The notes under the pieces were generated by a model, which was given only the letters and a program-made list of their open reading frames with translations, did no database searches and was not told where the DNA came from. Source: an uncultured Collinsella sp. (GTDB lineage: Bacteria > Actinomycetota > Coriobacteriia > Coriobacteriales > Coriobacteriaceae). Taken from it: DNA of 64,000 bases. Positions 1 to 64,000 of this stretch are shown one piece after another. Location: positions 674-64,673 of the forward strand of contig CAAECF010000109.1 of the NCBI GenBank assembly GCA_900754275.1, read 5' to 3'. Positions within the stretch are counted from its first letter, which is position 1. Every line of letters begins with the position of its first letter. The translations under genes were made by a program, and so were the position numbers.

Positions 1-133
1 TGGTCGACTTGGAGAGCACCACCATGTCGATATGTTCCTGATCGCAGGCAGCAGCCGTATGGCGCACCACCTGGTCGTAGTAATACGACGTGGCCTCGGC
101 GCCCATGCCGCCGATAACTCCCAGCTTTTCCAT
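1..133 (-). CDS. Asp/Glu-racemase family protein (aspartate racemase-like), N-terminal part only; gene continues beyond window start
   Basis: Reverse translation from about 133 gives MEKLGVIGGMGAEATSYYYDQVVRHTAAACDQEHIDMVVLSKST, a typical Asp/Glu racemase N-terminus. An AAGGAGG RBS lies 5 nt upstream of the ATG. Not in the ORF track because it is truncated by the window edge. Confidence 0.6.
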   Translation of the reverse strand, partial: MEKLGVIGGMGAEATSYYYDQVVRHTAAACDQEHIDMVVLSKST

Positions 134-217
134 CGCCGCCTCCTTGGTGACGCTTGCGCAATTGCGCGTATCATACCCGCGCCCGCCCGATGTAAACCGG
201 ACGGGCGCCGCACTCAT

Positions 218-1474
218 CTACTTGTAATACGTCTTGAACAGCTTAAAGTGGCGCAGCTTGGTGTGCCACATGCGCAGCCAGCGGTTAAAGACAAAGTCGC
301 CCTTCATAAACGAAGGGTCGGCGCCCTTGCCTTCCTTGTCCAGGCGATGCACCTTAGCGCGCAGCTCGGGATCCTTGACGTACTTGTCGACGACGCCCAT
401 GGGAACGACCATCCACAGCGCCTCGTCCTGCGCCGTCACAAACTCCGGCTCAAACGGGCGGTTGAACACATACTCGTCCACCACATACTTGGCAACGTTA
501 AAGCCGCTGTTAGTGACGTAGTAGTTGCTGCGACCTTGGCGCGTGTTGAAATCGAAGAACTTAAACGAGCCGTCGCGTTCGTCGTACTTAACGTCAAAGT
601 TGGAATAACCCACAAAGTGAAGGTCCTCGAGCAACTTGCGCACGCCGCCCATGAGCTCGTCATTGGGCTCGGTGATGATACAGGCGTGGTTGCCGACACC
701 GTGAGGCTGATGCTCCTCGAGCAGCACGTGACCCAGGCACATCATGCGCACCTTGCCGTTGCGGTCGGAATAACTGGTGAGCACGCGCATGTACTCGTCA
801 TTGCCGGGCACGCGATCCTGCAAGATCAGGTCGTCGGTGTAGCCGCTGGCATACGAGTCGCGAATGACCTGTTCCAGCTCGGCACGGTCGGCAATCTCAT
901 AGGCCTTTTTCTGGCCCTCGAACTCGTGCTGCCACCACATGATGCCGTCAGAAGGCTTCAGAATCATCGGGTAAGGAAAATCGATCTGGTCGAGCACTTC
1001 GGCAGGTGCCTCGCCTTGGGCGTTCAGCATCGCCATGGTGAAGGTAAAGGTATGCGGATAGGGCACGCCATGCTTCTCGCACAGCTCGTAGAAGATCTCC
1101 TTCTTCTGACACTGCTCAAGCATGCTGTAGGGAGCGTAAGGCGCGACGATGTTATCCGCCAACTCATGGGCATCCTTGGCCTGAGCCACGAGGGCAACAT
1201 AGTTATCGCCACAGCCCACAAGAACAATCGTCTTATCGGCATGCGCTTGGGCAATGCCGTTGACGGTCCTGAGCATCACGGGCATGGTATCGATATCCAC
1301 GTTGGGCGTGTAGTCGATAATCTGGCTGCGGTACGCGGGACCCGTCTGGTACTTGCCAAAGACCAGGCTCTTGACCTGGTACTCCTCGTAGAAGGCGCGC
1401 GCCACCGAATAGGCGTTGATGTCGCCACCGAGCAGCACGGGAATAAACTCGCGCTCTGTAAACTGCAATGCCAT
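218..1474 (-). CDS. ATP-grasp domain carboxylate-amine ligase (D-aspartate ligase-like)
   Basis: 418-aa ORF with coding-like composition; the antisense 486-aa ORF is G/R/L-rich junk. Size and domain order resemble ATP-grasp ligases of the D-Asp ligase type. Lies immediately upstream of the racemase gene on the same strand. Confidence 0.6.
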   Translation of the reverse strand: MALQFTEREFIPVLLGGDINAYSVARAFYEEYQVKSLVFGKYQTGPAYRSQIIDYTPNVDIDTMPVMLRTVNGIAQAHADKTIVLVGCGDNYVALVAQAKDAHELADNIVAPYAPYSMLEQCQKKEIFYELCEKHGVPYPHTFTFTMAMLNAQGEAPAEVLDQIDFPYPMILKPSDGIMWWQHEFEGQKKAYEIADRAELEQVIRDSYASGYTDDLILQDRVPGNDEYMRVLTSYSDRNGKVRMMCLGHVLLEEHQPHGVGNHACIITEPNDELMGGVRKLLEDLHFVGYSNFDVKYDERDGSFKFFDFNTRQGRSNYYVTNSGFNVAKYVVDEYVFNRPFEPEFVTAQDEALWMVVPMGVVDKYVKDPELRAKVHRLDKEGKGADPSFMKGDFVFNRWLRMWHTKLRHFKLFKTYYK

Positions 1475-1867
1475 GGAAACTTCCTATCATGAACTGCCCA
1501 CACAACGGGCGGTCTTTGCGCAACTGATTTATTCTAGCGTGCCAAACCGCCGGCGCCCAAAGCTCCACCGTATCTATGGCAATCAGCGCAATTATCCAGC
1601 ATGAAATCCGCCCTCGCCGTGATGGGACCCTGTAGTTGCAAAACCCCACATGAGGCGACTTTTGATAAACAAAAACCCTCTCGACAGGGTTCCGTAACGT
1701 TAAAGTTGAACTCTATGGTTTCTCAACAATTCACCATTCCCGCAGGTCAAGGCCAAAGCCTCAAGTTCAACTTGACCCTTTAGAACCTTTAAGGTTCAAG
1801 TTGAGGTCGAAAGCAGTAGTAGAATACCGTTCGAACCATAACCTACGATTGATTGCAGAGGGACTGG

Positions 1868-3001
1868 ATGCAGCATTCGAATCATCGCACCGCAGCGTTC
1901 ATTGCGTCGAAGCCGGCTCGTATCATCACGAGCGCCGTGCTCGCCGTTGCGCTGACGGCCACGCCGATGCTCTCCCCCGTTGCGGCGTATGCCGCCTCGC
2001 AGGCAACGCAGGACCAGCTTTCCGCAGCCCAGCAGAAGATCGAAGCCGCCACGAGCGCCTACAACGACGCCCGCACCAAACTCGATGACCTGCAAAAGCA
2101 GATTGACTCCAATGAGGCAAGCATCGAGGAAATCGAGGCCAAGCTTCCCGAGCAGCAGGCCAAGGCAAGCTCCGCCATGCGCGATCTGTACAAGTATCAG
2201 AAGGGCACCAATCCCATCGTGAGCTTCCTGGTCAACGCACAGAGCCTGGGTGAGTTCATCACGACCTGCAAATACACCAACCAGATCACGAGCTCGAGCG
2301 TCGACGAGATCGAACAGCTTAATAACATGCAAACCGAACTCGAGCAGAACAAGGCTGAGCTCCAGCAGGCCAAGTCTCAGCTTGAGGCAGAGCAGAAAAA
2401 CGCCGAGGATGCGTTGGCTCAGGCCCAGCAGCTCCGCAGCGAGGCACAGGCAAAAGCCGAGCAGGAAAATGCCGCCGAGCTTGCCAAGCTTGAGGCCGAT
2501 AAGGCCGCTGCCGCCGAGAAGATCTCGGGCGAGGGCGTAAGCGGCAGCAATTCCAGCAGCCAGGCCACCAACACCAACACCACCATCGACACCACGGTGA
2601 ACAACGCCAATACCGGTAGCTCCGATTACGATTCGTTCATTAATGAGTGGACGAGCCGCATCGACAATTATCTCGCCGGCTCCCCCATGGCAGGCCAGGG
2701 CTATAACTTTGCCGTCGCCGCTTGGAATACCGGTGTCGACCCCCGTTGGTCCCCCGCCATCGCCTGCATCGAGAGCACCAAGGGTGCTTATTGCGCCAAT
2801 TCTTACAACGCCTGGGGCTGGAGTGCCCGTGGCGGCGGTTGGCGCAGCTTTGGCAGCTGGAGCGAGGGCATCTCCGCTCACGTTGCCTATCTGGGCGCCA
2901 ACTACGGCTCCACCCTTACCCCGGCAGCGGCCAAAAAGTACTGCCCGCCCACGTGGCAGGACTGGTACAACAAAGTCGCCGCTCAGATGAACCGCATCTA
3001 A
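1868..3001 (+). CDS. secreted coiled-coil protein with C-terminal putative cell-wall hydrolase-like domain (PcsB-like architecture)
   Basis: ATG at 1868 preceded by GAGGGA; the track start at 1853 is TTG. N-terminal hydrophobic signal/anchor, about 200 aa of heptad-rich Q/E/A/K coiled coil, then a Trp/Gly/Cys-rich C-terminal domain (CIESTKGAYCANSYNAWGW). Confidence 0.55.
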   Translation: MQHSNHRTAAFIASKPARIITSAVLAVALTATPMLSPVAAYAASQATQDQLSAAQQKIEAATSAYNDARTKLDDLQKQIDSNEASIEEIEAKLPEQQAKASSAMRDLYKYQKGTNPIVSFLVNAQSLGEFITTCKYTNQITSSSVDEIEQLNNMQTELEQNKAELQQAKSQLEAEQKNAEDALAQAQQLRSEAQAKAEQENAAELAKLEADKAAAAEKISGEGVSGSNSSSQATNTNTTIDTTVNNANTGSSDYDSFINEWTSRIDNYLAGSPMAGQGYNFAVAAWNTGVDPRWSPAIACIESTKGAYCANSYNAWGWSARGGGWRSFGSWSEGISAHVAYLGANYGSTLTPAAAKKYCPPTWQDWYNKVAAQMNRI

Positions 3002-3012
3002 GCGCAACTGCA

Positions 3013-3040
3013 AAGGGCCCCAATGGGGCCCTTTTCTTTT
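3013..3040 (+). terminator. rho-independent terminator (GGGCCCCAATGGGGCCC hairpin followed by TTTTCTTTT)
   Basis: Perfect 7-bp GC stem followed by a T-run directly after the stop codon at 3001. Confidence 0.7.
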
Positions 3041-4448
3041 AGGTAGCGGAGGTATCGACGACGCCGGTCGCATTGGCAATCGCGACTATGACGATCATGC
3101 ATAGGAGCAGCACACCCAATGCCTTGAGCCAGAGTTTCGCGAGTTTCTTGCCGCGATGGCTGTCGAGCAGTGCGAATCGCCGACGAAGACGGCGCTTATC
3201 GAGCAGCGCAAAATGCATAAGCACCATAAGGCCATCGACAAAGAAAAAATACTCGATTATGAGAAGCCACGTCGGGTAGCTTTGGTTTGCTCCCGTGGGG
3301 TGAAAGACGGCAAAGTGACTTCCGGCAAAGAACACAAGTAGCGAGAAGCAGACGAGCGCATTCCAAATGCGCCCCAGAGACTCCGGAACGCGAGAGAGCA
3401 GACCGCATGCAGCGGAGGCGGCAGGCCTAGGAAGCCCTGCGGGGTTCTGGAGCCCTTGGAGCGTCAACACCGTCTCCGAGGCCGGAGTACGGACAGGCGC
3501 AGGTGTAGGAGGCCGCACGGGGCGGCTCAGATCGTATGCCGAGCGCGTCGCCCGTCCCAACGCTTCCGCACTCGCAAAACGCTTGGCCGGGTCGAGCGCC
3601 ATCGACATGCAGACGGCATCGGCAAGTGGAGTGGGAATGCCACGCGCCTCGCATTGCTCGCGCATGTCGAGCCCTGGTTTAGGGTCGACTCCCGTCAAGC
3701 AGAAGAACAACAGGGCGCCAAGTGCGTAGACGTCGCTGCGCACACTCGTCTGCCCAAACCCATACTGCTCGGGCGGCGCATAGGGTCGCGTGCCAAACTT
3801 GACGGTGTCGGCATCGGCGCCATCGCGCCATACGCGCGCGATCCCCAAGTCGATAATCACCAGCGACGAAAACGTCAGGCCCTCATCGAGCGTACAGTTC
3901 GCACCCGTCACGATGATATTCGACGGTTTGAGGTCGCGATGGATCACCGGCGCCGACGTCTCCCCCGCCATTGCAAAACCGGCGTGGAGCTCGCCCACGG
4001 CATCGCATAGGGCAGGATACAATTCACGCGCATAATCGGGGGTGGCTCCCAGACGGTCCACCAGCACCCCGAGCGTCTCCCCTTCGATGTATTCCATAAC
4101 CACGTTGAGCTCGTCGCCCACACGACGACAATCGACGATTCTGGGCAGGTGCTCAAAACGCCTGCCTGCCCGCTGAGCGGCAAACAGACGCTCGTATGCC
4201 CCGCCGATTTGAGCCGAGGCATCGATGCGTTTACGGACAAAGGGGCCGAGCGAACCACCACCGGTTCCTTCAAAGTACACGAGCTCGGTTGTTTCAACGG
4301 ACGAGCGCCTAAGTACACGCTCCACGCGATAGCTGTCGTCGCGATCGAGCGACGCCAGATGTTCGGCAAGCGCTGCGGTCAGCTCGTCATCGGAATATGT
4401 TGTGATCTGAGTATCCATAGCCTCCATCATAGCGCAGGGCGCAGACAC
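3039..4448 (-). CDS. Ser/Thr protein kinase with C-terminal transmembrane segments (Hanks-type)
   Basis: HRDLKPSNIIV catalytic loop, DLGIA (DFG-like) and APE motifs, followed by a proline-rich linker and hydrophobic C-terminus. True start may be one of the internal Met codons a few codons in. Confidence 0.85.
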   Translation of the reverse strand: MSAPCAMMEAMDTQITTYSDDELTAALAEHLASLDRDDSYRVERVLRRSSVETTELVYFEGTGGGSLGPFVRKRIDASAQIGGAYERLFAAQRAGRRFEHLPRIVDCRRVGDELNVVMEYIEGETLGVLVDRLGATPDYARELYPALCDAVGELHAGFAMAGETSAPVIHRDLKPSNIIVTGANCTLDEGLTFSSLVIIDLGIARVWRDGADADTVKFGTRPYAPPEQYGFGQTSVRSDVYALGALLFFCLTGVDPKPGLDMREQCEARGIPTPLADAVCMSMALDPAKRFASAEALGRATRSAYDLSRPVRPPTPAPVRTPASETVLTLQGLQNPAGLPRPAASAACGLLSRVPESLGRIWNALVCFSLLVFFAGSHFAVFHPTGANQSYPTWLLIIEYFFFVDGLMVLMHFALLDKRRLRRRFALLDSHRGKKLAKLWLKALGVLLLCMIVIVAIANATGVVDTSAT

Positions 4449-4516
4449 CCCATGGCATCCGCGCCCCGTTCGTTTGCATCGTTGTTCGGCAGCTCCGCCG
4501 GCTCAGATATCAGCCG

Positions 4517-4939
4517 CTAACTCACCGTCTCCTCGCCAAAGCGATACAGCTCCTCGTTGACCTTTTGGAGGCTGCACCCGCGATCGATGCAAAAGATGAT
4601 AATCGCATCACGGCGATCCTTGCAGTTAAGGACGCTTACCCCGGCAGCCGTCAGTGCACGGTTGGTCTCTTTGAGCGTCAGCGCCATCGCAAAGGCAATC
4701 TGCAGCACCTTATTGCGACTCGGATTGCGCGAACCAGTAAAGATCTGATAGCCAAAGGTCTCGTTGAGGTCGGCCATACGCACCACGCGCGAACGCTCCA
4801 AGCCCTTTTCCTGCAGCAGCTGCTTCAGGTAGTCCGAAAGCGACGGGGCGGCAAAGTCGTGCTCCCTGATATAGCCATCGATGTTCGGCGCATCGAGAAG
4901 CTCATTGAGCAACTCCTCGGTCAGCTTTTTATCGGGCAT
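4517..4939 (-). CDS. XRE-family helix-turn-helix transcriptional regulator
   Basis: 140-aa ORF with a Cro/C1-type HTH-like segment (VVRMADLNETFGYQIFTGSRNPSRNKVLQIAFAMAL). Confidence 0.55.
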   Translation of the reverse strand: MPDKKLTEELLNELLDAPNIDGYIREHDFAAPSLSDYLKQLLQEKGLERSRVVRMADLNETFGYQIFTGSRNPSRNKVLQIAFAMALTLKETNRALTAAGVSVLNCKDRRDAIIIFCIDRGCSLQKVNEELYRFGEETVS

Positions 4940-4971
4940 ACGACTTCACCTCCCCCAGTGCATGCAACATG

Positions 4972-5415
4972 CTAGAAACCGCTTACGTCCGAACGCTCCC
5001 AGCTAGCAACCTGGTCGGGAGACACCGTACCCAGCGCCTCGAACTTCCAGGAGCCGCCCGCCTTCAGATGATTGGTGTTTGCAAGAGCCGTTCCAACCTG
5101 GTTGCCATCGGCATCATACAGAACATACTCAATCTGAATGTAGCTCTTTTCCTTGTCCGTGTTATTGGTCAGCGTGCCCGTGATCTTATAGGCAAACTGA
5201 TTGGAGGTGTCTTCAGCCTCGTCAGCAATGGTATACGGTTCTTGCGGTTCTTTTTGCTCCTCAGCCTGCTGTGTCGTCTCGGCAGGTTTTGCCGAATCGC
5301 TCGCAGACGAATCGGTTGAATTGCCACCCATAGAGCCCACGGCACCGACGATAACCAGCACCACGATGACGCCTAGGACAATCTTGCCGATCGGCTTCTT
5401 TCCCTCTTTTGCCAT
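4972..5415 (-). CDS. membrane-anchored DUF4352-like protein
   Basis: N-terminal TM helix, S/T/E-rich linker, beta-rich C-terminal domain (YKITGTLTNNTDKEKSYIQIEYVLYDADGNQVG). Confidence 0.45.
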   Translation of the reverse strand: MAKEGKKPIGKIVLGVIVVLVIVGAVGSMGGNSTDSSASDSAKPAETTQQAEEQKEPQEPYTIADEAEDTSNQFAYKITGTLTNNTDKEKSYIQIEYVLYDADGNQVGTALANTNHLKAGGSWKFEALGTVSPDQVASWERSDVSGF

Positions 5416-5579
5416 TATTCATCCTTCCTACGATCCGGCTACCGTGCCGGCACACAGCACATCATAGGAAGGATTGAATTTGAATTCATTAGCTGAGAGC
5501 TAAGGTTGCGGTAAACGGCCAATGCAGCTATCCAGACGCCGAGCAAACGCACTTTGCGTGACCGTCTGCTGGCAGCGCA

Positions 5580-5909
5580 TCAACCCACCGTGACGGATTT
5601 CCCGGTAAAGGCACTGATCATCAACAGGGCAAAGAACACCAGGTAGCTGACACTCAGCGGGTACGCAGTGATCAGGAATACGACCCAGCCGACATTGGTT
5701 TTACCGTCGGCACGGCGTTGCCCGCGATTGCGGCAGAGCCAAATCGTCACGCCGATGGCAGTGATAAACAGTACGAGTGCCGCCGCAGCCAGCCCAGCAA
5801 GCACAAACATCACGCCAATGCTCACAGCAATGACCGGAAGTAGCAGCAAACCACACCCGCATCCACCCGGACTATATACGGCAGATTGCCGACGTCGCCT
5901 CATCGTCAC
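5580..5909 (-). CDS. small integral membrane protein (3 predicted TM helices)
   Basis: 109-aa hydrophobic ORF; its stop overlaps the start of the upstream M20 gene (ATGA overlap), suggesting translational coupling. Confidence 0.4.
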   Translation of the reverse strand: MTMRRRRQSAVYSPGGCGCGLLLLPVIAVSIGVMFVLAGLAAAALVLFITAIGVTIWLCRNRGQRRADGKTNVGWVVFLITAYPLSVSYLVFFALLMISAFTGKSVTVG

Positions 5910-7108
5910 TCCATCACGAGCAATCGTTTGTAGACATCGAGGCCCTTGAGTAGGATTTCCTCGTCAAAGAGCATGGTATCGGTATGCAGAGCGCTCGTGG
6001 CATAGGCGGGGCAGCCATCCGAATCGCTCGGGTTTTCTTGACCCTCCGGCACGCCCGTGCCCAGCAAGAAGAACACGCCCGGCAGATGACGCTGATAGAA
6101 CGCGAAATCCTCGGCGATTAGCAGTGGCTCGTCCACAAGTTGCAGCTCGGACAAGGCAGGCGCAATGTGGGCGAACAGCTCGGGGTCGTTATCGACCGGC
6201 GGATAGCCCTCGGCAAAGTCGAGGTCGTACGTGCAGCCTGTTGCGGCGCAGGCCTCGTCCAACACGCGGCGCACGCCCTCGCGCGCACGGTCGAACATAC
6301 CGTCCGTAAACACGCGCAGGCTGCCAGCCACATGGGCCTCCCCCGCCACCGCATTGCAGACGGTGCCGGCCTGCAGCAGGCCGAACTTACCAATGCAGGG
6401 CTCGTCGGCACCCAACTCGTCCATGAGCTCGCGCTCGGAAACCAAGAACTTGGCCGCTGCCAGCGCGGCATCATGCGATTCCTCGACTGGAACGCCGTAG
6501 GTCTTGGCGATATGGATGCTCGTGCCATGGATATGAATGTGCGTCTCACTTGAGCGCGCCAGCAGCGGACCGGAACAGCTCGCCAACGTGCCGGCGGGCA
6601 AATCGGGCCATACGTGGAAGCCGAAGATGCGATCCGCCCCGTAGCGCTCGAATACGCCGCTCTCACACACCGTCTTGGCGCCACCGGTCGTTTCCTCGGC
6701 CGGCTGAAACACAAAGAGCACGTTGCGCTTGATGGCACCCGGCTGCTCACGAATCGTGCGATCGACATAAGTCGCGGCGGCAAGCACCATGGCCATGTGT
6801 CCATCGTGCCCGCAAGCATGCATCTTGCCGGGATGGGTCGAAGCGAACGCTGCCCCCGTTGCCTCGGCAATGGGCAGCGCATCCATATCGGCGCGAATCG
6901 CCGTGGCATGCGCGGCGCCAACGCCAGCGTCGAAGAAAGCGCAGACGCAGCCGGGGCACGGATGGGTCACCTCGCAGGCGAGCGGAGCGAGCACGCCTTC
7001 AATATAGGCGATAGTCTGCGGAAGATCGAAGTCGAGCTCCGGAATGCGGTGCAAGTCGCGACGATAACGACGGAGTTCTTGGAGCTCGGTCATAGGGATT
7101 CCTTTCAT
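5906..7108 (-). CDS. M20-family amidohydrolase (N-acyl-amino-acid deacylase; candidate N-acetyl-diaminopimelate deacetylase)
   Basis: HACGHDGH metal-binding motif and M20D architecture, 400 aa. The deacetylase role is inferred from the neighbouring dapH pathway. Confidence 0.75.
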   Translation of the reverse strand: MKGIPMTELQELRRYRRDLHRIPELDFDLPQTIAYIEGVLAPLACEVTHPCPGCVCAFFDAGVGAAHATAIRADMDALPIAEATGAAFASTHPGKMHACGHDGHMAMVLAAATYVDRTIREQPGAIKRNVLFVFQPAEETTGGAKTVCESGVFERYGADRIFGFHVWPDLPAGTLASCSGPLLARSSETHIHIHGTSIHIAKTYGVPVEESHDAALAAAKFLVSERELMDELGADEPCIGKFGLLQAGTVCNAVAGEAHVAGSLRVFTDGMFDRAREGVRRVLDEACAATGCTYDLDFAEGYPPVDNDPELFAHIAPALSELQLVDEPLLIAEDFAFYQRHLPGVFFLLGTGVPEGQENPSDSDGCPAYATSALHTDTMLFDEEILLKGLDVYKRLLVME

Positions 7109-7239
7109 AGGCGCGCGCCAGTTACCATCTTATTGTGCCGCAAGATTGCCGCACCCTTATTTCCAGCATATCCCTGCATTTTTTAAACGTTATATACGAA
7201 TACTCTTGTTTGGTAAAGTGCAACGTGATAGGGTCTTTA

Positions 7240-7425
7240 CCACTTGATAGAGGCGCGGGCACGAAGAGCCGCGGGCGAGCCGGCAGGCTTTGACCCCGTG
7301 GGGAGGCGAAACCCGCCGAACTGGGTTTTTCGGGCACGAACAACCTGGTGGGCCTGTGGGAAACACCCACAGGACTGTCTGCAGCAATGCGGGAGCGCTA
7401 TCCGGACATTGGGTCCACGCTATGC
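7240..7425 (+). ncRNA. lysine riboswitch (L-box) in the leader of the lysA-dapA-dapB-dapH operon
   Basis: Conserved L-box blocks are present in order: GATAGAGGCGC...GGGGAGGCGAAA...GCCGAAC...GGACTGTC...GGGAGCGCTATC, about 230-40 nt upstream of the lysA ATG. The 360-nt non-coding leader ends with a GAGG RBS. Confidence 0.7.
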
Positions 7426-7473
7426 GGATTCGATGCGCAGATGGCGCCGTCTGGATAGCGAGGTTTACGGGAC

Positions 7474-9783
7474 ATGGCATTGACCCCCAACGAGGCGTAT
7501 GCGGCCAAGCAGCCGTTTGTGAACAAGGAGACACTCGAGCATATCGTCGAGCAGTTCCCCACGCCGTTTCATCTATACGACGAGGCGGGCATCCGCCGCA
7601 ACATGCAAGAAGTGCGCGACGCCTTTGCATGGAACCCGGGCTTTAAGGAATACTTTGCCGTCAAGGCCAACCCCAACCCGGCGCTCATCTCCATTCTCAA
7701 CGAATACGGCTGCGGCTGCGATTGCTCGAGCTATACCGAGCTCATGATCGCCCGCTCGCTGGGCATCACGGGACACGACATCATGTTCTCTTCCAACGAC
7801 ACGCCGGCTGCCGACTTTGAGCTCGCCAACAAGCTGGGTGCCATCGTCAACTTTGACGACATCAGCCACATCGAGTTCTTTGAGCGTGTTGCGGGGCCCA
7901 TCCCCAAAACGGTCAGCTGCCGCTTTAATCCAGGCGGCCTGTTCCAACTCTCCAACGGCATCATGGACAACCCGGGCGACTCCAAATATGGCATGACCAC
8001 CGAGCAGCTCTTTGAGGCCTTCCGCATGCTCAAGGCCAAGGGCGCCGAGAATTTTGGCATCCATGCCTTCCTTGCCAGCAACACCGTCACTAACGACTAC
8101 TATCCCAAGCTCGCACGCATCCTCTTTAAACTTGCCGTGCGCCTGGAGCGCGAGACCGGCGCACATGTCGCCTTTATCAATCTGTCCGGCGGTGTGGGTA
8201 TCCCCTACCTGCCCGAGCAGCAGGCTAACGACATTCACGCCATCGGTGAGGGCGTACACGCAGCCTACGACGAGATTCTGGTCCCCGCCGGCATGGGCGA
8301 TGTGGCGATCTGCACCGAGATGGGTCGCTTTATGATGGGCCCCTACGGCTGCCTGGTCACCAAGGCCATCCACGAGAAGCAGATCTACAAGGACTATATC
8401 GGCGTGGACGCAAGCGCCGTCGATCTGATTCGTCCTGCCATGTATGGCGCCTACCACCACATTACGGTGATGGGCCAGCCGGGTGGCGACGACAAGACCA
8501 CAGCCCCCGTCACGAACACGTACGACATCACGGGCAATCTGTGCGAGAACAATGACAAGTTCGCCATCGACCGCGAGCTTCCGCATATCGACATGGGCGA
8601 CCTGCTCGTGATTCACGACACCGGCGCGCATGGCCACTCTATGGGCTACAACTACAACGGCCGCCTGCGCTCCGCCGAGGTCCTGCTGCGCCCCGATGGC
8701 TCGGCAGACCTCATTCGCCGCGCCGAGCGCCCGGGCGATTACTTTGCCACGCTCGACGTGCTGCCGTGCGGCCGCGAGCTGCTGGCCAAATCGCGCGCCG
8801 AAAGCGCCCGCCATCGCGCTCAGGACGAGCGCCTAGCAGTCGCCGCCCAATGGAACAAACGCGTCCAGATCGCGGAAGCGAAGGAGAAGAACATGGATAT
8901 CCGCAATCTCGAGGGCTCAATCGTCGCCCTTGTCACGCCGTTTAAAAAGGACGGCAGTGTCGACTTTGACGCGCTTGAGCGCCTTATCGATTTCCACCTG
9001 CAAAATGGCACTGACGCCATCCTCATCCTGGGCACCACCGGTGAGAGTGCCACGATGACCGATGACGAGGACAACTCCGTCGTCGCCGCTGTGGTCAAGC
9101 ATGTTGCAGGACGCGTCCCCGTTATTGCCGGCTCGGGCTCCAACTCCACGCAGACCATGCTCACCAAGTCGCTCACCTATCAGGGCCTGGGCGCCGACGG
9201 TCTGCTGCTCATCACCCCCTACTACAACAAGTCCAATGAAGAGGGTATCTATCAGCACTTTAAGACCGTCGCCGATGCCGTGGACATCCCCTGCATCCTG
9301 TACAACATCCCCGGCCGCTGTGGCTGCGGCATCAGCGAGCGCAACGTAGAACGCCTGGCCGCGCACCCCAACATCATGGGTATTAAGGAGGCCTCGGGCA
9401 ACGTCGCCTACGCGGCCAAGATCGCCCACCTGCTGTCAGACGACTTCCGCATGTACTCGGGCGAGGACGCGCTTACCGTACCGCTCATGAGCCTGGGCGC
9501 CTCGGGCACCATCAGCGTGTGGGCAGACGTGCAGCCGCAGCTCGTGCATGACATGTGCCGTGCCTATTTGGACGGTGACGTGGCGCGTGCCCGCGATATC
9601 CAAATTGCCGGCCAGCCGCTCATCAATGCCCTCTTTAGTGAGGTCAACCCCATCCCCGTCAAAGAGGCGCTCGCCCAGATGGGTATGATCGAGGCAAACT
9701 ACCGCATGCCGCTGTGCCCCATGGCAGACGACACGCGCTCTGCACTTACCGATGCTCTGAAGGGGGCTGGTCTGCTTGATTAA
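7474..9783 (+). CDS. lysA: single in-frame ORF of diaminopimelate decarboxylase (LysA, first about 450 aa) and 4-hydroxy-tetrahydrodipicolinate synthase (DapA, last 296 aa)
   Basis: N-terminus is an Orn/DAP/Arg decarboxylase fold (FAVKANPNP, GCGCDCSSYTEL, EVLLRPDGSADLIRR). No stop codon occurs before the DapA domain; the linker is about 45 aa. Confidence 0.75.
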   Translation: MALTPNEAYAAKQPFVNKETLEHIVEQFPTPFHLYDEAGIRRNMQEVRDAFAWNPGFKEYFAVKANPNPALISILNEYGCGCDCSSYTELMIARSLGITGHDIMFSSNDTPAADFELANKLGAIVNFDDISHIEFFERVAGPIPKTVSCRFNPGGLFQLSNGIMDNPGDSKYGMTTEQLFEAFRMLKAKGAENFGIHAFLASNTVTNDYYPKLARILFKLAVRLERETGAHVAFINLSGGVGIPYLPEQQANDIHAIGEGVHAAYDEILVPAGMGDVAICTEMGRFMMGPYGCLVTKAIHEKQIYKDYIGVDASAVDLIRPAMYGAYHHITVMGQPGGDDKTTAPVTNTYDITGNLCENNDKFAIDRELPHIDMGDLLVIHDTGAHGHSMGYNYNGRLRSAEVLLRPDGSADLIRRAERPGDYFATLDVLPCGRELLAKSRAESARHRAQDERLAVAAQWNKRVQIAEAKEKNMDIRNLEGSIVALVTPFKKDGSVDFDALERLIDFHLQNGTDAILILGTTGESATMTDDEDNSVVAAVVKHVAGRVPVIAGSGSNSTQTMLTKSLTYQGLGADGLLLITPYYNKSNEEGIYQHFKTVADAVDIPCILYNIPGRCGCGISERNVERLAAHPNIMGIKEASGNVAYAAKIAHLLSDDFRMYSGEDALTVPLMSLGASGTISVWADVQPQLVHDMCRAYLDGDVARARDIQIAGQPLINALFSEVNPIPVKEALAQMGMIEANYRMPLCPMADDTRSALTDALKGAGLLD
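8893..9783 (+). CDS. dapA: 4-hydroxy-tetrahydrodipicolinate synthase (DapA) reading frame with its own internal RBS and start
   Basis: MDIRNLEGSIVALVTPF start preceded by GAAGGAGAAG (6-nt spacer). Class I aldolase DapA motifs (TTGES, active-site Lys region GIKEASGN). Confidence 0.8.
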   Translation: MDIRNLEGSIVALVTPFKKDGSVDFDALERLIDFHLQNGTDAILILGTTGESATMTDDEDNSVVAAVVKHVAGRVPVIAGSGSNSTQTMLTKSLTYQGLGADGLLLITPYYNKSNEEGIYQHFKTVADAVDIPCILYNIPGRCGCGISERNVERLAAHPNIMGIKEASGNVAYAAKIAHLLSDDFRMYSGEDALTVPLMSLGASGTISVWADVQPQLVHDMCRAYLDGDVARARDIQIAGQPLINALFSEVNPIPVKEALAQMGMIEANYRMPLCPMADDTRSALTDALKGAGLLD

Positions 9784-10516
9784 GACCGTCATTATGGGAA
9801 CGGGCCGCATGGGCTCGCTCATCCGCACCACCGCCGAGGGCGTTGTCGACGCCGCCGGTCAACCCGTTTTTGATATCGTGGCCCAGATTGGCTTCGATTT
9901 GAGCAAGCTCGAGAACGCACCGGCTGCCGATGTGATTATCGACTTCTCGAACGTCGTGACCTTCGATGCCGTCGTCGCCTATGTCGAGCGCACGGGCGCG
10001 GCGTTGGTCTCGGGCACCACAGGCTACACCCCCGAGCAGATGGACCGTCTGCGCGAGCTGGGCCAGAACACCCGCGTTATGCACTCGGGCAATTACTCCA
10101 TCGGCATCGCAGCCCTGCGTCATCTAGTGGCCCAGGCCACGCGCGAGTTGCCCGGCTTTGACTGCGAAATCGTCGAGACGCACCATAACCAAAAGGTCGA
10201 CGCCCCCAGCGGTACCGCCAAGCTGCTGCTCGACGCCGTAGTCGAGGCCGAGCCCGAGACAGGCTACCACCCCGTCTACGGACGCGAGGGCATGTGCGGC
10301 GCGCGCGATCCCAAGGAGATCGGCATGCACTCGCTGCGCGGTGGCACTGTCGCCGGCGTCCACGAAGTGAGTTTCTTTGGCCAGGACGAGGAGGTCACGC
10401 TCACCCACCGCGCCACGAGCCGTCAGATCTTTGTCAACGGCGCCCTGGCAGCCGCGCAGAAGCTCGTCGCCCGCGAACCCGGCTTCTACACCTTCGACCA
10501 GGTCATGTTTGCCTAA
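9776..10516 (+). CDS. dapB: 4-hydroxy-tetrahydrodipicolinate reductase
   Basis: GTGRMG NAD(P)-binding motif and ETHHNQKVDAPSGTA signature. Overlaps the dapA stop by 8 nt (translational coupling). Confidence 0.9.
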   Translation: MIKTVIMGTGRMGSLIRTTAEGVVDAAGQPVFDIVAQIGFDLSKLENAPAADVIIDFSNVVTFDAVVAYVERTGAALVSGTTGYTPEQMDRLRELGQNTRVMHSGNYSIGIAALRHLVAQATRELPGFDCEIVETHHNQKVDAPSGTAKLLLDAVVEAEPETGYHPVYGREGMCGARDPKEIGMHSLRGGTVAGVHEVSFFGQDEEVTLTHRATSRQIFVNGALAAAQKLVAREPGFYTFDQVMFA

Positions 10517-10555
10517 CCAGGTATCAACCGAATCCACCCAAAGGAGAGATGGTAA

Positions 10556-11275
10556 ATGAGTAACGCAGCCGAGATGGATGCACAAGAGATTATCAACTAC
10601 ATCGCCACCGCGCCCAAAAAGACGCCCGTCAAGCTGTACGTGCGCGAGAAGCCCGGCATGAAGGTTGCCTGGGGCGACGCACATGTCTACGGCGGCCGTC
10701 GCGGCAAGACCGTCTTTGGCGACTGGGATGAGCTCAAGGCCATCCTCGATGCCAATGCCGACTCCATCGACTACTACGATGTCGAGAATGACTGCCGCAA
10801 CTCTGCCGTGCCCATGCTCGACCTTAAGGGCATCAACGCCCGCATCGAGCCGGGCGCGATCATCCGTGACCGCGTCGAGATCGGCGACCGTGCCGTCATC
10901 ATGATGGGCGCCATCATCAACATCGGCTCCGTTATCGGCGAGGGTTCCATGATCGATATGGGCGCCGTGCTGGGCGGTCGCGCCACCGTGGGCAAGAACT
11001 GCCACATCGGCGCCGGCACCGTGCTGGCAGGCGTTGTGGAGCCCGCCAGCGCCACGCCCGTCATCATCGAGGACGATGTCATGATCGGCGCAAACGCCGT
11101 GGTCCTGGAAGGCGTGCACGTGGGCAAGGGTGCTGTAGTTGCCGCCGGCGCCGTGTGCGTCGAGGACGTCCCCGCCGGCGCCGTCGTGGCCGGTGTCCCC
11201 GCCCGCGCCATCAAGATGCGCGACGAGAAGACCGACAGCAAGACCGGCCTGGAAGAGGGCCTGCGCCAGCTTTAA
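10556..11275 (+). CDS. dapH: 2,3,4,5-tetrahydropyridine-2,6-dicarboxylate N-acetyltransferase (DapH-type, hexapeptide-repeat)
   Basis: 239 aa. N-terminal DapH-specific domain followed by left-handed beta-helix hexapeptide repeats ([33 protein letters not shown]). RBS AAAGGAGAGATGG upstream. Confidence 0.8.
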
Positions 11276-11278
11276 TAG

Positions 11279-11306
11279 TTACGGCGTTTTACCAAACGCC
11301 GTAACG
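11279..11306. other. perfect 12-bp stem hairpin (GTTACGGCGTTT/AAACGCCGTAAC) immediately after dapH; no U-tract
   Basis: Seen directly in the sequence. Confidence 0.5.
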
Positions 11307-11459
11307 GCCCGACGCTGCAAACGCCCCTAAGCGGCAATCTGACGTTCAATCGTCGGTCGCGTACCGAAGTACGCTTCCCTCCTCTTTCACGTCACCTTGC
11401 TCGCTTAGGGGCGTTTTCGCTGACGTATGCTCGACCTGCAACGTAATTCAGCCCCAAGT

Positions 11460-11503
11460 AAAAAGGCCGAAGCCCTCATCCGGGGCTTCGGCCTTTATTT
11501 TTG
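11460..11503. terminator. bidirectional rho-independent terminator between convergent dapH and ndpA-like genes
   Basis: AAAAA-GGCCGAAGCCC-tcatcc-GGGGCTTCGGCC-TTTATTTTT. Confidence 0.8.
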
Positions 11504-11520
11504 CAGCGTCCAAGCGCAGT

Positions 11521-12534
11521 TTATCGATTCTCAATTGACCCGATATTCTTGAGCTCGATGGAGATGAGGCCGTTGGGCTCATTGACGAACTCGATGTACT
11601 CGGAGTTCGAACCCATCTCGGCCGGGAAGCTGATCTCGATGCCCGTGTCGGTACGGATCTTGTGATTGCGCACGGCCGCGCGCTCAACTTGCTTGCGCTC
11701 CACGGGAACGCGCTCAGGCACCTTCTCCTCAGTCAGTGCCGCGCGCACGCTCTCCTTGATAACTGGTTCGTCCTCAAAGACCTCATCGACGATATCCCAA
11801 GGCGGCAGCTCCTCGTCATCCTCGACTTTCTCGGCAACGGCAGCCTTAACCTTGGCGAGCGCCACGGCCGTGTTGGCACCGTGCTCCTCGGCGACTTCCT
11901 CGACCACACGCGTCACGGTGTCGATGACCTCCTTGCCCGATACCCCCGTGTCGCACTGCAGCAGGCCATCGGGAATGAGCATGCGATCCTCGCCGGCAAT
12001 CTTGCGCTTCTTATCCACATAGCCGATCTCCATGGTGCTTGCACGCACGATTGCATAGCTCGGCACCTTTTGCGAGGGGTTCGGCAGAATGGCGTAGTGG
12101 CGCGCGATGTCGTTGCGCACCTCCCCCTCTTCGCGGCCCACTTCGTGCATAAAAGCCTGCTTGGAGCCCAGCAGCATCACGGCAAACCAGCGGGCATCCT
12201 CATCGTCGTCAAAATCAGCCACGAGCACGTCGGTGGACTCGGCTTTCTCGGCTTTGGTGAGCTCGGAGGAGATAAACTCCGCAATCTGCTGCGACAGGTC
12301 CACGAACTCGCGCTCGCCAAAGAAATAGCCCTTGAGCTCACCACCAAACGCAGAGTTCTCGGCAAACGTGGCGCGTTTGTTGTCGGCCGAGGTACGAGCG
12401 CGCCGCAGGTGCGTGGTTACGAAATTACGCACGGTGCGGCTCTCGATATCCAACTCGCGCTGGCTCATAACGTTGACGGCAGAGTCAAAGTCCAGGATAT
12501 GCAGAATCGCGTGATTGATTTTCATATACGGCAT
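11521..12534 (-). CDS. nucleoid-associated protein, NdpA/YejK (NA37) family-like
   Basis: 337 aa. The N-terminus (MKINHAILHILDFDS) and overall spacing of conserved blocks resemble YejK; acidic central region. Confidence 0.5.
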   Translation of the reverse strand: MPYMKINHAILHILDFDSAVNVMSQRELDIESRTVRNFVTTHLRRARTSADNKRATFAENSAFGGELKGYFFGEREFVDLSQQIAEFISSELTKAEKAESTDVLVADFDDDEDARWFAVMLLGSKQAFMHEVGREEGEVRNDIARHYAILPNPSQKVPSYAIVRASTMEIGYVDKKRKIAGEDRMLIPDGLLQCDTGVSGKEVIDTVTRVVEEVAEEHGANTAVALAKVKAAVAEKVEDDEELPPWDIVDEVFEDEPVIKESVRAALTEEKVPERVPVERKQVERAAVRNHKIRTDTGIEISFPAEMGSNSEYIEFVNEPNGLISIELKNIGSIENR

Positions 12535-12636
12535 TCCGTTCTAGATCGATTTCGGCACGAACCAGTATAGCGGTCGAGCCCGCCCCAGGCGCATCGAAGA
12601 TTGGCGCATCGGGGACAGGTTGCTTTGTATCAATGG

Positions 12637-13797
12637 CTAGCGCAGGAGCTCGGACTGCCAAGCCTCGAGCTGTTCTGCCAAACTCTTGCCGGCAGCGGGC
12701 ACGTCGATCTGGGGTCGTTTGGGCAACAGTGCGCATTTAAGGATCGCCACGATGGTCTGCGAGATAAAGCGTCGCGTATCTTTGTCAAAGCCTTGCGCAG
12801 CCTGGAGCATCACGGGCAGACTCTCACGCAGATTTCCTGCGATATCCGCAAACCGTTCGGCGTCCGTAGCCTCAAACACGGAGAACAACGCATCTACAAA
12901 ACGCTCGCGCTCGCTAGGTGACACTGCAAGCAGCATCTCGCGAATGGAGCCATCAACGTATCGAGCACCGGCGGACAGGCGCTCACAGTATACGAAGTCG
13001 CAACCATCAACCACCCAGCTAAAGGGATTGTGCTGCAGCAGGCTGAACTCGGTGCTCTCAACGATGGCATAGTCCTCTTGTGTCTCGAACATCATGCCGA
13101 AGATCGACGACCGAGGTAGCGTCTTGTCGATTCGACCGGAAAGATCGGCAAAGGCGTTGCCGTTCAGAAACTCCTCGACGAACCCTGGACCATCATGGGA
13201 ATACGCCCGTTCGATTCGCTCACGGGCGACATCGGAGCACATCGCCGCACCGTACACCGCAAGGTTTCCGCCCTTGGAATGACCTCCGCACAAAAGCGGC
13301 CCGTCGATCGCATCCGCCGCCTCGTCCACATAACGCGCCGCGGATTCCTGGGCCGGCACAGGACACCGGAACGCCATGTTAAAGTCCTCTTTCCAGCCCA
13401 CAATCGTGCTGTCGGTCCCCCGGAAGGAAAGATAGCTAAACCCCGCCGGAAACCGGAACGCCATGGCTGCAAACTGCTCCGTCGCCACCACATCGCTCAC
13501 GGCACGATAGCCGCAAACGTGCACGCCGCGGTATCTGGGATTTGCTGCCACGGCCTCCAACAAGGCCCTGCTTCCCTCTGGGTCCCACAAGTCGTCAATC
13601 ATGTCCCGGTAGCACTCGGCACGCAGCAGTTCGCGTACGTCTAGGCCCTGCCAGTTCGTCAGCCCCGCCATATCACCCGGCAAGCGCAAATAGGACAACC
13701 ACGCAAAGACCAGGCTATCCACCGCGCAGAACGGCCGCTCCTCAAAGGGATCAAACGCCGTCTGGACATAGGTCAAAAAATTAGGCGAATCCGACAT
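12637..13797 (-). CDS. Mbeg1-like/DUF2974 alpha-beta hydrolase (lipase class-3-like)
   Basis: GHSKGG nucleophile elbow with downstream Asp/His candidates; 386 aa. Confidence 0.6.
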   Translation of the reverse strand: MSDSPNFLTYVQTAFDPFEERPFCAVDSLVFAWLSYLRLPGDMAGLTNWQGLDVRELLRAECYRDMIDDLWDPEGSRALLEAVAANPRYRGVHVCGYRAVSDVVATEQFAAMAFRFPAGFSYLSFRGTDSTIVGWKEDFNMAFRCPVPAQESAARYVDEAADAIDGPLLCGGHSKGGNLAVYGAAMCSDVARERIERAYSHDGPGFVEEFLNGNAFADLSGRIDKTLPRSSIFGMMFETQEDYAIVESTEFSLLQHNPFSWVVDGCDFVYCERLSAGARYVDGSIREMLLAVSPSERERFVDALFSVFEATDAERFADIAGNLRESLPVMLQAAQGFDKDTRRFISQTIVAILKCALLPKRPQIDVPAAGKSLAEQLEAWQSELLR

Positions 13798-13911
13798 GGC
13801 CCTCCCATCAACTATGGTGCATTGGAGTCAGGTTACTTTGCACCAAAAAGGCGCCCGGGCCGTGTGGACCCGGACGCCTTCATTGTAGCTTTTCGCTCTA
13901 GCGAGCTTGAT

Positions 13912-14862
13912 TTAGCAGGAGAAGTCGACGCTGTCGATGATGTCCTTGAGGGCCTTGGCGGAGACGGTGAGCTCATGCTGCTCGTCGTCGTTCAGCGGCA
14001 CGGGGACGCGGCAGACGACGCCGTCGCGGCCAACGACCGTCGGCATGGAGATGGCCAGATCGGACAGGCCATACTCGCCCACCATGAGCGAGGAAACGGG
14101 CAGAACGGTCTGCTCATCACGCATAACAGCGGTGCAGATGCGCTTAACGGCCATGGCGACGCCGTAGTAGGTGGCGTGCTTCTTCTCGATGATGGTGTAG
14201 GCGGAGTTCTTAACGTCCTCGGCGATGCGCTTCTCGGCAGCCTCATGCTCCAGGTGGCCGTGAAGCTCGCAGAAGGTGTTCAGCGGCACGCCGGCAACCT
14301 GGGCGCTGGACCAAGCGACAAACTCGGAGTCGCCGTGCTCACCCATGACATAGGCCTGAACGTCGCGCGGGTCAACCTCGACGTGGGCACCAAGCATCTG
14401 CTGCAGACGGCCAGTGTCGAGCACGGTGCCGGAGCCGATGACGTGGCCCTCGGGCAGGCCGGACATCTTGATGGCGGCGTAGGTCAGAACATCGACCGGG
14501 TTGGAGACGATGAGCAGAATGCCATCGAAGCCGGACTTCTTAATCTCGGGGATAATGGACTTAAAGATGCTGACGTTCTTGTTGACCAGGTCCAGGCGGG
14601 TCTCACCGGGCTTCTGGGCAGCGCCAGCGGTGACGACGATCATGGCGGCGTCGGCGACATCGGAATAATCGCCGGCGTAGATCTTCATCGGCTCGGCAAA
14701 CGTCATGCCGTGCGCGATATCCAGGGCCTCACCCTCGGCGCGGTTCTTGTCCACGTCGATGAGGACCATCTCGGAGAACAGACCGCTCTGCATCAGCGCG
14801 AACGCCGAAGACGAACCGACGAAACCGCAGCCGACAATAGCGACCTTCTTCTCGTTAACCAT
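13912..14862 (-). CDS. ldh: L-lactate dehydrogenase
   Basis: VAIVGCGFVGSS Rossmann motif, LIDVDKNRAEGEALDIAHG, substrate-binding Arg and His regions. ATG at 14862 with a GGGAG RBS. The track ORF extends upstream to 14940, probably spuriously. Confidence 0.9.
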   Translation of the reverse strand: MVNEKKVAIVGCGFVGSSSAFALMQSGLFSEMVLIDVDKNRAEGEALDIAHGMTFAEPMKIYAGDYSDVADAAMIVVTAGAAQKPGETRLDLVNKNVSIFKSIIPEIKKSGFDGILLIVSNPVDVLTYAAIKMSGLPEGHVIGSGTVLDTGRLQQMLGAHVEVDPRDVQAYVMGEHGDSEFVAWSSAQVAGVPLNTFCELHGHLEHEAAEKRIAEDVKNSAYTIIEKKHATYYGVAMAVKRICTAVMRDEQTVLPVSSLMVGEYGLSDLAISMPTVVGRDGVVCRVPVPLNDDEQHELTVSAKALKDIIDSVDFSC

Positions 14863-15063
14863 TAGAAACTCCCATCTCACTCCACAAACAAGCCGCCCGG
14901 GAACGACCCGAGCGGCTTGTCGTAATCCCAATACATCCAATCGGGACTTTGATTATGCTCCTATTCGCAGCCAAAAATCGACCGTTTACCGAAATTGTTT
15001 GCAGAATTCGTAAAATAACTGCACGAAATCGGTTTCGATATATTGACGAGCCAAAATAGCTTT

Positions 15064-16227
15064 CTAATACAGGCCCGCCTCGCGAATGGCCTCGACAGCC
15101 AAAGCGATCTGGTCGGGCGGCAAGACCAGCGCCATGCGCACGTGCCCCTCGCCCGAAGGACCAAAGCTCGCGCCCGGCGTCACCACAACGCCGGCCTTCT
15201 CCATAAGCTCCTCGCAAAACGCCATGGAATCGGTGCGGCCACCGGGAAGCTTGGCCCACACAAACATAGAGCCATGCGCGTTGGGGCGCTCCCAGCCCAA
15301 GCCCTCAAGACCGTCGCACAGGGCATCGCGGCGCTCCTGGTACTTCAGACGCTGCGCCTCGACCTCATCGCGCGGACCGTTCAGGCAGGCGATGGCGGCC
15401 TTCTGGATCGGGAAGAACATGCCAAAGTCGATCTGGCCGCGCAGCTTGGCAAAGGCCGAGACCACGTCCTCTCGGCCGACCAAAAAGCCGATGCGGGCAC
15501 CGGTGACGTTAAACGACTTGGAGAGCGAGAAGAACTCAACGCCCACCTCGAGCGCGCCGGGGTACTGCAAGAAGCTGCCGCCCGGCTCGCCGTTGAACAC
15601 GATGTCGGAGTATGCGTTGTCGTGAACGATCAGCAGGTCGTGCTCGCGGGCAAAAGCGATGATCTCCTCGTAGATCTCGGGCGTGCCCACCGAGCCCACC
15701 GGGTTGGCGGGCAGCGACACGATCATGTACTTGGCACGATCGGCCACCTCGGGATCGATGCCCGCCACATAGGGCAGGTAATTGTGCTCCGCCACCAGCG
15801 GATAATACTCGAGTTTGGCGTCGGCGATCTTGGCCCCCGCCTCAAAAACCGGGTAGCACGGATCGGGAACCAAAATGGTGTCACCCGGATCGAGCAGGGC
15901 CAGGCCCAAATGGCCCACGCCCTCCTGCGTGCCGTTGCACGACTGCACCATGGACGGCGTAATGCCCGAAACGCCAAAGCGACGCTCATAGTAATCGCAC
16001 ACAGCTTGCTTGAGTTCGGGCAGGTCGCGCAGGGCATACTTCCACATCTCGGGATCTTGGGCTGCCTGCGTGAGCGCCTCGACCACGTGGTCGTACGGCT
16101 TAAAGTCGGGCGTGCCCACGCTCATGTTGTAAATGGTCTTGCCCTGAGCCTTCAGCGCAAGCAGTTTGTTGTTGAGCGAGGCGAAGACCTCCGCGCTAAA
16201 GCGGTCGAGACGCTGCGATGCCTGCAT
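15064..16227 (-). CDS. class I/II pyridoxal-phosphate aminotransferase (aspartate/LL-DAP or N-acetyl-DAP aminotransferase-like)
   Basis: SLSKSFNVTGARIGF PLP-lysine motif, about 387 aa. AAAGGTGG RBS before the Met at 16227. Confidence 0.8.
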   Translation of the reverse strand: MQASQRLDRFSAEVFASLNNKLLALKAQGKTIYNMSVGTPDFKPYDHVVEALTQAAQDPEMWKYALRDLPELKQAVCDYYERRFGVSGITPSMVQSCNGTQEGVGHLGLALLDPGDTILVPDPCYPVFEAGAKIADAKLEYYPLVAEHNYLPYVAGIDPEVADRAKYMIVSLPANPVGSVGTPEIYEEIIAFAREHDLLIVHDNAYSDIVFNGEPGGSFLQYPGALEVGVEFFSLSKSFNVTGARIGFLVGREDVVSAFAKLRGQIDFGMFFPIQKAAIACLNGPRDEVEAQRLKYQERRDALCDGLEGLGWERPNAHGSMFVWAKLPGGRTDSMAFCEELMEKAGVVVTPGASFGPSGEGHVRMALVLPPDQIALAVEAIREAGLY

Positions 16228-16345
16228 GGTGCCACCTTTCGATATGAAAAACGCGGCGCTCCGACAAGAGCGCCGCGCGATACGGGCCATCAGATTGCAA
16301 AAGTGTAACGCTTGCAACCCCCGTATTGGTTCAATTTAGCCAACC

Positions 16346-18346
16346 TTAGTCAATCGGATCGAGCGCATCGATCTGCGCAAGCCACAGACGTGAGCTGGCG
16401 TCACTCGGCATACGCCAATCGCCGCGCGGACTGAGCGTCACCGAGCCCACCTTGGGACCATCGGGCAGGCAGCTGCGCTTAAACTGCTGGGCAAAGAAGC
16501 GACGATAGAACGTACGCAACCACGTGTGGACGGTCTTGACGTCGTAGACGCCCTCGAAGCTCTTGAGCGCCATGCGGTAGATCTTGCCCGGCTCAAAGCC
16601 AAAACGCAGCAGGTAGTAGAGGAAGTAGTCGTGCAACTCGTACGGGCCCACCAAATCCTCGGTCTTCTGCGCAATCTCGCCGTCGCCCGTGGGCGGCAGA
16701 AGCTCGGGGGACACCGGCGTATCGAGGATATCGAGCAAGACCTCGGCAATGCGCCCGCCAAAGACATCGGCGGCATAGCGTACCAGATGGCGCACAAGCG
16801 TCTTGGGCACGCTCGCGTTGACGGCGTACATGCTCATGTGGTCGCCGTTATAGGTAGCCCAGCCGAGCGCCAGCTCCGACAGGTCGCCCGTGCCAATGAC
16901 AAAACCGCCAGCCTGGTTGGCCAGATCCATCAGAATCTGCGTACGCTCGCGCGCCTGGCTGTTCTCGTAGGTCACGTCCTGCACAGCTGGATCATGCTCA
17001 ATGTCCTTGAAGTGCTGCTCCACAGCCGCGTGGATCGAAACCTCGCGGAAGCTCACACCCAGGTCGCGGGCGAGCGACTCGGCATTCGACTTGGTGCGAT
17101 GCGTCGTGCCGAAGCCGGGCATGGACACGGCTGTGATACCAGTGCGCGGCAGCCCCAGTGCATCGAAGGCACGCACGGTCACAAGCAGCGCTAGCGTGGA
17201 GTCCAAGCCGCCCGAAAGGCCGATAACCGCAGCCTTGGTACCCGTGTGGGCAAGGCGGGTCTTGAGGCCCGCAGTCTGCAGATCGAGGATCGTCTCGCAG
17301 CGCTCGGCCAAGTCGCCGTGGTCGGCCGGCACAAAGGGCGCGCGCGGGAAAACGCGGTCGATATCGCAGGCATCGCGCAGGACGGGCTCTTTGGCCAGCA
17401 CGCCCTCAAATGAAAACTCAACAGTCGTGGCCTCAGGCGCATCGTCCGCGCGCGTCCACGTCGTCGAGCGACGGCGCTCGGCAACCAGACGGTCGAGGTC
17501 AACATCGGCGATGGCCATATCGCAGGTAAGCAGTTTGGTCGCGGCGAGCTTGGAGCCGTTTTCGTAGACGAGGTTCTCGCCCGCAAAGACCATGTCGGTC
17601 GTGGACTCGCCCTCGCTCGCATCTGCATAGGCATAGGCACAGTACAGGCGCGCGCTCTGGTTGGATATGAGGCTGCGTCGGTAATCTGCCTTGCCGATAA
17701 TCTCGTCCGAGGCCGACGGGTTGAGGATCACCGTCGCACCGGCAAGCGCCATCTCGGTCGAAGGGGGCGCCGGCACCCACAGGTCCTCGCAGACCTCAAC
17801 GCCCAGCACCATATCCTCGGCACCCTCGTCACAGCAGCGGTAGACAAGCTCCGAACCCAGCGGAACCGGACCCTGACCGGCAAACTCGACCCACACGGGA
17901 TCTGCGGGCGCCGGAGCAAACCAGCGGCGCTCGTAGAACTCGCCATAGTTGGGCAGATACTTCTTGGCCGTGAGGCCCAAAAGCTCGCCCGCGCAGCACA
18001 CGGCGGCGCAGTTGTAGATATTCTCGGCAACTGCAACGGGAAGACCGATAGTAAAGACAATCGGCAGCTCACGAGTCTCATCGAGGATATGCACCAAAGC
18101 AGCCTCGCAGGCATGCAGTAATGTGCGGTTATGGAACAGATCGGCCGCGGTATAGCCGCACAAGTTGAGCTCGGGCAGTACCAGCGCGCGAACGCCGCGC
18201 TCAACAGCCGCGCGAACAGCCGCTAACGCAACCTCGGCATTGCCCTCGACATCGGCCACGCGAATCTGCGGCGACGCCGCCGCCACACGCAAAAAGCCAT
18301 CGTTCTTATTAGCCGAAACGCAGCATTGCCTTGTTGATCTGGACAC
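16346..18346 (-). CDS. nadE: glutamine-dependent NAD+ synthetase (N-terminal nitrilase/CN-hydrolase domain plus C-terminal NAD synthase domain)
   Basis: CN-hydrolase domain first, then the PP-loop SGGLDSTLALLV and the NadE C-terminal domain; 666 aa. Confidence 0.9.
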   Translation of the reverse strand: MSRSTRQCCVSANKNDGFLRVAAASPQIRVADVEGNAEVALAAVRAAVERGVRALVLPELNLCGYTAADLFHNRTLLHACEAALVHILDETRELPIVFTIGLPVAVAENIYNCAAVCCAGELLGLTAKKYLPNYGEFYERRWFAPAPADPVWVEFAGQGPVPLGSELVYRCCDEGAEDMVLGVEVCEDLWVPAPPSTEMALAGATVILNPSASDEIIGKADYRRSLISNQSARLYCAYAYADASEGESTTDMVFAGENLVYENGSKLAATKLLTCDMAIADVDLDRLVAERRRSTTWTRADDAPEATTVEFSFEGVLAKEPVLRDACDIDRVFPRAPFVPADHGDLAERCETILDLQTAGLKTRLAHTGTKAAVIGLSGGLDSTLALLVTVRAFDALGLPRTGITAVSMPGFGTTHRTKSNAESLARDLGVSFREVSIHAAVEQHFKDIEHDPAVQDVTYENSQARERTQILMDLANQAGGFVIGTGDLSELALGWATYNGDHMSMYAVNASVPKTLVRHLVRYAADVFGGRIAEVLLDILDTPVSPELLPPTGDGEIAQKTEDLVGPYELHDYFLYYLLRFGFEPGKIYRMALKSFEGVYDVKTVHTWLRTFYRRFFAQQFKRSCLPDGPKVGSVTLSPRGDWRMPSDASSRLWLAQIDALDPID

Positions 18347-18458
18347 TGGAGGCCCCTTCTACCCTGAGATTCAGTCTAACGGACGTTCACATATCTCTAA
18401 CTAGCCAAAGCAACCTCCCAGTTTACTGAGAGGCCAACCTGTGCTAAAAGCATGTATT

Positions 18459-18510
18459 TCAAAAATATCTTTAATTAAAAAAGGAGAAATCGATAATCGA
18501 CTTCTCCTTT
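18459..18510 (-). terminator. rho-independent terminator closing the minus-strand radical-SAM/peptide operon
   Basis: On the minus strand, AAGGAGAAGTCGAT-tatcg-ATTTCTCCTT hairpin followed by TTTTTTAATTAAAG. Confidence 0.7.
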
Positions 18511-18534
18511 AAGCGAGGCGAGTAAATTCCGAAA

Positions 18535-18645
18535 CTAATGGCAGAATTTATCCATGTAGTCCTCAAAGTCGAACACTTCCACCACGACGCCCTCTTCCTG
18601 AAACTCTTTCAGTTGCTCCAAGAGATCTTTGTTAATAACGTCCAT
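18535..18645 (-). CDS. 36-aa acidic small ORF, candidate RiPP precursor peptide: MDVINKDLLEQLKEFQEEGVVVEVFDFEDYMDKFCH
   Basis: Not in the ORF track (under 60 aa). A perfect AGGAGG RBS lies 7 nt upstream of the ATG. It starts 14 nt after the stop of the radical SAM gene, is on the same strand and is followed by the terminator. AT-rich like the rest of the islet. Confidence 0.5.
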   Translation of the reverse strand: MDVINKDLLEQLKEFQEEGVVVEVFDFEDYMDKFCH

Positions 18646-18658
18646 GCAGAAACCTCCT

Positions 18659-20980
18659 CTATCTAATCAATTGTAGTATATCTGCTTTCATGCAATTATC
18701 AACCAACTTGTTTAATTGCTCCTCGTTTGCCGATAGTCCCTCTTTTTTCAAAATGTCGCGCACCTCGTTCTTAGTAATCGGCTTTTCAAACAACGAAAGC
18801 AAAGCGAACGAAAAATCATTAACCGCACACATTCTATGGGTGGCACAACTCAGCAGTACTCTTAACCCCTCTTTTGAGCGTCCGACTTCTTTCACAAACG
18901 AACTTTTAACCAATTGAAAACCATTATCGTGCATTACATAATCGGCATCGATATTTGTATTCAGCAATCCATAATGCAACAGTTCTTCTATCGCCCTTGT
19001 CAGCTCGAGGTCGCCCTGATCAAGGATAAGAGAAATGCTACAATCGGCCTCCAATAAACGGGCCAACTTAAGGTATACCAACTGGGAAACAGCATAGACA
19101 TGATGGTATTCAGAATTATAGAAGTAGGCAAATGGCTCAACGAGCACGACAGAGGTCTTGGAATCCAGCCAGATTCGATCAGCTGGATTTAGACTAGTTA
19201 GCCGTCGCTTTACTTTGGTCAAATGTCCCTTATACCTGACAGCGTGAATAGAATCTAGGATCCAGGTCACCTCTGAAATATGAAGCCGCTGGGGCAAGTC
19301 AATTGTGTCGCTACCGTTTATGACCTCTTGCATATAAAAATCAATATGATGCTCATCAGATAAGGATTTTGCTTCATTTAAAGTTAAACCAGTGCCTGAA
19401 ACATAATCCACTTCGAGGCGCAAATCCTCATATTGGGACTTCGGCATTACAGAGACACCATACTTATCGGGATGATTCCAAACATCCGACCCCATAACGA
19501 GACCAAAATTCGTAAATCCTCTCGTGGAATATGGAACACCACATACCTGTTTTGAATAATTCAAAACATTCTCTGTATAAGCTAAGGTGTTCAGAGCCTC
19601 TTCTTTAGTTTCGGTCGGAAAGCCAATCATAAAGAATAGATGAACAGGAATACCCGCATTGAGACAATCATGGATATTGCGATCAATCCAATCAACTCTC
19701 GTGTTCTTCTTCATTAGATCAAGAACTCTTTGGTTGTATGACTCGAGGCCAAACTGAATCTGCCTACATCCACTTTGGTATATCTTGTTGAAAACGTCTG
19801 TACTTAGGGTTGGAGAGAACCTCGTTTCTCCATGCCAGAAAAACGTTTTTCCCGATGCGTTTATTTCATCCGCGAGTTGCTCCATTCTTTTGCCTTCGAA
19901 TGTTTCATCCACAAAAGAGAAAACTCTCGTGCCGTATTTTTCATTTAACCGACACATTATTTCAAATACTCTCGATATAGGCATCTTTCGGTAACAACCA
20001 CCGGTAGCACCGGGAATGGTGCAGAAGGCGCAATGATTAAAACACTGCCTAGAGGAATAAACCGGCAATATTAACTCAGGCATGAAGTATTTAGAAAGGG
20101 CGAAGCCATCGAAATCGGGAACTGTATCGTTGATAAATGTTTGCTCAATCCGATGGTTTTTATATATCTTTCCACCTTTAGCATGGCAAAGGTTTGGAAC
20201 ACAGTCGAGATTGTCATCACCAGAGTCAAGAGCCTCAAGAAGACGTGCAAGCGGCTCTTCGCCGTCATACATCATTATCGAATCAATGTATTCAAAAAAG
20301 GGATGCCATTCTTTCATGCAGTCATCTGCTAAACGAGTAATGTAATTGCCGCCCAATGAGACGTGTTTAACAGATGGACATTCTTCTTTAATCAGTTTCG
20401 CTAACGTAACTGCAGAAATCAATTGGAAACAGCCGCTCACCGAAATCCCAATAAACTCGATTTTTTCCCTCTGAATACGCTTAAGAAAGGCAGTTTCATA
20501 GAAGGAAATAAACGGATTATGCAAGGTATCCGCAAGCGATTTCATTATTTCTGGTGTCGAATAATAATCATAGGGCAGATCTATGGAGTTGAACGTGTAT
20601 TTAACTCCATATGAGACGTGATTTATGATATAGAGTGCATTTCTAAAAATGTTTTCAGCATATTGTCTTTCTTTTAGATTAAAGTATCTCTTCGATCTGA
20701 AAATATCTTTTGCCTCGTCAACATTAAGTGCTGACTTTTGTATCAACTCGATTGTTAATTGAACATTCGAACTAAACGAATCCTTTGATTCCCGATACCT
20801 TTTACAGCACTCTTCGACATGTCTAAAAGATAGGAGGTCATCGTAAAATTCCACGTTTAAGTCAACAATGTCAACTTTGTATTGTTCAACCTCTTGAAGA
20901 TATGACTTCAAAACAGGCAAGGCAAGATACGGCCCCACTGGACTCCATCCTGGGGGAAATACTAAAAGCGTTTTAGGCAT
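18659..20980 (-). CDS. B12-binding-domain radical SAM enzyme (class B-like) with about 200-aa C-terminal extension
   Basis: CFNHCAFC (CxxxCxxC) at residues 313-320. The preceding 300 aa have a cobalamin-binding Rossmann-like pattern (LLVFPP, VDIVDLN, IGISVSG, LGGNYIT). 773 aa, low GC. Confidence 0.8.
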   Translation of the reverse strand: MPKTLLVFPPGWSPVGPYLALPVLKSYLQEVEQYKVDIVDLNVEFYDDLLSFRHVEECCKRYRESKDSFSSNVQLTIELIQKSALNVDEAKDIFRSKRYFNLKERQYAENIFRNALYIINHVSYGVKYTFNSIDLPYDYYSTPEIMKSLADTLHNPFISFYETAFLKRIQREKIEFIGISVSGCFQLISAVTLAKLIKEECPSVKHVSLGGNYITRLADDCMKEWHPFFEYIDSIMMYDGEEPLARLLEALDSGDDNLDCVPNLCHAKGGKIYKNHRIEQTFINDTVPDFDGFALSKYFMPELILPVYSSRQCFNHCAFCTIPGATGGCYRKMPISRVFEIMCRLNEKYGTRVFSFVDETFEGKRMEQLADEINASGKTFFWHGETRFSPTLSTDVFNKIYQSGCRQIQFGLESYNQRVLDLMKKNTRVDWIDRNIHDCLNAGIPVHLFFMIGFPTETKEEALNTLAYTENVLNYSKQVCGVPYSTRGFTNFGLVMGSDVWNHPDKYGVSVMPKSQYEDLRLEVDYVSGTGLTLNEAKSLSDEHHIDFYMQEVINGSDTIDLPQRLHISEVTWILDSIHAVRYKGHLTKVKRRLTSLNPADRIWLDSKTSVVLVEPFAYFYNSEYHHVYAVSQLVYLKLARLLEADCSISLILDQGDLELTRAIEELLHYGLLNTNIDADYVMHDNGFQLVKSSFVKEVGRSKEGLRVLLSCATHRMCAVNDFSFALLSLFEKPITKNEVRDILKKEGLSANEEQLNKLVDNCMKADILQLIR

Positions 20981-20987
20981 ATCAACG

Positions 20988-22175
20988 TCACATCTTTCGC
21001 AAATAATTCAATTGAAACACAACTACCATCATAATTGAAAATACACCAAGTCCTGTAACGAGAATTGAGAACATCGCGATGCTCGTGAACAGCGAAACAA
21101 GGAGTGTTGAAATAACAACAGCAACCGATTGCAAAGACTCCCTAATTGAAAACAGGCTTATCGATTCAGATTCGTCTCTCGCCAAATCCTGCAGCGATGT
21201 TATGAGAAGCACATCTTGAATGGCGTTTCCGGCACCGACGATAAAAAGGAAAATAAACGATATCCCAGACGCATAGCGATAGCCAAACGCCAGATACGCA
21301 CCGAGCGCAAGATACGTCACAAAACAATATGATTTAACGCAATCGGAACCACTAATTAAACGACCATATATTGTATTTCCGAACAACAGTCCGATTGTAA
21401 GACTACTCTGAAGGAATCCGTATTGTATCGATGACGAGTCAAATTGCAATTGCGCAATAGCTGGCAAAAGAGAATTCAGAGAGCCGAATGCCACACCACT
21501 AGAAATATCGATTAATAGGAAACCAATTGCCAAGTGCTTCGCGCTAAGATCACTAAATGCAGTCCTGTTTTTTTCATTTTTGCTTATCCCCTCTTTATCA
21601 TTAACCTCGATAACCGACGGAACATCTCGCAGCAACCAGAACGACGCGGCAAAAGAAAGCGCGTCTAATGCAAGAACAGCCTCCGCCCCAAATTGAGCGA
21701 CAACAAAACCGCCGGCAACTGGCCCCAGAACCATCATCAAATTCTGCAGAAACCCAAACGAATTATTAATTACGTCGCGATTGATACTATTCGTATTGGC
21801 TCTTAACAACGAGTAAAAGCAGGGCATTTCAACCGTTCGGCAAAGCGATACCGCGCACGTAATAGCAAACATACTCCATTTACTATCAACAAAAATATAG
21901 CAAACGAATAATCCCGCGCGAATTAAGTCTGCCAATCTCATGGCCTGCAGTGTCCCGATACCCATCTTCTGAGGCAGCTGCGCGAGCGCAACTGAAAACA
22001 GAGAGGGGGCAAATCTGCAGCAGACCATCAAAGCAGTTGCAGAAACATCGTGAGTTACCTCGTAAATCAGCATTGGCAAAGCAATATTCGCACACCAATT
22101 GCCTATTTCGCTTATCCCTCTAGCAATATATAGGACCCGAACCGGACGGCTAGCTCTCAATACCGTGAACATCAC
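20988..22175 (-). CDS. MFS transporter (12 predicted TM helices), putative exporter
   Basis: 395-aa hydrophobic ORF with MFS-like helix pairs. 8-nt gap to the radical SAM gene. Confidence 0.7.
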   Translation of the reverse strand: MMFTVLRASRPVRVLYIARGISEIGNWCANIALPMLIYEVTHDVSATALMVCCRFAPSLFSVALAQLPQKMGIGTLQAMRLADLIRAGLFVCYIFVDSKWSMFAITCAVSLCRTVEMPCFYSLLRANTNSINRDVINNSFGFLQNLMMVLGPVAGGFVVAQFGAEAVLALDALSFAASFWLLRDVPSVIEVNDKEGISKNEKNRTAFSDLSAKHLAIGFLLIDISSGVAFGSLNSLLPAIAQLQFDSSSIQYGFLQSSLTIGLLFGNTIYGRLISGSDCVKSYCFVTYLALGAYLAFGYRYASGISFIFLFIVGAGNAIQDVLLITSLQDLARDESESISLFSIRESLQSVAVVISTLLVSLFTSIAMFSILVTGLGVFSIMMVVVFQLNYLRKM

Positions 22176-22431
22176 GATTAACCTCGTATTTCAGGCCTCG
22201 CTCATCCCTTAATAGGAATCCATAATCAACCAAGTACCGCCTCAACACGGCATAATCAGGATAGAGCTGTGACAGCACACGATTAACCTGAAGCTCCGTA
22301 TAACTTGTATTTAATTCAAAGAAAGAGACGGCCCATAGCAGCATGATTCTTTTATAGCTTTCCTTTTTTGGAATTGAAACCAGCTCGCCATTCTTGAGAA
22401 ATCGTTTTTTAAAGTCTATTAGCTCATCCAT
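22150..22431 (-). CDS. DUF2087-domain protein (putative small transcriptional regulator)
   Basis: YTELQVNRVLSQLYPDYAVLRRYLVDYGFLLRDERGLKYEV matches the DUF2087 signature. Overlaps the MFS start by 26 nt. Confidence 0.5.
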   Translation of the reverse strand: MDELIDFKKRFLKNGELVSIPKKESYKRIMLLWAVSFFELNTSYTELQVNRVLSQLYPDYAVLRRYLVDYGFLLRDERGLKYEVNRDVHGIES

Positions 22432-22510
22432 TCACATCCTCCATTTCATACGCATCTAATACTAAAAATGCATACGCTTTAGGTCATCGCATTCGGCTTC
22501 TATATTCGAA

Positions 22511-22750
22511 CTAAACTCGAACTAATCTAAATGATTTGCTCAAACACTCTTCGAAAGCTCGTTTTTCACTCTGAGTAAAACGCCCTTCCCAGTCAGTCCA
22601 CGAACAGGAAGGCAACTCACAGCGAGCGGAGTCGAAGCCCTCTGCCGTCGGTCGTTCAAAATGCACGACAACCTTTTCGATATCCCCATCTGTAATCAGG
22701 TCAGAATGAACGACCTCGGTACCGTCTTCGAATGTCATATACGGGTACAT
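22511..22750 (-). CDS. hypothetical 79-aa protein
   Basis: ATG at 22750 with a GAGGTGG RBS. The upstream part of the track ORF (to 23005) is GC-rich antisense of the neighbouring plus-strand gene. Confidence 0.35.
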   Translation of the reverse strand: MYPYMTFEDGTEVVHSDLITDGDIEKVVVHFERPTAEGFDSARCELPSCSWTDWEGRFTQSEKRAFEECLSKSFRLVRV

Positions 22751-22924
22751 CACGTAAACCACCTCGCAATCGTAAATCCAGTTTAGCATCAAGCTATTGC
22801 ACCAAAGACAGCAAGCCCCCTTGATGAGTTGATGGTATCTGTTAAATGTCACGTACGATTCGCATCTGGTGGGTACCCTGATGGCTACACGAAACGAAGC
22901 AGATTTACACCGGGAGGACCCCGT

Positions 22925-23875
22925 ATGACAACCAAGTACACCGACGCGCCGCGCACGCGCGTCATGACGCCAGCATCGCTCAACAACGGCGTGCACGAGA
23001 ACCATTCCATCGGACAGACCATGGCCATCGCGCCCAAAAAGGGCCTGTTTGACGACATTTCCATTCCCCAGATCATCGCCGGCGCCGCAGCTGCCGCCAC
23101 GAGCGTCGCACTTGCCTCCAAGATTGGTATCGCTGGTTCAGTAATTGGCGCCGCCGTGAGCTCGGTCATCACCGTTGTGTCATCGCAGGTCTACCGCCAC
23201 TTTATCTCTGCCAGCGCCGAAGCCATCAAAGGTACGCACGCCGCCGTCGACTACCCCGCCGGCGCCTACGAGCCCGTTGAGTTTAATGCCGAGGAGCACC
23301 TGGGCGGCGCCGCGACTACGCAGGAGATGCGCCAGATTGCGGGGCGCGCGACCACGGCGCGCGTTGCTCCCGACAGCCTGCGCGCCAAGGCGGCGGCAGA
23401 GCGCAGTCAGACGCAAAAGAAGGTCATCGTCTTCTCGATCGCCATCGCCATCGTCGCGGTCATCGCCTGCGCCGGCGCCATCCTTATCACCACCGCCGGT
23501 GAGGGTCTGGGCGAGCGCCCCGAGCCAATCCTTTCGTCGCGCACGACGGAAAGCGATGCAAATGGCAACACCCAGTCGCAAGACCAGCAGGCACAGACGG
23601 ACGGCACGCAAGACAGTTCCACCTCTACCGATTCGTCCTCGAATACCCAAAACCAATCGCAGGGCGCCGATTCTTCTGTGAACAACAGCGGCGCGCAATC
23701 CGGCACGACCGACTCAAGCCAAACGACTGACGGTTCGCAGCCGAACACGGGAGGCCAGACGAGCGACACCACGTCGGGAACGGGCACAGCAGACAGCAAC
23801 AACAGCAATTCGAGTGGCACCACATCGGGCACGGCATCTGACAGTTCAAGCCAAGGCACGACATCGGACAACTAG
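22925..23875 (+). CDS. membrane protein with two TM segments and long S/T/Q/D/G-rich low-complexity C-terminal tail
   Basis: GGGAGG RBS before the ATG at 22925. Hydrophobic stretches (IIAGAAAAATSVALASKIGIAGSVIGAAV; IVFSIAIAIVAVIACAGAILI) followed by about 130 aa of S/T/Q/D repeats. Confidence 0.5.
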   Translation: MTTKYTDAPRTRVMTPASLNNGVHENHSIGQTMAIAPKKGLFDDISIPQIIAGAAAAATSVALASKIGIAGSVIGAAVSSVITVVSSQVYRHFISASAEAIKGTHAAVDYPAGAYEPVEFNAEEHLGGAATTQEMRQIAGRATTARVAPDSLRAKAAAERSQTQKKVIVFSIAIAIVAVIACAGAILITTAGEGLGERPEPILSSRTTESDANGNTQSQDQQAQTDGTQDSSTSTDSSSNTQNQSQGADSSVNNSGAQSGTTDSSQTTDGSQPNTGGQTSDTTSGTGTADSNNSNSSGTTSGTASDSSSQGTTSDN

Positions 23876-24010
23876 GCGCTGCATCCCCAGATAGGCAACC
23901 TGTACAACGGACGCGAATCGATAGCGGTTCGCGCCCGTTTGCCTTGGGCGACGAGATGGCAAGCCCCGCGCGATGGTAAGATGCTTTGGTGTGTAAAGAG
24001 GAGATTTGCC

Positions 24011-25309
24011 ATGAGCAAGACAATAGTTACGCCCACGCTTTCGCTGGGCAACCACATCTATCTGTATCGCCTGCTGCGCGATGCGATTGGATGCGGCAAG
24101 CAAACGTTTATGACGCAGGTCGAGGAGGCACTCGCCGCTGGTGACATGGCCGCTTATGACCTGGGCTTCGAGTCCACGCGCGAGCTGCTCGAGGAGCTCG
24201 ACGACTGCATTAAGCTGACCGTCTTTAAGGGCGGTCGCCTGTATGCCACGGTCATCGCCAACGAGGCCTGGGATGCCGCCCTTGCCAAGGGCGAGGACAA
24301 GCCCAAGGCTGCCAAGGGAGCCAAGCAGTCCTACAAAAAGAAAAAACGCGGCGAGAAGGACCTCAAGGCCGTGCGCCCCAAGCACGTTAAGCGTCCCGAG
24401 CCTGAAGCCATGGTTGAAGCCGTGCCAGAATCCGAGCCCGAGCCCGAGATCGAAGTCGCTATTGAGGTAACGGCAGAAGCCGAAACCGAAATCACCGCTA
24501 CGACCGATCCCGAAGTCATATCCGAGCAGGAAGCCACTGCGGAGCTCAACGAGGCTCCCAAGTCGACAGCAGAAGAAGCCGCTAGCCAACCTGAGGCGTC
24601 TGCGCTCCAAAACAGCGATGTCTTTGGCGACGAGGCCGAGGACGATCAGCCCGCCGATCAAGACGCTACCGAGTCGGCGCCGAAGCCCGAGACGCCGCAG
24701 CCCGCCATCTCGCTCACGGTCGTCTATGACCCCGAGAACGCCAACGCCGGCATCACCACTATGGCATCCACGCCCATCGAAGCAAAGTCGAGCGTCGAGA
24801 ATGAGAGCGCGATGCAGGTTGAGTTTGAAACTGCAGCTGTAGACGCGCCCGTCACCGTGAAGCCCGCAGATTCCGCAGTTAAGCCGGAACCGGTGCCTGA
24901 GCCCGCACCCGTCATCGAATCCGTGCCCACCTCTACTTGCGACCAAGTTCCCGCACCGGCACCGGCTTCGGTACCCGCAGCGGCCCCAACCCCCGCACCC
25001 GCAGCGCCCGCCATCCCTGAGGACTTCCCCGTCGATTTCGCAACCGAGGTCTTCTGCCCCGGCCCGCTTCTGCACCAGTTGTCGACCTATCTCCCCTACG
25101 GCGCCGACACGCTCGGCATTGTCGGCGAGTACTACTGGATCGCCCGCGAGCGCGGTACCATCGAGGCCGCGCGAAACCGCGCAAACTTCCCCCTGTGCTA
25201 CACGCAGGCCGGCGAGCGCCGCGAGGTTACCGTGCGCATCCGCCGCAACACCACCGGCGGTCTCGGAGCCGCCTGGGCCATCGACAAGGTCGAAGCCCCG
25301 GTCGAGTAA
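24011..25309 (+). CDS. hypothetical protein with basic patch and E/P/A-rich acidic low-complexity centre
   Basis: AAGAGGAGA RBS before the MSKTIV start. The 540-aa antisense ORF is G/R/L-rich and rejected. Confidence 0.5.
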   Translation: MSKTIVTPTLSLGNHIYLYRLLRDAIGCGKQTFMTQVEEALAAGDMAAYDLGFESTRELLEELDDCIKLTVFKGGRLYATVIANEAWDAALAKGEDKPKAAKGAKQSYKKKKRGEKDLKAVRPKHVKRPEPEAMVEAVPESEPEPEIEVAIEVTAEAETEITATTDPEVISEQEATAELNEAPKSTAEEAASQPEASALQNSDVFGDEAEDDQPADQDATESAPKPETPQPAISLTVVYDPENANAGITTMASTPIEAKSSVENESAMQVEFETAAVDAPVTVKPADSAVKPEPVPEPAPVIESVPTSTCDQVPAPAPASVPAAAPTPAPAAPAIPEDFPVDFATEVFCPGPLLHQLSTYLPYGADTLGIVGEYYWIARERGTIEAARNRANFPLCYTQAGERREVTVRIRRNTTGGLGAAWAIDKVEAPVE

Positions 25310-25352
25310 AAAACGGCCTCGGATAGCCAATTTGACCATCCGAGGCCGTTTG
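25308..25352. terminator. bidirectional rho-independent terminator
   Basis: AAAAA-CGGCCTCGGAT-agccaatttgacc-ATCCGAGGCCG-TTT. Confidence 0.75.
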
Positions 25353-25364
25353 AATTCAGGCCTT

Positions 25365-25757
25365 TTAGTTGTCATCGGTGCATATAGACACCAGAGAAGC
25401 AAGCTCATCCTCAAGTTGCGGAGCAAAGTATCTAAAAGAAACCTGCGCTCCAGTCGGTATCGACTCAATCATATTCGCAGCATTATCTGAAACTCGGTAC
25501 GATGCAGTTTCACCTGTCTTCAAATCCTCTATTGAGCAGACAGCGTCTTCAGCATCAATCGACCTAAGCACGCCTTTTCCTTGTAACATCACATCGGCAT
25601 GCCCGCCAGCTATTTCTAATGAACCTGAGTCTGTCGCAGTCACTTCTCCGGAACCTCCGCGCGATATCTCTTCCTTTGTTGAACAGCCCACCAATGAAGC
25701 CATCAGCACCAAAGACAGAGCTAGTCGAATCGCCCTACTTCGAAAAAGTCGTTCCAT
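25365..25757 (-). CDS. lipoprotein (LVGCS lipobox)
   Basis: Signal peptide with LALSLVLMASLVGC, then a 110-aa soluble domain; lower GC than neighbours. Start within 25757-25784 is uncertain. Confidence 0.5.
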   Translation of the reverse strand: MERLFRSRAIRLALSLVLMASLVGCSTKEEISRGGSGEVTATDSGSLEIAGGHADVMLQGKGVLRSIDAEDAVCSIEDLKTGETASYRVSDNAANMIESIPTGAQVSFRYFAPQLEDELASLVSICTDDN

Positions 25758-26862
25758 AAGTCCACGCATAATAGCTCTGATCATACTTCAGGAAGGATAA
25801 AGATGAATTCCAGCCGTCCGCTATGCCAATCATCTGCCTTGTCTCTCCAGTTTTCTTACCAGTAAGTGTGGCGTAAGCCTCCGCTGTTACAGAATGGGCT
25901 GATCCGTTGTACAAACTCGCATGTAAAACATTCGGTCTATTAGAGTTAATCTCATTTTGAATGCTCGCGATAGCCGGAGAGGAGACAGTGCGGGCGATAA
26001 GAGTACTTCCTCTGCTTGCGCAGTAATTTGTAAACCCCGTTGCACAGGTTGATATCGGCGTTCCACCCAAAACAACGCCGGGAACAGTCTGTTCTTCATC
26101 GGAAAGAGCATGGGTATTGGTGTAATTCCATATCTGCATATATTGCGAAGGGTCGCTATATAAATTGGCAATGCCATACAGTTCCGCAACGTTCGAAAAA
26201 GCTGTCACCATACAAGCATAGTGGGCGGTAAGCCTCTTAATCTCGCTTTCATCATATGACATAAACTGAGAAATGGAACGAAATCCAGATACTGTGTAAT
26301 CCTGCATTTGAGTTGCGTAAATTACAACATCGTTCCAGCTTGAAGGTTTATTCGATAAAACGACAGGCCGTCCTTCTATGGAAACAGCCGGGATTGTTCT
26401 TCCGCAATTTGTTGTTATTGAACCGTCCAAAGATTGCACGCCGAATTCGAATGGATTGATCATTACGACTGGGTTATTGAAAGAATAAGACTCGACACCA
26501 AGATCTCCTCCCCGATCCATAGGGCTGACTAAGCCGTCTCCAAAACGATATCCCGTAAGTATTTCATCATCTGAAGCATCTAAAACCAAATAGCCCGCGG
26601 CTCTATTGGATGTCACAACCGGAACAATGTAACCAAGCGGGGACCCATCAACATCTACAAAAGGAATAGGGTCAGAAGGCGTATACGAATAGCCGAGGAG
26701 TCCCTTTATATATTTATCGGCAAGCTCTTGCGCAATTTCAGAAGTAAATTGTATCTGCTCACCATCAATATTGCCCGTCGAAGCAAAAACCTCTTTCGGA
26801 CGTGCGGCTAAGGCGACAATTGAAGACGCGACAAGTTGCAGAAAACGACGACGCGAAAGCAT
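25735..26862 (-). CDS. Tat-signal secreted protein, possible papain-like/C39-like cysteine peptidase fold
   Basis: MLSRRRFLQLVASSIVALAA twin-arginine signal. C-terminal region has Cys...His...GW spacing (TNYCASRG ... HASLYNG ... GWNSS). Lower GC. Confidence 0.5.
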   Translation of the reverse strand: MLSRRRFLQLVASSIVALAARPKEVFASTGNIDGEQIQFTSEIAQELADKYIKGLLGYSYTPSDPIPFVDVDGSPLGYIVPVVTSNRAAGYLVLDASDDEILTGYRFGDGLVSPMDRGGDLGVESYSFNNPVVMINPFEFGVQSLDGSITTNCGRTIPAVSIEGRPVVLSNKPSSWNDVVIYATQMQDYTVSGFRSISQFMSYDESEIKRLTAHYACMVTAFSNVAELYGIANLYSDPSQYMQIWNYTNTHALSDEEQTVPGVVLGGTPISTCATGFTNYCASRGSTLIARTVSSPAIASIQNEINSNRPNVLHASLYNGSAHSVTAEAYATLTGKKTGETRQMIGIADGWNSSLSFLKYDQSYYAWTYGTTFSK

Positions 26863-27104
26863 ATGTTCTTCTTTCTAGAGAAGCGACTTATAGGGTACTC
26901 CTATTCTATAATCTTTTTTGTAACGTTACAGCACTGGTTATATTTCAATTCGATTTGCTTATGTCCTTGCAACCCAATGCGTCTTTACGTTTTAAACGGA
27001 ATTAGAAAATCACTCATAGCAAAAACGGGCTTTAATCCCAAAGAGATGACTTTGATTATGAATCAAACCCGCAGCCAGGGCATAGCTGCAGTGCAATTGC
27101 TACA

Positions 27105-27135
27105 AGAAAGGCCGCCCTTGGTGGCGGCCTTTCTA
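27105..27135. terminator. terminator hairpin AGGCCGCC-cttggt-GGCGGCCT after ettA
   Basis: 8-bp GC stem with a T-rich flank on the minus strand. Confidence 0.6.
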
Positions 27136-27142
27136 CTTGCTA

Positions 27143-28822
27143 CTAGTCGCGCGTCAGCTTGCGGTGAATACGATGCGGCTGGGCTGCGTCCTCGCCCAGG
27201 CGCTCGATACGGTTGGCCTGATAGGCCTCGAAGTTGCCCTCGAACCAATACCAGTTGCCCGGATTCTCGTCGGTGCCCTCCCACGCCAGAATGTGCGTGG
27301 CGACGCGGTCCAGGAACATACGGTCGTGGCTAATGACCACCGAGCAGCCCGGGAACTCGAGCAGCGCCGCTTCGAGCGAGGACAGCGTCTCGACGTCGAG
27401 GTCGTTCGTGGGCTCGTCGAGGAGCAGCAGGTTGCCGCCCTGCTTGAGCGTGAGCGCCAGGTTCAGACGGTTGCGCTCGCCACCGGAGAGTACACCAGCG
27501 CGCTTCTGCTGGTCCTGGCCCTTAAAGCCAAAGCTCGCCACGTACGCGCGGCTGGGGACCTCGGTCTCGCCCACCATCATGTGGTCCAGGCCGTCCGAGA
27601 CGACCTCCCACAGGTTCTTATCGGGGTCGATGCCGGAACGGTTCTGATCGACATAGGAGATCTTGACGGTCTCGCCCACCTCGAGCTCGCCCGAAGTCAG
27701 CGGCTCCAGGCCCACGATAGTCTTGAACAGCGTGGTCTTGCCCACACCGTTGGGGCCGATGACGCCCACGATGCCGTTGCGCGGCAGGGTGAACGATAGG
27801 TCGTCGATGAGCACACGGCCATCGAACTCCTTGTGCAGGTGATGGGCCTCGAGCACTTTGTTGCCCAGACGCGGTCCAACGGGAATGCGAATGTCGGTCC
27901 AGTCGAGCTTCTGGCTTGCGCGGGCCTCGGCCTCCATCTCCTCGTAGCGTGCCAGACGGGCCTTGTTCTTTGCCTGGCGAGCCTTGGGCGAGCTGCGTAC
28001 CCACTCGAGCTCGGCCTCCATGCGCTTGGCGAGCTTGGCGTCGCGGTTGCCCTGCGCCTCGATACGGGCGGCCTTGGTCTCCAGATACGTGGAGTAGTTG
28101 CCCTTGTAGGGATAAAGGTGACCGCGGTCGACCTCGCAGATCCACTCGGCAACGTTATCCAGGAAGTAGCGATCGTGCGTGACGGCCAGAACGGCGCCCT
28201 GGTAGTTGTGCAGGAAGTGCTCGAGCCACAGGATCGACTCGGCGTCCAGGTGGTTCGTGGGCTCGTCGAGCAGCAGCAGGTCGGGAGCCTCGAGCAGCAG
28301 CTTGCACAGGGCCACGCGACGGCGCTCGCCGCCGGAAAGCACGTTGACCGGCATGTCGGAATCGGGCAGCTGCAGGGCGTCCATGGCCTGGCCGAGCTTG
28401 GAATCGATATCCCAGCCGTCGGCGGCATCAATCTCGTCCTGGAGCTTTCCCATCTCGGCCATGAGGGCGTCCATGTCGCAATCCGGGTCGCACATCTCCT
28501 CGCCGATCTTGTTGAAGCGATCGACCTTGGCGATCATATCGCCAAATGCCATGCGCACGTTCTCGATGACGGTCTTGTCATCGTCGAGCGGCGGCTCCTG
28601 GTGCAGGATGCCCACGGTGTAGCCGGGGGTGAGCCTGGCATCGCCGTTGGAGACCTCCTCGATGCCGGCCATGATCTTGAGCAGGGTCGACTTGCCCATA
28701 CCATTGGGGCCCACGACGCCGATCTTGGCACCGGGGTAGAAGCTCAGGGTCACGTCGTCAAGGATTACCTTGTCGCCATGGGCCTTACGAGCCTGATACA
28801 TCTGGTAGATAAACTCCGCCAT
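27143..28822 (-). CDS. ettA: ABC-F family ATPase, energy-dependent translational throttle EttA
   Basis: Two ABC cassettes (GPNGMGKST, GPNGVGKTT; two LSGGERRR signatures), 559 aa, EttA-like N-terminus MAEFIYQMYQARKAH. Confidence 0.9.
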   Translation of the reverse strand: MAEFIYQMYQARKAHGDKVILDDVTLSFYPGAKIGVVGPNGMGKSTLLKIMAGIEEVSNGDARLTPGYTVGILHQEPPLDDDKTVIENVRMAFGDMIAKVDRFNKIGEEMCDPDCDMDALMAEMGKLQDEIDAADGWDIDSKLGQAMDALQLPDSDMPVNVLSGGERRRVALCKLLLEAPDLLLLDEPTNHLDAESILWLEHFLHNYQGAVLAVTHDRYFLDNVAEWICEVDRGHLYPYKGNYSTYLETKAARIEAQGNRDAKLAKRMEAELEWVRSSPKARQAKNKARLARYEEMEAEARASQKLDWTDIRIPVGPRLGNKVLEAHHLHKEFDGRVLIDDLSFTLPRNGIVGVIGPNGVGKTTLFKTIVGLEPLTSGELEVGETVKISYVDQNRSGIDPDKNLWEVVSDGLDHMMVGETEVPSRAYVASFGFKGQDQQKRAGVLSGGERNRLNLALTLKQGGNLLLLDEPTNDLDVETLSSLEAALLEFPGCSVVISHDRMFLDRVATHILAWEGTDENPGNWYWFEGNFEAYQANRIERLGEDAAQPHRIHRKLTRD

Positions 28823-29007
28823 TTGCCTGTTTTATCCTTTCTACCTGCTGTTTCTCTATTCTTGTTTCGCCTAAGTGGAAACGAAATGGAAAAACCAGCT
28901 CTGAAACGTAACGAAAAAGGGGCATGGTTGCCCATGCCCCCTAATACTACCTGGGAAAAGTTCCCCCGGAACATACTATGAACTACGTACGCTAGTTTTC
29001 CGCAACC

Positions 29008-29721
29008 TTAGCGAGCGGCTCGCTGCGATTTGCGCCACAGCAGATACGAGTAGACGTAGACGGCTCCAACCGAACCAAACGCCAGAACCGCAATCACCGC
29101 GGCGACGACTTCACTCGAAAGCACGCTGCCTGCCACGCCCATCGCAATCAGGCCAACACCCAGCACCATAAAGCAGGCACCGCCAAAGCGCTGCGTACGG
29201 CGCCAGTTCTCGGGATTGGCAAGCGCCCAAGGCGTCTTGATACCGAGCGTATAGTTCTGCTTCACACGCGGCAAGTAGTTGCCTACGCCGATGAACAGCA
29301 AACCGACAACACCGGAAATCAGCACGTTGACCGAACCGACCGCCGGCACCACGCCCCAGACCGTAAGCTCTCCCAGCCAGCTTATGGCGCACATGAACAA
29401 GGTGAAGGCGATTACGAAGCCCTGATAGAACTTGCCCGAGGTTCGATATGCCTCACCTTTGGGATCGATGCGCGGCACCACGCAGAACATTGCGAGAAGC
29501 ACCAGAGGCAGCACGCCGAGCGCGGAGGCCATCCAGCTGGGACCCCAACCGTCGACGGCGCCGTTCGCGCCCCAGTGCGTGGGAATCTGCCCAGGCAAGC
29601 TCGGCATCACCATGAGGTGCGCTACGACATTGGCGACGCACAGAACAACCAGCGCAATCCACACGCGCGACGATACCCCCGTGGGGTGAATGCCCTTGTT
29701 TTCGTTATTCATCCTTATCAC
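29008..29721 (-). CDS. SdpI/YhfL-family membrane protein (DUF1648 plus SdpI-like)
   Basis: 237 aa, multiple TM helices; stop/start overlap with the upstream ArsR gene. Confidence 0.55.
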   Translation of the reverse strand: MIRMNNENKGIHPTGVSSRVWIALVVLCVANVVAHLMVMPSLPGQIPTHWGANGAVDGWGPSWMASALGVLPLVLLAMFCVVPRIDPKGEAYRTSGKFYQGFVIAFTLFMCAISWLGELTVWGVVPAVGSVNVLISGVVGLLFIGVGNYLPRVKQNYTLGIKTPWALANPENWRRTQRFGGACFMVLGVGLIAMGVAGSVLSSEVVAAVIAVLAFGSVGAVYVYSYLLWRKSQRAAR

Positions 29722-29983
29722 CTTCCGTGTTTGTAAAGCCCATAAACCAACCGATCAAGTCCTGCATGACGGTGGTGTTTAAGCTGTAAACGATGTTTTG
29801 GCCATGACGTTCATCGGTCACCAACCCGGCGTTTTTGAGCGTCGCCAAGTGATGGCTCAGCGACGGCTTACTGATATCGAAATGCTCGGCAAGCTCCCCC
29901 GCCGTGCAATTGCCCTCGCGCAGCAACTCCAAAATGCGCCGTCGCGTTGGATCGGCCAGCGCTTTAAAACCCTCTCCCGGCAT
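29705..29983 (-). CDS. ArsR/SmtB-family transcriptional regulator (SdpR-like)
   Basis: ADPTRRRILELL...CTAGELAEHFDISKPSLSHHLATLKNAGLV HTH. GAGAGGAGG RBS before the internal Met at 29983. Confidence 0.75.
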   Translation of the reverse strand: MPGEGFKALADPTRRRILELLREGNCTAGELAEHFDISKPSLSHHLATLKNAGLVTDERHGQNIVYSLNTTVMQDLIGWFMGFTNTEGDKDE

Positions 29984-30156
29984 AAGACCTCCTCTCATCA
30001 TCTCTCATGACGTGCACACTATACTCTGTATTTAGATGTTTGTCTAACTATCTAACCGCAATACTTCAAACCACATCAAAGTAAACGCCATCGCAGCCTA
30101 TGGGCGATTACCTATAATGGCGATAGCTAAAACACGACCCGCTTCCCCATCGGAGG

Positions 30157-30960
30157 ATGTCTATGACCGAAACCGCAGCCGCAATTTCCAACGAGACGCG
30201 CGACACCAAGCTCGCGATCATTATGGGGCGCGAGGCGCTCGATAAACTCGCCAGCTCCACAGTGCTGGTGCTCGGCTGCGGAGGCGTGGGCTCCAACTGC
30301 TGCGAGGCACTCGCCCGCGGCGGCATCGGTCATTTCGTCATTCTGGACAAGGACATCATCGCGCCCAGCAATATCAATCGCCAGGCCATCGCCTTTTACA
30401 GCACCGTCGGCAAGCGCAAGGTGGACGTGATGGAAGCCATGATTCGCGATATCAATCCCGCCGCCACCGTTATCAAGCGCACCGAATACCTGCTGAGCGA
30501 CAACATCGACGAGTTTTTCGCGAGCGTTTTGGAGCAGACGGGTGGCAAGCTCGACTACGTCGTCGACGCCATCGACACCATCTCGGCCAAGCTCACCATT
30601 GCCAAATATGCTCAGGACCAGGGCATTCGTTTGGTTAGCTCCATGGGCGGGGCCAACAAGCTCCATCCCGAGTGCCTCCGCTTTGCCGACATTTTCGATA
30701 CGGTACGTGACCCCATGAGCCGCATCATGCGCAAAGAATGTAAGAAGCGCGGCATCAAGAGCCTACATGTACTGTTTAGCTGCGAAGAATCGGTTAAGAC
30801 ACAGCCCCGCGACCCTTCCAATATCCACGAGCGCACCGAGTTGGGCACCGCCAGTTTTATGCCGCCCATCATGGGCCAGATGATTGCCGGCGAGGTTATC
30901 CGCCAGATCAGTGGCCGCGGCACCGAGCGCGTGCGCGCCGATGGCCAGCGCCTGGACTAG
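30157..30960 (+). CDS. tcdA: tRNA threonylcarbamoyladenosine dehydratase (TcdA/CsdL, ThiF/MoeB E1-like)
   Basis: VLVLGCGGVGSNCCEALARGG Rossmann motif and ThiF-family spacing. Confidence 0.75.
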   Translation: MSMTETAAAISNETRDTKLAIIMGREALDKLASSTVLVLGCGGVGSNCCEALARGGIGHFVILDKDIIAPSNINRQAIAFYSTVGKRKVDVMEAMIRDINPAATVIKRTEYLLSDNIDEFFASVLEQTGGKLDYVVDAIDTISAKLTIAKYAQDQGIRLVSSMGGANKLHPECLRFADIFDTVRDPMSRIMRKECKKRGIKSLHVLFSCEESVKTQPRDPSNIHERTELGTASFMPPIMGQMIAGEVIRQISGRGTERVRADGQRLD

Positions 30961-30974
30961 CGGAGCGCGCCGAG

Positions 30975-31757
30975 ATGGAGCCCCGGTTATTTGATGCACA
31001 CTGCCATCTTGATTTGATGACTTACCCGAATGCCGTTGCCGACGAAACCGCGGCTATAGGGCTGGGGGTCTTTGATTGCGGGGTCGACCCACGCGACTTC
31101 GCGGCAGCAAAAAAGCGTGCCAGCCGCTACCCAAACATTATCGCGGGCGTCGGCCTCCATCCCTGGTGGCTCGCCGACGGCCGCTGCGGTCCTGCCGAAG
31201 TCAATCTGCTTTGCGAAGTTACCGCCCAAGAGCGCTACATCGGCGAGGTGGGACTCGACTTTTCCGCGCGCTTTGCCGGAAGTGAGCCGCTACAAATGCA
31301 GGCACTTGACCGGCTCTGCGATACTCTCGTGCAGCGTCCTCTTGCCGGGCGCGTGATATCAATTCACGCCGTTCGTTCGGCAGGAACCGTGCTGGACGTG
31401 CTCGAATCGCATGGACTACTCATCCCAAACCCCGACTCCCCCGTTATCATCTTCCACTGGTTTAGCGGTACTTCGGACGAACTCGTCCGCGCGCGTAATG
31501 CGGGCTGCTATTTTTCCGTCAACGAACGCATGCTCGCGTCTAAACGAGGACGCGAATACGCACGACAGATTCCACTCGATCGTTTACTGCTCGAAACCGA
31601 TGCACCGGCGGAGGCAAACGCAGAAACAAGCGCGCAGTCGCTCATCAGATCACTCATAAGGACCTCAGAACGCATCGCCTCACCCAAAAACTGTGCCGCA
31701 AAGCACATCGAGTCGGAGGTTTTAGCGAATGCACACTCTGTTTTTAGCCTTCGCTGA
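30975..31757 (+). CDS. TatD-family metal-dependent hydrolase
   Basis: N-terminal FDAHCHLD metal-binding motif; 260 aa. Confidence 0.8.
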   Translation: MEPRLFDAHCHLDLMTYPNAVADETAAIGLGVFDCGVDPRDFAAAKKRASRYPNIIAGVGLHPWWLADGRCGPAEVNLLCEVTAQERYIGEVGLDFSARFAGSEPLQMQALDRLCDTLVQRPLAGRVISIHAVRSAGTVLDVLESHGLLIPNPDSPVIIFHWFSGTSDELVRARNAGCYFSVNERMLASKRGREYARQIPLDRLLLETDAPAEANAETSAQSLIRSLIRTSERIASPKNCAAKHIESEVLANAHSVFSLR

Positions 31758-31764
31758 CCCCTGT

Positions 31765-31990
31765 GGTCAAAAAACGTCAAATATGAGTACTGCTAGCGAA
31801 ATGGATACATTACTTTGAGCTTTACGACCACCAGAATAATCTACGATTGTCCATTAACTAACACTTTTACAGTCATTCCTCCTGCATTTTCGCAAGTTTA
31901 AACCCCTCCAAACGCTTAAATCACGTCTGAAGGGGTCAATTATGCTGCGACTAAATTAGTCACAGTACTCATATTTGGCATTTTTTGACC
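31765..31990. mobile_element. MITE-like element: 28-bp terminal inverted repeats flanking about 170 bp of AT-rich non-coding DNA
   Basis: Left GGTCAAAAAACGTCAAATATGAGTACTG (31765-31792) and right CAGTACTCATATTTGGCATTTTTTGACC (31963-31990) are reverse complements with 2 mismatches. The interior is AT-rich with no ORF. Confidence 0.45.
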
Positions 31991-32036
31991 ACCGAGTCAC
32001 AGGGAGGCGCTAATGCAGCTCCCTGAGCCCGCTCGG

Positions 32037-32900
32037 CTATTCGCAAATCGGCGCTCCATGGCCCCAAGAGCCTTCCATGCCGCATACGGTCGAGGCAAAC
32101 CCCGCCGCAAAGTCGAGTGCGCGCTCGATGGCCTCGGCGCCATCCTCGCCACGCTTGACAGAATCGAGATAGCACATCAGGAACGAGGTAAGGAACGAGT
32201 CACCCGCCCCCATGGTGTCCTTCATGTCTGCCACGGGTTTGGCATGCTGCCGATAGTAACGCTCGCCGTCATAGGCAATACAGCCCTCAGCGCCAGCCGT
32301 GGCCGATACAAAACGCGGACCCAGGCTCTTCACCCATGCCAGGCGCTCGCGAATCTCATCCTCGCTCGCGGCGTCTGCCGCGCTAAAGAATGCGAAGTCA
32401 ACGTAGGGAGCAATCTGCTCGTAGTACTCGTCGGTCGAATCGTCCGAGAAGTCAAACGAAACGGTAATACCCGCTGCCTTCAGCTTAGGCAGCTCGCGCT
32501 CGGTAAAGCAGTAGTTACCCGAATGGACCACATCAAACTGTTTCATATACGCCAAATCAAAACGATCGAGCACATAGCGCGCATCACCACGGATGCCACC
32601 CTCATTGGAGCCAAGGAAAACACGGTCGCCGTTAACGACGGTCACGCGCGCAGCACCATTCTCACCGATGAGCTGCTTGCATTTGGCTAGTTCAACGTCC
32701 TCATCCTCAAGACTCGCAATCACATGCCCGGCAGCAGCATCATTGCCAAAGATGCCCATATACGCGGAGCGCGCGGCTCCGCATTTCTTGGCATACACGG
32801 CAAAGTTCACCGCATTGCCACCCGGATACATAGTGTGGATATGCTCGTAGCGGTCGACGACGTTGTCGCCAAACCCAAGAGCATTAACGTTGAATGTCAT
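32037..32900 (-). CDS. PfkB-family carbohydrate/nucleoside kinase
   Basis: PfkB signature GAGDSF near the C-terminus; 287 aa from the Met at 32900. Confidence 0.8.
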   Translation of the reverse strand: MTFNVNALGFGDNVVDRYEHIHTMYPGGNAVNFAVYAKKCGAARSAYMGIFGNDAAAGHVIASLEDEDVELAKCKQLIGENGAARVTVVNGDRVFLGSNEGGIRGDARYVLDRFDLAYMKQFDVVHSGNYCFTERELPKLKAAGITVSFDFSDDSTDEYYEQIAPYVDFAFFSAADAASEDEIRERLAWVKSLGPRFVSATAGAEGCIAYDGERYYRQHAKPVADMKDTMGAGDSFLTSFLMCYLDSVKRGEDGAEAIERALDFAAGFASTVCGMEGSWGHGAPICE

Positions 32901-32960
32901 AGCACCGCCCCTCTCTTGTGCCAACGGAACCATTGTTGTGACAACGGTACCGCCCAGGAT

Positions 32961-33668
32961 CTACGCGAGTTCCAGCAGGTCCGGCAGCCGATCGATGATC
33001 TTGTCCGCGGCATCCTGGCTAAAGCCAAAGCGCTCCTCGCGCTTGGCGATTACCGTCAGACCGGCACGCTTACCTGCGGTAATGCCATACAGAGAGTCCT
33101 CCACACAGCAACAGCGATCCGCGGGCAATCCCAAACGATCTATAGCATGCAGATAGATATCAGGATCGGGCTTGCTGCGCTTGAACTGCTCGCCCGAGAC
33201 CAAAAACTCAAAGTAATCACGAATGCCACAGGTACCCAGCACCTCTTCGATATTGTTGAGAGGAGACGACGATGCCAGCGCAACGCGAACCCCACGTTCT
33301 TTCAGCCCCGCCAGCGTCTCGGCAACGCCGGGGTTGAGCAGTTTTCTATAGTCGCAGGAATACGCGCTCGCCCATACCTCATAGCGTGCCTCGGCAGCCT
33401 CGACGCTGAGCTTGCCCAAACCCGCACGCTCATGCCAATCGACGAGCACCTGCTGAAAATCACGGTGCGATGAACCAACAATCGCATTAAGCTCGTCGCG
33501 CGTCACAGAAATCTGCAGGTAATCGATAAACTTCTCGAGTTCCTTTTGATAGTAAAACTCGGTGTCGACCAAAACGCCGTCCATGTCAAAGATAACGGCG
33601 TCAAACGGAAATGCGGACACGGCACCCTCCCTAACAAAAGGACGCCCGCGAGCAGGCGCCCGAACCAT
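32961..33668 (-). CDS. HAD-IA family hydrolase (beta-phosphoglucomutase-like)
   Basis: VIFDMDGVLVDTE motif I with downstream HAD motifs; start codon uncertain. Confidence 0.7.
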   Translation of the reverse strand: MVRAPARGRPFVREGAVSAFPFDAVIFDMDGVLVDTEFYYQKELEKFIDYLQISVTRDELNAIVGSSHRDFQQVLVDWHERAGLGKLSVEAAEARYEVWASAYSCDYRKLLNPGVAETLAGLKERGVRVALASSSPLNNIEEVLGTCGIRDYFEFLVSGEQFKRSKPDPDIYLHAIDRLGLPADRCCCVEDSLYGITAGKRAGLTVIAKREERFGFSQDAADKIIDRLPDLLELA

Positions 33669-33684
33669 GCATTAATCGGCGATT

Positions 33685-34527
33685 CTAACCCAGCAGCTTA
33701 TCCAGCGCCACCGCAATGCCGTCTTCGTTGTTATTGGCGGTCACCATCTGGGCCACGGCCTTAACCTCGTCGACCGCGTTGCCCATGGCAACACCAGTGC
33801 CGGCCCACTCAATCATGGACTTGTCGTTCTGGCCGTCACCAAACGATACGACCTCGCTGGCATCGATACCCAACTTGGACAGGGAGCCCTCGAGCGCGCG
33901 AGCCTTATCGATGCCGGGCGCCGTAAACTCAAAGTACCAGTCGGCCGTAAACATACCCGAAAGCGTCTGAGTAAAGGGCGCGTACATCTCCTCGTAATGC
34001 GCTTGCAGATAGGCCGGGTCTCCCGCGGTGAGCAATTTGTCCACCGGATAGGCATCTACAACCTCATGGAGGCTCTCGACCTCACGGATCTTAAGGTCGC
34101 ACGCATCGCGCTCGTATTTGACGATATTCTTCTGCGAACCGTCCGGCAGTGTGATCATGCAGCGATACGAGTCCACGACGTGCAGGTCCCGACCGAGCGA
34201 GATCATGGGAATCACGTCAAAGTTGCGCAGGTGATCGAGCAGACGATGCAATTCGTCGACCGGCATGGCCTGGTCAAACAGTACCTCGTCGGTCTGGGCA
34301 TCGACTACGTGTGCACCGTTAAAGGCCACGAGCAGGCCATCATGATTGTGTAGGTCGAGCTCCTGACCAAGGGCGCGAAGGCCCCATGCAGGACGGCCCG
34401 AAGCCAGAATGAGCTTGATGCCCGATTCCTGTGCCGCGAGCAGCTTCTCGCGCGTACGCGGGCTGATGACCTTTTGGTCGTTGGTAAGCGTACCGTCGAT
34501 ATCCATTGCGATGGCTTTGATTGCCAT
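33685..34527 (-). CDS. Cof-type HAD-IIB sugar phosphatase
   Basis: MAIKAIAMDIDGTL motif I, LASGRP, C-terminal GDGQNDKSMIEWAG. GGGAGG RBS. Confidence 0.8.
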   Translation of the reverse strand: MAIKAIAMDIDGTLTNDQKVISPRTREKLLAAQESGIKLILASGRPAWGLRALGQELDLHNHDGLLVAFNGAHVVDAQTDEVLFDQAMPVDELHRLLDHLRNFDVIPMISLGRDLHVVDSYRCMITLPDGSQKNIVKYERDACDLKIREVESLHEVVDAYPVDKLLTAGDPAYLQAHYEEMYAPFTQTLSGMFTADWYFEFTAPGIDKARALEGSLSKLGIDASEVVSFGDGQNDKSMIEWAGTGVAMGNAVDEVKAVAQMVTANNNEDGIAVALDKLLG

Positions 34528-34676
34528 ATATGCCTCCCTGTCATTGAACAGCCTTGTCTGAGCCATCATACAGAACACCCGCGGCGGCGCTGTTTGCAAC
34601 GGGAAAAATGTCATATTGTCCCGAACATGAACGGCGCGTGGTCGTAAAGCTTTATCGCTCAGGTCAAATACGTCTG

Positions 34677-35351
34677 CTAGCGACGCTCATCCGTCGGTGC
34701 GCCCTCGACGATCGCGATGCCCGCCGATGCACCCAACGCGCTGGCGCCGGCCTCGATGAATGCGCAAGCCTCTTCATAATTATGGATACCGCCCGCAGCC
34801 TTGATTGCCACGGCATCGCCGAGCACCTCGTGCATCAGCCGCACGTCCTCGAGCTTAGCACCGCCATAGCTTCTGCCGGTCGATGTCTTAAGGAATCCCG
34901 GCTTAGCCTCCAGCGCAATCTCACAGACGCGACGCTTGGCGACATCGTCGCCGTCCAGCTTGCACATCTCGACAATCACCTTGTCAGTGATGCCATGCGC
35001 GCGACAAAAATCAGCAATGGCAGTCATCTCGCGCTCGATGGCAACAAAATCGCGGTCCTCGACCGACTCCTGATTCAAAACGTAGTCAATCTCGGTAAAG
35101 CCGCGCGCAGCGTATTCCTCAAACCTCGCAAGCTTCTCCTCAAGCGTCATAGTGCCCTGAGGAAAGTCGATAGCGCCGGCAAGGATGATGTCAGAGTCCT
35201 CGAGCATGGCGCGACCCGTCTCGTACTCCTGCAGGTTCGCAAATACGCAGCGGAAGTTGTACCTTAACGCCTTCTCGACATACTGCTCAAACGTGTCCTC
35301 GGGGGCATCGATATAGTCGATGTATTTATTGATGGGTTTGGCAAACGTCAT
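34677..35351 (-). CDS. deoC: deoxyribose-phosphate aldolase family (DeoC-like class I aldolase)
   Basis: FLKTSTG Schiff-base lysine region and IKAAGGI motif. Confidence 0.7.
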   Translation of the reverse strand: MTFAKPINKYIDYIDAPEDTFEQYVEKALRYNFRCVFANLQEYETGRAMLEDSDIILAGAIDFPQGTMTLEEKLARFEEYAARGFTEIDYVLNQESVEDRDFVAIEREMTAIADFCRAHGITDKVIVEMCKLDGDDVAKRRVCEIALEAKPGFLKTSTGRSYGGAKLEDVRLMHEVLGDAVAIKAAGGIHNYEEACAFIEAGASALGASAGIAIVEGAPTDERR

Positions 35352-35572
35352 GCTGGGCCTCCTTGTTCAGGACCGACAACCAATCCGTGGGTTCACGCGA
35401 AAAACCACGTTCAATGTACGCCCGATACGCAAGGGCAGCGTCCTCATTCCGACAAGCGGTATGAAATTAGCCTTAAAAGTATATTCATGGACAGCGAATG
35501 GCGCCGCACGCGGATGCCGACAGCAAGACATCTCCCCCTCTCAATACACCCTCATGCCCATTCAAAATAGCA

Positions 35573-35664
35573 AGGGGCCCGTATCCCAACGGATACGGGC
35601 CCCTTTCGGCCATGACCTATCTCAGCAACAAAGACTACTTGCGGTGAGCGCGGTAGAACTCGAT
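35573..35664. repeat. attL-like direct repeat: copy of the pgi terminator hairpin plus 32-bp identical core (last 10 codons and stop of pgi)
   Basis: GACTACTTGCGGTGAGCGCGGTAGAACTCGAT (35633-35664) is identical to 39137-39168. The hairpin GGGGCCCGtATCCcaacGGATaCGGGCCCC matches the one at 39075-39106. Confidence 0.6.
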
Positions 35665-36128
35665 CGCACCATCTTATCCGCGCCGGGGCACGTTCGCATA
35701 GCGTGGCGCGTGACGGTTGCAAAACCACCCCATTTGAAACAAACGCAAAAAAGTACTTGCAAAGACACGTTCCGACATATAAGTTGATAAAAGACCGCCG
35801 TTGCGGTTTTAAGTAGATCGAGCATATGAAGTTTCAGTTTTTAGCGTGTAAGAGAAAGAAGATCGGCAAAGTACAACCCCAAACGCAATGACAACTTAAT
35901 GAGGTAACTGCCACATGTGAGGCACCCAGGGCATTGCTGTCTCGATTTTGAGCACGATGCCTTCCGCCTTGCATGGGCCGTTCCATCCCGCCCCTGCAGC
36001 AACTGCCTCACGGGCTCATTGAAAACCGCATAGCACCCCAACGTCAGCACATCACCCACGGCAAGCACATCACTCACGACAACCAACACATCAACAAACA
36101 GCACGAACATCAACCGATTGGAGAAGCT

Positions 36129-37019
36129 ATGACAAACCACCACGCTGAAGACGGCGATAAGAAAAGCATTTTGGATGCCCGCATTGAGCGAGCATATGCA
36201 AACGAATATGACGCCGCCTTTGCCGCCGCGACCATCAAGAACTACGCGTCGCTACCGCTCGCGACGATCTTGGCCGACCACCCTCAACTGCTGAAGCGCT
36301 GCACAAGGATCATGGGCGACCCCGACATTCGCAAGCTGACAGACCCCTATGCCCCAAAACGCGACAACGATTCGTACGTTCTTACCGTAGGCTGCCTAGC
36401 CCATATGCTTACGGCGCTCGACACGAAACTCAAGCTCGAATGGGAACCCGACGAGCGTCATGAACTCGAAAGCAAGCGGAACACCCTGCGCACCGCACTG
36501 TTCCTTCCGTTGGACGGCCTCAAGCGCTGCAACGTCGAGCTCAATACACAGGCGCAGCAAAAGCCCGGGACCACGGGGCAGAAAACTCCAAGACCCCATG
36601 CGGCCATCGTCGACCGCAACCGATATAACCGCATGACCGCGCACTTTTCCGCCGAGGGAGCAGCCATAAGGACGCTGATCGACCTGCTGTGCCTCCTGAG
36701 CATCAACGAGCTATTTGAGGGCTATCTCGCCCTTGTTCCCGCGACGGCACCCAAGTCGGTAGCAAAGATCATCGAGACCTGCAGACGCCAGTTTGAGCGC
36801 CATCGCAATGGCAGCGAGATGAACGCCAGCATCGCGCAGTACTACGCGGCTCATTACAAAAATGACGGATGTGCCCCTATCGAGCATCAGCTGCGGCTCG
36901 CCTACACCACGCCCGTCGCAACGCTCCATCGCTTTGGAACCCTTGGCGCTTGCGAGCCGCACGGACAGGCAGCCTGCCCCACAACCGAGCTCGATCTCAG
37001 GCTCGGACGAACCCTGTAG
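36129..37019 (+). CDS. hypothetical protein (inside the inserted element)
   Basis: GGAGAAG RBS before the MTNHHAEDG start; 296 aa, no recognisable motifs. Confidence 0.4.
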   Translation: MTNHHAEDGDKKSILDARIERAYANEYDAAFAAATIKNYASLPLATILADHPQLLKRCTRIMGDPDIRKLTDPYAPKRDNDSYVLTVGCLAHMLTALDTKLKLEWEPDERHELESKRNTLRTALFLPLDGLKRCNVELNTQAQQKPGTTGQKTPRPHAAIVDRNRYNRMTAHFSAEGAAIRTLIDLLCLLSINELFEGYLALVPATAPKSVAKIIETCRRQFERHRNGSEMNASIAQYYAAHYKNDGCAPIEHQLRLAYTTPVATLHRFGTLGACEPHGQAACPTTELDLRLGRTL

Positions 37020-37082
37020 CCCGCCAGCCCCTCCGCGGGCAGCGACTCTATTCCGCAACACCACCAACAGAAAGGAGTCCTC

Positions 37083-37700
37083 ATGGACACCAATCATTCC
37101 CCCATCATCAGCCCCCTCACCATGCGTGAATCCGCCCGAGGTATCACGCTCACCAGCATTTACGATGAGATGCTCGCCCGTCGCGAGCTCTTCGTCATGG
37201 GAAACATCGAAACCCCGATGGCCCACGACCTATGCCAGCAGATCCGCCTGCTCGATGCCACCGACCCCAGCCGCCCCATCACCATATTTGTCGCCAGCGC
37301 CGGCGGAAGCGTGCGATCGGGTCTTGCGATCTATGACGCCATGCGCCTCGCATCGTGCCCTATCCGCACCGTCTGCCTGGAATTCGCCGCGTCCATGGGC
37401 GCCGTGATCTTTATGGGCGGCGACGATCGCCGTATGGCGCCCCATGCAGAGCTCATGATTCACGACCCGCTGATCCCCCAGGGGGCAGGCGGCTCGGCAC
37501 TTGCGCTGCAGGAAACCAGCCGGCGTCTCATGCAGACCCGCAAGACCCTCACGCAAATCCTCTCGGACCGCAGCGGCCTCACGCCCAAGCGCATCCAGTC
37601 CCTCACTGCAAAAGACACCTACCTTTCGGCCGAGCGCGCCGTCGAGCTCGGCTTTGCCCACGAAATCCTCTCGACCACCAAGGAGGTCGCCCATGTCTAA
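37083..37700 (+). CDS. ClpP/S14-family serine protease-like protein
   Basis: FAASMGAVIF (GxAASMG catalytic Ser) and MIHDPL (His of IHQP) motifs; 205 aa. Confidence 0.7.
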   Translation: MDTNHSPIISPLTMRESARGITLTSIYDEMLARRELFVMGNIETPMAHDLCQQIRLLDATDPSRPITIFVASAGGSVRSGLAIYDAMRLASCPIRTVCLEFAASMGAVIFMGGDDRRMAPHAELMIHDPLIPQGAGGSALALQETSRRLMQTRKTLTQILSDRSGLTPKRIQSLTAKDTYLSAERAVELGFAHEILSTTKEVAHV

Positions 37701-38997
37701 CCTCGCCAGCCGCCTCGCCGCATCTGAGTCCGCATCGTCCACCATCCTCGCCAAGGATCGAACGCTTTCCTGCGACACCCGCCAAACGGGACTCAACAAC
37801 AACGCACTTGTAATCGGCCCCTCGGGAGCCGGCAAGACCCGAAACGTCCTCAAGCCCAACCTGCTGCAAATGAACGCAAGCTACATCGTGCTCGACACCA
37901 AAGGCACGCTCTGTCGCGAAGTGGGACCCGTGCTGGCAGCCCACGGTTACCGCGTGCAATGTCTCAACTTCGCCGACCTCAACACCGTCCCGGCCCTTGC
38001 GCCCGGCATCGAGCGCTGCGGCTACAACCCCCTGAGGCACATTCGCCGCAAGGCGGACGGCAGGCCCAACCAGCAGGACATCCTCTCGGTGGCAAAGGCC
38101 ATCTGCCCCATCGAGGACAACAACCAGCCTTTTTGGGATCATGCGGTGGCAAACCTGCTGTCGTGTCTTATCGCCTACGTCACCGAACAGCTACCCGCCG
38201 ACGAGCAGACGATCAGCTCGGTCATCAAGCTGATCGAGCACCTGCAGGACGGTGCCACGGCCCGATTGTTTGACGATCTGATCACGACCGACCCCCAAAG
38301 CTATGCCCTCTCGCTATGGCGGCGCTACGCCATTACGCAAAATGCCGAGCGCATGCACGCGAGCATCGTCGGCATCCTTGCCGAAAAGGTCATGTGTCTG
38401 GGATTCGACGGTGCGGCACAGCTCTATCGTGAGTGCCATCAGGTGGACTTCGCTTCCATGGGACACACCCCCTGCGCCCTGTTTGTAACCGTAAGCGATA
38501 TTGACCGCAATCTCGATCCGCTGACCGGCCTCTTTATTACGCAGGCGTTTATGGGCCTCATTCGCGAAGCCGATAGGCAGCCCGACGGCAGCCTGCCCGT
38601 GCCCGTGCGCTTTATGCTCGATGACTTCGCAAATCTGCAGATCCCCCAGATCGACAACGTGCTCTCGATTATCCGAAGCCGCAACATCTGGGCAACGCTG
38701 CTATTGCAGTCGACCAACCAGCTCGATGCGCTCTACGGCGAGGCGCGAGCTCGCTCCATCATGGGCAACTGCGACACGCATCTGGTGCTGGCGTTCCAGG
38801 ATCCCGAGAGCGCCCGGGTGTTTTCCGACCGCGCCGACGCACTGCCCAGCACGCTCATGGCGACGCCGATCGATCGCTCGTGGCTCTTTGTACGCGGTCG
38901 CACTCCCGAACAGGTCGAGCGCTTTAGGCTCGAAGACCATCCGCTCTACGGGGAGCTGCCCGAAGCGCAGCGAGACCATGCGGAGGCCGAGATCTAG
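37693..38997 (+). CDS. type IV secretion coupling protein (VirD4/TraG/TraD-family conjugative ATPase, short form)
   Basis: Walker A GPSGAGKT, Walker B-like LDDFANL. AGGAGG RBS; start overlaps the ClpP-like stop. Confidence 0.8.
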   Translation: MSNLASRLAASESASSTILAKDRTLSCDTRQTGLNNNALVIGPSGAGKTRNVLKPNLLQMNASYIVLDTKGTLCREVGPVLAAHGYRVQCLNFADLNTVPALAPGIERCGYNPLRHIRRKADGRPNQQDILSVAKAICPIEDNNQPFWDHAVANLLSCLIAYVTEQLPADEQTISSVIKLIEHLQDGATARLFDDLITTDPQSYALSLWRRYAITQNAERMHASIVGILAEKVMCLGFDGAAQLYRECHQVDFASMGHTPCALFVTVSDIDRNLDPLTGLFITQAFMGLIREADRQPDGSLPVPVRFMLDDFANLQIPQIDNVLSIIRSRNIWATLLLQSTNQLDALYGEARARSIMGNCDTHLVLAFQDPESARVFSDRADALPSTLMATPIDRSWLFVRGRTPEQVERFRLEDHPLYGELPEAQRDHAEAEI

Positions 38998-39074
38998 GCG
39001 CAGGGTTCTCGCAGCGCGCGGCGCCCCGGCGATGTTCCGCAAGGGCCGTGCGCCCCGGGACCACGGCAAAGCAA

Positions 39075-39168
39075 AGGGGCCCGCATCCGATAGGATACGG
39101 GCCCCTGACTATAAGGCGCGATGCGTTAACAGCAGCGACTACTTGCGGTGAGCGCGGTAGAACTCGAT
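39075..39168. repeat. attR-like direct repeat contiguous with the intact pgi 3' end (terminator hairpin plus 32-bp core)
   Basis: See the 35573-35664 feature. Confidence 0.6.
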
Positions 39169-40833
39169 GAGCGCCTGGGTCGAAGCGTCCTGCTCGGCCT
39201 TGGCGGCGTCGTCGTGGAAGGCCGGGGTGATCTGCTTGGCAAGCTGCTTGCCCAGCTCGACGCCCCACTGGTCGTAGGAGTCAATGCCCCAGACCGTGCC
39301 CTCGACAAACGTGATGTGCTCGTACAGGGCGATGAGCTCGCCGAGTGCGAACGGGGTCAGCGTGTCGCCGAAGATCGAGGTCGTCGGACGGTTGCCCTCA
39401 AAGCAGCGGGCCGGGACGATCTGCTCGGGCGTACCCTCGGCACGAACCTCGTCGGCCGTCTTACCAAAGGCGAGTGCCTTGGTCTGGGCCAGGAAGTTGC
39501 CCAAGAACAGCTCGTGCACGTCCTGACCGCTGTCGGTCGCAGGGTTGGCAGTGTTGGCGAAAGCGATAAAGTCGGCCGGAACCACCACGGTGCCCTGGTG
39601 CAGCAGCTGGTAGAAGGCGTGCTGACCGTTGGTGCCGGGCTCGCCCCAGAAGATCTCACCGGTGTCGGAGGTCACAGCGCTGCCGTCCCAGCGGACATGC
39701 TTGCCGTTGGACTCCATGGTGAGCTGCTGCAGGTAGGCCGGGAAACGGTGCAGATACTGGCAGTACGGAAGCACGGCGTGGCTCTTGGAACCGAAGAAGT
39801 TGACGTACCAGACGTTGAGCAGGCCCATCAGCGCGACGGCGTTGTTCTCGAGCGGGGTGTTGCAGAAGTACTCGTCGATGGCATGGAAGCCCTCGAGGAA
39901 CTGCTGGAAGCGCTCGGGGCCGAGCACGACGATCAGCGACAGGCCCACGGCGGAGTCGACGGAGTAGCGGCCGCCGACCCAGTTCCAGAAGCCGAAGGCG
40001 TTGGCGGGGTCGATGCCGAAGGCCTCGACCTTCTCGAGTGCGGTGGAAACGGCGACGAAGTGCTTTGCCACGGCCTCGGCGTTCTGCTCATCGGAGCCGT
40101 CGATGGCGCCCTGAGCCTTGAGCTGCTCGAGCATCCAGGTCTTGACTTCGCGGGCGTTGGTGAGGGTCTCGAGCGTGGTGAAGGTCTTGGAGACGATGAT
40201 CACGAGCGTGGTCTCGGGATCCAAACCCTTGAGCTTCTCGGCCTGATCGTTGGGGTCGATGTTGGAGATGTAGCGGCAGTCGATACCGGCGTCGGCGTAG
40301 GGACGCAGGGCCTCGTAGGCCATGACCGGGCCCAGATCGGAGCCGCCGATGCCGATGGACACCAGGTGCTCGATCTTCTTACCGCTTACGCCCTTCCACT
40401 CACCGGAGCGCACGCGCTCGGCGAAGGCATACATGCGGTCGAGGACCTCGTGCACGTCGGCGACGACATCCTGGCCGTCAACGATGAGCTGGCCCTTCTC
40501 GCTTGCCGGACGGCGAAGCGCGGTGTGCAGAACAGCGCGGTCCTCGGTGGTGTTGATGTGCTCGCCGGAGAACATGGCGTCGCGGCGCTCCTCGAGCTTC
40601 ACCTCGCGGGCAAGATCGCACAGCAGCTTGACGGTCTCATCGGTCACCAGGTTCTTGGACAGGTCAAAGTGCAGGTCACCAGCGTCAAAGCTCAGCTTGT
40701 TCACACGCTCGGGATCGGCAGCGAACCAGGCCTTGAGGTCGATGCCCTCGGCCTCGAGCTTCTCCTGATGGGCCTCGAGCGCCTTCCAAGCGGCGGTCGA
40801 CGTAGCGTCGATAGGTGCGGCAACAGTTGCCAT
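39139..40833 (-). CDS. pgi: glucose-6-phosphate isomerase (long eukaryote-like form)
   Basis: 564 aa from the ATG at 40833 (GAGGAGG RBS). PGI signatures DxxGGRYSxxSAVG and GxLxxxHxxTxxxLK regions. Confidence 0.9.
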
Positions 40834-40956
40834 AAAGTCCTCCTCAGCATACGGGCACACACCTCCATGCGCCCGGATAATCAGATGCCCCTATTCTAGC
40901 GCAGGTCAAGACCGTAATCAGCGAGCGTTGCCAATCCGCCCCCAAACGGCGACCGA

Positions 40957-41024
40957 CCAAAAAGGGACAGGTTTATTTTGGCAGGTCAAACGCTTTACCA
41001 ACCAAAATAAACCTGTCCCTTCCT
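40957..41024 (-). terminator. very long perfect hairpin terminator (18-bp stem GGGACAGGTTTATTTTGG/CCAAAATAAACCTGTCCC, 20-nt loop, then T-run on minus strand)
   Basis: Seen directly; follows the stop of the 41033-41608 gene. Confidence 0.6.
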
Positions 41025-41032
41025 GGCAGGTA

Positions 41033-41608
41033 TTAGGCCGCGGCGCACACGCTGCCGAGCAACTCGCGCAGAGGAGACCCAATGCCCTCAAGCAGTTCGG
41101 GAGCGATAATGGCAAAAACGGGAACCTCGCCGGCTCCCACGACGGCAGGCACTTTGCCCTCCGAGACAATACATCCATAAGGGACAAAACCGTCTTCGCC
41201 GGCATCGAGCGCCGCCATGCGACGCGCGAGTTCGCGCGCAAAGCCGGCGGTATCGGCATCGCCGATCGCCAGGACAAAGTCCACGCCTTCGTCGGTCGCC
41301 AGGGCTACGGCCTCATCGACCAAATCGTCTCCCCCGTCGCCCCCGACCAAGCCGCAGCGAAAAAGCACGCGTTCGAGCAGAGCTCGATCAAGCGAGCCGA
41401 GCGCCGCCGAGACGAGCTCATCGTGCGTATGTTTGTCACCGCCCAACACGACCAGCGCCTTGGTGCCACCGTAGTGAGCGACCAATCGTCCGCACCAGCG
41501 AGCCACGTCTCCATCCGCAACAAGGCGCGTCGGCATACCAAACCCATAATTGACCATCTTTTCCACAACCCTTCCGTGCGTATAGGCGGTATCGATCGTT
41601 AGGCTCAT
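41033..41608 (-). CDS. hypothetical protein (weak resemblance to the N-terminal part of Fe-dependent alcohol/glycerol dehydrogenases)
   Basis: 191 aa. GGTKALVVLGGD and VDFVLAIGDADTAGFAR resemble nucleotide-binding segments; product uncertain. Confidence 0.35.
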   Translation of the reverse strand: MSLTIDTAYTHGRVVEKMVNYGFGMPTRLVADGDVARWCGRLVAHYGGTKALVVLGGDKHTHDELVSAALGSLDRALLERVLFRCGLVGGDGGDDLVDEAVALATDEGVDFVLAIGDADTAGFARELARRMAALDAGEDGFVPYGCIVSEGKVPAVVGAGEVPVFAIIAPELLEGIGSPLRELLGSVCAAA

Positions 41609-41698
41609 GCTACGAAGCGAGCTTTTCCGAGCTGTTTCGCGCTCTTTAGGGCTGCGTTAAAAACCCGATGCAGCCGCACGACCATACCCGCCAAAAAG

Positions 41699-41756
41699 GG
41701 ACAGGTTTTGACGGTGTCTGGTCGAGCGGGTATTATCGAACAGGTATTCGATAAGA
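41699..41756 (+). promoter_or_regulatory. SOS-type promoter: TTGACG-17nt-TATTAT with overlapping LexA (Cheo-like) box CGAACAGGTATTCG
   Basis: Near-palindrome ATCGAACAGGTATTCGAT immediately downstream of the -10 element and upstream of the Y-family polymerase gene. Confidence 0.55.
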
Positions 41757-41758
41757 AC

Positions 41759-43285
41759 ATGTGTTTGATGGGAGGACGCGTGGCGCACGAGCAGCACACC
41801 TACATCTGCATCGACCTCAAGACGTTTTATGCCAGCGTCGAGTGCGTGGACCGCGGGCTCGATCCACTCACCACCAACCTGGTCGTTGCCGACGAATCAC
41901 GCGGACGCACGACCATCTGCCTCGCCATCACACAGGCCATGAAGGACCTCGGGATACGCAATCGCTGCCGTCTGTTCGAAATTCCCGATGGCATCGACTA
42001 CATCAAAGCCGTACCGCGCATGCAGCACTACATGGAAGTATCGGCGCAGATCTACGGTATCTATCTGGAATACGTCAGCCCCCAGGACGTGCACGTCTAC
42101 TCCATCGATGAGTGTTTTATCGACGTAACGCCCTATCTGGACCTCTATCACACCGATGCGGAAGGGTTCGCCTGCACGCTGCGCGACGAGGTCTTGGCGC
42201 GCAGCGGCATCACGGCGACGGTCGGCATCGGCCCCAACCTATTCCAGGCCAAGGTAGCGCTCGACATTACCGCCAAACACGTACCCAGCCGCATCGGTAT
42301 ACTCGACGACGAGACCTTTCGCAAGGATATCTGGTCCCATCGCCCCATCACCGATATCTGGGGCATCGGCCCCGGCGTGGCAGCACGACTCGAAAAATAC
42401 GGCGTCTTCGATCTGATGGGTGTCGCCGCGCTCGACGAAAACCTGCTCTACGACGAGCTCGGCGTCAATGCCGAGTATCTTATCGATCACGCCTTTGGTC
42501 GCGAGCCGACAACCATCGCTGATATCCAAGCCTATCGCCCGCAGGTGACCTCGACCACCACGGGACAGGTGCTCTCGAAGGGCTATGCCTACGAGCAGGC
42601 CTACACCGTCTTGCGCGAGATGATCGACAACGCCGTACTGGACTTGGTCGATAAGCACGTGGTCTGCGACAGCATCTCGCTCTTTGTGGGCTACGCGAAC
42701 GAGCGGGCCGACATCCGCCGACTCGACGCCAGCGGAACGGCACAGTATATAGACGGCTGTGGGCACCTGCGCTCGAGCACCTCGGGCATCGAGCCCGCAG
42801 CGACCGACGGTCCCGAGCTCGCGCCCCGTGCTCCCAAGCCCGTCCAGCGCGATGACGAACGGCGCCGCCTGGTGCGCGAAGCGCAGGCAATCGATGGCAT
42901 CTTTGTGGGAGAGCATGGCGGCAAACCGCGTGGTGGCTATGCCGCACTCTTTGCGCACTCCAACGCCTCGCGAAAGCTACCCGAGCGCACCAATTCGTTT
43001 AAGAAGATCATGGGCTATTTCGATGAGCTCTGGGCGCAGACTGTCGATCCCAAACGACCGGTCAAGCGCATCAACCTGGGATTTGGCAACCTCATGCCCG
43101 AGGAATTTGCCACCATCGATCTGTTCAGCGATATCGAGGCCGATGAGCGCGAGCGCGACCTGGCGCGCGCCGTCCTGGCCGTGAAAGGCAAGTACGGCAA
43201 GAACGCGCTCGTCAAGGGATTAAGCTTTACCGCCGGCGCCACCGCGCGCGAACGCAACGAACAAGTTGGAGGACACCGTGCCTAA
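41759..43285 (+). CDS. Y-family DNA polymerase (UmuC/UvrX/DinB-like translesion polymerase)
   Basis: ICIDLKTFYASVEC (catalytic Asp region), SIDECFIDVT, UmuC-type fingers/palm order; about 509 aa. Confidence 0.85.
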   Translation: MCLMGGRVAHEQHTYICIDLKTFYASVECVDRGLDPLTTNLVVADESRGRTTICLAITQAMKDLGIRNRCRLFEIPDGIDYIKAVPRMQHYMEVSAQIYGIYLEYVSPQDVHVYSIDECFIDVTPYLDLYHTDAEGFACTLRDEVLARSGITATVGIGPNLFQAKVALDITAKHVPSRIGILDDETFRKDIWSHRPITDIWGIGPGVAARLEKYGVFDLMGVAALDENLLYDELGVNAEYLIDHAFGREPTTIADIQAYRPQVTSTTTGQVLSKGYAYEQAYTVLREMIDNAVLDLVDKHVVCDSISLFVGYANERADIRRLDASGTAQYIDGCGHLRSSTSGIEPAATDGPELAPRAPKPVQRDDERRRLVREAQAIDGIFVGEHGGKPRGGYAALFAHSNASRKLPERTNSFKKIMGYFDELWAQTVDPKRPVKRINLGFGNLMPEEFATIDLFSDIEADERERDLARAVLAVKGKYGKNALVKGLSFTAGATARERNEQVGGHRA

Positions 43286-43703
43286 ACCCAAACAACAGCC
43301 CGTGCGCCCGCCGACCGCCTTCGAGCGCCTGGCGGACCCCGAGGGCAGACGCCGCGCCGCCGACCCCAACCTCACTGCCAATGGTGCCGTGCGCGCCAAC
43401 CGCGCCGCACAGTTTATGCCCTTTGCCGCCCTCACGGGATACTACGAACTCGTGCGCAAGCAGGAAATCACCGTCGAGCCAAAACGTGAGCTCACGGAAG
43501 AAAAAGCCCTCGTGCTTTCTAAAAAACTCGAGGGTCTCAAACGTGGCGACTTGGTTCGTGTCACCTATTACGATACATACGGCTATCGCAGCCGCACCGG
43601 CATCCTCGACGAGGCGCTCCCCGCCTTCAAGCTCCTCAAGCTCCGAGACATCGCCATCGACTTCGACGACATCCAAGACATCGAACTGCGCGGACGAGCC
43701 TAG
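43266..43703 (+). CDS. YolD-like protein (UmuD-functional-analogue family, partner of UvrX/YqjW-type polymerases)
   Basis: 145 aa; overlaps the polymerase stop by 20 nt. YolD-like pattern FMPFAALTGYYE...VTYYD. Confidence 0.55.
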   Translation: MEDTVPKPKQQPVRPPTAFERLADPEGRRRAADPNLTANGAVRANRAAQFMPFAALTGYYELVRKQEITVEPKRELTEEKALVLSKKLEGLKRGDLVRVTYYDTYGYRSRTGILDEALPAFKLLKLRDIAIDFDDIQDIELRGRA

Positions 43704-43729
43704 CCAAGGAAGCGCATCCAGAGCGACGC

Positions 43730-44113
43730 TTACAGCGTCATGACGTAGTAGCCCGCGTCTTTCACGGCCGTCTCGAGGACACCACGATCAACCGGCTGCT
43801 TAGAGCGCACGCGTGCCGTGTGGTCCGCATACGTCACCGTTGCCCACACACCATCCAGCGCATTGAGGGCATTGGCCACGTTCTGAGCGCAGCCGTCGCA
43901 ACTCATGCCGCCGATGAGCAGCTCATCGCTATAGGGATAGTGTGACGCATCGGTATCCACCACAACAACCTTTTTGGCCTTCTTGCCGCTCGCACCATCG
44001 CTGCAGCAACTCTTCCCGTGTGTCGAAGCGGCAATGCGACGCAACCCAAAAAACATGCCGACGGCAATGACGGCCAGCACGATGAGATTCGCAGGGTTGA
44101 GCAAGTCACTCAT
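43730..44113 (-). CDS. membrane-anchored heavy-metal-associated (HMA) domain protein
   Basis: N-terminal TM helix and Cys-rich stretch (KSCCSDG) plus a C-terminal HMA domain with GMSCDGC metal-binding motif. Confidence 0.55.
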   Translation of the reverse strand: MSDLLNPANLIVLAVIAVGMFFGLRRIAASTHGKSCCSDGASGKKAKKVVVVDTDASHYPYSDELLIGGMSCDGCAQNVANALNALDGVWATVTYADHTARVRSKQPVDRGVLETAVKDAGYYVMTL

Positions 44114-44288
44114 GCGTTCCCCTTTCAAGTAGCACTATCTAGATACCCCCCATGGGGTGTCCCCATCTTAACCCAAAATCATGTCCGTTCGGTCAATAGT
44201 TTCCCTATTCAAACTTTTTAGTTGACCAAGGCTTACTTTCGTGTATAAGTTTTCCTAGGCTAACAAGTGAGGGCTCGAAAGGGGCAAC

Positions 44289-44993
44289 GTGACTCGAACC
44301 ATTGACATCCCAACATACCAAACGGCTGTCGTGCGCAACTGCTCCCCTACGCTCGCAGGTATCAAGCCGGCTTCACTCTTTACCTATCCCGGCGTTTACG
44401 CCAACCAAAACGGAAAACCCGGCGCCGCCCATATCGAAGAGCGACGCTCTCGCCTGCTCGCCGTCATAGCCCAATGCAACCGCGAGCTTCAGCCACTCGG
44501 GATCCATGTGAGCGTTTTGGTCTGGCGCCCCTGCGGAGCGCTCATCTATGTGTACCGCCCTGCGGACCTTATGCGATACCTCTCCGACCCCCGCGCCATG
44601 ACGGCGCTTGTCACCGAAGGTTACGATGTCCACAACCTGCCCGCATCCTTGGTGCATCTCGCCGCGCGCATCACGCTGGCAAGCAGCAATGCCGCAGAAA
44701 GTGCCTATGACGGCAGCGTCTGCGCACTCGCGCGAAATAGGCACTGCGATACGGGCTGCACGTGCGAGTTCCCCCACGAAATTGGCTATTTTTTGGGCTA
44801 TCCCTACGAAGATGTCCATCAGTTTATCGTCCAGCACGGCGAAAACTATAAGGTCTTTGGCGCATGGAAGGTATACACAAACGTTGAGCAGGCGCTCACG
44901 ACCTTCGATTCCTATCGCGCATGCACGCAATACCTTACCTACATCTATCAACAGGGCTGCACTCTGGGACAACTTGTCCAGGCAACCCGATAG
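44289..44993 (+). CDS. DUF3793-family protein
   Basis: N-terminal CSPTLAGIKPASLF motif typical of DUF3793; 234 aa; adjacent to a flavodoxin gene, as is common for this family. Confidence 0.5.
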   Translation: MTRTIDIPTYQTAVVRNCSPTLAGIKPASLFTYPGVYANQNGKPGAAHIEERRSRLLAVIAQCNRELQPLGIHVSVLVWRPCGALIYVYRPADLMRYLSDPRAMTALVTEGYDVHNLPASLVHLAARITLASSNAAESAYDGSVCALARNRHCDTGCTCEFPHEIGYFLGYPYEDVHQFIVQHGENYKVFGAWKVYTNVEQALTTFDSYRACTQYLTYIYQQGCTLGQLVQATR

Positions 44994-45039
44994 AGCATAC
45001 AAAACGCGGCCGCACGCCGCACAACCGAAAGGAAGACAT

Positions 45040-45459
45040 ATGAGCAAGATCGCCGTCGTCTACTGGAGCGGCACGGGCAACACCGAGGCCATGGCAAACC
45101 TCGTCGCCGAAGGCGCCACGTCCGCGGGTGCCGAGACTGAGGTCATCCCCTGCGCCGACTTCTCTGCCGACAAGGCCGCTGAATATGATGCCTTCGCCTT
45201 CGGCTGCCCAGCCATGGGCTCCGAGGAACTCGAGTACGATGAGTTCCAGCCGATGTGGGATGAGGTCAAGGAGACTCTCGACGACAAGAAGGTCGTCCTC
45301 TTTGGCTCCTATTCGTGGGCCGAGGGCGAGTGGATGGACAACTGGAAGGCCGACGCCGACGAGGCTGGCGTCAACGTCGTGGACTCCACCATCTGCTACG
45401 ACGCGCCCGACGACGAGAGCGAGACCGCTTGCAAGGCCCTCGGAGCCGAGCTCGCGTAA
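45040..45459 (+). CDS. short-chain flavodoxin
   Basis: MSKIAVVYWSGTGNTEAMA FMN-phosphate loop; 139 aa; GAAAGGAAG RBS. Confidence 0.85.
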   Translation: MSKIAVVYWSGTGNTEAMANLVAEGATSAGAETEVIPCADFSADKAAEYDAFAFGCPAMGSEELEYDEFQPMWDEVKETLDDKKVVLFGSYSWAEGEWMDNWKADADEAGVNVVDSTICYDAPDDESETACKALGAELA

Positions 45460-45512
45460 CGAGCCCAGGACCTCCAAAAGAGCCTGCATCAAAGCGCATC
45501 CCCATCCCTACA

Positions 45513-45554
45513 AAAGAGCGGGGGCTGGATTCAAGTCCAGCCCCCGCTCTTTTG
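45513..45554. terminator. bidirectional terminator with 18-bp perfect stem (AAAAGAGCGGGGGCTGGA...TCCAGCCCCCGCTCTTTT)
   Basis: Between the convergent flavodoxin and ABC ATPase genes. Confidence 0.8.
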
Positions 45555-45576
45555 TAACGGCAGTTACATCAACCGG

Positions 45577-46329
<753 letters not shown>

Positions 46330-46341
46330 GATAGGACCTCC

Positions 46342-47628
46342 TTACAGACCGGCGATGTGATCGGCGGGCGTCGCGACAACCTGTCCGGCGCTCTTGGCGG
46401 GACGCTTCTTCTTGGTCTCGGTCGTGCCCAAAAGCCTCGCCTCAAGACCGCTCACCAAGCGAGCGAGCGGCAGGGTGATGACCAGATAGAACAGGGCGGC
46501 AACCACGTACGGTGTAATGGAGCCCGTCGTGGCCACGATGGTACGGGCGTTCATGACGATCTCGACCACACCCACGGCGGCAAGCAGCGACGTATCCTTG
46601 TAAAGCAAGATAAACTCGCTGGTCAGCGTAGGCAAAACATTGCGGAACGTCTGCGGAATCATAACGTAGAGCAGCGTCTGGAAGGCATTCATGCCCAGAG
46701 AGCGAGCAGCCTCGTTTTGGCCCTTGGGGATCGATTGAATACCGGCGCGGAAGATCTCACACAGATAGGCAGACGAATTCATGGCCATGACGATGACGCC
46801 GAGCACGTAGTCATCAACCTTGACGCCGGCCAACGGCAGACCGAAGAACGCGATATAGATCTGCAGGAACGCCGGCGTACCGCGAATGATATTCACGTAG
46901 ATGCCGGCGAGGCAGCGCAGGATGCGCGACTTGGAGATGCGCATGAGCGACAGGGCGAAACCGAAGGGAATTGCCAGCGGAAACGCCACAAGCACGATCG
47001 AAAGCGACATGAGGAAGCCCTTGAAGACGATCGGCAGGCTCTGGACCAAAATGACCGGGTTCAGGAACAGGCGCAGGAACATATTGGAGTTCCAAGCCTC
47101 GACCCACGGCTGCTCTTTAAGGTCGGCCAAGAAGTTATCGAAGGCCGTCACGCCCTTGATCTCCACCGACGGAATCTTGGAGATCTTCTTGGTCGAGCCA
47201 TCGGCCAAAGTGCAGGTGCCGCTAAAGGCCTCATCGCCGCCCTCGACGGGGAAGGTCACGCCGTAAACCTCGACACGGAAAAAGCCGCCGGCAGGCGCCG
47301 TCTCGCCAAAGTCGATCTTGAGCGTCTGGCCGTCAGCCTTGCACGTGGGCTTCATGGGCGTACGATCCATGAGGTCCTCGCCCGAGAGCATCGTCAATCG
47401 CGTGTCATCGGTACCAAACGTCGTGCCGTCGACAAACGTCAGCGAAAGACCGCTCAGCTCCTCATCGGCATCGGCTTGGACCTCCCAGGTAATGCGCGTC
47501 TCGGTACCGCCGACCACAGCGCTGCCCGAACCGGTGTTGGGTCGGGCGGTAATCTTTGCGGTCTCAAGCGCCTGGGCGGTCGTGGGCGCATATGCCCCCG
47601 CGCAAACCAGCGCGAGCGCCACGGCCAT
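46342..47628 (-). CDS. amino-acid ABC transporter permease with about 230-aa N-terminal extracytoplasmic domain
   Basis: C-terminal 250 aa are a HisM/GlnP-type permease (EAARSLG EAA loop). N-terminus has a signal/anchor plus an uncharacterised domain. Start ambiguous (ATG at 47628 or an upstream TTG). Confidence 0.7.
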
Positions 47629-47819
47629 GACGCAGACTAGCTTTTGGAGCAAGGCGGGCAGTGGAAAATGCTGCTCCACGGCCCCTTTGTTCAGTCGAGA
47701 CAAGGTGGCTCCTATCGTAGAAGTTGCCGGCAAAACGAGACGGAAACACTCTCCGTCGAGAGAAGCGCAAAGGCCCTCTCCGCAAAACGGAAAGGGCCTA
47801 CACGCAATCAAGCATCTAT

Positions 47820-48680
47820 TTACTTGATGCTGTACTTAGCCATGAGGGCGTCGACGGTACCGTCGTCGGTCAGGTCCTTGATGGCCTGGTTGATGTCGTC
47901 CTTGAGCTTGGTGTTGCCCTGGTTGATGGCGATGGCGTACTCCTCGCCGGTGCTGATCTGCTTAATGGTCTGGCAGGTGTTGAACTGCTCGGCGGTCAGC
48001 TGGCTGGCAACGGAGCGGTTGGTGACTACGGCGTCACCCTTATCGGACTGCAGGGCGCTGAAGCACTCGGTAGCGTCCTTGTAGGGGACGATCTTGGCCT
48101 TGGGGAAGTTCTCCTGGGCAAAGGACTCGGCGGTCGAGCCAGACTGAACGATGATGGTAGCGTCGGCGTTGTTGAGCTTCTCGCTGTAGTTGTCGGCCGT
48201 GATGTCGGTGTTATCGACCTTGGTCACGATAGCCTGATCGTCCATGTAGTAGGAATCGGAGAAAGTGACTTCCTTCTCACGCTCGGGCGTGTCGGTGATA
48301 GCCGCGATGGAGACGTCGTACTTGGCGCCCGAAGCGACACCCGGAACCAGCGTGTCAAAGTCATTGTTGACGTACTCGACATCCAGGCCCAGCTTGTCAC
48401 CGATAGCCTTGATGAGCTCAAGGTCAAAGCCCTGGTAGTCGCCGTTGTCATCCTTGTACTCAAACGGCGCGTACTCGGCAGAGGTGCCGACGGTCAGCGT
48501 GCCGTCCTTGACGAGCGCGTACTCCTTGGAGCCGTCGACCTTCTCGACCTTAGCGTCGTCAGAGCTGCTGGAACCGGCATCAGAACCAGAGGTGGCGTTG
48601 GACGAACCGCAGCCCGTCAGAGCAAGGGCGAGCGCCATAGCACCCGTGGCGGCAAATGCGCCAAGCTTCTTCAGCTTCAT
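47820..48680 (-). CDS. amino-acid ABC transporter substrate-binding lipoprotein
   Basis: Signal peptide with LTGC lipobox and a type 2 periplasmic binding fold. GGAAGGAGA RBS before the Met at 48680. Confidence 0.85.
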   Translation of the reverse strand: MKLKKLGAFAATGAMALALALTGCGSSNATSGSDAGSSSSDDAKVEKVDGSKEYALVKDGTLTVGTSAEYAPFEYKDDNGDYQGFDLELIKAIGDKLGLDVEYVNNDFDTLVPGVASGAKYDVSIAAITDTPEREKEVTFSDSYYMDDQAIVTKVDNTDITADNYSEKLNNADATIIVQSGSTAESFAQENFPKAKIVPYKDATECFSALQSDKGDAVVTNRSVASQLTAEQFNTCQTIKQISTGEEYAIAINQGNTKLKDDINQAIKDLTDDGTVDALMAKYSIK

Positions 48681-48827
48681 AATCAGTCTCCTTCCGGTGA
48701 CCTCGTTTGATTCAGAGGTCTGCAAAAACTGTTGGCTATTATGCACCCGGAATTACGAATCTGCAATGAGAAAACTGATTGAAACAAACCCATAACGTGA
48801 ATGGAATACTCTACTTTGTGACAGTCA

Positions 48828-49694
48828 TTACTGCTGCAATGACCTTAATAGTCTAATTTCAGCTGCATAACCTGCAAGTTCGTTCGGAGTCTCCAAAATA
48901 AACGGCAGCGAACGCAAGTGGCCATTCGATACAATATTCTGTATAACCTGCATACCGCCGCCAAACTCTTCACCACCCAGGTAGCCCTTACCGATGCACT
49001 CGTGGCGGTCCTTATGGGCGCCGCAGGGATTCTTGGAGTCATTGATGTGTACGGCGCGCAGGCGCTCGATACCCACCACACGATCGAACTCGTCAAGCAC
49101 ACCGTCAAGATCGTGGACGATGTCATAGCCGGCGCCATTCACATGGCAGGTGTCTAGGCAAACGCCCAGCTTGGCCGACAGCTCGGGGCGTTTGCCGGCA
49201 ACACCCTCAATGATGAGCGCCAGTTCCTCAAAGCTGCGGCCCACCTCGGTGCCCTTGCCCGACATGGTCTCGAGCAGCACCGTCGTCTGCTGGCCCTCAA
49301 ACATCACCTGACACAGGGCGTCGACAATCATCTGAATGCCGGCGTCGGAGCCCTGCCCCACATGCGCACCGGGATGGAAGTTGTAGTAGTTGCCGGGCAG
49401 CGCCTCCATGCGCCGCAGGTCCTCTGCCATAGCCTCCAAGGCGAACTCGCGCGCCCGCTCTTTGGCAGAACAGGGGTTGTAGGTATACGGGGCATGCGCC
49501 ACCAGCGGTCCAAAGTCGTTTTGCGACATAAGCTCGCGCAGAGCCGCCACGTCATCCATGTCAAGTTCTTTTGCCTTGCCACCGCGCGGGTTGCGCGTAA
49601 AGAACGCAAAGGTATTGGCGCCAATGGACAACGCCGTCTCCCCCATTGCCCGATAGCCCTTCGTCGTCGAAAGATGACACCCGATCGTCAGCAT
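48828..49694 (-). CDS. nfo: endonuclease IV (apurinic/apyrimidinic endonuclease)
   Basis: Nfo metal-ligand motifs ([31 protein letters not shown]). GAGGAGGGAG RBS before the Met at 49694. Confidence 0.85.
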
Positions 49695-49712
49695 CTCCAG
49701 CTCCCTCCTCAT

Positions 49713-49790
49713 CAGTTGCGGTGAAATACGGTCTATTGGTGCCCTATTTTGGCGCAAACAGACCGTATTCCACCGCAAGTTATAAAAGGG
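49713..49790 (-). promoter_or_regulatory. conserved about 75-nt leader hairpin element, copy 1 (5' UTR of nfo)
   Basis: TTATAACTTGCGGTGGAATA-[CGGTCT...AGACCG]-TATTTCACCGCAACTGA, immediately upstream of the RBS. Confidence 0.5.
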
Positions 49791-49847
49791 GCATCAGGGG
49801 CAAAGGCCTCCAAGGCATTCCAGGCGCTGGCGCCATGCCCCCACGCA

Positions 49848-50840
49848 CTAAAGTTTCAAGCGAATCGCATCGATAATGCGCGCGCAGCGCTGCGTGGCGG
49901 CAAGGGGCATGACGGGACTCTCGAGTTTCCCCGCCCGGATGAGCTGGGTCGCATGCTGGATTTCGCCGTAGAAATCATCGATCTCAAACGGGGCATTTAT
50001 TTCGAGCGTTCGACCGTCGGAATACTTCACATGGGCGAGCTCGGGGCGATGGAGACGCTCGATTTCCAACGAGCCTCGCTCACAGACAATCGTTAAGCGG
50101 CTTTCATATGTTGCTTTGCCGTCGCACACCATATGAATGGGTATACCGCCGACGCTCATACGGATCTCGTCGGCCCAATCGACGCGGCCGCCTGATACGT
50201 CACGCCAGCGAACTTCACGGGATGAAACCTCGCACGCGCCCGCGAGCAAATCCTCAAACCAACCGACCGCATAGCAGCCCATGTCATATAGACAGCCGCC
50301 CTGCAACGAATCAAGCAGATAGCCCGAAGGAGGCTCGCCGTAATCGAGCTTTTGCACGCTTTCAATCGAGACAATACGGCCAAGCTCACCCGACGCAAGC
50401 AAGTCCTTCACGCGAGTGCGCATCGGGCAAAACCGATTCTTCATCGCCTCCATAAACAGCACGCCGCGCTCACGAGAGGTGGAGGCAATCGAGAGAGCCT
50501 CTTCCTCACTCAAAACGGCCGGCTTTTCGCACAGCACGGCCTTTCCCGCGCGCAGTGCCCGACAGACCCAATGCGCATGCATGCCATGTGGAAGAGCCAA
50601 GTAGATTGCGTCGACATCGGGGTCGGCAATCAGCGCATCATAAGCCACATCGCCGCTATCGTCAGCCGTGGCATAACTGTGCGCGGCATCAATCGAAAAC
50701 GCCCTGCAAAACTCCTCAACATGCGAAGGAGTGCGGCCGGCGGCAGCCACAAGCCGTGCCCCGTCCACCTCCTTGAGCGACGATGCAAATCGATGCGAAA
50801 TGTGTCCAGCGCCCAAAACGCCCCAACAAACCTCACGCAA
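49848..50840 (-). CDS. Gfo/Idh/MocA-family NAD(P)-dependent oxidoreductase
   Basis: N-terminal WGVLGAGHISHRF Rossmann motif and EKP motif (VLCEKPAV). Start is probably a TTG near 50840; ambiguous. Confidence 0.65.
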   Translation of the reverse strand: MREVCWGVLGAGHISHRFASSLKEVDGARLVAAAGRTPSHVEEFCRAFSIDAAHSYATADDSGDVAYDALIADPDVDAIYLALPHGMHAHWVCRALRAGKAVLCEKPAVLSEEEALSIASTSRERGVLFMEAMKNRFCPMRTRVKDLLASGELGRIVSIESVQKLDYGEPPSGYLLDSLQGGCLYDMGCYAVGWFEDLLAGACEVSSREVRWRDVSGGRVDWADEIRMSVGGIPIHMVCDGKATYESRLTIVCERGSLEIERLHRPELAHVKYSDGRTLEINAPFEIDDFYGEIQHATQLIRAGKLESPVMPLAATQRCARIIDAIRLKL

Positions 50841-50880
50841 ATCATCACATGAATCCCGATGACCCGCGACAGCCCCCTTC

Positions 50881-50960
50881 AGTTGCGGTGAAATAGTTCC
50901 TGTTTGGCCCCTATTCTGCCGCAAACAGGAACTATTCCACCGCAAGTTATAAAAGGGTCA
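50881..50960 (-). promoter_or_regulatory. conserved leader hairpin element, copy 2 (5' UTR of the Gfo/Idh/MocA gene)
   Basis: Flanks identical to copy 1; the internal stem has compensatory changes (GTTCCT...AGGAAC). Confidence 0.5.
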
Positions 50961-52166
50961 TGAGGAGCGCGTTTTGCCGAAGGCCTTAAGCACCGCCGTC
51001 ACGGGACCAGGCTGGAAACGTCGGCGCACATCGTCGAGACGCTCGGGAATATCGATGTGCTGTGGGCAGTGGCGCGCGCATTTGCCGCACTTGACGCAAT
51101 TGCTCACGAGCTTGGGCTCGCTCGTGCGCACCGCACTCGCCGTAAAGTATTGCGACAGCCCCGTAAACCAGCTGTGCGCATAGCTCGCGTTGTAGGCGGC
51201 AAAGCAGCCGGGAATGTTGATACCCTTGGGGCATGGCATGCAGTAGCCGCATCCCGTGCAGGGCACACGGTTCGATTTCTCAAACTCCATCAACACGCGC
51301 GCAATCGTGTCGAGCTGGTTGGCAGTCATCGAATTCGGCAACGCGAGGTCTGCCAGTGACGAATTCTCATCCACCTGCGCGATATCGGTCATACCCGAAA
51401 GCAGCATCGTCACCTGAGGATGATTCCACACCCACGAAAGACCCCAGGCGGCAGGAGTGCGCAAATGCGGGTCACGGGCACTATCGAGCACAGCGCGGGC
51501 CCGTGGCGGCAGCTTGCCCGCTAAACGCCCGCCCAGCAGCGGCTCCATCACAAAAACCGCGAGCCCGCGCTCCGCAGCCGCCATGAGTCCTGCCGTTCCC
51601 GCTTGGTAACGCTCGCCGGCATAGTTGTACTGTATCTGGCAAAAATCCCAGTCATATGCGTCAAGCATCGTCAGGAAATCCACCGCGCTGCCGTGGTACG
51701 AAAAACCAATCTGGCGAATGCGCCCCGCCGCCTTTTGACACGCGATCCAGTCCTCAATGCCCAATGCCACCACACGTTCCCACTGGGCGGGCGAGGTAAT
51801 GTTATGCATGAGGTAATAGTCGATATGGTCGGTCCGCAGGCGCCGCAGTTGCTCATCGAAGAACCGGTCGAAATCCTCCGCGCACTTGCACGAAGCATGC
51901 GGCAACTTGGTCGCCAGCAACACCCGGTCACGCAGCCCCAAGCGCTCAAGCGAGGCGCCCACGCACGCCTCGTTACCGGGATAGAGATACGCGGTGTCCA
52001 GATAATTAATCCCCTGCTCCACCGCACGGGAAATGATGGCATCGGCTGTCTTCGCATCCGGACGTCCCGGCGCACCGGGAAACCTCATGCAGCCCAGACC
52101 CAACGCCGAGATACGGTTGCCGCTTTTGGGGTCAACGCGATATTGCACGGCCCCTCCCTTCGCCAT
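50958..52166 (-). CDS. aldo/keto reductase with C-terminal 4Fe-4S ferredoxin-type Cys clusters
   Basis: AKR N-terminus (ISALGLGCMRF, YLDTAYLYPGNE) plus C-terminal CTGCGYCMPCP and CVKCGKCARHCP motifs. Confidence 0.7.
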   Translation of the reverse strand: MAKGGAVQYRVDPKSGNRISALGLGCMRFPGAPGRPDAKTADAIISRAVEQGINYLDTAYLYPGNEACVGASLERLGLRDRVLLATKLPHASCKCAEDFDRFFDEQLRRLRTDHIDYYLMHNITSPAQWERVVALGIEDWIACQKAAGRIRQIGFSYHGSAVDFLTMLDAYDWDFCQIQYNYAGERYQAGTAGLMAAAERGLAVFVMEPLLGGRLAGKLPPRARAVLDSARDPHLRTPAAWGLSWVWNHPQVTMLLSGMTDIAQVDENSSLADLALPNSMTANQLDTIARVLMEFEKSNRVPCTGCGYCMPCPKGINIPGCFAAYNASYAHSWFTGLSQYFTASAVRTSEPKLVSNCVKCGKCARHCPQHIDIPERLDDVRRRFQPGPVTAVLKAFGKTRSS

Positions 52167-52473
52167 CAGCGCCCCGGCAAGGCGAAACACAATGGTCACG
52201 CAGCCGAAACATCGTGGAATCGCAATCGAGAACGTATCGTAACGCAGCAGAAATCGAGCTGTCACGGCACCGCTTTAACATCAGCAAAAAGCCCGATGAA
52301 AGGAGCCGGACATGACCACGCGCATGTCTTTGCGGTCTGCCCTGCAGCGTAGCGTCCAGGCAAACGTTTCTTTTTTATAACAGCCGCCCCGCGCACCCAC
52401 CAATCACCCTGGCAGCATACAATCCATCAGGCGCCCCTTACGCGGGCGCCTTTTACATGGGGAGATGATTCAC

Positions 52474-53388
52474 ATGCAGATCAACAAGGTCGCCTTTATC
52501 GGCAAGGGCGGCGTCGGCCTGCTCTACGGCAGCATGATCGCCCGGGCGCTCGGCAACGACGCCGTCGAATACATCATGGATGACACCCGTTTTGAGCGTC
52601 ACGCGGGCGATGCGCTCACTGTCAACGGCAAGCCCTGCGATCTCACGTCCGTCCGCGCCAGCGAGGCGACGCCCGCCGATCTGGTCATCCTGACAGTCAA
52701 GACCACCGGTCTCGACCAAGCACTCAAGACTATGGAGCGCGTCGTGGGACCCAACACGCTCATCGCCTCGCTATGCAACGGCATTACGAGCGAGCAAAAG
52801 ATTGCCGAACGCTTTGGCTGGGAGCATACCGTTCTTGGTATCTGCCAGGGCATGGACGCCGTGTTCCTCAACGGCGCGCTCACCTTTACCAATGCGGGCG
52901 AGATCCGCTTTGGCGCGGCGGCCGGCACGGACCCCGCGACCGTCGCCGCTATCGACGGGCTCTACACGCGCTGCGGCATCGCCCATACCGTCGAGGACGA
53001 CATCGCTCACCGCATGTGGGCCAAACTCATGCTCAACGACGGCATCAACCAGACCTGCATGGCCTACGGCGGGACCTACGGAAGCGCCACGGAGCCGGGC
53101 TCCGAGCAGCGTCGCTGCTTTGTTTCCGCCATGCGCGAAACGCTTGCGGTCGCCAACGCCGAGGGCGTTGAGCTGACCGAGGCAGACCTGACGCAAATGG
53201 TGCACCTCATCGAGGGAATCGACCCCGCCGGTATGCCCTCAATGGCTCAAGACCGCATCGCAAGGCGCAAAACCGAGGTTGATGAGTTCGCGGGCACCAT
53301 CTGCCGGCTCGCAGCCAAACACGATATCCAGGCACCGCAAAACGAGTGGCTCTATCGGCGCATCCGCGATATCGAGAAAAACTGGTAG
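52474..53388 (+). CDS. 2-dehydropantoate 2-reductase family (ketopantoate reductase, PanE/ApbA-like)
   Basis: VAFIGKGGVG N-terminal Rossmann motif plus an ApbA C-terminal domain; about 304 aa. Confidence 0.7.
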   Translation: MQINKVAFIGKGGVGLLYGSMIARALGNDAVEYIMDDTRFERHAGDALTVNGKPCDLTSVRASEATPADLVILTVKTTGLDQALKTMERVVGPNTLIASLCNGITSEQKIAERFGWEHTVLGICQGMDAVFLNGALTFTNAGEIRFGAAAGTDPATVAAIDGLYTRCGIAHTVEDDIAHRMWAKLMLNDGINQTCMAYGGTYGSATEPGSEQRRCFVSAMRETLAVANAEGVELTEADLTQMVHLIEGIDPAGMPSMAQDRIARRKTEVDEFAGTICRLAAKHDIQAPQNEWLYRRIRDIEKNW

Positions 53389-53426
53389 CGCCAACTCGCC
53401 GCATTCAACAGCCTTAACAGCAAAAC

Positions 53427-53460
53427 CGCCGCAAGGGAACCTTTCCCCTGCGGCGGCCTT
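53427..53460. terminator. hairpin CCGCCGCAAGGG-aaccttt-CCCCTGCGGCGG (terminator-like)
   Basis: Between the panE-like gene and a small minus-strand ORF. Confidence 0.5.
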
Positions 53461-53497
53461 CATCTTCGTCTACGATCGGCGGCCGATCTCACAACAG

Positions 53498-53704
53498 TTA
53501 GCGTTGCGACCCCGGCACCTCGTCCTCATCGTCGCGACAAAGGACTACGCCCGCACTTCCCAGCAGCGCGGCCGCGATCAACACGCCAACCACGATAGAG
53601 GCAGCCTCACAAGACCCCTGCATGCCCGCGACGAGCGCGGCCGTGGGACCAAGGCAGCCAAGCATCAACGCGACGGCGGCAATGGCAATATCTCGAGCGT
53701 TCAC
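53498..53704 (-). CDS. small hydrophobic protein (2 TM), hypothetical
   Basis: 68-aa ORF, mostly hydrophobic; weak. Confidence 0.3.
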   Translation of the reverse strand: MNARDIAIAAVALMLGCLGPTAALVAGMQGSCEAASIVVGVLIAAALLGSAGVVLCRDDEDEVPGSQR

Positions 53705-53890
53705 AAGACCACTTCCTCCACGAGAAAGACCTTATTTCTCATGAACTAGTGTGCCCCGCGCCCATATGCGCGACGTACCGTCACGGTAAGGGCTCTGTTA
53801 GCTCAAGCGCACACATAGAACGGGCGTCCTTACGTTGCCCTAAAGCTCGGTAAAGACGCCCGTCCGCCAAATATCCGTGATGCAGAACAA

Positions 53891-54667
53891 TTACCAGCCA
53901 GTGTAGTAGTCGGTGGTTCCGGCTGCGCAGCCGGAGTCATAGACCTTGCACTCGCCCTTGGATCCGGTAAACGTGGAGCCCTGAGCCTTATCGCCCGCGG
54001 CCACGACGTAGTAGCCATCGGAATCGCGCCAAAAGCCCTCGGAATCCTGCGTCCATTCGCCCGTGCGGTGGTGATACAACACGTTGCTGCTGTAATAAGT
54101 CTCGCGGCGGCCGTTATAGTTATTGACGCCGCTCGAGCGCGTCAGGCCCGAGCCGTTCGCGTAATACGCAGCAGACGCGTAAGACGAGCCGGAGCCGGCG
54201 TTGTAATACGATGCCTGAACGGCCTCAGCGGCCTCTGCTTCGGCTGCGGCAGCCTCGAGCGCCTCGCGCTTGGCATCCTCAAGCGTGGAGCGAAGCTCGT
54301 CGAGCTCGGTCGACTTGGCATCGACCTCCCCCATCGTCAACAGGCTAGCCGCACCGTCGATGCAACCCTGCAGCACAGCGCGCTCGTCATCGGTAGCATA
54401 GTCGCCATACATATTCATAATGATCTGAGCGCGCATCTCCAGGGAGTCGCGCTTTGCCCCCATCGAGGCATTCCACTCCTGCATAGAGCCATAACCATCG
54501 CCGCGGTAGTCGACGGGCTGCACCAGCGTCGCCTCGGAGGGCGTTGATCCGACTGTATCGGATAGCGTTGCCGCGTGGGCATCAGTTGCGCTGGCGCCCG
54601 CCAAAAGTGCCACGGTCAGAGCGGCGGAAAGGGCGGCGGCTTTCGGTTTTCGTGAATCGATCCTCAT
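53891..54667 (-). CDS. secreted protein with Gly/Tyr/Ser-rich C-terminal domain
   Basis: Signal peptide AAALSAALTVALLAGASATDAHA after the Met at 54667 (GGAGG RBS). C-terminal YY/G/S-rich region. Confidence 0.5.
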   Translation of the reverse strand: MRIDSRKPKAAALSAALTVALLAGASATDAHAATLSDTVGSTPSEATLVQPVDYRGDGYGSMQEWNASMGAKRDSLEMRAQIIMNMYGDYATDDERAVLQGCIDGAASLLTMGEVDAKSTELDELRSTLEDAKREALEAAAAEAEAAEAVQASYYNAGSGSSYASAAYYANGSGLTRSSGVNNYNGRRETYYSSNVLYHHRTGEWTQDSEGFWRDSDGYYVVAAGDKAQGSTFTGSKGECKVYDSGCAAGTTDYYTGW

Positions 54668-54979
54668 GTAGCTGGAAACCTCCGTAGTGTGTTTTTGCTG
54701 CGTTTGAGCTGCGTGTGATTCGATCGCGCTGCATAGTACCCCGAGCAAATCGCGACCTGCGGTTTTACTCAAAAGGCGCACGTCAATTGCGTAAAACTCA
54801 CATCCTCTCAACAGGAGTTTTCCACAACTCAAATGCATAAAGCGTGTCGAAAACCCTGTTTTTGCACCCTCTCTATGCAAATAAGGCGCCTGTGCAACCA
54901 TTGTTCGCACAGGCGCCTTGAGCAGGCATTTTATGCAGTTATACCTATCGAGTCGCAAGGGGTCCTTGCACAAGTCGCC

Positions 54980-56290
54980 TTACTCGTCCAGCGCGGCGAA
55001 GGCCTGCTTCAGATCCCAAATGATATCCTCGGCGTTCTCGGTACCGATGGAAAGACGGATCGTGGAGGGCGTGATGTTCTGCTCGGCGAGCTCCTCGGCA
55101 GAGAGCTGGGAGTGCGTGGTGGTAGCCGGGTGCACGACGAGCGACTTGACGTCGGCCACGTTGGCGAGCAGCGAGAACACCTGCAGATGATCGATGAACT
55201 TCCAAGCTGCCTCCTGGCCACCCTTAATCTCAAAGGTAAAGATCGAGGCACCGCCACGGGGGAAGTACTTCTGATAGAGCTCGTGATCGGGGTGCTCAGG
55301 CAGGCTCGGGTGGTTCACCTTGGCGACGTGGCTGTCACCAGCCAGGAACTCAACGACCTTCTTGGTGTTCTCGACATGGCGGTCAACGCGCAGCGACAGA
55401 GTCTCGGTGCCCTGGAGCAGGACCCAGGCGTTGAACGGACTGATGCAAGCGCCCTCGTCACGCAGCAGGATAGCGCGGACATAGGTTGCGAAGGCGGCGG
55501 GACCGGCAGCCTCGGCAAACGAGACACCGTGGTAGGAGGGGTTGGGCTCAGCAATCTGGGCGTACTTTCCGCTCGCCTTCCAGTCGAAGTTACCGCCGTC
55601 GACGATCACACCGCCCAGCGAGGTGCCGTGGCCGCCGATGAACTTGGTTGCAGAGTGGACGACGATGTTGGCACCATGCTCCAACGGACGGAACAGATAC
55701 GGGGTGCCGAAGGTGTTGTCGACGACAACCGGCAGACCGTGCTTCTTGGCGATCTCGGAGATGGCGTCGATGTTGGGGATGTCGGAGTTGGGGTTGCCGA
55801 GCGTCTCGAGATAGATGACCGTGGTGTTGTCCTTGATGGCACCCTCGACCTCTTCCAGGTTATGGGCATCGACAAACGTGGTCTCGACGCCAAACTGGGA
55901 GAGCGTATGCTCCAGCAGGTTGTAGGAACCACCGTAGATGGTCTTCTGAGCCACCACGTGGTCACCGGCCTGGGCAAGAGCCTGCAGGGTATAGGTGATG
56001 GCAGCAGCGCCGGAGGCGACGGCAAGACCTGCCACGCCACCCTCGAGTGCGGCGATACGGTCCTCGAAGACGCCCTGGGTGGAGTTGGTCAGACGGCCGT
56101 AGATGTTACCGGCGTCGGCAAGACCAAAGCGGTCGGCGGCGTGCTGGGAGTTGCGGAACACATAGCTCGTGGTCTGGTAGATAGGCACGGCGCGGGAGTC
56201 GGATGCGGGATCGGCGCTCTCCTGGCCAACGTGAAGCTGCAGGGTATCGAAACCAAAGGTGTGCTCGGGGTTGTTGATGAACTGGCTCAT
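54980..56290 (-). CDS. metY: O-acetylhomoserine sulfhydrylase (PLP-dependent Cys/Met metabolism family)
   Basis: 436 aa; PLP-lysine region HSATKFIGGHGTSLGGVIVD; typical MetY N-terminus. Confidence 0.9.
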   Translation of the reverse strand: MSQFINNPEHTFGFDTLQLHVGQESADPASDSRAVPIYQTTSYVFRNSQHAADRFGLADAGNIYGRLTNSTQGVFEDRIAALEGGVAGLAVASGAAAITYTLQALAQAGDHVVAQKTIYGGSYNLLEHTLSQFGVETTFVDAHNLEEVEGAIKDNTTVIYLETLGNPNSDIPNIDAISEIAKKHGLPVVVDNTFGTPYLFRPLEHGANIVVHSATKFIGGHGTSLGGVIVDGGNFDWKASGKYAQIAEPNPSYHGVSFAEAAGPAAFATYVRAILLRDEGACISPFNAWVLLQGTETLSLRVDRHVENTKKVVEFLAGDSHVAKVNHPSLPEHPDHELYQKYFPRGGASIFTFEIKGGQEAAWKFIDHLQVFSLLANVADVKSLVVHPATTTHSQLSAEELAEQNITPSTIRLSIGTENAEDIIWDLKQAFAALDE

Positions 56291-56352
56291 GATGATCTCC
56301 TTGATCGAACAAAAGTAAATTAATTAGAGAGAAGTAAGTCGCTGTCTCCTGA

Positions 56353-56406
56353 TCACGCCGACGGGCGCAAACAGGAGCCCGGCATTCGTCTTGGTAAGCA
56401 ATTCAT
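56353..56406 (-). CDS. candidate 17-aa leader peptide (MNCLPRRMPGSCLRPSA) in the metY 5' leader
   Basis: ATG preceded by AAGGAGG with a 7-nt spacer, inside the 270-nt metY leader. Contains 2 Cys and 2 Met codons. Speculative. Confidence 0.2.
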   Translation of the reverse strand: MNCLPRRMPGSCLRPSA

Positions 56407-56563
56407 ATGCGGGCCTCCTTTCGCATCCCGGTTCCGTGGTCGGTTTAATTACCTACCGCCTTTGTGTGTTTTGAATAGTACGAGCATTGTTTCGCTCGGT
56501 CAATCACTTAAAAGCGCTAACCTGTTATCGGTTTTATAGATAACGCTCGAAAGGACGGCGCCG

Positions 56564-57502
56564 ATGACCCTCCAGCAGCTTCGTTTCCTAATCGCCGTAG
56601 CAGAGTCCGGCTCAATCAATGCCGCAGCTCAACGCCTCTATACCGCTCAGTCCAACATCTCAAACGCCGTCAAAAGCCTGGAACAGGAGCTCCACCTGGA
56701 GATCTTTACGCGCTCCAGCCGCGGCGTCACGCTCACCAACGACGGCACCGAGCTTTTGGGCTATGCGCGCCAGGTCGTAGAGCAGGCCGACATGCTCGAG
56801 GCGCGCTACGAGGACGGCGGCACCCCGCAAGCCCGCCTCGCCATTTCCGCCCAGCACTACGCCTTTTCGGTCGAGGCCTTTGTCAACGTGGTCGAGCGCT
56901 GCCGCGACAGCAAGTTCGAGTTCATCATGCGCGAGACCACCACATCGCAGATCATCGATGACGTCCGCGCATTTCGCAGCGATATCGGCATTCTGTATCT
57001 GGATGACTTTAACGCCCGCGTTCTGCAGAGGGCCTTCGCCGATGCCCGCGCAAGCTTCCATCCCCTCTTCGACGCGACGGTCCACGTCTTCGTTAGCGAG
57101 CGCCACCCGCTCGCACGCCGCCCTCAGCTGTCCCTTGCCGACCTTACACCCTATACGCGCTACAGCTTTGAGCAAGGCACCTCGAACTCCTTCTATTACG
57201 CCGAGGAACCTTTTAGCTATATCCCTTGCGACCGCAACATACGAATCTCGGACCGCGGAACACTTACTAACTTACTTATCACGTCGAACGGTTACACCCT
57301 GTCGACCGGTGTCCTCTCCAATGAAATGCAATGGGGTATGGCATCGATCCCGTTAGCAGACGCCCCAACGATGCACGTAGGCTATATCATGCACGACGAG
57401 CGCAAGCCCTCTCCCCTCTTGCAGCAATACCTCGACGAGCTCAACCGCATCATCCATGCCAACCAACTGTCGGAAGACGGGGTAGAAATCGTAAATTGCT
57501 AG
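56564..57502 (+). CDS. LysR-family transcriptional regulator, divergent from metY
   Basis: N-terminal HTH (LQQLRFLIAVAESGSINAAAQRLYTAQSNISNAVKSLEQEL) and LysR substrate-binding domain. Confidence 0.85.
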   Translation: MTLQQLRFLIAVAESGSINAAAQRLYTAQSNISNAVKSLEQELHLEIFTRSSRGVTLTNDGTELLGYARQVVEQADMLEARYEDGGTPQARLAISAQHYAFSVEAFVNVVERCRDSKFEFIMRETTTSQIIDDVRAFRSDIGILYLDDFNARVLQRAFADARASFHPLFDATVHVFVSERHPLARRPQLSLADLTPYTRYSFEQGTSNSFYYAEEPFSYIPCDRNIRISDRGTLTNLLITSNGYTLSTGVLSNEMQWGMASIPLADAPTMHVGYIMHDERKPSPLLQQYLDELNRIIHANQLSEDGVEIVNC

Positions 57503-57565
57503 CCCCCGGCGGGCATGGCGCTACAATGGTCACCCACACGAAACGTACCCAACGAAAGGAAGCCC

Positions 57566-58051
57566 GTGAAGGTCATCATCTATACCGACGGCTCGGCCCG
57601 ATCAAATCCGGGACGCGGCGGCTACGGCGCCGTACTCAAATACACCAACCCCGCCGGCAAGACCTTCACCTCCGAGCTTTCACGCGGCTACGCCAAGACC
57701 ACCAACAACCGCATGGAGCTCATGGCGGTCATCGTGGCGCTCGAGGCGCTCAACCGCCCCTGCGAGGTCGAGGTCCATTCCGATTCGCAGTACGTCGTCA
57801 ACGCTTTCAATAAACACTGGATCGACGGCTGGAAAAAGCGCGGGTGGAAAACTGCCAACAAGCAGCCCGTTAAGAACCGTGACCTGTGGGAGCGCCTGCT
57901 TGCCGCAAGGAGCAAGCATAAGGTGGAGTTCATCTGGGTTAAGGGCCACGCCGGCCACGAGCTCAACGAGCGCTGCGATGAGCTCGCCACCACGGCGGCC
58001 GACGGCAGTAACCTCGATATCGACACCGGCTTTAACGAGAGCGACCTGTAA
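57566..58051 (+). CDS. rnhA: ribonuclease HI
   Basis: IYTDGS...NNRMEL...HSDSQYV...[18 protein letters not shown] catalytic DEDD/H motifs. Probable GTG start at 57566 with a GAAAGGAAG RBS; the track ORF starts at 57515. Confidence 0.8.
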
Positions 58052-58124
58052 CGGCGTTTTCGCACGCTTTTGTGTCCTCCCGCGCTACACTCGTCCTGTA
58101 GGCCAAACAACGCAAGGGGGACAC

Positions 58125-59231
58125 ATGCTGCGTATCGCAACCATCGGCACGTCCATGATCACCGACGACTTTATTCAGGTCGTCAATGCCAACGACCAGG
58201 CCGTATTCGTAGGCACGCTCTCGCGCAATGCCGAGCGCGGCGCCGCCTTTACTGCCGAGCACGGCGGCGAGCGAAACTTTACGTCACTCGATGAGCTTGC
58301 GGCAGCCGCCGGCGTCGATGCCGTCTACATCGGCAGCCCCAATGCGCTCCATTACGAGCAGGCGCTCGCCTGCATCGCCGGTGGCAAGCACGTCATCGTC
58401 GAGAAACCCTTCTGCGCCACCGAAGCGCAGGCGCTGGAAGTCTTCCGCGCTGCCGAGGCAGCAGGTGTCGTGGCCCTCGAGGCCATGCGTCCCCTCCACG
58501 ATCCCGCCTTCCACGCCATCGAGGACGCCCTGGGCGAGATCGCCCCCATCCGCCGCGCCTCATTGCGCTTTGGCAAGTATTCCTCGCGCTACAACGAGAT
58601 TCTCGCGGGACGCGCCACCAATATCTTCGACTGCCACATGGCCTCGGGCTCCCTCATGGACATTGGCGTCTACACCGTCGAGCCCATGGTCGAGATTTTC
58701 GGCATGCCCTCCGGCCTTACGAGCATGACTACTCTGCTCGACCCCACCACGCGACAGCTCACGCACGGCCCCATCGACGGCTGCGGTTCCATCCTCGCCA
58801 GCTACGGCGGTGGCCGCATCTCCGTCGAGCTCGCGCACTCCAAAATTACGAATGACCTGCTGCCCTCGCAGATAGAAGGCGAGCGTGGCACTATCCAGAT
58901 CGACCATCTGTCCACGCCCCGCAACGTCCGCATCGACTATCGCGGCGACGTCGTACGCGGCTCGGCGACCGAGGCACCGCGCGAACAGGGCGAGAACGGC
59001 CGCGTGCTCGACCTGCCCAAATCGAGCAACACTATGGAATACGAACTCACAGACTTTATCACCGCCATCGGCGGCATCGATAACGTTAAGGAAGAGATTT
59101 GGGAGACCCCGGCAGGACGCCACGAGCTTGGCCACTACCGCGATGTCACGCTCGTCTCACTGCGTATCATGGATGCCGTGCGCCGGCAGGCCGGCATTAC
59201 CTTCCCGGCCGACGCAGGCAAGCAGGCATAG
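58125..59231 (+). CDS. Gfo/Idh/MocA-family oxidoreductase
   Basis: MLRIATIGTSMI N-terminus, EKP motif (VIVEKPF); 368 aa. Confidence 0.8.
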   Translation: MLRIATIGTSMITDDFIQVVNANDQAVFVGTLSRNAERGAAFTAEHGGERNFTSLDELAAAAGVDAVYIGSPNALHYEQALACIAGGKHVIVEKPFCATEAQALEVFRAAEAAGVVALEAMRPLHDPAFHAIEDALGEIAPIRRASLRFGKYSSRYNEILAGRATNIFDCHMASGSLMDIGVYTVEPMVEIFGMPSGLTSMTTLLDPTTRQLTHGPIDGCGSILASYGGGRISVELAHSKITNDLLPSQIEGERGTIQIDHLSTPRNVRIDYRGDVVRGSATEAPREQGENGRVLDLPKSSNTMEYELTDFITAIGGIDNVKEEIWETPAGRHELGHYRDVTLVSLRIMDAVRRQAGITFPADAGKQA

Positions 59232-59233
59232 CG

Positions 59234-59644
59234 ATGGGCCTCTTCGATACGTTCTTCTCCAGCGTCACCGGCGGCAGTCGAGAGCCTCAAAAACCATCAA
59301 ACGTCGAGCTCGAGCTGCGCCGCAGGCTTACCGTACTCGCAAGCGACGAGGCCACTCAAGACACTCCCCTGCGCTATTTCCTGCACTGGACGGGGCAAGT
59401 CCAAGGCGTTGGTTTTCGCTTTACCAACACCAACCTCGCGCAGGCACGCGCACTCACCGGCTGGGTGCGTAACATGGAAGACGGCTCAGTCGAGATGGAG
59501 ATACAGGGAGCTCCGGCAAACATCCTATCTCATCTCGAGGCGCTTCATGCCTCCTACGAGCGCATGGGAACGCGTTTTCGCCTCGTAGACGCCCAGGCCC
59601 GAGCCCCACTTGCCAATGAAGACGGTTTCAGTCCTCATTATTAG
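59234..59644 (+). CDS. acylphosphatase-like domain protein
   Basis: VQGVGFR and GWVRN...DGSVE acylphosphatase motifs after a 45-aa N-terminal extension. Confidence 0.6.
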   Translation: MGLFDTFFSSVTGGSREPQKPSNVELELRRRLTVLASDEATQDTPLRYFLHWTGQVQGVGFRFTNTNLAQARALTGWVRNMEDGSVEMEIQGAPANILSHLEALHASYERMGTRFRLVDAQARAPLANEDGFSPHY

Positions 59645-59705
59645 TATTGTGTGCTAAATACGGTATCATTTACCTACGACCGTTAATAGAAAAGAGGCGG
59701 GGCGC

Positions 59706-60086
59706 ATGGCGGTGCAAAGAAGGAATACCAGGCAGCGAAAGCTGGTTCTTGACGCCGTGCGCCAAAGCTATAACCATCCCACCGCCGACGAAATCTACAA
59801 CGTCGTGCGCGCGCAGGATGACAAAATCAGCCGCGGTACGGTCTACCGCAATCTCAATCTCTTGGCCGACGCCGGCGAAATCCTCTCCATCAAGACGCCG
59901 GGCGGCAGCCGCTTCGATCGCACGATCGAGCCGCATGCGCATATCATCTGCACCTCGTGCAGCCGCGTCATCGACGTACCGCTCCCCTTCGATACCCAGC
60001 TCGACGCCAAGGCGTCCGAGCAAATCGGCTGGCACGTCACGTCGCACTACACCATCTTCGAGGGTCTCTGCCCCGACTGCCGGTAG
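59706..60086 (+). CDS. Fur-family metalloregulator (Zur/PerR-like)
   Basis: DNA-binding helix, HAHIIC...C and C-terminal CPDC zinc motif; 126 aa. Confidence 0.85.
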   Translation: MAVQRRNTRQRKLVLDAVRQSYNHPTADEIYNVVRAQDDKISRGTVYRNLNLLADAGEILSIKTPGGSRFDRTIEPHAHIICTSCSRVIDVPLPFDTQLDAKASEQIGWHVTSHYTIFEGLCPDCR

Positions 60087-60163
60087 ATGTTCGGGACATG
60101 CCTTAAAATCCACCTTTCCGCGCTTTGCAGCAAAAAATAGATTTCTAGGCATGTCCCAAATGT

Positions 60164-60961
60164 CTACTCAGCAAGTAGACGACGCAGCTCTTCTTCGACC
60201 GTGTGCACGTAACGGACGCGGTCGTTGATGTCACGCATAGAGGGATTGCAGCTCTCCATTAGATAAGGATGGCCCACTACGTTGAGCATGTCGCGGTCGT
60301 TTTCGTTATCGCCAAACGCCATCATCTCATCGGGCGAAATACCCAGGGCACGACCGTAATCGGCAAGCGCGGAGCCCTTGCCCGAACCGAAGCCGATAAA
60401 GTCCGTCCACTCGGTTCCCGACGTCATCACGTCAACACGGTCGCTAAAGAGGCGCTCGAAATACTCCAGGGCCGCCGGCTGATCCACCTCGGGCGTCTGG
60501 AAGGCAATCTTAATGACGTCCTCGTCGATGTCCTCGGGGCGGTCGACCACCGCCACATCGCAGTGGACCTCATAGCGCAAATGGTCGACGAACGCATCGT
60601 TGCCGCTCATGGTGTAGAGGTGTCCCTCACACGAAAGGGTCACGTCGGCATGGGGATACGCAACCACGGCATTCGCGATATCCAGAGCAAGGCTACGCTC
60701 CATGGAACGCTTGACAACGGCACGCCCCCCGCTCATCACCAGGGCTCCGTTTTCGCATACATAGGCGAGCTCATCGGCCACCGGGGCAAACAGGTAGCGC
60801 AAGCTCGCATATTGACGGCCGCTCGCCGGCATAAACACGATACCGCGACGATGCAGTTCATCGATGAGTTCAAAGGCCTCGGAACGCGGCTCGCGCTCCC
60901 CCGGATGCAGCAACGTGCCGTCCAAATCGCATGCAATCAGCTTGATTCCCTCAAGACCCAT
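60164..60961 (-). CDS. Cof-type HAD-IIB phosphatase
   Basis: IACDLDGTLL motif I, PASGRQ, GDNENDRDML motif. Confidence 0.8.
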   Translation of the reverse strand: MGLEGIKLIACDLDGTLLHPGEREPRSEAFELIDELHRRGIVFMPASGRQYASLRYLFAPVADELAYVCENGALVMSGGRAVVKRSMERSLALDIANAVVAYPHADVTLSCEGHLYTMSGNDAFVDHLRYEVHCDVAVVDRPEDIDEDVIKIAFQTPEVDQPAALEYFERLFSDRVDVMTSGTEWTDFIGFGSGKGSALADYGRALGISPDEMMAFGDNENDRDMLNVVGHPYLMESCNPSMRDINDRVRYVHTVEEELRRLLAE

Positions 60962-61044
60962 ATGCTTTCCCCCAAAGCACCTCATCAACAGCAAGACGGA
61001 CTTTGAATAGTTGCCTCTCAAAGTCCGTCTTACTCATACGCACG

Positions 61045-61623
61045 TTAACCGCGCGCCTTTTTTACGATCGTAAAGTCTGGAGCCATACTCACAACGGCAT
61101 CCGCCGCACTCGACGCAAAGCGCCGGTCCGCATCGAGTTCACGGGTAACCACCGAGAGCCGAACGCCCTCGACGCCCCGGAGCATGCGGCCCAAAACAGG
61201 CTGTACCGGCGTATACATGCGCACGGTATACTCGTCCGAATCGCCTCGGAAAAGCGGCGCGTGCATATTGCCGATCTCCCAGCACGCATGTGCGAGCGCA
61301 ATCGGGTCCATGCGGTCAACTTCGACCAAATAAACCTCGGCACTGCGCAGGCGCACGACAACCGCCACGGGTACCATGCCCGAACGGTCGATGGCGAGCA
61401 CGTCGCCGTCGGTAAGACGACCGTCGTCGGCAGCATCCAGCCGAACATCGACCGTGCGCCCCAGCTCCGTCACGCCCACAAGCGCGCATACATCAGCCTG
61501 GTCCCAATCGAGCATCAGCTCGTCAACTTCAAAGACCCCGCCCAACTTCCGGCGAAGCAGGAGTTCATAGGACGGATCGTTGAGATTTCCCAAGCATGTC
61601 GTCGAAACCAAGCGTTCAGGCAT
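61045..61623 (-). CDS. UreE-like metallochaperone domain protein
   Basis: LAHACWEIGNMHAPLF resembles the UreE C-terminal signature (LAKACYHLGNRHVPL). N-terminal beta-domain pattern is also similar. No His-rich tail and no urease genes in the window. Confidence 0.45.
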   Translation of the reverse strand: MPERLVSTTCLGNLNDPSYELLLRRKLGGVFEVDELMLDWDQADVCALVGVTELGRTVDVRLDAADDGRLTDGDVLAIDRSGMVPVAVVVRLRSAEVYLVEVDRMDPIALAHACWEIGNMHAPLFRGDSDEYTVRMYTPVQPVLGRMLRGVEGVRLSVVTRELDADRRFASSAADAVVSMAPDFTIVKKARG

Positions 61624-61626
61624 ACT

Positions 61627-62055
61627 CTAACCCTCGACCTCAACGAGCTCGATATCAAAGTTGAGGTCCTTGCCGGCCAGCTCGTGGTTGGCGTCGAGCG
61701 TCACGGCCTCGGGCGTTACGTCTATGACCACGGCGGGGACGGGCATGCCGCTCGGCGTGGACAGGAAAAGCTTCATGCCCTTCTCGATCTGCTCGATGTT
61801 GGGAACCTGTTCGGCCGGGAAGGTAATAACCATCTCGGGATTGTGCTCGCCGTAGGCATCGGCAGCAGGAATGTGCACGGTCTTCTTCTCGCCCACCTGC
61901 ATGTCGACAACAGCGGCGTCGAAGCCCTTGATCATCTGACCGGCGCCGCAGGTAAACTCCAGCGGCTCGCCGCGATCGTAGGAGCTATCGAACTGCGTGC
62001 CGTCGTCGAGCGTGCCGCGATAATGAGTCTTGACCTTCTTGCCCTGGTTGGACAT
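61627..62055 (-). CDS. FKBP-type peptidyl-prolyl cis-trans isomerase (SlyD-like)
   Basis: KVKTHYRGTLDDGTQFDSSYDRGEPLEFTCGAGQMIKGFD FKBP fold with an IF-domain insertion. Stop is 3 nt before the UreE-like start. Confidence 0.8.
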   Translation of the reverse strand: MSNQGKKVKTHYRGTLDDGTQFDSSYDRGEPLEFTCGAGQMIKGFDAAVVDMQVGEKKTVHIPAADAYGEHNPEMVITFPAEQVPNIEQIEKGMKLFLSTPSGMPVPAVVIDVTPEAVTLDANHELAGKDLNFDIELVEVEG

Positions 62056-62175
62056 GGTAACCTCCGTGATAAGGGCGGCGCACAACGCGGGCCGCCGTGA
62101 ACATATGGCGCTAACTATACCCTAGTCATACAATTCAAAGACAGTTTGCAAAGAAACGCTGCAACCGGAGGAACC

Positions 62176-63189
62176 ATGGCATATCCCGTATTTGACCTAC
62201 ACTGCGACACCGCCGACCGCATCGGCTGGGCCACGCTCGATCTCGACCTGCGCTTTACCGCCGGCACCGACGGTTATTTCCCCGGTGACGAAACGCATCC
62301 GCAAGATTTCGACCTCATCGAGGGCAATGCCTGCGCCATCTCGCTCGCAAAGATCGGCAACACGCCATGGGCACAGTGCTTCGCCACGTTTGTCCCCGAC
62401 GAGATCCCCACCGCCCACGCCGCGCGCTTCCAGGCGCAAATCATGGCGCACATGAGCGGCCAGGCAATGCTCAACCACGACCGCATGGTCAACGTGCGCA
62501 GCGCCGCAGACATTCGCCCCGCGCTCAAGGACGGCAAAGTCGCCTGCATCCACACCATCGAAAACGCCACGTTCTTTGCCGAGGACCCCGCGCTGATCGA
62601 GGTGCTCAAGAGCCTGGGCGTACTCATGTCGTCACTCAGCTGGAATGCGCAGGGGCCGCTCGCGAGCGGACACGATACCCACGCCAGCCTCACCGCCGCC
62701 GGCATCGAGGCACTTACGCAGATGGAGCACGCCGGCATGGTGCTTGACGTCTCCCACCTCAACGATGAGTGCTTTGACGAGGTTGTCGCCCGCGCCACGC
62801 GTCCCTTCGTCGCCAGCCACTCCAACTCCCGTGCGGTTTGCGGCGCCAAACGCAACCTTACCGACGACCAGTTCCGCACCATTCGCGACATGGGTGGCAT
62901 CGTCGGCCTCAACTACTGCAGTGAGTTCCTTTCCAACGACGCAACCGACAAGACTGCCGCAGACGTCACCTTCGACCAGCTAGCGGCACATATCGAGCAC
63001 TGGCTCGACCTGGGCGGCGAGGACGTCATCGCGCTCGGCGGCGACTGGGACGGCGCCACTGTGCCCGCTTTCCTCTCCGATGCCAGCAAGATGCCCGAGT
63101 TCCAGAACATGCTTTCCAAACATTTTGGCAAGACCGTGATGCAGAAGCTCTGCAGCGACAACGCGCTTGCCTTCTTCGAGCGTTATTAA
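62176..63189 (+). CDS. M19-family membrane dipeptidase
   Basis: VFDLHCDT N-terminal metal-binding motif, HxD and downstream His ligands; GGAGG RBS; 337 aa. Confidence 0.8.
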   Translation: MAYPVFDLHCDTADRIGWATLDLDLRFTAGTDGYFPGDETHPQDFDLIEGNACAISLAKIGNTPWAQCFATFVPDEIPTAHAARFQAQIMAHMSGQAMLNHDRMVNVRSAADIRPALKDGKVACIHTIENATFFAEDPALIEVLKSLGVLMSSLSWNAQGPLASGHDTHASLTAAGIEALTQMEHAGMVLDVSHLNDECFDEVVARATRPFVASHSNSRAVCGAKRNLTDDQFRTIRDMGGIVGLNYCSEFLSNDATDKTAADVTFDQLAAHIEHWLDLGGEDVIALGGDWDGATVPAFLSDASKMPEFQNMLSKHFGKTVMQKLCSDNALAFFERY

Positions 63190-63263
63190 TTTCACATCCC
63201 TTGAGCGGGCCGGCATGCCGAACGGTCGACATGCCGGCCCGTCCCCAATCTGAAGGACCGCTT

Positions 63264-64000
63264 TTGACGCAGCAGTTTACGATTTCCGTATCCCGACCGG
63301 ATGGGACGCCCATCCCCGTCGTCGTTACCAAAAAGCGCGTCAAGAACTTCAACCTACGCGTCACATCGAGCGGTGAGGTCCACGCAAGCGCACCGCTCGG
63401 CGCCAGCCGCGAGCGTATCGAAGCGTTTGCGAAGCGCAACAGCGCCTGGATTATCAGCCGACTTGCCCAGCGCGAGCAACGTCAGACGACGGCACAGGAG
63501 TCGCTCAGTCCCCGCTCGATCATTGCACTTTGGGGCAAGCCCATCACGGTACAGGATGCGCTCGATCACAACTTTGCATCACCCGCACCGCGACCCAAGC
63601 AGGCTACCTTCGCAAGTTTTATGGGTACCGACGAGCCAAGTGGGTGCACGCAGGCAAAGCAGCGCACAGCCCTCGACGGCCTAACGCCCAAAGAACTCCA
63701 GACCCACATCGACCAGCTCTATACGTCCGAAGTCACTTCGGCGCTACGCGATATTGTGCACGCATACGAAATCGCAATGGGCGTCGCCGTTTCCCGCGTT
63801 TCCGTACGCAGCATGAAAACGCGTTGGGGCTCATGCACGCCCAAATCCGGCGCCGTTCGCATCGCACGAGAACTTGCCGCCTATCCCGTCGAATGCCTCG
63901 ACATGGTTGTCGCCCACGAGCTCGTCCACTTGCTCGAGCCAAGCCACAATCAGCGGTTTCACGCCCTGCTCGACACGTACTGCCCCAACAATAGAGCGCT
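63264..64000 (+). CDS. YgjP-like/DUF45 (M48-family) metal-dependent hydrolase, 3' end beyond window
   Basis: Open frame from a TTG at about 63264 (GAAGGA RBS) to the window end. SMKTRWGSC and HELVHLLEPSHN signature motifs. Absent from the track because it is truncated at the window edge. Confidence 0.65.
   Translation, partial: MTQQFTISVSRPDGTPIPVVVTKKRVKNFNLRVTSSGEVHASAPLGASRERIEAFAKRNSAWIISRLAQREQRQTTAQESLSPRSIIALWGKPITVQDALDHNFASPAPRPKQATFASFMGTDEPSGCTQAKQRTALDGLTPKELQTHIDQLYTSEVTSALRDIVHAYEIAMGVAVSRVSVRSMKTRWGSCTPKSGAVRIARELAAYPVECLDMVVAHELVHLLEPSHNQRFHALLDTYCPNNRA

What the first reader, a model, noticed from the sequence alone, without database searches (positions are those of the whole stretch)
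7474..9783. lysA and dapA are in one reading frame with no stop: predicted 769-aa bifunctional fusion, with dapA retaining its own strong internal RBS
A complete DAP-decarboxylase domain (about 450 aa) is followed by a 45-aa Ala/Arg/Glu-rich linker and then a complete DapA (296 aa starting MDIRNLEGS). Directly upstream of that Met is GAAGGAGAAG. So either a fusion protein, an independently initiated DapA, or both are made. The first and last enzymes of the lysine branch in a single polypeptide would be unusual. Alternatives are a lost stop codon (recent mutation or assembly error) or read-through.
Basis: seen in the sequence. Interest (0 to 1): 0.55.

Follow-up and report, generated by a model that had tools for sequence, protein, structure and literature searches.

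The report
Conserved LysA–DapA fusion gene in Collinsella
In the gut bacterium Collinsella aerofaciens and its close relatives, the last enzyme of lysine synthesis (LysA) and the first committed one (DapA) are genuinely joined into one 84-kDa protein that selection keeps intact, while DapA's old start signals survive inside the gene; this is an unremarked but modestly interesting enzyme fusion, not an error.

Summary
Window 7474-9783 (+) is one 769-codon ORF: a complete DAP-decarboxylase domain (~1-428), a 45-aa linker, and a complete DapA starting at an internal AAGGAG-N6-ATG.

It is not an assembly error or a recent stop loss. The same intact 769-codon frame is present in all 80 best-matching GTDB species-representative genomes. 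All are Collinsella aerofaciens or Collinsella sp., including ATCC 25986 and other isolates. Two lineages with ~82% DNA identity also keep the frame, although their linker is only ~55% identical.

The linker is translated and constrained: pN/pS is 0.115, substitutions show 3-periodicity, and there are no nonsense changes where at least 5 would be expected under neutrality.

Unfused relatives (lysA stop, 16-170 nt spacer, dapA) start DapA at the same Met. Standalone Collinsella DapA is almost always 296 aa. So the internal RBS and ATG are the ancestral dapA start. The SD block is invariant even at synonymous sites, which suggests free DapA is also made.

The gene heads a lysine-riboswitch operon (lysA::dapA-dapB-dapH). 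I found no description in the literature. The nearest precedent is the aspartokinase-LysA fusion of Xanthomonadaceae. Function of the fused state is inferred, not shown.

The parts
7240..7408 (+). Lysine riboswitch (L-box) aptamer that controls the operon
   Evidence: Rfam RF00168, 79.3 bits against a gathering score of 30, full-length model match. The same element lies upstream of lysA in L081, L082 and L083.
7460..7476 (+). lysA start region: GAGG, 10 nt, then ATG
   Evidence: Read directly from the sequence. This SD is a weaker match than the internal one.
7474..9783 (+). lysA::dapA fusion ORF, 769 aa, 83.8 kDa
   Evidence: The ORF is intact in 80 of 80 genome loci.
7474..8757 (+). Diaminopimelate decarboxylase (LysA) domain, residues 1-428
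   Evidence: PF02784 and PF00278 both match. All best PDB matches are DAP decarboxylases. The AVKAN PLP-lysine, ExGR and CExxD motifs are present.
8758..8892 (+). 45-aa linker (VLPCGRELLAKSRAESARHRAQDERLAVAAQWNKRVQIAEAKEKN). Its 5' part derives from the LysA C-terminal tail. Its 3' part occupies the former intergenic and RBS region.
   Evidence: pN/pS is 0.115 at pS 0.17. Substitution events by codon position are 28/11/124. AF2 predicts helix 431-466 with pLDDT falling from 82 to 38. The flanks are conserved and the middle is variable in L081 and L086.
8880..8895 (+). Internal Shine-Dalgarno GAAGGAGAAG, AAC, then ATG: the ancestral dapA translation start
   Evidence: Positions -13 to -3 are invariant in 81 genomes, and the AAGGAGAAGAAC-ATG block is also identical in L081 and L086. 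The same codons elsewhere vary at the third position in 52-100% of cases. Unfused relatives start DapA at the same Met.
8893..9783 (+). 4-hydroxy-tetrahydrodipicolinate synthase (DapA) domain, residues 474-769, plus the stop codon
   Evidence: TIGR00674 scores 340 bits against a cutoff of 206. The GTTGES, PYYNK, LYNxPGR and GIKEA catalytic motifs align with P. aeruginosa DHDPS 3noe.
9776..10516 (+). dapB. Its TTG start overlaps the end of the fusion ORF by 8 nt.
   Evidence: TIGR00036 scores 180 bits against a cutoff of 122. ORF coordinates.
10556..11275 (+). dapH, tetrahydrodipicolinate N-acetyltransferase
   Evidence: TIGR03532 DapD_Ac scores 345 bits against a cutoff of 232.
5906..7108 (-). 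Divergent M20 amidohydrolase, a likely N-acetyl-diaminopimelate deacetylase of the acetylase DAP pathway (inferred from context)
   Evidence: TIGR01891 scores 216 bits. It is syntenic in L082, L086, L089 and L090.

Best explanation
This is a genuine lineage-specific gene fusion that selection maintains. In an ancestor of the Collinsella aerofaciens group, the lysA stop codon and the short lysA-dapA spacer of a lysine-riboswitch-controlled lysA-dapA-dapB-dapH operon were lost. LysA's variable C-terminal tail now reads in frame through the former dapA ribosome-binding region into DapA. Translation from the lysA start yields an 84-kDa bifunctional polypeptide. It consists of a PLP-dependent meso-DAP decarboxylase (the last step of lysine synthesis), a roughly 45-residue tether that is largely helical and flexible, and 4-hydroxy-tetrahydrodipicolinate synthase (the first committed step). 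Because the ancestral AAGGAG-N6-ATG of dapA is preserved inside the ORF under nucleotide-level constraint, a free 31.6-kDa DapA is probably made as well, so one gene would give two products. Shown here: the frame, the domain integrity, conservation, purifying selection on the linker, the ancestral identity of the internal start, and the riboswitch and operon context. Inferred: that both activities are real; that the tether lets a DapA oligomer and LysA dimers form in one assembly; that fusion gives co-expression and co-localisation, possibly placing the lysine-producing site next to a potentially lysine-sensitive DapA; and that the internal start is used.
For: The ORF and both complete domains are confirmed. 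80 of 80 GTDB species-representative loci carry the same 769-codon ORF at 98-99% aa identity. All are Collinsella and include isolates MCC370, DFI.3.30, AM17-1 and ATCC 25986; 79 of the 81 gene sequences are distinct. The exact protein is found in NCBI, ENA and Logan within a 44,670-member cluster. Two further lineages, L081 and L086 (770 aa, 37-44x coverage, ~82% DNA identity across the whole operon), keep the frame through a linker only 53-56% identical. pN/pS is 0.115 for the linker, against 0.047 for LysA and 0.026 for DapA. Linker substitutions are 3-periodic (28/11/124). There are 16 one-step nonsense opportunities and none is observed; about 20 events would be expected at the parsimony rate, or about 5 on my own conservative hand estimate from segregating alleles. 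Unfused comparators with the same synteny exist: L090/L091 (TAA plus a 16-nt spacer) and L083 (a 170-nt spacer), both starting DapA at MD[IV]R.LEGS. Standalone Collinsella DapA is almost always exactly 296 aa. The SD block is invariant, with a codon-matched control giving P of about 0.002-0.02. L025 carries ACG in place of the internal ATG, a fusion-only allele. The DapA catalytic residues T44, Y107, Y133, R138 and K161 are conserved (residue list from PMC5109050). The LysA motifs are present and the best solved relatives are DAP decarboxylases. AF2 folds both domains (mean pLDDT 83) with a low-confidence tether. A lysine riboswitch lies upstream, and dapB and dapH lie downstream. Crystallised DHDPS chains carry 20-35-residue N-terminal extensions, and Collinsella LysA proteins have natural C-terminal tails of 0-45 aa, so both termini tolerate additions.
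Against: There is no protein-level evidence here for an 84-kDa species or for a free DapA. A proteomics preprint lists only 'diaminopimelate decarboxylase' for C. aerofaciens. The LysA domain scores just under the NCBIfam lysA equivalog cutoff and has Phe where the PLP-stacking His normally sits, although this is subfamily-wide. Rare alleles split the frame: L082 has a +1 insertion and L089 a homopolymer +A. Both come from single assemblies, and L089 is error-laden with 23 gaps in 6.6 kb. Selection against stops in the linker could reflect a need for the LysA tail, or for translational coupling, rather than for the fusion itself. NJ trees do not cleanly resolve a single origin. AF2 gives no defined inter-domain geometry (pTM 0.57).
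Confidence: 0.85

Rival explanations
1. Tolerated but functionless fusion. The stop was lost neutrally, and physiologically relevant DapA comes from the internal SD and ATG. The fused polypeptide is a by-product whose tether merely does no harm.
For: The internal SD is stronger than lysA's own and is conserved at synonymous sites. The ancestral state is two genes. At least one assembly (L082) splits the genes by frameshift and still calls a 296-aa DapA. The 3' half of the tether has low AF2 confidence.
Against: No nonsense or frameshift change appears in 81 genomes with pS of about 0.18, nor in two lineages ~18% diverged, although 16 one-step stop opportunities exist. The linker has pN/pS of 0.115. 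Linker flanks are conserved at the amino-acid level through synonymous and Ser-codon (TCT/AGT) changes in L081 and L086. L025 lacks the internal ATG.
Confidence: 0.2
2. Artefact: an assembly or sequencing error, or a very recent strain-specific stop-codon loss.
For: None was found. Only the general prior that unexpected fusions are often errors.
Against: The same frame is found in 80 independent genome assemblies, cultured isolates and the type strain included, and in thousands of metagenome-derived sequences. 47 junction haplotypes are all in frame. Diverged lineages are also fused.
Confidence: 0.01
3. The N-terminal domain is not a DAP decarboxylase but another fold-type III PLP decarboxylase, so the protein does not join the 'first and last' lysine enzymes.
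For: TIGR01048 scores 275 bits, below the 297.9 cutoff. IHAFLAS replaces the HxHxGS motif and GAHG replaces GAYG.
Against: All top PDB relatives are DAP decarboxylases (1e-45 to 1e-32), ahead of BtrK and D-Orn/Lys decarboxylase. A lysine riboswitch lies directly upstream and dapA, dapB and dapH are in the same operon. NCBI names a 76%-identical Collinsella homologue diaminopimelate decarboxylase (P0116). The variant motifs are shared by a broad subfamily. The L-box lysA-dapA-dapB operon is described in Coriobacteriales (PMC5584792).
Confidence: 0.05
4. The fusion is made as a precursor and cleaved in the linker, so the mature enzymes are separate.
For: The linker is basic (Arg/Lys-rich) with a low-confidence 3' half, which could be protease-accessible.
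Against: No evidence for any processing site was found. Bacterial biosynthetic enzymes are rarely matured this way (general knowledge). The middle of the linker is poorly conserved between lineages.
Confidence: 0.04

Closest known systems
Bifunctional aspartate kinase/diaminopimelate decarboxylase (LysAC; NCBIfam NF006515, Xanthomonadaceae)
   Same: It is a single polypeptide that joins an early, flux-controlling enzyme of lysine synthesis to the terminal enzyme LysA. The rationale proposed in the literature is co-localisation and faster end-product feedback (PMC1885841).
   Different: The partner here is DapA (the first committed step of the branch), not aspartokinase. LysA is N-terminal here and C-terminal there. 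The NF006515 model matches only through its LysA part (176 bits against a cutoff of 802). The taxa differ: Actinomycetota (Coriobacteriia) versus Gammaproteobacteria.
Lysine-riboswitch-controlled lysA-dapA-dapB(-dapD) operons of Coriobacteriales (Atopobium parvulum, Slackia heliotrinireducens; PMC5584792)
   Same: Gene order and L-box control are the same. Unfused Collinsella loci L083 and L090/L091 have exactly this layout.
   Different: In those operons lysA and dapA are separate cistrons. Here the stop and spacer are gone and the two are one ORF.
Genes with in-frame internal translation initiation that give a long and a short product (E. coli CheA-L/CheA-S, IF2 alpha/beta and ClpB 93/79; from general knowledge, not tested here)
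   Same: An SD and a start codon lie inside an ORF, in frame, and could produce a shorter C-terminal protein alongside the full-length one.
   Different: Here the short product would be a complete, ancestral, independently functional enzyme rather than an isoform. Use of the internal start is inferred only from sequence conservation.
Other fusions in the same LysA subfamily: aminotransferase-LysA (P0225), DUF2322-LysA (P0152, P0158) and DUF5662-LysA (P0184)
   Same: They belong to the same divergent LysA subfamily, and they show that this enzyme tolerates fusion partners.
   Different: In those proteins the partners are N-terminal and none is a DHDPS. Here the partner is C-terminal DapA.

Membership tests
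Diaminopimelate decarboxylase (LysA, fold-type III PLP decarboxylase) | Both Pfam domains (PF02784 N-terminal barrel, PF00278 C-terminal sheet) score above gathering | tested here: met
   97.4 and 63.5 bits against cutoffs of 23.4 and 23
Diaminopimelate decarboxylase (LysA, fold-type III PLP decarboxylase) | Score above the NCBIfam TIGR01048 equivalog cutoff | tested here: not met
   275 bits against a cutoff of 297.9. This is a near miss, and the whole Collinsella subfamily is divergent.
Diaminopimelate decarboxylase (LysA, fold-type III PLP decarboxylase) | PLP-binding Lys (AVKAN), ExGR and CExxD substrate/PLP motifs | tested here: met
   FAVKAN, TEMGRF and LCENNDK align with the 2yxx and 2p3e motifs
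Diaminopimelate decarboxylase (LysA, fold-type III PLP decarboxylase) | His of HxHxGS that stacks on PLP, and Tyr of GAYG | tested here: not met
   IHAFLAS and GAHG are found instead. The same signature occurs in homologues at 30-60% identity, so it is a subfamily trait.
Diaminopimelate decarboxylase (LysA, fold-type III PLP decarboxylase) | Lysine-pathway genomic context | tested here: met
   An L-box lies upstream, dapB and dapH lie downstream, and DapA is fused.
Diaminopimelate decarboxylase (LysA, fold-type III PLP decarboxylase) | meso-DAP decarboxylase activity | not testable with these tools
   Requires an enzyme assay or complementation.
4-hydroxy-tetrahydrodipicolinate synthase (DapA/DHDPS) | Score above the NCBIfam TIGR00674 equivalog cutoff, and ahead of the HpaI and NanA look-alikes relative to their own cutoffs | tested here: met
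   340 bits against 206. HpaI-NOT-DapA scores 277 against 397 and NanA 117 against 382.
4-hydroxy-tetrahydrodipicolinate synthase (DapA/DHDPS) | Catalytic residues Thr44, Tyr107, Tyr133, Arg138 and Schiff-base Lys161 (E. coli numbering) | tested here: met
   GTTGES, TPYYNK, LYNIPGR and GIKEASG align with 3noe. The residue list is from PMC5109050.
4-hydroxy-tetrahydrodipicolinate synthase (DapA/DHDPS) | Marker of lysine allostery at position 56 (His/Glu means inhibited, Lys/Arg means insensitive) | tested here: inconclusive
   The residue is Asp (TMTDDEDN aligned to TLDVEEHI), which the published rule does not cover.
Bifunctional fusion enzyme (one polypeptide, two activities) | Uninterrupted frame conserved across independent genomes and diverged lineages | tested here: met
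   81 of 81 genomes, plus L081 and L086
Bifunctional fusion enzyme (one polypeptide, two activities) | Linker translated and under purifying selection in the fusion frame | tested here: met
   pN/pS is 0.115, substitutions are 3-periodic, and no nonsense changes are seen.
Bifunctional fusion enzyme (one polypeptide, two activities) | Full-length protein detected and both activities measured | not testable with these tools
   The proteomics preprint names only 'diaminopimelate decarboxylase', and no supplements are held.
Nested in-frame internal start (two products from one ORF) | SD at proper spacing before an in-frame start codon that is orthologous to the start of the standalone gene | tested here: met
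   AAGGAG-N6-ATG. Unfused DapA starts at the same Met, and 296-aa homologues predominate.
Nested in-frame internal start (two products from one ORF) | Nucleotide-level (synonymous-site) constraint on the SD | tested here: met
   An 11-nt invariant block, with matched-codon P of about 0.002-0.02. The strength of this evidence is modest.
Nested in-frame internal start (two products from one ORF) | Short product observed | not testable with these tools
   Needs N-terminomics or Ribo-seq.
Aspartokinase-LysA bifunctional enzyme (NF006515) | Aspartokinase domain plus LysA domain, with a score above 802 bits | tested here: not met
   176 bits, and only model positions 496-859 (the LysA part) are matched.
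Lysine riboswitch (RF00168) regulon | Full-length aptamer above gathering score directly upstream on the same strand | tested here: met
   7240-7408 (+), 79.3 bits against 30

The most novel reading that the evidence does not exclude
The fusion is an adaptive regulatory device and not just co-expression. Tethering the lysine-producing LysA active site to DapA (Asp at allosteric position 56) would create local end-product sensing. The oligomer would be closed and stoichiometric, with a DapA tetramer core and two LysA dimers. The retained internal start would let the cell set the ratio of tethered to free DapA. It would also partly uncouple DapA synthesis from riboswitch control at the lysA start.
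Probability: 0.12. Interest if true: 0.6.

Novelty: new variant of a known kind. Interest (0 to 1): 0.35.

Why it matters
Collinsella aerofaciens is among the most abundant Actinomycetota of the human gut, and DapA and LysA are both studied as antibacterial targets. A natural LysA-DapA polypeptide fixed across the whole species group would be a second, independent case in which evolution joined the terminal lysine enzyme to an early, flux-controlling one; the first is aspartokinase-LysA. That supports the idea that proximity of the end-product source to the control point is advantageous. It also offers a clean natural system to test what fusion buys, because fused lineages, unfused lineages, a fusion-only allele (ACG) and a frameshift-split allele all exist. 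In practice, annotation pipelines should name the protein as bifunctional. At present it is reported simply as 'diaminopimelate decarboxylase', which can make dapA look absent in metabolic reconstructions of Collinsella.

Tried and rejected
1. Fusions outside Collinsella. An exhaustive phmmer search of 1.84 billion cluster representatives listed no protein covering both domains in the top 150. Pfam scans of the longer hits showed other partners (aminotransferase, DUF2322, DUF5662, PPDK_N) but no DHDPS. This negative is weak. The Collinsella fusions themselves are represented there only by fragments, so other fusions could be hidden behind single-domain representatives.

2. Mosaic 'fusion' proteins P0013-P0027. 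Their LysA part is 65-78% identical while the linker and DapA are 97-99% identical. The two loci examined, L084 and L087, come from 2.5-3.6x metaSPAdes contigs. They show abrupt identity switches at about nt 830 of lysA (and about nt 1935 in L087), different flanking genes and no riboswitch. I treated them as probable chimeric assemblies, or possibly recombinants, and did not use them as evidence.

3. P0030/L088 (2.3x coverage) switches to unrelated genes after the linker, and I ignored it. L089 has a homopolymer +A on a contig with 23 gaps in 6.6 kb, which I regard as likely long-read error.

4. NJ trees of the LysA and DapA domains, built to test a single origin, were not resolved. Fused DapA sequences are mutual nearest neighbours, but several unfused LysA proteins are as close as the fused ones.

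5. The promoter and terminator scan of 7050-11500 found no internal promoter-like site and no terminator within the operon.

6. RNA folding around the internal RBS was not different from shuffles (z = +0.97). The riboswitch expression platform remained ambiguous.

7. AF2 gave no usable inter-domain geometry (pTM 0.57), so I did not run a fold search.

8. Literature searches for a described lysA-dapA fusion found none. No supplementary proteomics data were available.
Full report
OBSERVATION. Window 7474-9783 (+) is a single 769-codon ORF with an ATG start and no internal stop (sequence read). Pfam places the two decarboxylase domains at residues 39-288 and 290-384, and a full-length DHDPS domain at 479-763. 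NCBIfam gives dapA TIGR00674 at 340 bits (cutoff 206). It gives lysA TIGR01048 at 275 bits, just under the 297.9 cutoff. The internal Met (8893-8895, MDIRNLEGS) is preceded by GAAGGAGAAG at 8880-8889, so the layout is AAGGAG, six nucleotides, ATG. The one correction is that the LysA core is ~428 aa rather than ~450. Calculated masses are 83.8 kDa for the fusion, 52.2 kDa for LysA plus linker, and 31.6 kDa for DapA.

IT IS NOT AN ARTEFACT. A search of 5.8 billion protein clusters returned about 27 clusters of 754-770 aa that carry all three Pfam domains. The window's exact protein is present in NCBI, ENA and Logan, inside a 44,670-member cluster. A scan of one genome per GTDB species found 593 related stretches. 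The 80 best all matched residues 1-769 at 98-99% identity. All are Collinsella aerofaciens or Collinsella sp., and they include cultured isolates (MCC370, DFI.3.30, AM17-1) and ATCC 25986. I extracted the gene from every locus. All 80 have an intact 769-codon ORF. 79 of the 81 sequences are distinct, and there are 47 different junction haplotypes. Two further lineages, L081 and L086 (770 aa; 37x and 44x contigs), are uniformly ~82% identical to the window at the DNA level across the whole operon. They still keep the frame, although their linker is only 53-56% identical.

THE LINKER IS TRANSLATED AND CONSTRAINED. Across the 81 genomes pS is ~0.17-0.21 throughout the gene. pN/pS is 0.047 for LysA, 0.026 for DapA and 0.115 for the 45-codon linker. 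Parsimony events in the linker fall 28/11/124 on codon positions 1/2/3, which is clear 3-periodicity in the fusion frame. The linker contains 16 one-step nonsense opportunities. At the neutral rate estimated from four-fold sites, about 20 nonsense events would be expected. That rate is inflated by recombination, and my own conservative hand estimate from segregating alleles is about 5. None is observed. In L081 and L086 the linker flanks are conserved at the protein level through synonymous changes (LPxGRELLAxxR ... WNKRIxIAxxKEKNM), including a TCT/AGT serine codon switch. The ~18 residues in the middle vary.

ORIGIN. Unfused relatives with the same synteny show the ancestral layout: a divergent M20 amidohydrolase, then L-box, lysA, dapA, dapB and dapH. 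In L090/L091, lysA (435 aa) ends in TAA and 16 nt later dapA starts MDIRNLEGS. In L083 a 170-nt spacer precedes GAGGAGG...ATG MDVRKLEGS. Standalone Collinsella DapA proteins at 78-91% identity are almost all exactly 296 aa. So the internal ATG and SD of the fusion are the orthologous dapA start signals. Collinsella LysA proteins end in variable tails of 0-45 residues after DYFATLDVLPEGRxLL. The first part of the linker is that tail, and the last part occupies the former spacer and RBS. Within the DapA domain the fused lineages are each other's nearest neighbours (91-94%, against 89% or less to unfused). This fits one origin, but the NJ trees, especially for LysA, do not resolve it. The L-box lysA-dapA-dapB(-dapD) operon with separate genes has been described for other Coriobacteriales (PMC5584792).

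THE INTERNAL START. Positions -13 to -3 (GCGAAGGAGAA, window 8880-8890) are invariant in all 81 genomes. The AAGGAGAAGAAC-ATG block is also identical in L081 and L086. Elsewhere in the gene the same codons vary at the third position often: AAG in 67% of cases, GAG in 61%, AAC in 52% and GCG in 100%. Joint invariance therefore has a probability of about 0.02, or about 0.002 if GCG is included. pS over the last eight linker codons is 0.046, against ~0.18 elsewhere. This is modest but consistent evidence that the SD is still used, so free DapA is probably made as well. Conversely, one genome (L025) has ACG instead of the internal ATG, so it can only make fused DapA. Two assemblies split the frame. 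L082 has a +1 insertion. L089 has a homopolymer +A on a contig with 23 gaps in 6.6 kb, which is probably sequencing error.

BOTH DOMAINS LOOK FUNCTIONAL. DapA aligns end to end with P. aeruginosa DHDPS (3noe, E = 5e-86). The motifs holding Thr44, Tyr107, Tyr133, Arg138 and Lys161 are conserved (residue list from PMC5109050). Allosteric position 56 is Asp. The published rule (His/Glu means lysine-inhibited, Lys/Arg means insensitive) does not cover Asp, so lysine sensitivity is open. The best solved relatives of the LysA domain are all DAP decarboxylases. It keeps the AVKAN lysine, ExGR and CExxD motifs. It has IHAFLAS and GAHG where the canonical enzymes have HxHxGS and GAYG. That signature is shared by homologues at 30-60% identity, so it is a subfamily trait unrelated to the fusion.

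STRUCTURE. AlphaFold2 was run on an alignment of the fusions plus standalone LysA and DapA relatives. It folds both domains (mean pLDDT 83). It models residues 431-466 as one helix whose confidence decays from ~82 to ~38, with residues 450-473 below 50. pTM is 0.57, so the inter-domain geometry is undefined. This fits a flexible tether. Crystallised DHDPS chains with 20-35-residue N-terminal extensions, and the naturally variable LysA tails, indicate that both termini tolerate additions. It is inference only that LysA dimers and a DapA oligomer can form simultaneously.

CONTEXT. A full-length lysine riboswitch lies at 7240-7408 (79 bits), and also upstream in L081, L082 and L083. Downstream lie dapB, whose TTG start at 9776 overlaps the end of the fusion ORF by 8 nt, and dapH. 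Upstream and divergent lies an M20 amidohydrolase, a probable N-acetyl-DAP deacetylase. No promoter-like or terminator-like site interrupts the operon.

COMPARISON AND NOVELTY. The nearest precedent is the aspartokinase-LysA fusion of Xanthomonadaceae. NCBIfam NF006515 matches here only through its LysA half. The rationale proposed for that fusion is co-localisation and faster end-product feedback (PMC1885841). Other N-terminal partners occur in the same LysA subfamily: aminotransferase, DUF2322 and DUF5662. No LysA-DHDPS architecture appeared among the top 150 of 1.84 billion representatives. That negative is weak, because the Collinsella fusions themselves are represented there only by fragments. 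Literature searches found no description of a lysA-dapA fusion. A C. aerofaciens proteomics preprint refers to the protein simply as 'diaminopimelate decarboxylase'. The sequences have long been public, so what is new is recognising and characterising the architecture. It is a new variant of a known kind, namely lysine-pathway fusion enzymes.

VERDICT. This is a real, conserved, selected LysA-DapA fusion gene at the head of an L-box operon, with the ancestral dapA start retained inside it (confidence ~0.85). That both a fused and a free DapA are made is plausible (~0.5). That the fusion confers a specific regulatory or channelling advantage is speculative (~0.1-0.2). Interest is moderate to low: it is a tidy, testable evolutionary case in an important gut commensal, and a useful annotation correction, but not a surprise in kind.

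Noticed in passing
window 7240-7408 (+): A full-length lysine riboswitch aptamer (RF00168, 79 bits) lies directly upstream of the fusion gene. No intrinsic terminator lies between it and the ATG. A long hairpin (about 7396-7460) ends just before the GAGG SD, so control may act on translation, but the expression platform was not resolved.
   Followed up: partly
L084 (gene 658-2952) and L087 (gene 2461-4743): These 'fusion' genes are mosaics. The first ~830 nt of lysA are only ~60-70% identical to the window, and identity then jumps to ~93%. In L087 it drops again to ~55% after about nt 1935. Flanking genes differ and no riboswitch is found upstream. Both contigs have 2.5-3.6x coverage and their sample accessions are similar (ERZ1304515, ERZ1303420). 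They are probably chimeric assemblies, but recombination inside lysA is not excluded. Proteins P0013-P0027 show the same per-domain identity pattern.
   Followed up: partly
L083 1950-2094: The 170-nt lysA-dapA spacer of this unfused relative contains a 27-nt inverted repeat (85% complementary, arms 91 nt apart). Its left arm overlaps the lysA stop codon. This may be a MITE- or REP-like insertion that supplies the stop. The sequence just before it (GGAGGGAGAAGAA) resembles the dapA SD region of the fused genes.
   Followed up: partly
L025 (MAG JBKWEB010000017.1), internal start position of the fusion gene: The internal ATG is ACG (Thr) in this one genome, so DapA can only be made as the fusion. 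L080 has AAC changed to AGC immediately before the ATG.
   Followed up: no
L082 (about 4660) and L089 (about 3395): These are frame-splitting alleles of the fusion. L082 has a +1 C insertion in the linker. L089 has an extra A in an A-run. Each yields a 490-aa LysA that overlaps a separately called DapA. L089 also has a truncated dapB and 23 alignment gaps, so it is probably sequencing error. L082 comes from a single Logan assembly.
   Followed up: partly
window 7474-8757 (LysA domain): The domain belongs to a broad, divergent LysA subfamily. Phe replaces the PLP-stacking His (IHAFLAS instead of HxHxGS), GAHG replaces GAYG, and a CENND motif is present. It scores just under the NCBIfam lysA equivalog cutoff (275 against 297.9).
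   Followed up: partly
P0225, P0152, P0158, P0184 (proteins): Other fusion architectures occur in the same LysA subfamily: class I/II aminotransferase-LysA (855 aa), DUF2322-LysA and DUF5662-LysA. The aminotransferase-LysA fusion would join another DAP-pathway-type enzyme to LysA.
   Followed up: no
window 9776-9783: The dapB TTG start overlaps the end of the fusion ORF by 8 nt (TTGATTAA), which suggests translational coupling of dapB to the fusion gene. An in-frame ATG 18 nt downstream (9794) is an alternative start.
   Followed up: no
L085 (lysA 3001-4308): In some Collinsella, lysA (435 aa, same MALTPNEAYAAK N-terminus, same divergent M20 neighbour) is not followed by dapA at all. The lysA-dapA junction is therefore evolutionarily fluid in the genus, with four states seen: lysA alone, a 16-nt spacer, a 170-nt spacer, and fused.
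   Followed up: no
window 7573-8814 (-) and 10124-11119 (-): Long antisense ORFs (413 and 331 aa) lie opposite lysA and opposite dapB-dapH. I regard them as the usual high-GC artefacts rather than genes. I did not run them against any family library.
   Followed up: no

What the first reader, a model, noticed from the sequence alone, without database searches (positions are those of the whole stretch)
18459..22440. Compact low-GC cassette: DUF2087 regulator, MFS exporter, B12-binding radical SAM enzyme, 36-aa acidic peptide, terminator. Candidate undescribed RiPP-like system.
All four genes are co-directional and tightly packed, with gaps of 8-14 nt or overlaps. The 773-aa enzyme has a cobalamin-binding-like N-terminal domain, a CxxxCxxC radical SAM core (CFNHCAFC at 313-320) and an unexplained 200-aa C-terminal extension. 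In RiPP maturases such extensions often bind the precursor. Immediately after its stop comes a tiny ORF with a textbook AGGAGG RBS and then an intrinsic terminator. This is the classic precursor-peptide position. Precedents for B12-rSAM enzymes acting on peptides include proteusin C-methyltransferases (PoyB/PoyC), TsrM and bottromycin methyltransferases. The MFS exporter and small regulator fit a modified, exported peptide (bacteriocin or signal). I cannot match the peptide to any RiPP family I know.
Basis: partly seen in the sequence, partly recalled or inferred. Interest (0 to 1): 0.85.

Follow-up and report, generated by a model that had tools for sequence, protein, structure and literature searches.

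The report
Uncharacterised B12 radical-SAM peptide cassette
A small imported gene island in the common gut bacterium Collinsella encodes a vitamin-B12-type radical enzyme with a built-in peptide-docking domain, the 36-residue peptide it most likely modifies, and an exporter; related cassettes occur in Lactococcus, Fusobacterium, Clostridia and Streptomyces, and I found no paper describing their product.

Summary
The window is from Collinsella (aerofaciens group). A low-GC island on the minus strand (about 18250-22500; 34-47% GC against ~60%) carries, in order:
- a DUF2087 protein (93 aa)
- an MFS_3/EntS-like transporter (395 aa)
- a B12-type radical SAM enzyme (773 aa)
- a 36-aa ORF with an AGGAGG RBS
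- an intrinsic terminator

The enzyme's "unexplained" C-terminal 200 aa is a tandem PqqD-like RiPP recognition element. This rests on an AF2 model, Foldseek hits, and a profile search that retrieves PqqD proteins.

Homologous enzymes (34-60% identity) occur in 10 other lineages across three phyla. In 9 of them an adjacent small ORF shares an "LLExLKE" leader and a C-terminal [KQ]-[YF]-x motif. An MFS gene is nearly always present, and DUF2087 often is. Between two Coriobacteriia lineages the last 14 codons show 5 synonymous and 0 non-synonymous changes.

This is a real rSAM-RiPP family with no description that I could find. My best guess for the chemistry is C-methylation at the K/Q-Y/F dyad, by analogy with ApyD. 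It scores below the cut-off of every curated family.

The island is also 99.3-99.8% identical across 80 Collinsella genomes, while the flanking DNA is only 83-98% identical (mostly 88-96%).

The parts
22150..22431 (-). DUF2087-only protein (93 aa). Possible modulator of cassette expression; it has no HTH of its own.
   Evidence: PF09860 E 4.6e-20. DUF2087 genes, there fused to HTH, GerE or methyltransferase domains, accompany the homologous rSAM in L081, L082, L084 and L089. BtmL of the bottromycin cluster is a DUF2087 protein that modulates precursor-gene expression (PMC7113386).
20988..22175 (-). MFS transporter (395 aa) of the MFS_3 'transmembrane secretion effector' / EntS-like type. Presumed exporter of the product.
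   Evidence: PF07690 1.9e-16, PF05977 5e-12, NF007792 EntS 1.9e-13 below cut-off. An MFS gene, mostly MFS_3, lies next to the homologous rSAM in 10 of 11 lineages examined.
18659..20980 (-). 773-aa cobalamin-type (class B) radical SAM enzyme with a fused C-terminal tandem RRE. The presumed peptide maturase.
   Evidence: PF04055 7.6e-18. Best NCBIfam hits: TIGR03975 120 bits, PhpK 107, ApyD 85, all below cut-off. AF2 model pLDDT 89, pTM 0.90. Foldseek top hits are OxsB, TsrM, MgmA, TokK and CysS, E 1e-15 to 1e-11.
20021..20044 (-). CxxxCxxC [4Fe-4S]/SAM motif (C313 FNH C317 AF C320).
   Evidence: C313 and C320 are invariant and C317 is conserved in at least 90% of 16 homologues.
18956..19219 (-). 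First winged-helix / RRE-like unit (about residues 588-675).
   Evidence: AF2 gives a beta-strands-then-three-helices topology. Foldseek aligns both units to the tandem RREs of ThcOx over 201 columns, E 5e-4.
18662..18916 (-). Second, PqqD-like RRE unit (about residues 689-773).
   Evidence: Profile against PDB sequences: top hits TbiB1 (E 0.034) and a PqqD-family protein. Foldseek: TigE, TbiB1 with its leader (TMt 0.64), TglHI, MibB, CteB, MccB, PbtF RRE. PF05402 hits at the same position in 2 of 16 homologues. A profile search of 1.84 billion representatives retrieves standalone proteins, and 9 of the 10 hits tested pass Pfam's PqqD threshold.
18653..18658 (-). AGGAGG ribosome-binding site, 7 nt upstream of the peptide ATG.
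   Evidence: Read directly from the sequence. Identical in all Collinsella copies; GGAGG is also present in L081.
18535..18645 (-). 36-aa precursor peptide. Leader about residues 1-22 (LLEQLKE helix motif); conserved core EVFDFEDYMDKFCH with the family's [KQ]-[YF] dyad at K33-F34.
   Evidence: Homologous small ORFs lie next to homologous rSAMs in 9 other lineages. The last 15 residues are invariant in 123 Coriobacteriia copies. Against L081 there are 5 synonymous and 0 non-synonymous changes in the last 14 codons, compared with 6 and 12 in codons 2-22.
18470..18510 (-). Intrinsic terminator (14-bp stem, 3-nt loop, U-tract) that closes the operon.
   Evidence: -18.3 kcal/mol; z -2.9.
18250..22500 (.). 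Boundaries of the low-GC, low-divergence island that carries the cassette.
   Evidence: Sliding identity and GC over 80 Collinsella genomes: 98.2-99.8% identity and GC 0.34-0.47 inside; 83-98% identity (mostly 88-96%) and GC about 0.6 outside.

Best explanation
This is a minimal, horizontally acquired RiPP operon. The proposed sequence of events is below, with each step marked as shown or inferred.

1. The 36-aa peptide is translated. This is inferred from the RBS and from codon-level conservation.
2. Its N-terminal leader (LLEQLKE region) is docked by the tandem PqqD-like RRE at the C-terminus of the 773-aa enzyme. The fold and the homology are shown in silico; binding is inferred.
3. The cobalamin-type radical SAM core then modifies the conserved C-terminal core. 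The most likely reaction is C-methylation of an unactivated carbon at or next to the family-wide [KQ]-[YF] dyad (K33-F34 here). An example would be beta-methylation of the aromatic residue, as ApyD does to the penultimate Tyr of ApyA and as a bottromycin methyltransferase does to Phe (the latter from my own knowledge, not checked here). The chemistry is inferred by analogy only.
4. The MFS_3/EntS-like transporter exports the product (inferred).
5. The DUF2087 protein modulates expression, as BtmL does in the bottromycin cluster (inferred).

No protease is encoded, so leader removal, if it happens, uses a housekeeping enzyme.

The biological role is unknown. The regulators found beside homologues are Rgg in L. 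lactis, a LytTR response regulator in a Lachnospiraceae genome, and a histidine kinase plus LuxR-type regulator in Dorea. These fit a secreted signal or a narrow-spectrum antimicrobial.
For: Anatomy:
- Tightly packed co-directional genes, an RBS and a terminator.

Enzyme class:
- PF04055, and PF02310 in 9 of 16 homologues.
- The confident AF2 model has cobalamin-dependent rSAMs as its best structural matches.
- The best curated family is the RiPP C-methyltransferase TIGR03975.

RRE:
-.

Conserved partnership:
- rSAM plus adjacent small ORF plus MFS is found in L081, Lachnospiraceae, Desulfosporosinus, Dorea, L. lactis, F. nucleatum, Streptomyces, L170 and a Paraclostridium plasmid.

Peptide homology and selection:
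- Shared leader and a C-terminal [ST][ST][KQ]Y or DK-F motif.
- Leave-one-out retrieval succeeded in 9 of 11 loci.
- The core is invariant in 123 copies.
- 5 synonymous and 0 non-synonymous changes in the core against L081.
- More divergent Coriobacteriia variants keep EVFDFEDYMDKFCH unchanged while the leader varies.

Precedent:
- ApyD is an RRE-containing B12-rSAM that beta-methylates a near-C-terminal Tyr (PMC10635010).
- Locus L170 combines this rSAM family with an MNIO, as the apy cluster does.
Against: - There is no expression, peptide or mass-spectrometry evidence.
- The Pfam B12-binding hit on this particular protein is below threshold, and cobalamin binding is untested.
- The Pfam PqqD model does not hit this protein directly.
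- No leader protease or immunity gene is present.
- MFS exporters of the EntS type usually move small molecules, which fits a 36-mer poorly.
- Leave-one-out retrieval failed for the L. lactis and Fusobacterium peptides, and no peptide was found beside the Chondromyces homologue.
- B12-rSAMs also catalyse cross-links and other reactions (PbsB, PMC12257519), so methylation is only the most common outcome.
- In-frame deletion alleles that remove the enzyme's N-terminus exist in some strains, so the cassette is dispensable.
Confidence: 0.75

Rival explanations
1. The system is the same RiPP, but the B12-rSAM does not methylate. It forms a cross-link or another radical modification in the core, for example a C-C or C-S link involving Tyr/Phe, Lys/Gln or the neighbouring Cys.
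For: The B12-rSAM PbsB cross-links aromatic side chains (PMC12257519), and a review notes thioether formation and ring chemistry by B12-rSAMs. Cys lies near the dyad in several peptides: KFCH, KYC, QYCLK. The enzyme is below the cut-off of every methyltransferase equivalog.
Against: Most characterised peptide-acting B12-rSAMs are C-methyltransferases (PoyB/C, bottromycin RMTs, ApyD, MpcB, TmoD). Cys is absent from the Lachnospiraceae, Dorea, L170 and Streptomyces peptides, so it cannot be the universal partner. No SPASM or auxiliary-cluster Cys motif is present.
Confidence: 0.2
2. The peptide is a scaffold, as in PQQ, mycofactocin or the pearlins. The enzyme modifies the C-terminal residues, a cellular protease releases a small amino-acid- or dipeptide-derived metabolite, and the EntS-like MFS exports that small molecule.
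For: The conserved target motif sits 1-3 residues from the C-terminus in most lineages. The residues after the dyad vary freely (AN, AT, SP, ST, V, C, A). The conserved partner is an MFS_3/EntS-type small-molecule exporter rather than a peptidase-ABC transporter. A B12-rSAM (TmoD) acts on the C-terminus of a scaffold peptide in a pearlin pathway (PMC11002830). L170 has an M3 peptidase and an MNIO.
Against: The Collinsella cassette has no protease or PEARL. A full 14-residue core, not just the last residues, is invariant in Coriobacteriia. The Streptomyces peptides carry 9 residues after the dyad.
Confidence: 0.15
3. The radical SAM enzyme acts on a non-peptide substrate such as a lipid, cofactor or small molecule, and the 36-aa ORF is incidental.
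For: Weaker NCBIfam hits include PhpK, HpnJ, BchE and lipid methylases. Public records annotate the gene products only as 'radical SAM protein' and 'uncharacterised protein'.
Against: The adjacent homologous small ORF is conserved across phyla and shows purifying selection on its core. The enzyme carries a fused tandem PqqD-like RRE. No neighbouring lipid or cofactor genes are conserved.
Confidence: 0.03

Closest known systems
ApyD of the aminopyruvatide (apy) pathway, Burkholderia thailandensis (PMC10635010)
   Same: [quoted passage not shown] A relative of the Collinsella enzyme (L170) is even clustered with an MNIO, as in apy.
   Different: The score against the ApyD equivalog is only 84.6 bits, against a cut-off of 750. 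The Collinsella cassette has no MNIO, P450 or SAM methyltransferase. The precursor family differs (LLExLKE leader, [KQ]-[YF] dyad, no C-terminal Asp). The RRE here is tandem and C-terminal.
PoyB/PoyC-type RiPP C-methyltransferases (NCBIfam TIGR03975, rSAM_ocin_1; proteusins)
   Same: This is the best-scoring curated family, aligned over residues 6-519. It is also a class B rSAM acting on ribosomal peptides.
   Different: The score is 120 bits against a cut-off of 282. Proteusin precursors are long NHLP/Nif11-type peptides with many modification sites and many tailoring enzymes. Here the precursor is a 31-49-aa peptide and there is a single enzyme.
Bottromycin (btm/bot) cluster
   Same: It combines B12-rSAM C-methyltransferases (one of which beta-methylates Phe; from my own knowledge, not checked here), an MFS exporter and a DUF2087 protein (BtmL) that modulates precursor-gene expression (PMC7113386).
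   Different: The Collinsella cassette has no YcaO, P450, hydrolases or follower peptide. The Collinsella DUF2087 protein lacks the ArsR-like wHTH of BtmL. The enzymes are not orthologous.
Streptococcal RaS-RiPPs (Rgg/SHP-controlled radical SAM peptides; PMC9389541)
   Same: These are also minimal clusters of regulator, precursor, rSAM and transporter. The L. lactis homologue of this cassette lies directly after an rgg gene.
   Different: The RaS-RiPP enzymes discussed in that review (PMC9389541) form cross-links; none is described there as B12-dependent, and to my knowledge they are SPASM-type. This family is B12-type. Collinsella has no rgg or shp. None of the seven subfamily names quoted in the passages I read corresponds to this precursor; the other nine were not seen.
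Clavusporin MpcB/MpcC and the pearlin TmoD B12-rSAMs (PMC10849626, PMC11002830)
   Same: Both are B12-rSAMs that C-methylate ribosomal or scaffold peptides, with an MFS transporter in the cluster (mpc).
   Different: MpcB uses CX7CX2C and needs the DUF5825 partner. TmoD works on a PEARL-appended residue. The Collinsella enzyme has the canonical CX3CX2C motif, a fused RRE, and no DUF5825 or PEARL.

Membership tests
RiPP biosynthetic gene cluster (generic) | A short precursor-peptide gene lies next to the modifying enzyme and is conserved with it. | tested here: met
   An adjacent homologous small ORF is found in 10 of 11 lineages. In a leave-one-out HMM test it was the top hit in 9 of 11 loci.
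RiPP biosynthetic gene cluster (generic) | A leader-recognition domain (RRE) is present on, or beside, the enzyme. | tested here: met
   There is a tandem wHTH at residues ~588-773. Foldseek hits are ThcOx, TigE, TbiB1, TglHI, MibB, CteB and MccB. The profile retrieves PF05402 proteins.
RiPP biosynthetic gene cluster (generic) | The peptide is translated and post-translationally modified. | not testable with these tools
   Only indirect evidence is available: the RBS, and 5 synonymous against 0 non-synonymous changes in the core.
Class B (cobalamin-dependent) radical SAM enzymes | A CxxxCxxC radical SAM core. | tested here: met
   C313/C317/C320; PF04055 7.6e-18.
Class B (cobalamin-dependent) radical SAM enzymes | An N-terminal Rossmann-like cobalamin-binding domain. 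| tested here: met
   PF02310 scores only 19.8 bits here (cut-off 32.1), but it hits 9 of 16 homologues with a best E of 1.4e-10. The whole-model Foldseek top hits are all B12-rSAMs: OxsB, TsrM, MgmA, TokK, CysS.
Class B (cobalamin-dependent) radical SAM enzymes | Binds cobalamin and uses it in catalysis. | not testable with these tools
   Needs reconstitution and UV-vis or EPR spectroscopy.
NCBIfam TIGR03975 rSAM_ocin_1 (RiPP maturation rSAM C-methyltransferase) | Score at or above the curated cut-off of 281.85 bits. | tested here: not met
   120.1 bits.
NCBIfam NF050148 rSAM_ApyD | Score at or above the cut-off of 750 bits, and an MNIO (ApyHI) in the cluster. | tested here: not met
   84.6 bits. 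There is no MNIO in the window cassette.
PhpK-family P-methyltransferases (TIGR04479) | Score at or above the cut-off of 600 bits. | tested here: not met
   107.4 bits.
PhpK-family P-methyltransferases (TIGR04479) | Phosphonate/phosphinate biosynthetic genes in the neighbourhood. | not tested
   No specific search for such genes was made. None appears among the Pfam-annotated neighbours of the loci examined.
SPASM/twitch peptide-modifying rSAMs | A C-terminal auxiliary Fe-S cluster Cys motif (SPASM domain). | tested here: not met
   No SPASM Pfam hit. The only other invariant Cys is C405. The C-terminus is an RRE, not a SPASM domain.
Streptococcal RaS-RiPP (Rgg/SHP-regulated) | Adjacent rgg/shp quorum-sensing genes. 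| tested here: not met
   Absent in Collinsella. rgg is present beside the L. lactis homologue only.
Bottromycin-type cluster | YcaO cyclodehydratases and a follower-peptide precursor. | tested here: not met
   No YcaO in the cassette or in homologous loci.
PqqD family (PF05402) | Pfam gathering-threshold hit on the protein itself. | tested here: not met
   There is no PF05402 hit on the Collinsella protein even at E up to 1. Homology is supported only through profile and fold.

The most novel reading that the evidence does not exclude
The family does something no characterised B12-rSAM RiPP does. One version is new radical chemistry on an adjacent Lys/Gln-Tyr/Phe pair. Another is production of a small exported amino-acid- or dipeptide-derived metabolite from the C-terminus of a scaffold peptide. 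Either way, the product would be under strong recent selection in the human gut. The evidence for that selection is that the cassette has spread, nearly sequence-identical, through Collinsella lineages whose flanking genes have diverged by 4-12%.
Probability: 0.2. Interest if true: 0.8.

Novelty: new variant of a known kind. Interest (0 to 1): 0.62.

Why it matters
Collinsella aerofaciens-group bacteria are widely seen in human gut samples. This exact peptide was seen on at least 1000 contigs, and the enzyme's 90%-identity cluster holds 12,784 sequences. Related cassettes sit in Lactococcus lactis (349 contigs for the representative protein; listed in 595 index blocks), in Fusobacterium nucleatum, in gut Lachnospiraceae and in Streptomyces.

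A compact cassette of one enzyme, one peptide and one exporter, with a defined conserved dyad, is an unusually tractable entry to a new RiPP class. If the enzyme really depends on cobalamin, it would also link peptide production to cobamide availability in the gut.

The island's near-identity across lineages whose flanking DNA has diverged suggests recent recombinational spread, and hence a currently selected function.

Tried and rejected
- The genome-contig scan returned only Collinsella, because the 80 best loci saturated the result. Distant neighbourhoods had to come from the look-up of encoding contigs and a metagenome scan seeded with the Desulfosporosinus protein.
- The plasmid tblastn search gave only a 26%-identical Rhizobium rSAM.
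- A PDB sequence search of the whole enzyme gave only AprD4 at 1.4e-5. The fold search was needed.
- Rfam found no cobalamin riboswitch or other RNA near the cassette, only a lysine riboswitch at 7240-7408.
- No precursor was found beside the Chondromyces homologue.
- About 30 environmental loci with ~31% identity (L139-L169) match only the first ~530-600 residues. tblastn with the C-terminal query finds nothing in them, and the peptide HMM scores no adjacent ORF there (best E 3.4). I did not analyse them further.
- The 79-aa ORF upstream of DUF2087 (22511-22747) is not part of the conserved cassette. It has no Pfam hit and no similarity to the ORF at that position in L081.
- Clavusporin-type (MpcB) identity was rejected: it has a different Cys motif and needs the DUF5825 partner.
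- Eight literature searches and eleven papers read found no description of this enzyme-peptide family. Subscription-only papers could not be searched.

Full report
**1. Observation**

The window is from a Collinsella genome. All 80 loci returned by the genome-collection scan are Collinsella (aerofaciens group) and are collinear with the window.

The minus strand carries four co-directional ORFs:
- 22150-22431, 93 aa
- 20988-22175, 395 aa
- 18659-20980, 773 aa
- 18535-18645, 36 aa

The spacing is a 26-nt overlap, then a 7-nt gap, then a 13-nt gap. An AGGAGG at 18653-18658 lies 7 nt before the peptide ATG. A 14-bp stem plus U-tract follows at 18470-18510 (-18.3 kcal/mol, z -2.9).

Pfam assigns DUF2087 (4.6e-20), MFS_1/MFS_3, and Radical_SAM (7.6e-18) with a sub-threshold B12-binding hit. 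GC is 0.34-0.47 in the island against about 0.6 outside it.

**2. The enzyme**

NCBIfam gives no equivalog. The best hits are all far below their cut-offs:
- TIGR03975, 'RiPP maturation radical SAM C-methyltransferase': 120 bits against 282
- PhpK: 107 bits
- ApyD: 85 bits

An AF2 model built on 16 homologues is confident (pLDDT 89, pTM 0.90). Its best PDB matches are the cobalamin-dependent rSAMs OxsB, TsrM, MgmA, TokK and CysS, with E from 1e-15 to 1e-11. PF02310 hits 9 of 16 homologues. The enzyme is therefore a class B rSAM with a canonical CX3CX2C motif (C313/C317/C320) and no SPASM motif.

**3. The C-terminal extension**

The model shows two consecutive units, each of beta-strands followed by three helices, at about residues 588-675 and 689-773. 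Four lines of evidence identify them as RiPP recognition elements.

- A profile of this region has TbiB1 and a 'PqqD family protein' as its two best PDB sequence hits.
- Foldseek on the isolated domain model (pLDDT 90) returns a list dominated by RRE-bearing RiPP enzymes. These are ThcOx (tandem RREs, 201 aligned columns), TigE, TbiB1 bound to its leader (TMt 0.64), TglHI, MibB, lasso B1, CteB, MccB and the PbtF RRE.
- Two homologues carry a Pfam PqqD hit at the same position.
- A filter-free HMMER search of the profile against 1.84 billion representatives found 91 proteins. About 25 are full-length rSAM fusions. Most of the rest are 85-110-aa or ~200-aa proteins. Of ten hits tested (six of 86-95 aa, two of 205 aa, one 86-aa protein without any hit, and a 645-aa fusion), nine pass Pfam's PqqD threshold. 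They include tandem-PqqD proteins and the 645-aa PqqD-lasso-cyclase fusion.

The 'unexplained extension' is therefore a tandem PqqD-like RRE.

**4. The small ORF is a conserved precursor**

I examined the neighbourhoods of homologues at 34-60% identity. Each showed a small ORF directly next to the rSAM.

| Locus / lineage | Position relative to rSAM | Peptide |
|---|---|---|
| L081 | downstream | MLPIDLEIIEKLKETCEEGVKIEVFDFEDYMDKFCH |
| Lachnospiraceae (L082, L116) | downstream | ...ENLENQDYVMKYAN / ...DYVVKYST |
| Desulfosporosinus acidiphilus | downstream | ...EVFDTCSNSTQYV |
| Dorea | downstream | ...NDAMNTTQYSP |
| Lactococcus lactis | downstream | ...DSEMNTKYC |
| Fusobacterium nucleatum | downstream | ...GSSLTTKYA |
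| L170 | downstream | ...KEPNSTKYTSPE |
| Paraclostridium ghonii plasmid | downstream | ...SQSTTQYCLK |
| Streptomyces | upstream | ...PNRVNSKYALLQEPGNS |

The peptides align with a shared N-terminal 'LLExLKE' segment and a C-terminal [KQ]-[YF] dyad, usually preceded by [ST][ST].

In a leave-one-lineage-out test, the adjacent ORF was the best hit among 200-500 stop-to-stop ORFs in 9 of 11 loci. The Collinsella peptide scored E 4e-7 with both Coriobacteriia peptides excluded from the model. The test failed for L. lactis and Fusobacterium.

Within 123 Coriobacteriia copies, the last 15 residues never change. Against L081, the last 14 codons carry 5 synonymous and 0 non-synonymous differences, whereas codons 2-22 carry 6 and 12. 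More divergent database variants (P0167, P0176, P0191) again keep EVFDFEDYMDKFCH intact while the leader varies. This is the signature of a translated leader-plus-core precursor.

An MFS gene, mostly MFS_3, accompanies the pair in 10 of 11 lineages. DUF2087 accompanies it in 5 lineages, and outside Collinsella it is fused to HTH, GerE or methyltransferase domains.

**5. Mechanism**

These points are shown in silico:
- the enzyme class
- the fused RRE
- the conserved enzyme-peptide-exporter triad
- selection on the core

These points are inferred:
- The leader docks on the RRE.
- The B12-rSAM modifies the core at or near K33-F34.
- The MFS exports the product.

I commit to C-methylation as the most likely chemistry. 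Beta-methylation of the aromatic residue is the leading candidate, for three reasons:
- Most peptide-acting B12-rSAMs are C-methyltransferases.
- ApyD, an RRE-fused B12-rSAM, beta-methylates the penultimate Tyr of its precursor.
- One member of this family (L170) sits with an MNIO, as in the apy cluster.

A cross-link of the PbsB type or release of a small molecule from a scaffold peptide remain open. The second is suggested by the EntS-like exporter, the near-C-terminal target, the variable last residues, and the TmoD precedent.

The neighbouring regulators are Rgg in L. lactis, and LytTR or two-component systems in Clostridia. They hint at a signalling or competition role.

**6. Comparison with known systems and novelty**

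The cassette works like a minimal B12-rSAM RiPP pathway. Its closest relatives in logic are ApyD, PoyB/C and the bottromycin methyltransferases. It also shares the trio of DUF2087, MFS and B12-rSAM with the bottromycin cluster.

It is not a member of any curated family. All NCBIfam scores are below cut-off, and the peptide has no Pfam or NCBIfam model. Public records call the products 'uncharacterised protein' and 'radical SAM protein'. Eight literature searches and eleven papers gave no description of it, although subscription-only literature could not be searched. I therefore rate it a new variant of a known kind.

**7. Population genetics**

The cassette sits at the same chromosomal site in all 80 Collinsella genomes. 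It is 99.3-99.8% identical at the nucleotide level, while the flanks are 83-98% identical (mostly 88-96%). The change is a sharp step at about 18250 and about 22500, coinciding with the GC step.

Synonymous codon differences are roughly 17-fold rarer in the rSAM gene than in the adjacent NadE gene. That points to recent recombinational spread of an imported low-GC island, not just protein-level constraint. L081 shows the same design in a different high-GC host: a cassette at 43% GC in flanks at 59-64% GC.

Some strains carry an in-frame deletion that fuses MFS residues 1-358 to rSAM residues 63-773, so the cassette can be lost.

**8. Verdict**

This is a good genome-mining lead. The category (a radical-SAM RiPP) is not surprising. 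The family, its precursor motif and its behaviour in gut Collinsella populations appear to be new.

Noticed in passing
window 18250-22500 against flanks 14000-18250 and 22500-25250: The island is 99.3-99.8% identical across 80 Collinsella genomes, while flanking housekeeping genes are 83-98% identical (mostly 88-96%). Synonymous differences are about 17-fold rarer in the rSAM gene than in NadE. This suggests a recent recombinational spread or sweep at a fixed site.
   Followed up: partly
window 25300-27000 (ORF 25735-26862, minus strand): There is a second low-GC island (GC 0.41-0.52). It encodes a 375-aa protein with a twin-arginine-like signal (MLSRRRFLQL...) and no Pfam hit. It is present in only about 35 of the 80 Collinsella genomes and is also ~99% identical among them.
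   Followed up: partly
proteins P0002-P0007 (alleles of window 20800-21100): In-frame deletion alleles fuse MFS residues 1-358 to rSAM residues 63-773, giving a 1053-aa product. They remove the conserved FPPGW N-terminus of the enzyme and were seen in several independent assemblies. They are probably natural loss-of-function variants.
   Followed up: partly
window 18601-18603 (codon 15 of the peptide): There is a balanced-looking Phe/Ser polymorphism in the leader (TTT 65 copies, TCT 57 copies). The core is invariant.
   Followed up: no
window 18675-18702, minus strand: A promoter-like site (TTGATA-16 nt-TATACT, 10 of 12 matches) lies inside the 3' end of the rSAM gene, just upstream of the peptide gene. 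It recalls the internal start site for the bottromycin precursor gene. The scan as a whole was not above chance.
   Followed up: no
window 22447-22477, minus strand: A direct repeat GCGTATG (22471-22477 and 22447-22453) lies in the 80-nt region upstream of the DUF2087 gene. It could be an operator, or it could be chance.
   Followed up: no
window 22511-22747, minus strand: A 79-aa ORF (MYPYMTFEDGTEVVHSDL...) sits at the edge of the island. It has no Pfam hit and is not homologous to the ORF at the equivalent place in L081. The longer 164-aa reading has a non-synonymous to synonymous ratio of about 1.2.
   Followed up: partly
window 7240-7408, plus strand: Lysine riboswitch (RF00168, 79 bits). 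It is unrelated to the cassette.
   Followed up: no
L170 1900-12448; L084 10253-10957: In L170 the homologous rSAM, peptide and MFS are clustered with a full-length LanB-type dehydratase, an MNIO (MbnB/TglH family) with a partner ORF, an M3 peptidase and a spermine-synthase-like gene. The Desulfosporosinus locus (L084) also has a spermine-synthase-like gene after the MFS. The family is therefore elaborated with other RiPP enzymes in some lineages.
   Followed up: no
L087 4042-8743 (Lactococcus lactis): The L. lactis version (rgg - rSAM - 34-aa peptide - MFS_3) is very widespread. The peptide was seen on at least 1000 contigs and the enzyme is listed in 595 index blocks. It is annotated only as hypothetical. 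antiSMASH-based genome reports list unexplained 'RaS-RiPP' regions in L. lactis, and this cassette may be one of them.
   Followed up: no

Follow-up and report, generated by a model that had tools for sequence, protein, structure and literature searches.

The window, a stretch of 64,000 nucleotides from a Collinsella of the aerofaciens group, carries on its minus strand pgi (glucose-6-phosphate isomerase, 564 aa, 39139–40833; Pfam PGI, E = 1.7e-203) and a HAD-family hydrolase gene (33685–34620, with its ATG at 34527 and its full upstream region, P2, at 34528–34620; precomputed Pfam match to Hydrolase_3). Between them lie a three-gene cassette on the plus strand and a minus-strand deoC-like gene (224 aa, 34677–35351), whose Pfam DeoC match of 21.8 bits falls below the cutoff of 23.8. 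The cassette encodes a 296-aa protein (36129–37019), a 205-aa ClpP-family serine protease (37083–37700; CLP_protease, 1.8e-45) and a 434-aa VirD4/TraG-like P-loop ATPase (37693–38997; T4SS-DNA_transf, 2.6e-31, and TraG-D_C, 8.6e-20). This gene content is as given in a preliminary description of the locus and is borne out by the open reading frames and Pfam matches; that description read the region as a decayed 3.5-kb mobile element inserted on the 3' side of pgi between attL/attR-like repeats. There is no tRNA gene at the locus, and the pgi protein was identical on the 24 contigs read.

The end of pgi is present twice. GACTACTTGCGGTGAGCGCGGTAGAACTCGAT occurs exactly two times in the window, at 39137–39168 (proximal) and 35633–35664 (distal), and its reverse complement corresponds to the C-terminal codons of pgi, with which the proximal copy is contiguous. 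This direct repeat spans the last nine pgi codons plus the stop and is identical at 32/32 nt, while shuffled sequences gave a chance expectation of 0.00 for a 32-nt repeat with three mismatches allowed. Both copies are accompanied by a hairpin, GGGGCCCG..CGGGCCCC, at 39075–39106 and 35572–35605 respectively. Read on the minus strand, that of pgi, these hairpins have 14 and 15 pairs and score as intrinsic terminators; they are 88% identical over 33 nt, although the ~30-nt spacer between stop codon and hairpin is not conserved between the two. Only two hairpins of this type were found in 64 kb, with 0.05 expected, so the repeat of pgi terminus and terminator is not a widespread REP-type sequence but a true duplicate, as had been proposed. 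The proximal copy is the functional pgi 3' end (minus strand), varying between strains at synonymous sites only, and its hairpin, placed where pgi and the VirD4-like gene converge, is of a single allele throughout the cassette carriers. The distal copy, also in minus-strand orientation, is a non-coding relic of the pgi end, and the right flank of its hairpin is shared with the empty-site allele. The perfect 32/32 identity is specific to the window strain; elsewhere the two copies differ at one to five positions, and in several other strains the stop codon of the distal copy is gone (TAG to TGG in L007, L011, L019 and L109, with further changes in L026 and L107).

Related Collinsella of four species (L013, L018, L033 and L035) have an empty site, in which pgi and its terminator lead straight to the HAD gene, starting 154 bp after pgi, with a deoC remnant of ~35 nt between terminator and HAD. 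The 3.5 kb are therefore accessory DNA, and this much of the proposed insertion stands. The part that fails is its delimitation by the repeats, as 22 of 38 cassette carriers have the pgi-proximal copy only, the distal copy being restricted to the window and 15 other loci (16 genomes); the loci were sampled via pgi or VirD4-like similarity, and these haplotype counts are not population frequencies. The distal copy travels, in all but three cases, with whatever lies beyond it, which can be the deoC-like gene (present in some carriers only), a second cassette, or the remnant of one; in L111, L115 and L117 the deoC-like gene and a cassette-2 remnant are kept and the distal copy is gone.

The far end of the cassette is itself chromosomal. 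It consists of P1 (35665–35745, minus strand), a truncated copy of the sequence upstream of the HAD gene itself, reduced to its 5' part; P1 ends ...GGATAAGATGGTGCG on the pgi strand and aligns collinearly with what precedes HAD in empty-site genomes. In strains without the repeat at this point (L001, L091 and cassette 2 of L014), P1 runs unbroken into the HAD 5' UTR, ribosome binding site and ATG, whereas in the window it is cut off at GGTGCG, exactly where the pgi fragment begins. This truncation marks the junction GGTGCG|ATCGAG (35664/35665, read on the pgi strand) as an illegitimate joint of two haplotypes and not an att core. The joint sequence is identical in 16/16 genomes with a distal copy, and no microhomology was seen at it. 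Beyond the joint, the window continues into a pgi-end/terminator/deoC-like block that resembles the empty-site allele, with which the distal block agrees at 96/136 positions and the proximal block at 80/137. An excised circle, if any exists, would read P1-pgi-end-hairpin-TTTGCTTTGCC.

We considered whether the cassette could instead be a cis- or integrative-mobilisable element inserted site-specifically into the pgi 3' end or terminator, with the repeats as attL and attR and with an integrase and relaxase that were lost or act in trans. Such an element would account for the direct target repeats that flank the insert in the window, for the existence of empty sites, and for their composition of a proximal-type left side and a distal-type right side, as expected of an attB. 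Likewise, L014 carries two allelic cassettes in tandem, each following a copy of the pgi end and hairpin, in a manner reminiscent of ICE/CIME accretion, and the same joint precedes three different right-hand contexts (deoC, cassette 2 and a cassette-2 remnant). ICESt1, ICESt3 and CIMEs accrete at the 3' end of fda in Streptococcus thermophilus, and the present locus resembles that case in its insert 3' of a glycolytic gene, its direct repeats of the gene end, its tandem array in L014 and its unit without an integrase of its own. It differs in that most cassette carriers lack the second repeat and so a second att, the cassette end being collinear into the HAD 5' UTR; in that what would be the element's end is a chromosomal upstream region cut short; and in that the cargo does not constitute a transfer module. 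Furthermore, some strains show decay of the distal copy or have deleted it, and the L092 allele of the cassette, diverged to 68%, occupies the same site without repeats. The preliminary description had noted that no integrase or relaxase is present, and none turned up nearby: Pfam detected neither within ±10 kb in 10 strains, window ORFs of at least 280 aa included neither, and about 60 related loci yielded neither, while the cassette and its flanks contain no relaxase domain and no locus examined held an integrase-bearing partner element at the site. On this evidence we regard site-specific insertion as unlikely, although an integrase encoded elsewhere in the genome, beyond the 64-kb window, could act in trans; an att-like repeat in a single genome is a poor basis for inferring an integrase.

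We read the duplicated pgi end as most probably the scar of recombination at a variable place in the chromosome. The DNA separating the pgi terminator from HAD would be a Collinsella recombination hot spot with alternative cargo, which may be the deoC-like gene or one of several alleles of the three-gene cassette, with entirely different genes there in other species. Consistent with this, the same site holds a 2-kb islet in L118, PTS/SIS genes in L032, and an SF1 helicase together with a cassette in C. intestinalis. The window strain would then contain a cassette haplotype and a deoC haplotype in tandem, with a single illegitimate junction between them at which the last 30 nt of pgi abut the 5' part of the HAD upstream region, and the direct repeat would be the scar of that joining event, not an integrase-made att pair. 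Duplication joints are known to arise by homology-facilitated illegitimate recombination or by Campbell-type insertion, which leave one novel junction and a repeat of the homologous segment that is not maintained afterwards, as seen here, although the cassette joint lacks microhomology. Either route may apply, the second with a circle entering by one crossover within the ~95-bp homology of pgi end and terminator. Thereafter, homologous recombination within the conserved flanking DNA would be the main route by which cassettes spread, replace one another and disappear. Judged as a mobile element the locus is ordinary, an islet of variable content at a chromosomal hot spot; it is the cargo that may be important, with a conserved pair of ClpP-like and anchorless VirD4-like proteins and a rapidly evolving third gene.

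The ATPase scores 252.2 bits against the NCBIfam CD1115 family of conjugative type IV coupling proteins (T4CPs; NF045973), just above the cutoff of 250, and has an intact Walker A motif (GPSGAGKT at residues 42–49, K48). It is ~30% identical to plasmid T4CPs of 596–620 aa, which have two transmembrane helices and VirB4, PrgI and relaxase genes as neighbours. With CD1115 proteins of Paenibacillus and Clostridium perfringens plasmids it shares T4SS-DNA_transf, TrwB_AAD_bind, TraG-D_C and Walker A; however, it lacks their two-helix N-terminal anchor of ~100–130 aa and an insertion of ~30 aa, and its Walker B motif is DDF (D310-D311) and not DEF. No N-terminal transmembrane segment is apparent, the maximum 19-residue hydropathy being 1.30 compared with about 2.6 in plasmid T4CPs, and both the missing anchor and the DDF motif are found in all nine Coriobacteriia homologues. 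In place of the VirB4, PrgI, relaxase and hydrolase neighbours of CD1115 proteins it has a ClpP-like partner, and no type IV secretion gene (VirB4, PrgI or cell-wall hydrolase) or relaxase lies near the ATPase in any locus of its clade.

The partner protease has an intact catalytic triad (S104/H127/D178), with motifs that align with those of ClpP 6cfd, its best PDB match (4.8e-33). It belongs to the same fold family as ClpP of ClpXP and ClpAP (MEROPS S14) and has the same Ser-His-Asp triad. Unlike that enzyme, it is accessory and strain-variable, falls below every NCBIfam ClpP cutoff (154.6 bits against 249 for NF001368; 126.4 against 308.6 for TIGR00493), and has as its conserved neighbour an FtsK/HerA-superfamily T4CP-like ATPase and not an AAA+ unfoldase. 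Its resemblance to phage proteins is a generic similarity to prohead proteases, and it is nearer to cellular ClpP (154 versus 95 bits). The ATPase gene overlaps the protease gene by 8 nt, with its AGGAGG ribosome binding site within the protease 3' end, and the two are probably translationally coupled in what would be a working operon. The 296-aa protein is all-alpha, has no recognisable fold or known family and evolves fast.

We also weighed the possibility that the cassette is what is left of a defunct conjugative element, a coupling protein and the genes that hitch-hiked with it, without any present function. The narrow margin by which the ATPase passes the T4CP cutoff would fit, as would the fact that no other transfer genes remain. 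However, the three open reading frames are intact in nearly all carriers examined, including alleles down to 68% identity at the site, with truncated or frameshifted copies in a few (for example L002 and L019), and dN/dS is 0.09–0.16 for the protease and 0.11–0.15 for the ATPase, with the third gene at 0.4 or more. Across the family, the loss of the anchor and the change from DEF to DDF are conserved, which is not the mark of random decay, and among metagenome loci the ClpP-like gene adjoins the VirD4-like gene in 46 of 47, in distant lineages with identities as low as about 40% and GC contents of 41–65%. Nothing beyond this pair is conserved in those loci and no type IV secretion genes sit beside it. 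Because its reading frames are intact, its protease and ATPase genes are under purifying selection and the pair is conserved outside any conjugation context, the cassette is not decayed, contrary to the original call, and we consider a dead remnant highly improbable. On balance we favour, as reasonably probable, the combined reading that the repeat is a recombination scar and the cassette a functional, non-conjugative module.

As to what such a module may do, its relatives adjoin a PDC-M16B/TOTE TPR-S1CSD (S1CSD-TOTE-2) protein and Mokosh-like helicases, while others adjoin DarT-NADAR or a Schlafen/AlbA-like protein; the PDC-M16B and Mokosh helicase matches are to neighbours of the relatives and do not lie in the window cassette. 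IetAS is an ATPase-plus-protease defence module of the two- or three-gene type. The cassette resembles IetAS and TOTE (PADLOC PDC-M16) in combining an NTPase and a protease in an operon, in its patchy presence in a variable spot and in its fast-evolving extra component, but differs in having no TPR-OB or helicase gene and in not being known to confer immunity. TOTE conflict systems are defined in PMC12458937, citing Aravind et al. 2022. Against PADLOC-DB v2 models neither the ClpP-like nor the 296-aa protein gave a match, and the only cassette match in PADLOC was a weak one of the ATPase to mad8 (1.4e-07). No description of a module of ClpP-like plus VirD4-like proteins was found in the literature and defence-system libraries searched, nor in that literature any experiment or paper linking the two proteins. 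IMG/VR held no relatives of the ATPase, and the GenBank phage collection yielded weak matches only (~26–33% identity), mostly on unannotated faecal contigs.

The neighbourhood and the evolutionary pattern tentatively suggest that the module is a conflict system, anti-phage or anti-plasmid, and not a transfer apparatus; taken by itself we hold this role to be plausible but somewhat short of an even chance. The cassette could also be functional outside defence, either as an accessory ATP-dependent protease for quality control or regulation, or as a helper giving chromosomal or mobilisable DNA access to a conjugative type IV secretion system elsewhere in the cell. The closer kinship of its protease to cellular ClpP than to prohead proteases and the want of a strong PADLOC match would agree with this, and mobilisable elements with T4CP-only helpers are known. 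However, a coupling protein with no anchor would be unlikely to dock on a secretion channel, and the presence/absence polymorphism, allelic replacement, hypervariable third gene and defence-type neighbours are unexpected of a housekeeping protease, so that we judge a non-defence function doubtful.

Returning to the conflict-system reading, the ATPase ring and the ClpP-like protease may act together, with the variable protein as a sensor or adaptor. A more specific version, which we put forward as a long shot, is that an FtsK/HerA-superfamily ring takes the place of an AAA+ unfoldase on the ClpP-like protease and, guided by the hypervariable helical protein, recognises and destroys incoming DNA–protein complexes. 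Relaxase-piloted plasmid DNA and phage terminal proteins would be candidate targets of such a ring-protease. Should the module prove to be an immune or conflict system, it would provide a new case of conjugation machinery recruited for defence and would also show a Clp-type protease working with a ring ATPase outside the AAA+ class; if the ring-protease reading is true, such a system would be widespread in gut bacteria. Collinsella is abundant in the human gut, so whether a strain has or lacks the cassette could influence how phages and plasmids circulate there.

The operon leader (36040–36115, plus strand), as read from the sequence, contains four spaced CA(C/T)ATCA(C/A) repeats followed by a GGAGAA ribosome binding site, and repeats of this motif also precede the cassette-2 allele in L014 and L091.

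The window contains exactly two copies of the 32-mer GACTACTTGCGGTGAGCGCGGTAGAACTCGAT (35633-35664 and 39137-39168); by chance none would be expected, even with 3 mismatches permitted. The right-hand (proximal) copy forms the genuine 3' end of pgi (minus strand, 39139-40833; E 1.7e-203 to Pfam PGI), its reverse complement coding for the pgi C-terminus, and the left-hand (distal) copy lies at the far side of the ~3.5 kb cassette. Approximately 30 nt past each copy is a hairpin of the form GGGGCCCG...CGGGCCCC (35572-35605 and 39075-39106), with two observed in 64 kb against 0.05 expected. The pair is 88% identical, and each hairpin has a terminator-like score when read on the pgi strand, with no conservation between copies of the spacer from stop codon to hairpin. 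The duplication of the pgi end and terminator, with the genes enclosed, was therefore confirmed as the preliminary description had written it, and a REP-type or widespread terminator was ruled out because this hairpin type occurs only twice in 64 kb. Among strains, the loop of the distal hairpin (35586-35590) is either GTTGG or CAACA (pgi-strand reading) within a constant stem; these states are reverse-complementary (the window compared with the related loci L007, L009, L020, L114 and others), which looks like a loop-inversion polymorphism.

Related loci were collected by an exact look-up of the pgi protein, which returned 10 human gut assembly contigs and 1 NCBI genome, by a one-genome-per-species scan (~25 further Collinsella loci), which assigned the window to the aerofaciens group of Collinsella, and by a metagenome scan with the cassette ATPase as query (79 more loci, used for homologue contexts). 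The cassette is absent in four Collinsella species genomes (L013, L018, L033 and L035) whose pgi is 99% identical; at these empty sites pgi is followed by the spacer, the hairpin and a ~35-nt deoC-like remnant, with the start of a HAD hydrolase 154 bp past pgi. The 3.5 kb is thus accessory DNA inserted at the 3' side of pgi, as first proposed. It had also been suggested that related strains be compared, with the lack of any empty site and a REP-like repeat counting against insertion; empty sites were found and the repeat is not REP-like, and the insertion reading therefore stands. Other content at the pgi site includes GntR, PTS and SIS genes in one locus (L032) and, in C. intestinalis, a diverged cassette accompanied by an SF1 helicase. 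A further sign of an insertion hot spot comes from another locus (L118, 8305-10320), where a low-complexity islet of 2 kb separates the VirD4-like gene from pgi; its products are an XRE-type HTH protein of 102 aa, a 128-aa protein and a TM/coiled-coil protein of 307 aa. The deoC-like gene of the window (34677-35351) has a sub-threshold Pfam DeoC match (21.8 bits vs 23.8) and is itself strain-variable.

The preliminary description had taken the repeats as the ends of the cassette (attL/attR), which the related loci did not support. The distal copy is present in the window and 15 other loci and missing in 22 carriers. In carriers without it (e.g. L001) and in loci with only the second cassette allele (L091), the cassette far end reads ...CGGATA(A/T)GAT(G/A)GTGCG and runs directly into CGA(C/T)AAA...(A/G)GGAGGCA(C/T)ATATG, comprising the HAD 5' UTR, RBS and start codon, and this far-end stretch lines up collinearly with the region upstream of HAD in empty-site genomes. 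In the window the stretch breaks off at GGTGCG, where the final 30 nt of pgi (ATCGAGTTC...) follow directly, with a second, complete HAD upstream region beyond deoC. The window therefore holds two partial duplications, one covering the pgi end and its terminator and the other the 5' portion of the region upstream of HAD. In order, it has pgi with its end and terminator, the cassette and the 5' portion of the HAD upstream region, which is fused without a gap to the second pgi end and terminator; the deoC-like gene, the complete HAD upstream region and HAD follow. Past the distal copy, loci carry the deoC-like gene, a ~400-bp remnant of a second cassette and then deoC, or a whole second cassette (L014).

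This is the structure that would be expected if a cassette haplotype and a deoC haplotype had been joined via one illegitimate junction, and the best explanation for the duplication is a scar of recombination between two haplotypes rather than a pair of att sites. Consistent with this, the distal block is closer to the empty-site allele (96/136 positions, vs 80/137 for the proximal block) and has its loop sequence and right flank in common with it. The distal copy has also decayed, with the stop codon gone in several strains and the whole copy removed by a ~100-bp deletion in three loci (L111, L115 and L117), and the proximal copy varies among strains at synonymous sites only. The first reading implied a crossover within the coding end of pgi; this was rejected, since in the comparison with the empty sites any exchange falls in the spacer or the hairpin.

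Site-specific integration with the repeats as att sites, including that of an element mobilised in trans (CIME), we regard as unlikely. The excised circle would read P1-GGTGCG|ATCGAG...hairpin-TTTGCTTTGCC, where P1 is the truncated HAD upstream region (35665-35745). Repeated integration (accretion) would account for L014, where two allelic cassettes lie in tandem with a pgi-end/hairpin copy before each, and for the identical joint ahead of three different right-hand contexts; one joint followed by homologous exchange downstream would yield both as well. Integrase and relaxase domains, already reported as missing, were found neither in the precomputed annotation within ±10 kb in ten strains, nor among window ORFs of at least 280 aa, nor in the related loci inspected, which also argues against this model, and a tRNA-type integration target was ruled out as the window is without tRNA.

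Between the two pgi-end copies are three plus-strand ORFs with the gene content originally described: a third gene of 296 aa without a family (36129-37019; RBS GGAGAA ahead of the ATG at 36129, with a 348-aa ORF as its upstream extension), a ClpP-like gene (37083-37700) and a VirD4/TraG-like ATPase gene (37693-38997), whose RBS AGGAGG sits within the 3' end of the ClpP-like gene and which overlaps that gene by 8 nt. S104, H127 and D178 are all present in the ClpP-like protein, whose best alignments are to cellular ClpP structures and whose score is under every NCBIfam ClpP cutoff; the ATPase retains its Walker A (K48). We measured dN/dS against close strains and against cassette alleles with 67-84% protein identity, obtaining 0.11-0.15 for the ATPase (0.27 against L092, the most distant allele) and 0.09-0.16 in most comparisons for the protease (0.33 and 0.36 in two). 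Values for the third gene were about 0.4 in deep comparisons and 0.8 or more, from few substitutions, among close strains, and its product is ~40% identical between alleles with 84%-identical ClpP. With intact ORFs and low dN/dS in the ClpP-like and VirD4-like genes, the enclosed DNA is an intact module under selection and not the decayed mobilisable element first envisaged. Between the window and L092, dS is ~0.7-1.0 in the cassette and 0.38 in the adjacent pgi; the alleles are therefore older than the flank or have been exchanged independently of it. A foreign base composition was not evident, the cassette being 50-65% GC against 54-65% in the flanks, with no clear anomaly.

Two side observations concern the cassette genes. 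The leader (36040-36115) holds four copies of CA(C/T)ATCA(C/A), 18-21 nt apart, and ahead of its first gene the diverged cassette-2 allele (L014, L091) has four to five repeats of this motif; these repeats may be an operator or RNA element. In addition, some database entries (P0001, P0002; 99% identity, one cluster with 47 members) are 637-aa ClpP-like/VirD4-like fusions, which a frameshift at the 8-nt overlap (37693-37700) would give; they may reflect natural fusion or a sequencing error.

The closest annotated relatives of the ATPase (~30% identity) are CD1115-family T4CPs of 596-620 aa from Firmicutes plasmids, which are encoded alongside a relaxase, PrgI, VirB4 and a cell-wall hydrolase. 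In contrast, all nine Coriobacteriia clade ATPases compared lack the two-TM N-terminal anchor and the ~30-aa insertion of these proteins and have DDF rather than DEF at Walker B, and no T4SS genes were found near their genes in the loci examined. The ATPase is apparently a derived, non-conjugative relative of coupling proteins; no solved structure was related to it by sequence at E <= 1e-3. In 46/47 metagenome loci with enough flank, the ATPase gene has a ClpP-like gene no more than 1.2 kb away; among them are 22/23 loci at 35-55% identity, on contigs of 41-65% GC. No other gene is conserved around the pair across the metagenome loci; it is usually adjoined, upstream of ClpP or the ATPase, by a ~230-320-aa gene with no detectable similarity between lineages. 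A phage or satellite origin was ruled out by the lack of ATPase relatives on IMG/VR contigs, by weak matches (26-33% identity) on mostly unannotated faecal contigs in the GenBank phage collection, and by only generic prohead-protease similarity in PHROGs. One Coriobacteriia contig (L094, 5310-12967) carries two VirD4-like paralogues with 62% identity between them; a separate variable gene of ~320 aa precedes each, and a single ClpP-like gene is common to both. The VirD4-like proteins of L094, two further loci (L101 and L023) and L014 cassette 2 end in I-P-F, I-E-F or E-F-D-L after an acidic stretch, which is reminiscent of the docking tails or loops of ring ATPases on protease cores; the window protein ends AEAEI, without this motif.

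The third protein had no match in Pfam, NCBIfam, PADLOC or PHROG, and a HMMER search of the full set of 1.84 billion representatives recovered 26 proteins. With distant members added, AlphaFold modelled it as all-alpha (pLDDT 73.5, pTM 0.72), and the model had no meaningful neighbour in the PDB or BFVD.

The most likely function of the cassette is a conflict or defence role, which we infer from its patchy distribution, the replacement of alleles at a hot spot, its hypervariable component and the defence-type neighbours in relatives. The module adjoins a TPR-S1/CSD protein (Pfam S1CSD-TOTE-2; PADLOC PDC-M16B, 8.9e-22) and a Mokosh-like SF1 helicase in Olsenella, a helicase with a weak DUF2726 match in C. 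intestinalis, DarT-NADAR in Enorma, and a weak TPR/S1CSD protein with a Schlafen/AlbA-like protein in Thermophilibacter. TOTE denotes TPR, OB, TBP, Effector conflict systems, as given in a passage of PMC12458937 citing Aravind et al. 2022; that definition aside, searches of the literature on ClpP with VirD4, TraG or defence, or on TOTE with ClpP, returned nothing on such a pair. The sole PADLOC match in the cassette itself is weak (mad8). As a mobile-element finding this is ordinary; the part worth following up is that an anchorless VirD4-like ATPase and a ClpP-like protease are conserved as a pair.

Elsewhere in the window, two stretches may be other accessory regions: 10124-13797, with a 331-aa ORF without a family, a 37-kDa nucleoid-associated protein (NA37) and an Mbeg1-like protein, and 22829-26862, with three long ORFs (348, 540 and 375 aa) without a Pfam match. 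A single 769-aa ORF at 7474-9783 combines Orn/DAP decarboxylase (LysA-like) and dihydrodipicolinate synthase (DapA-like) domains, an apparent fusion of two lysine-pathway enzymes.
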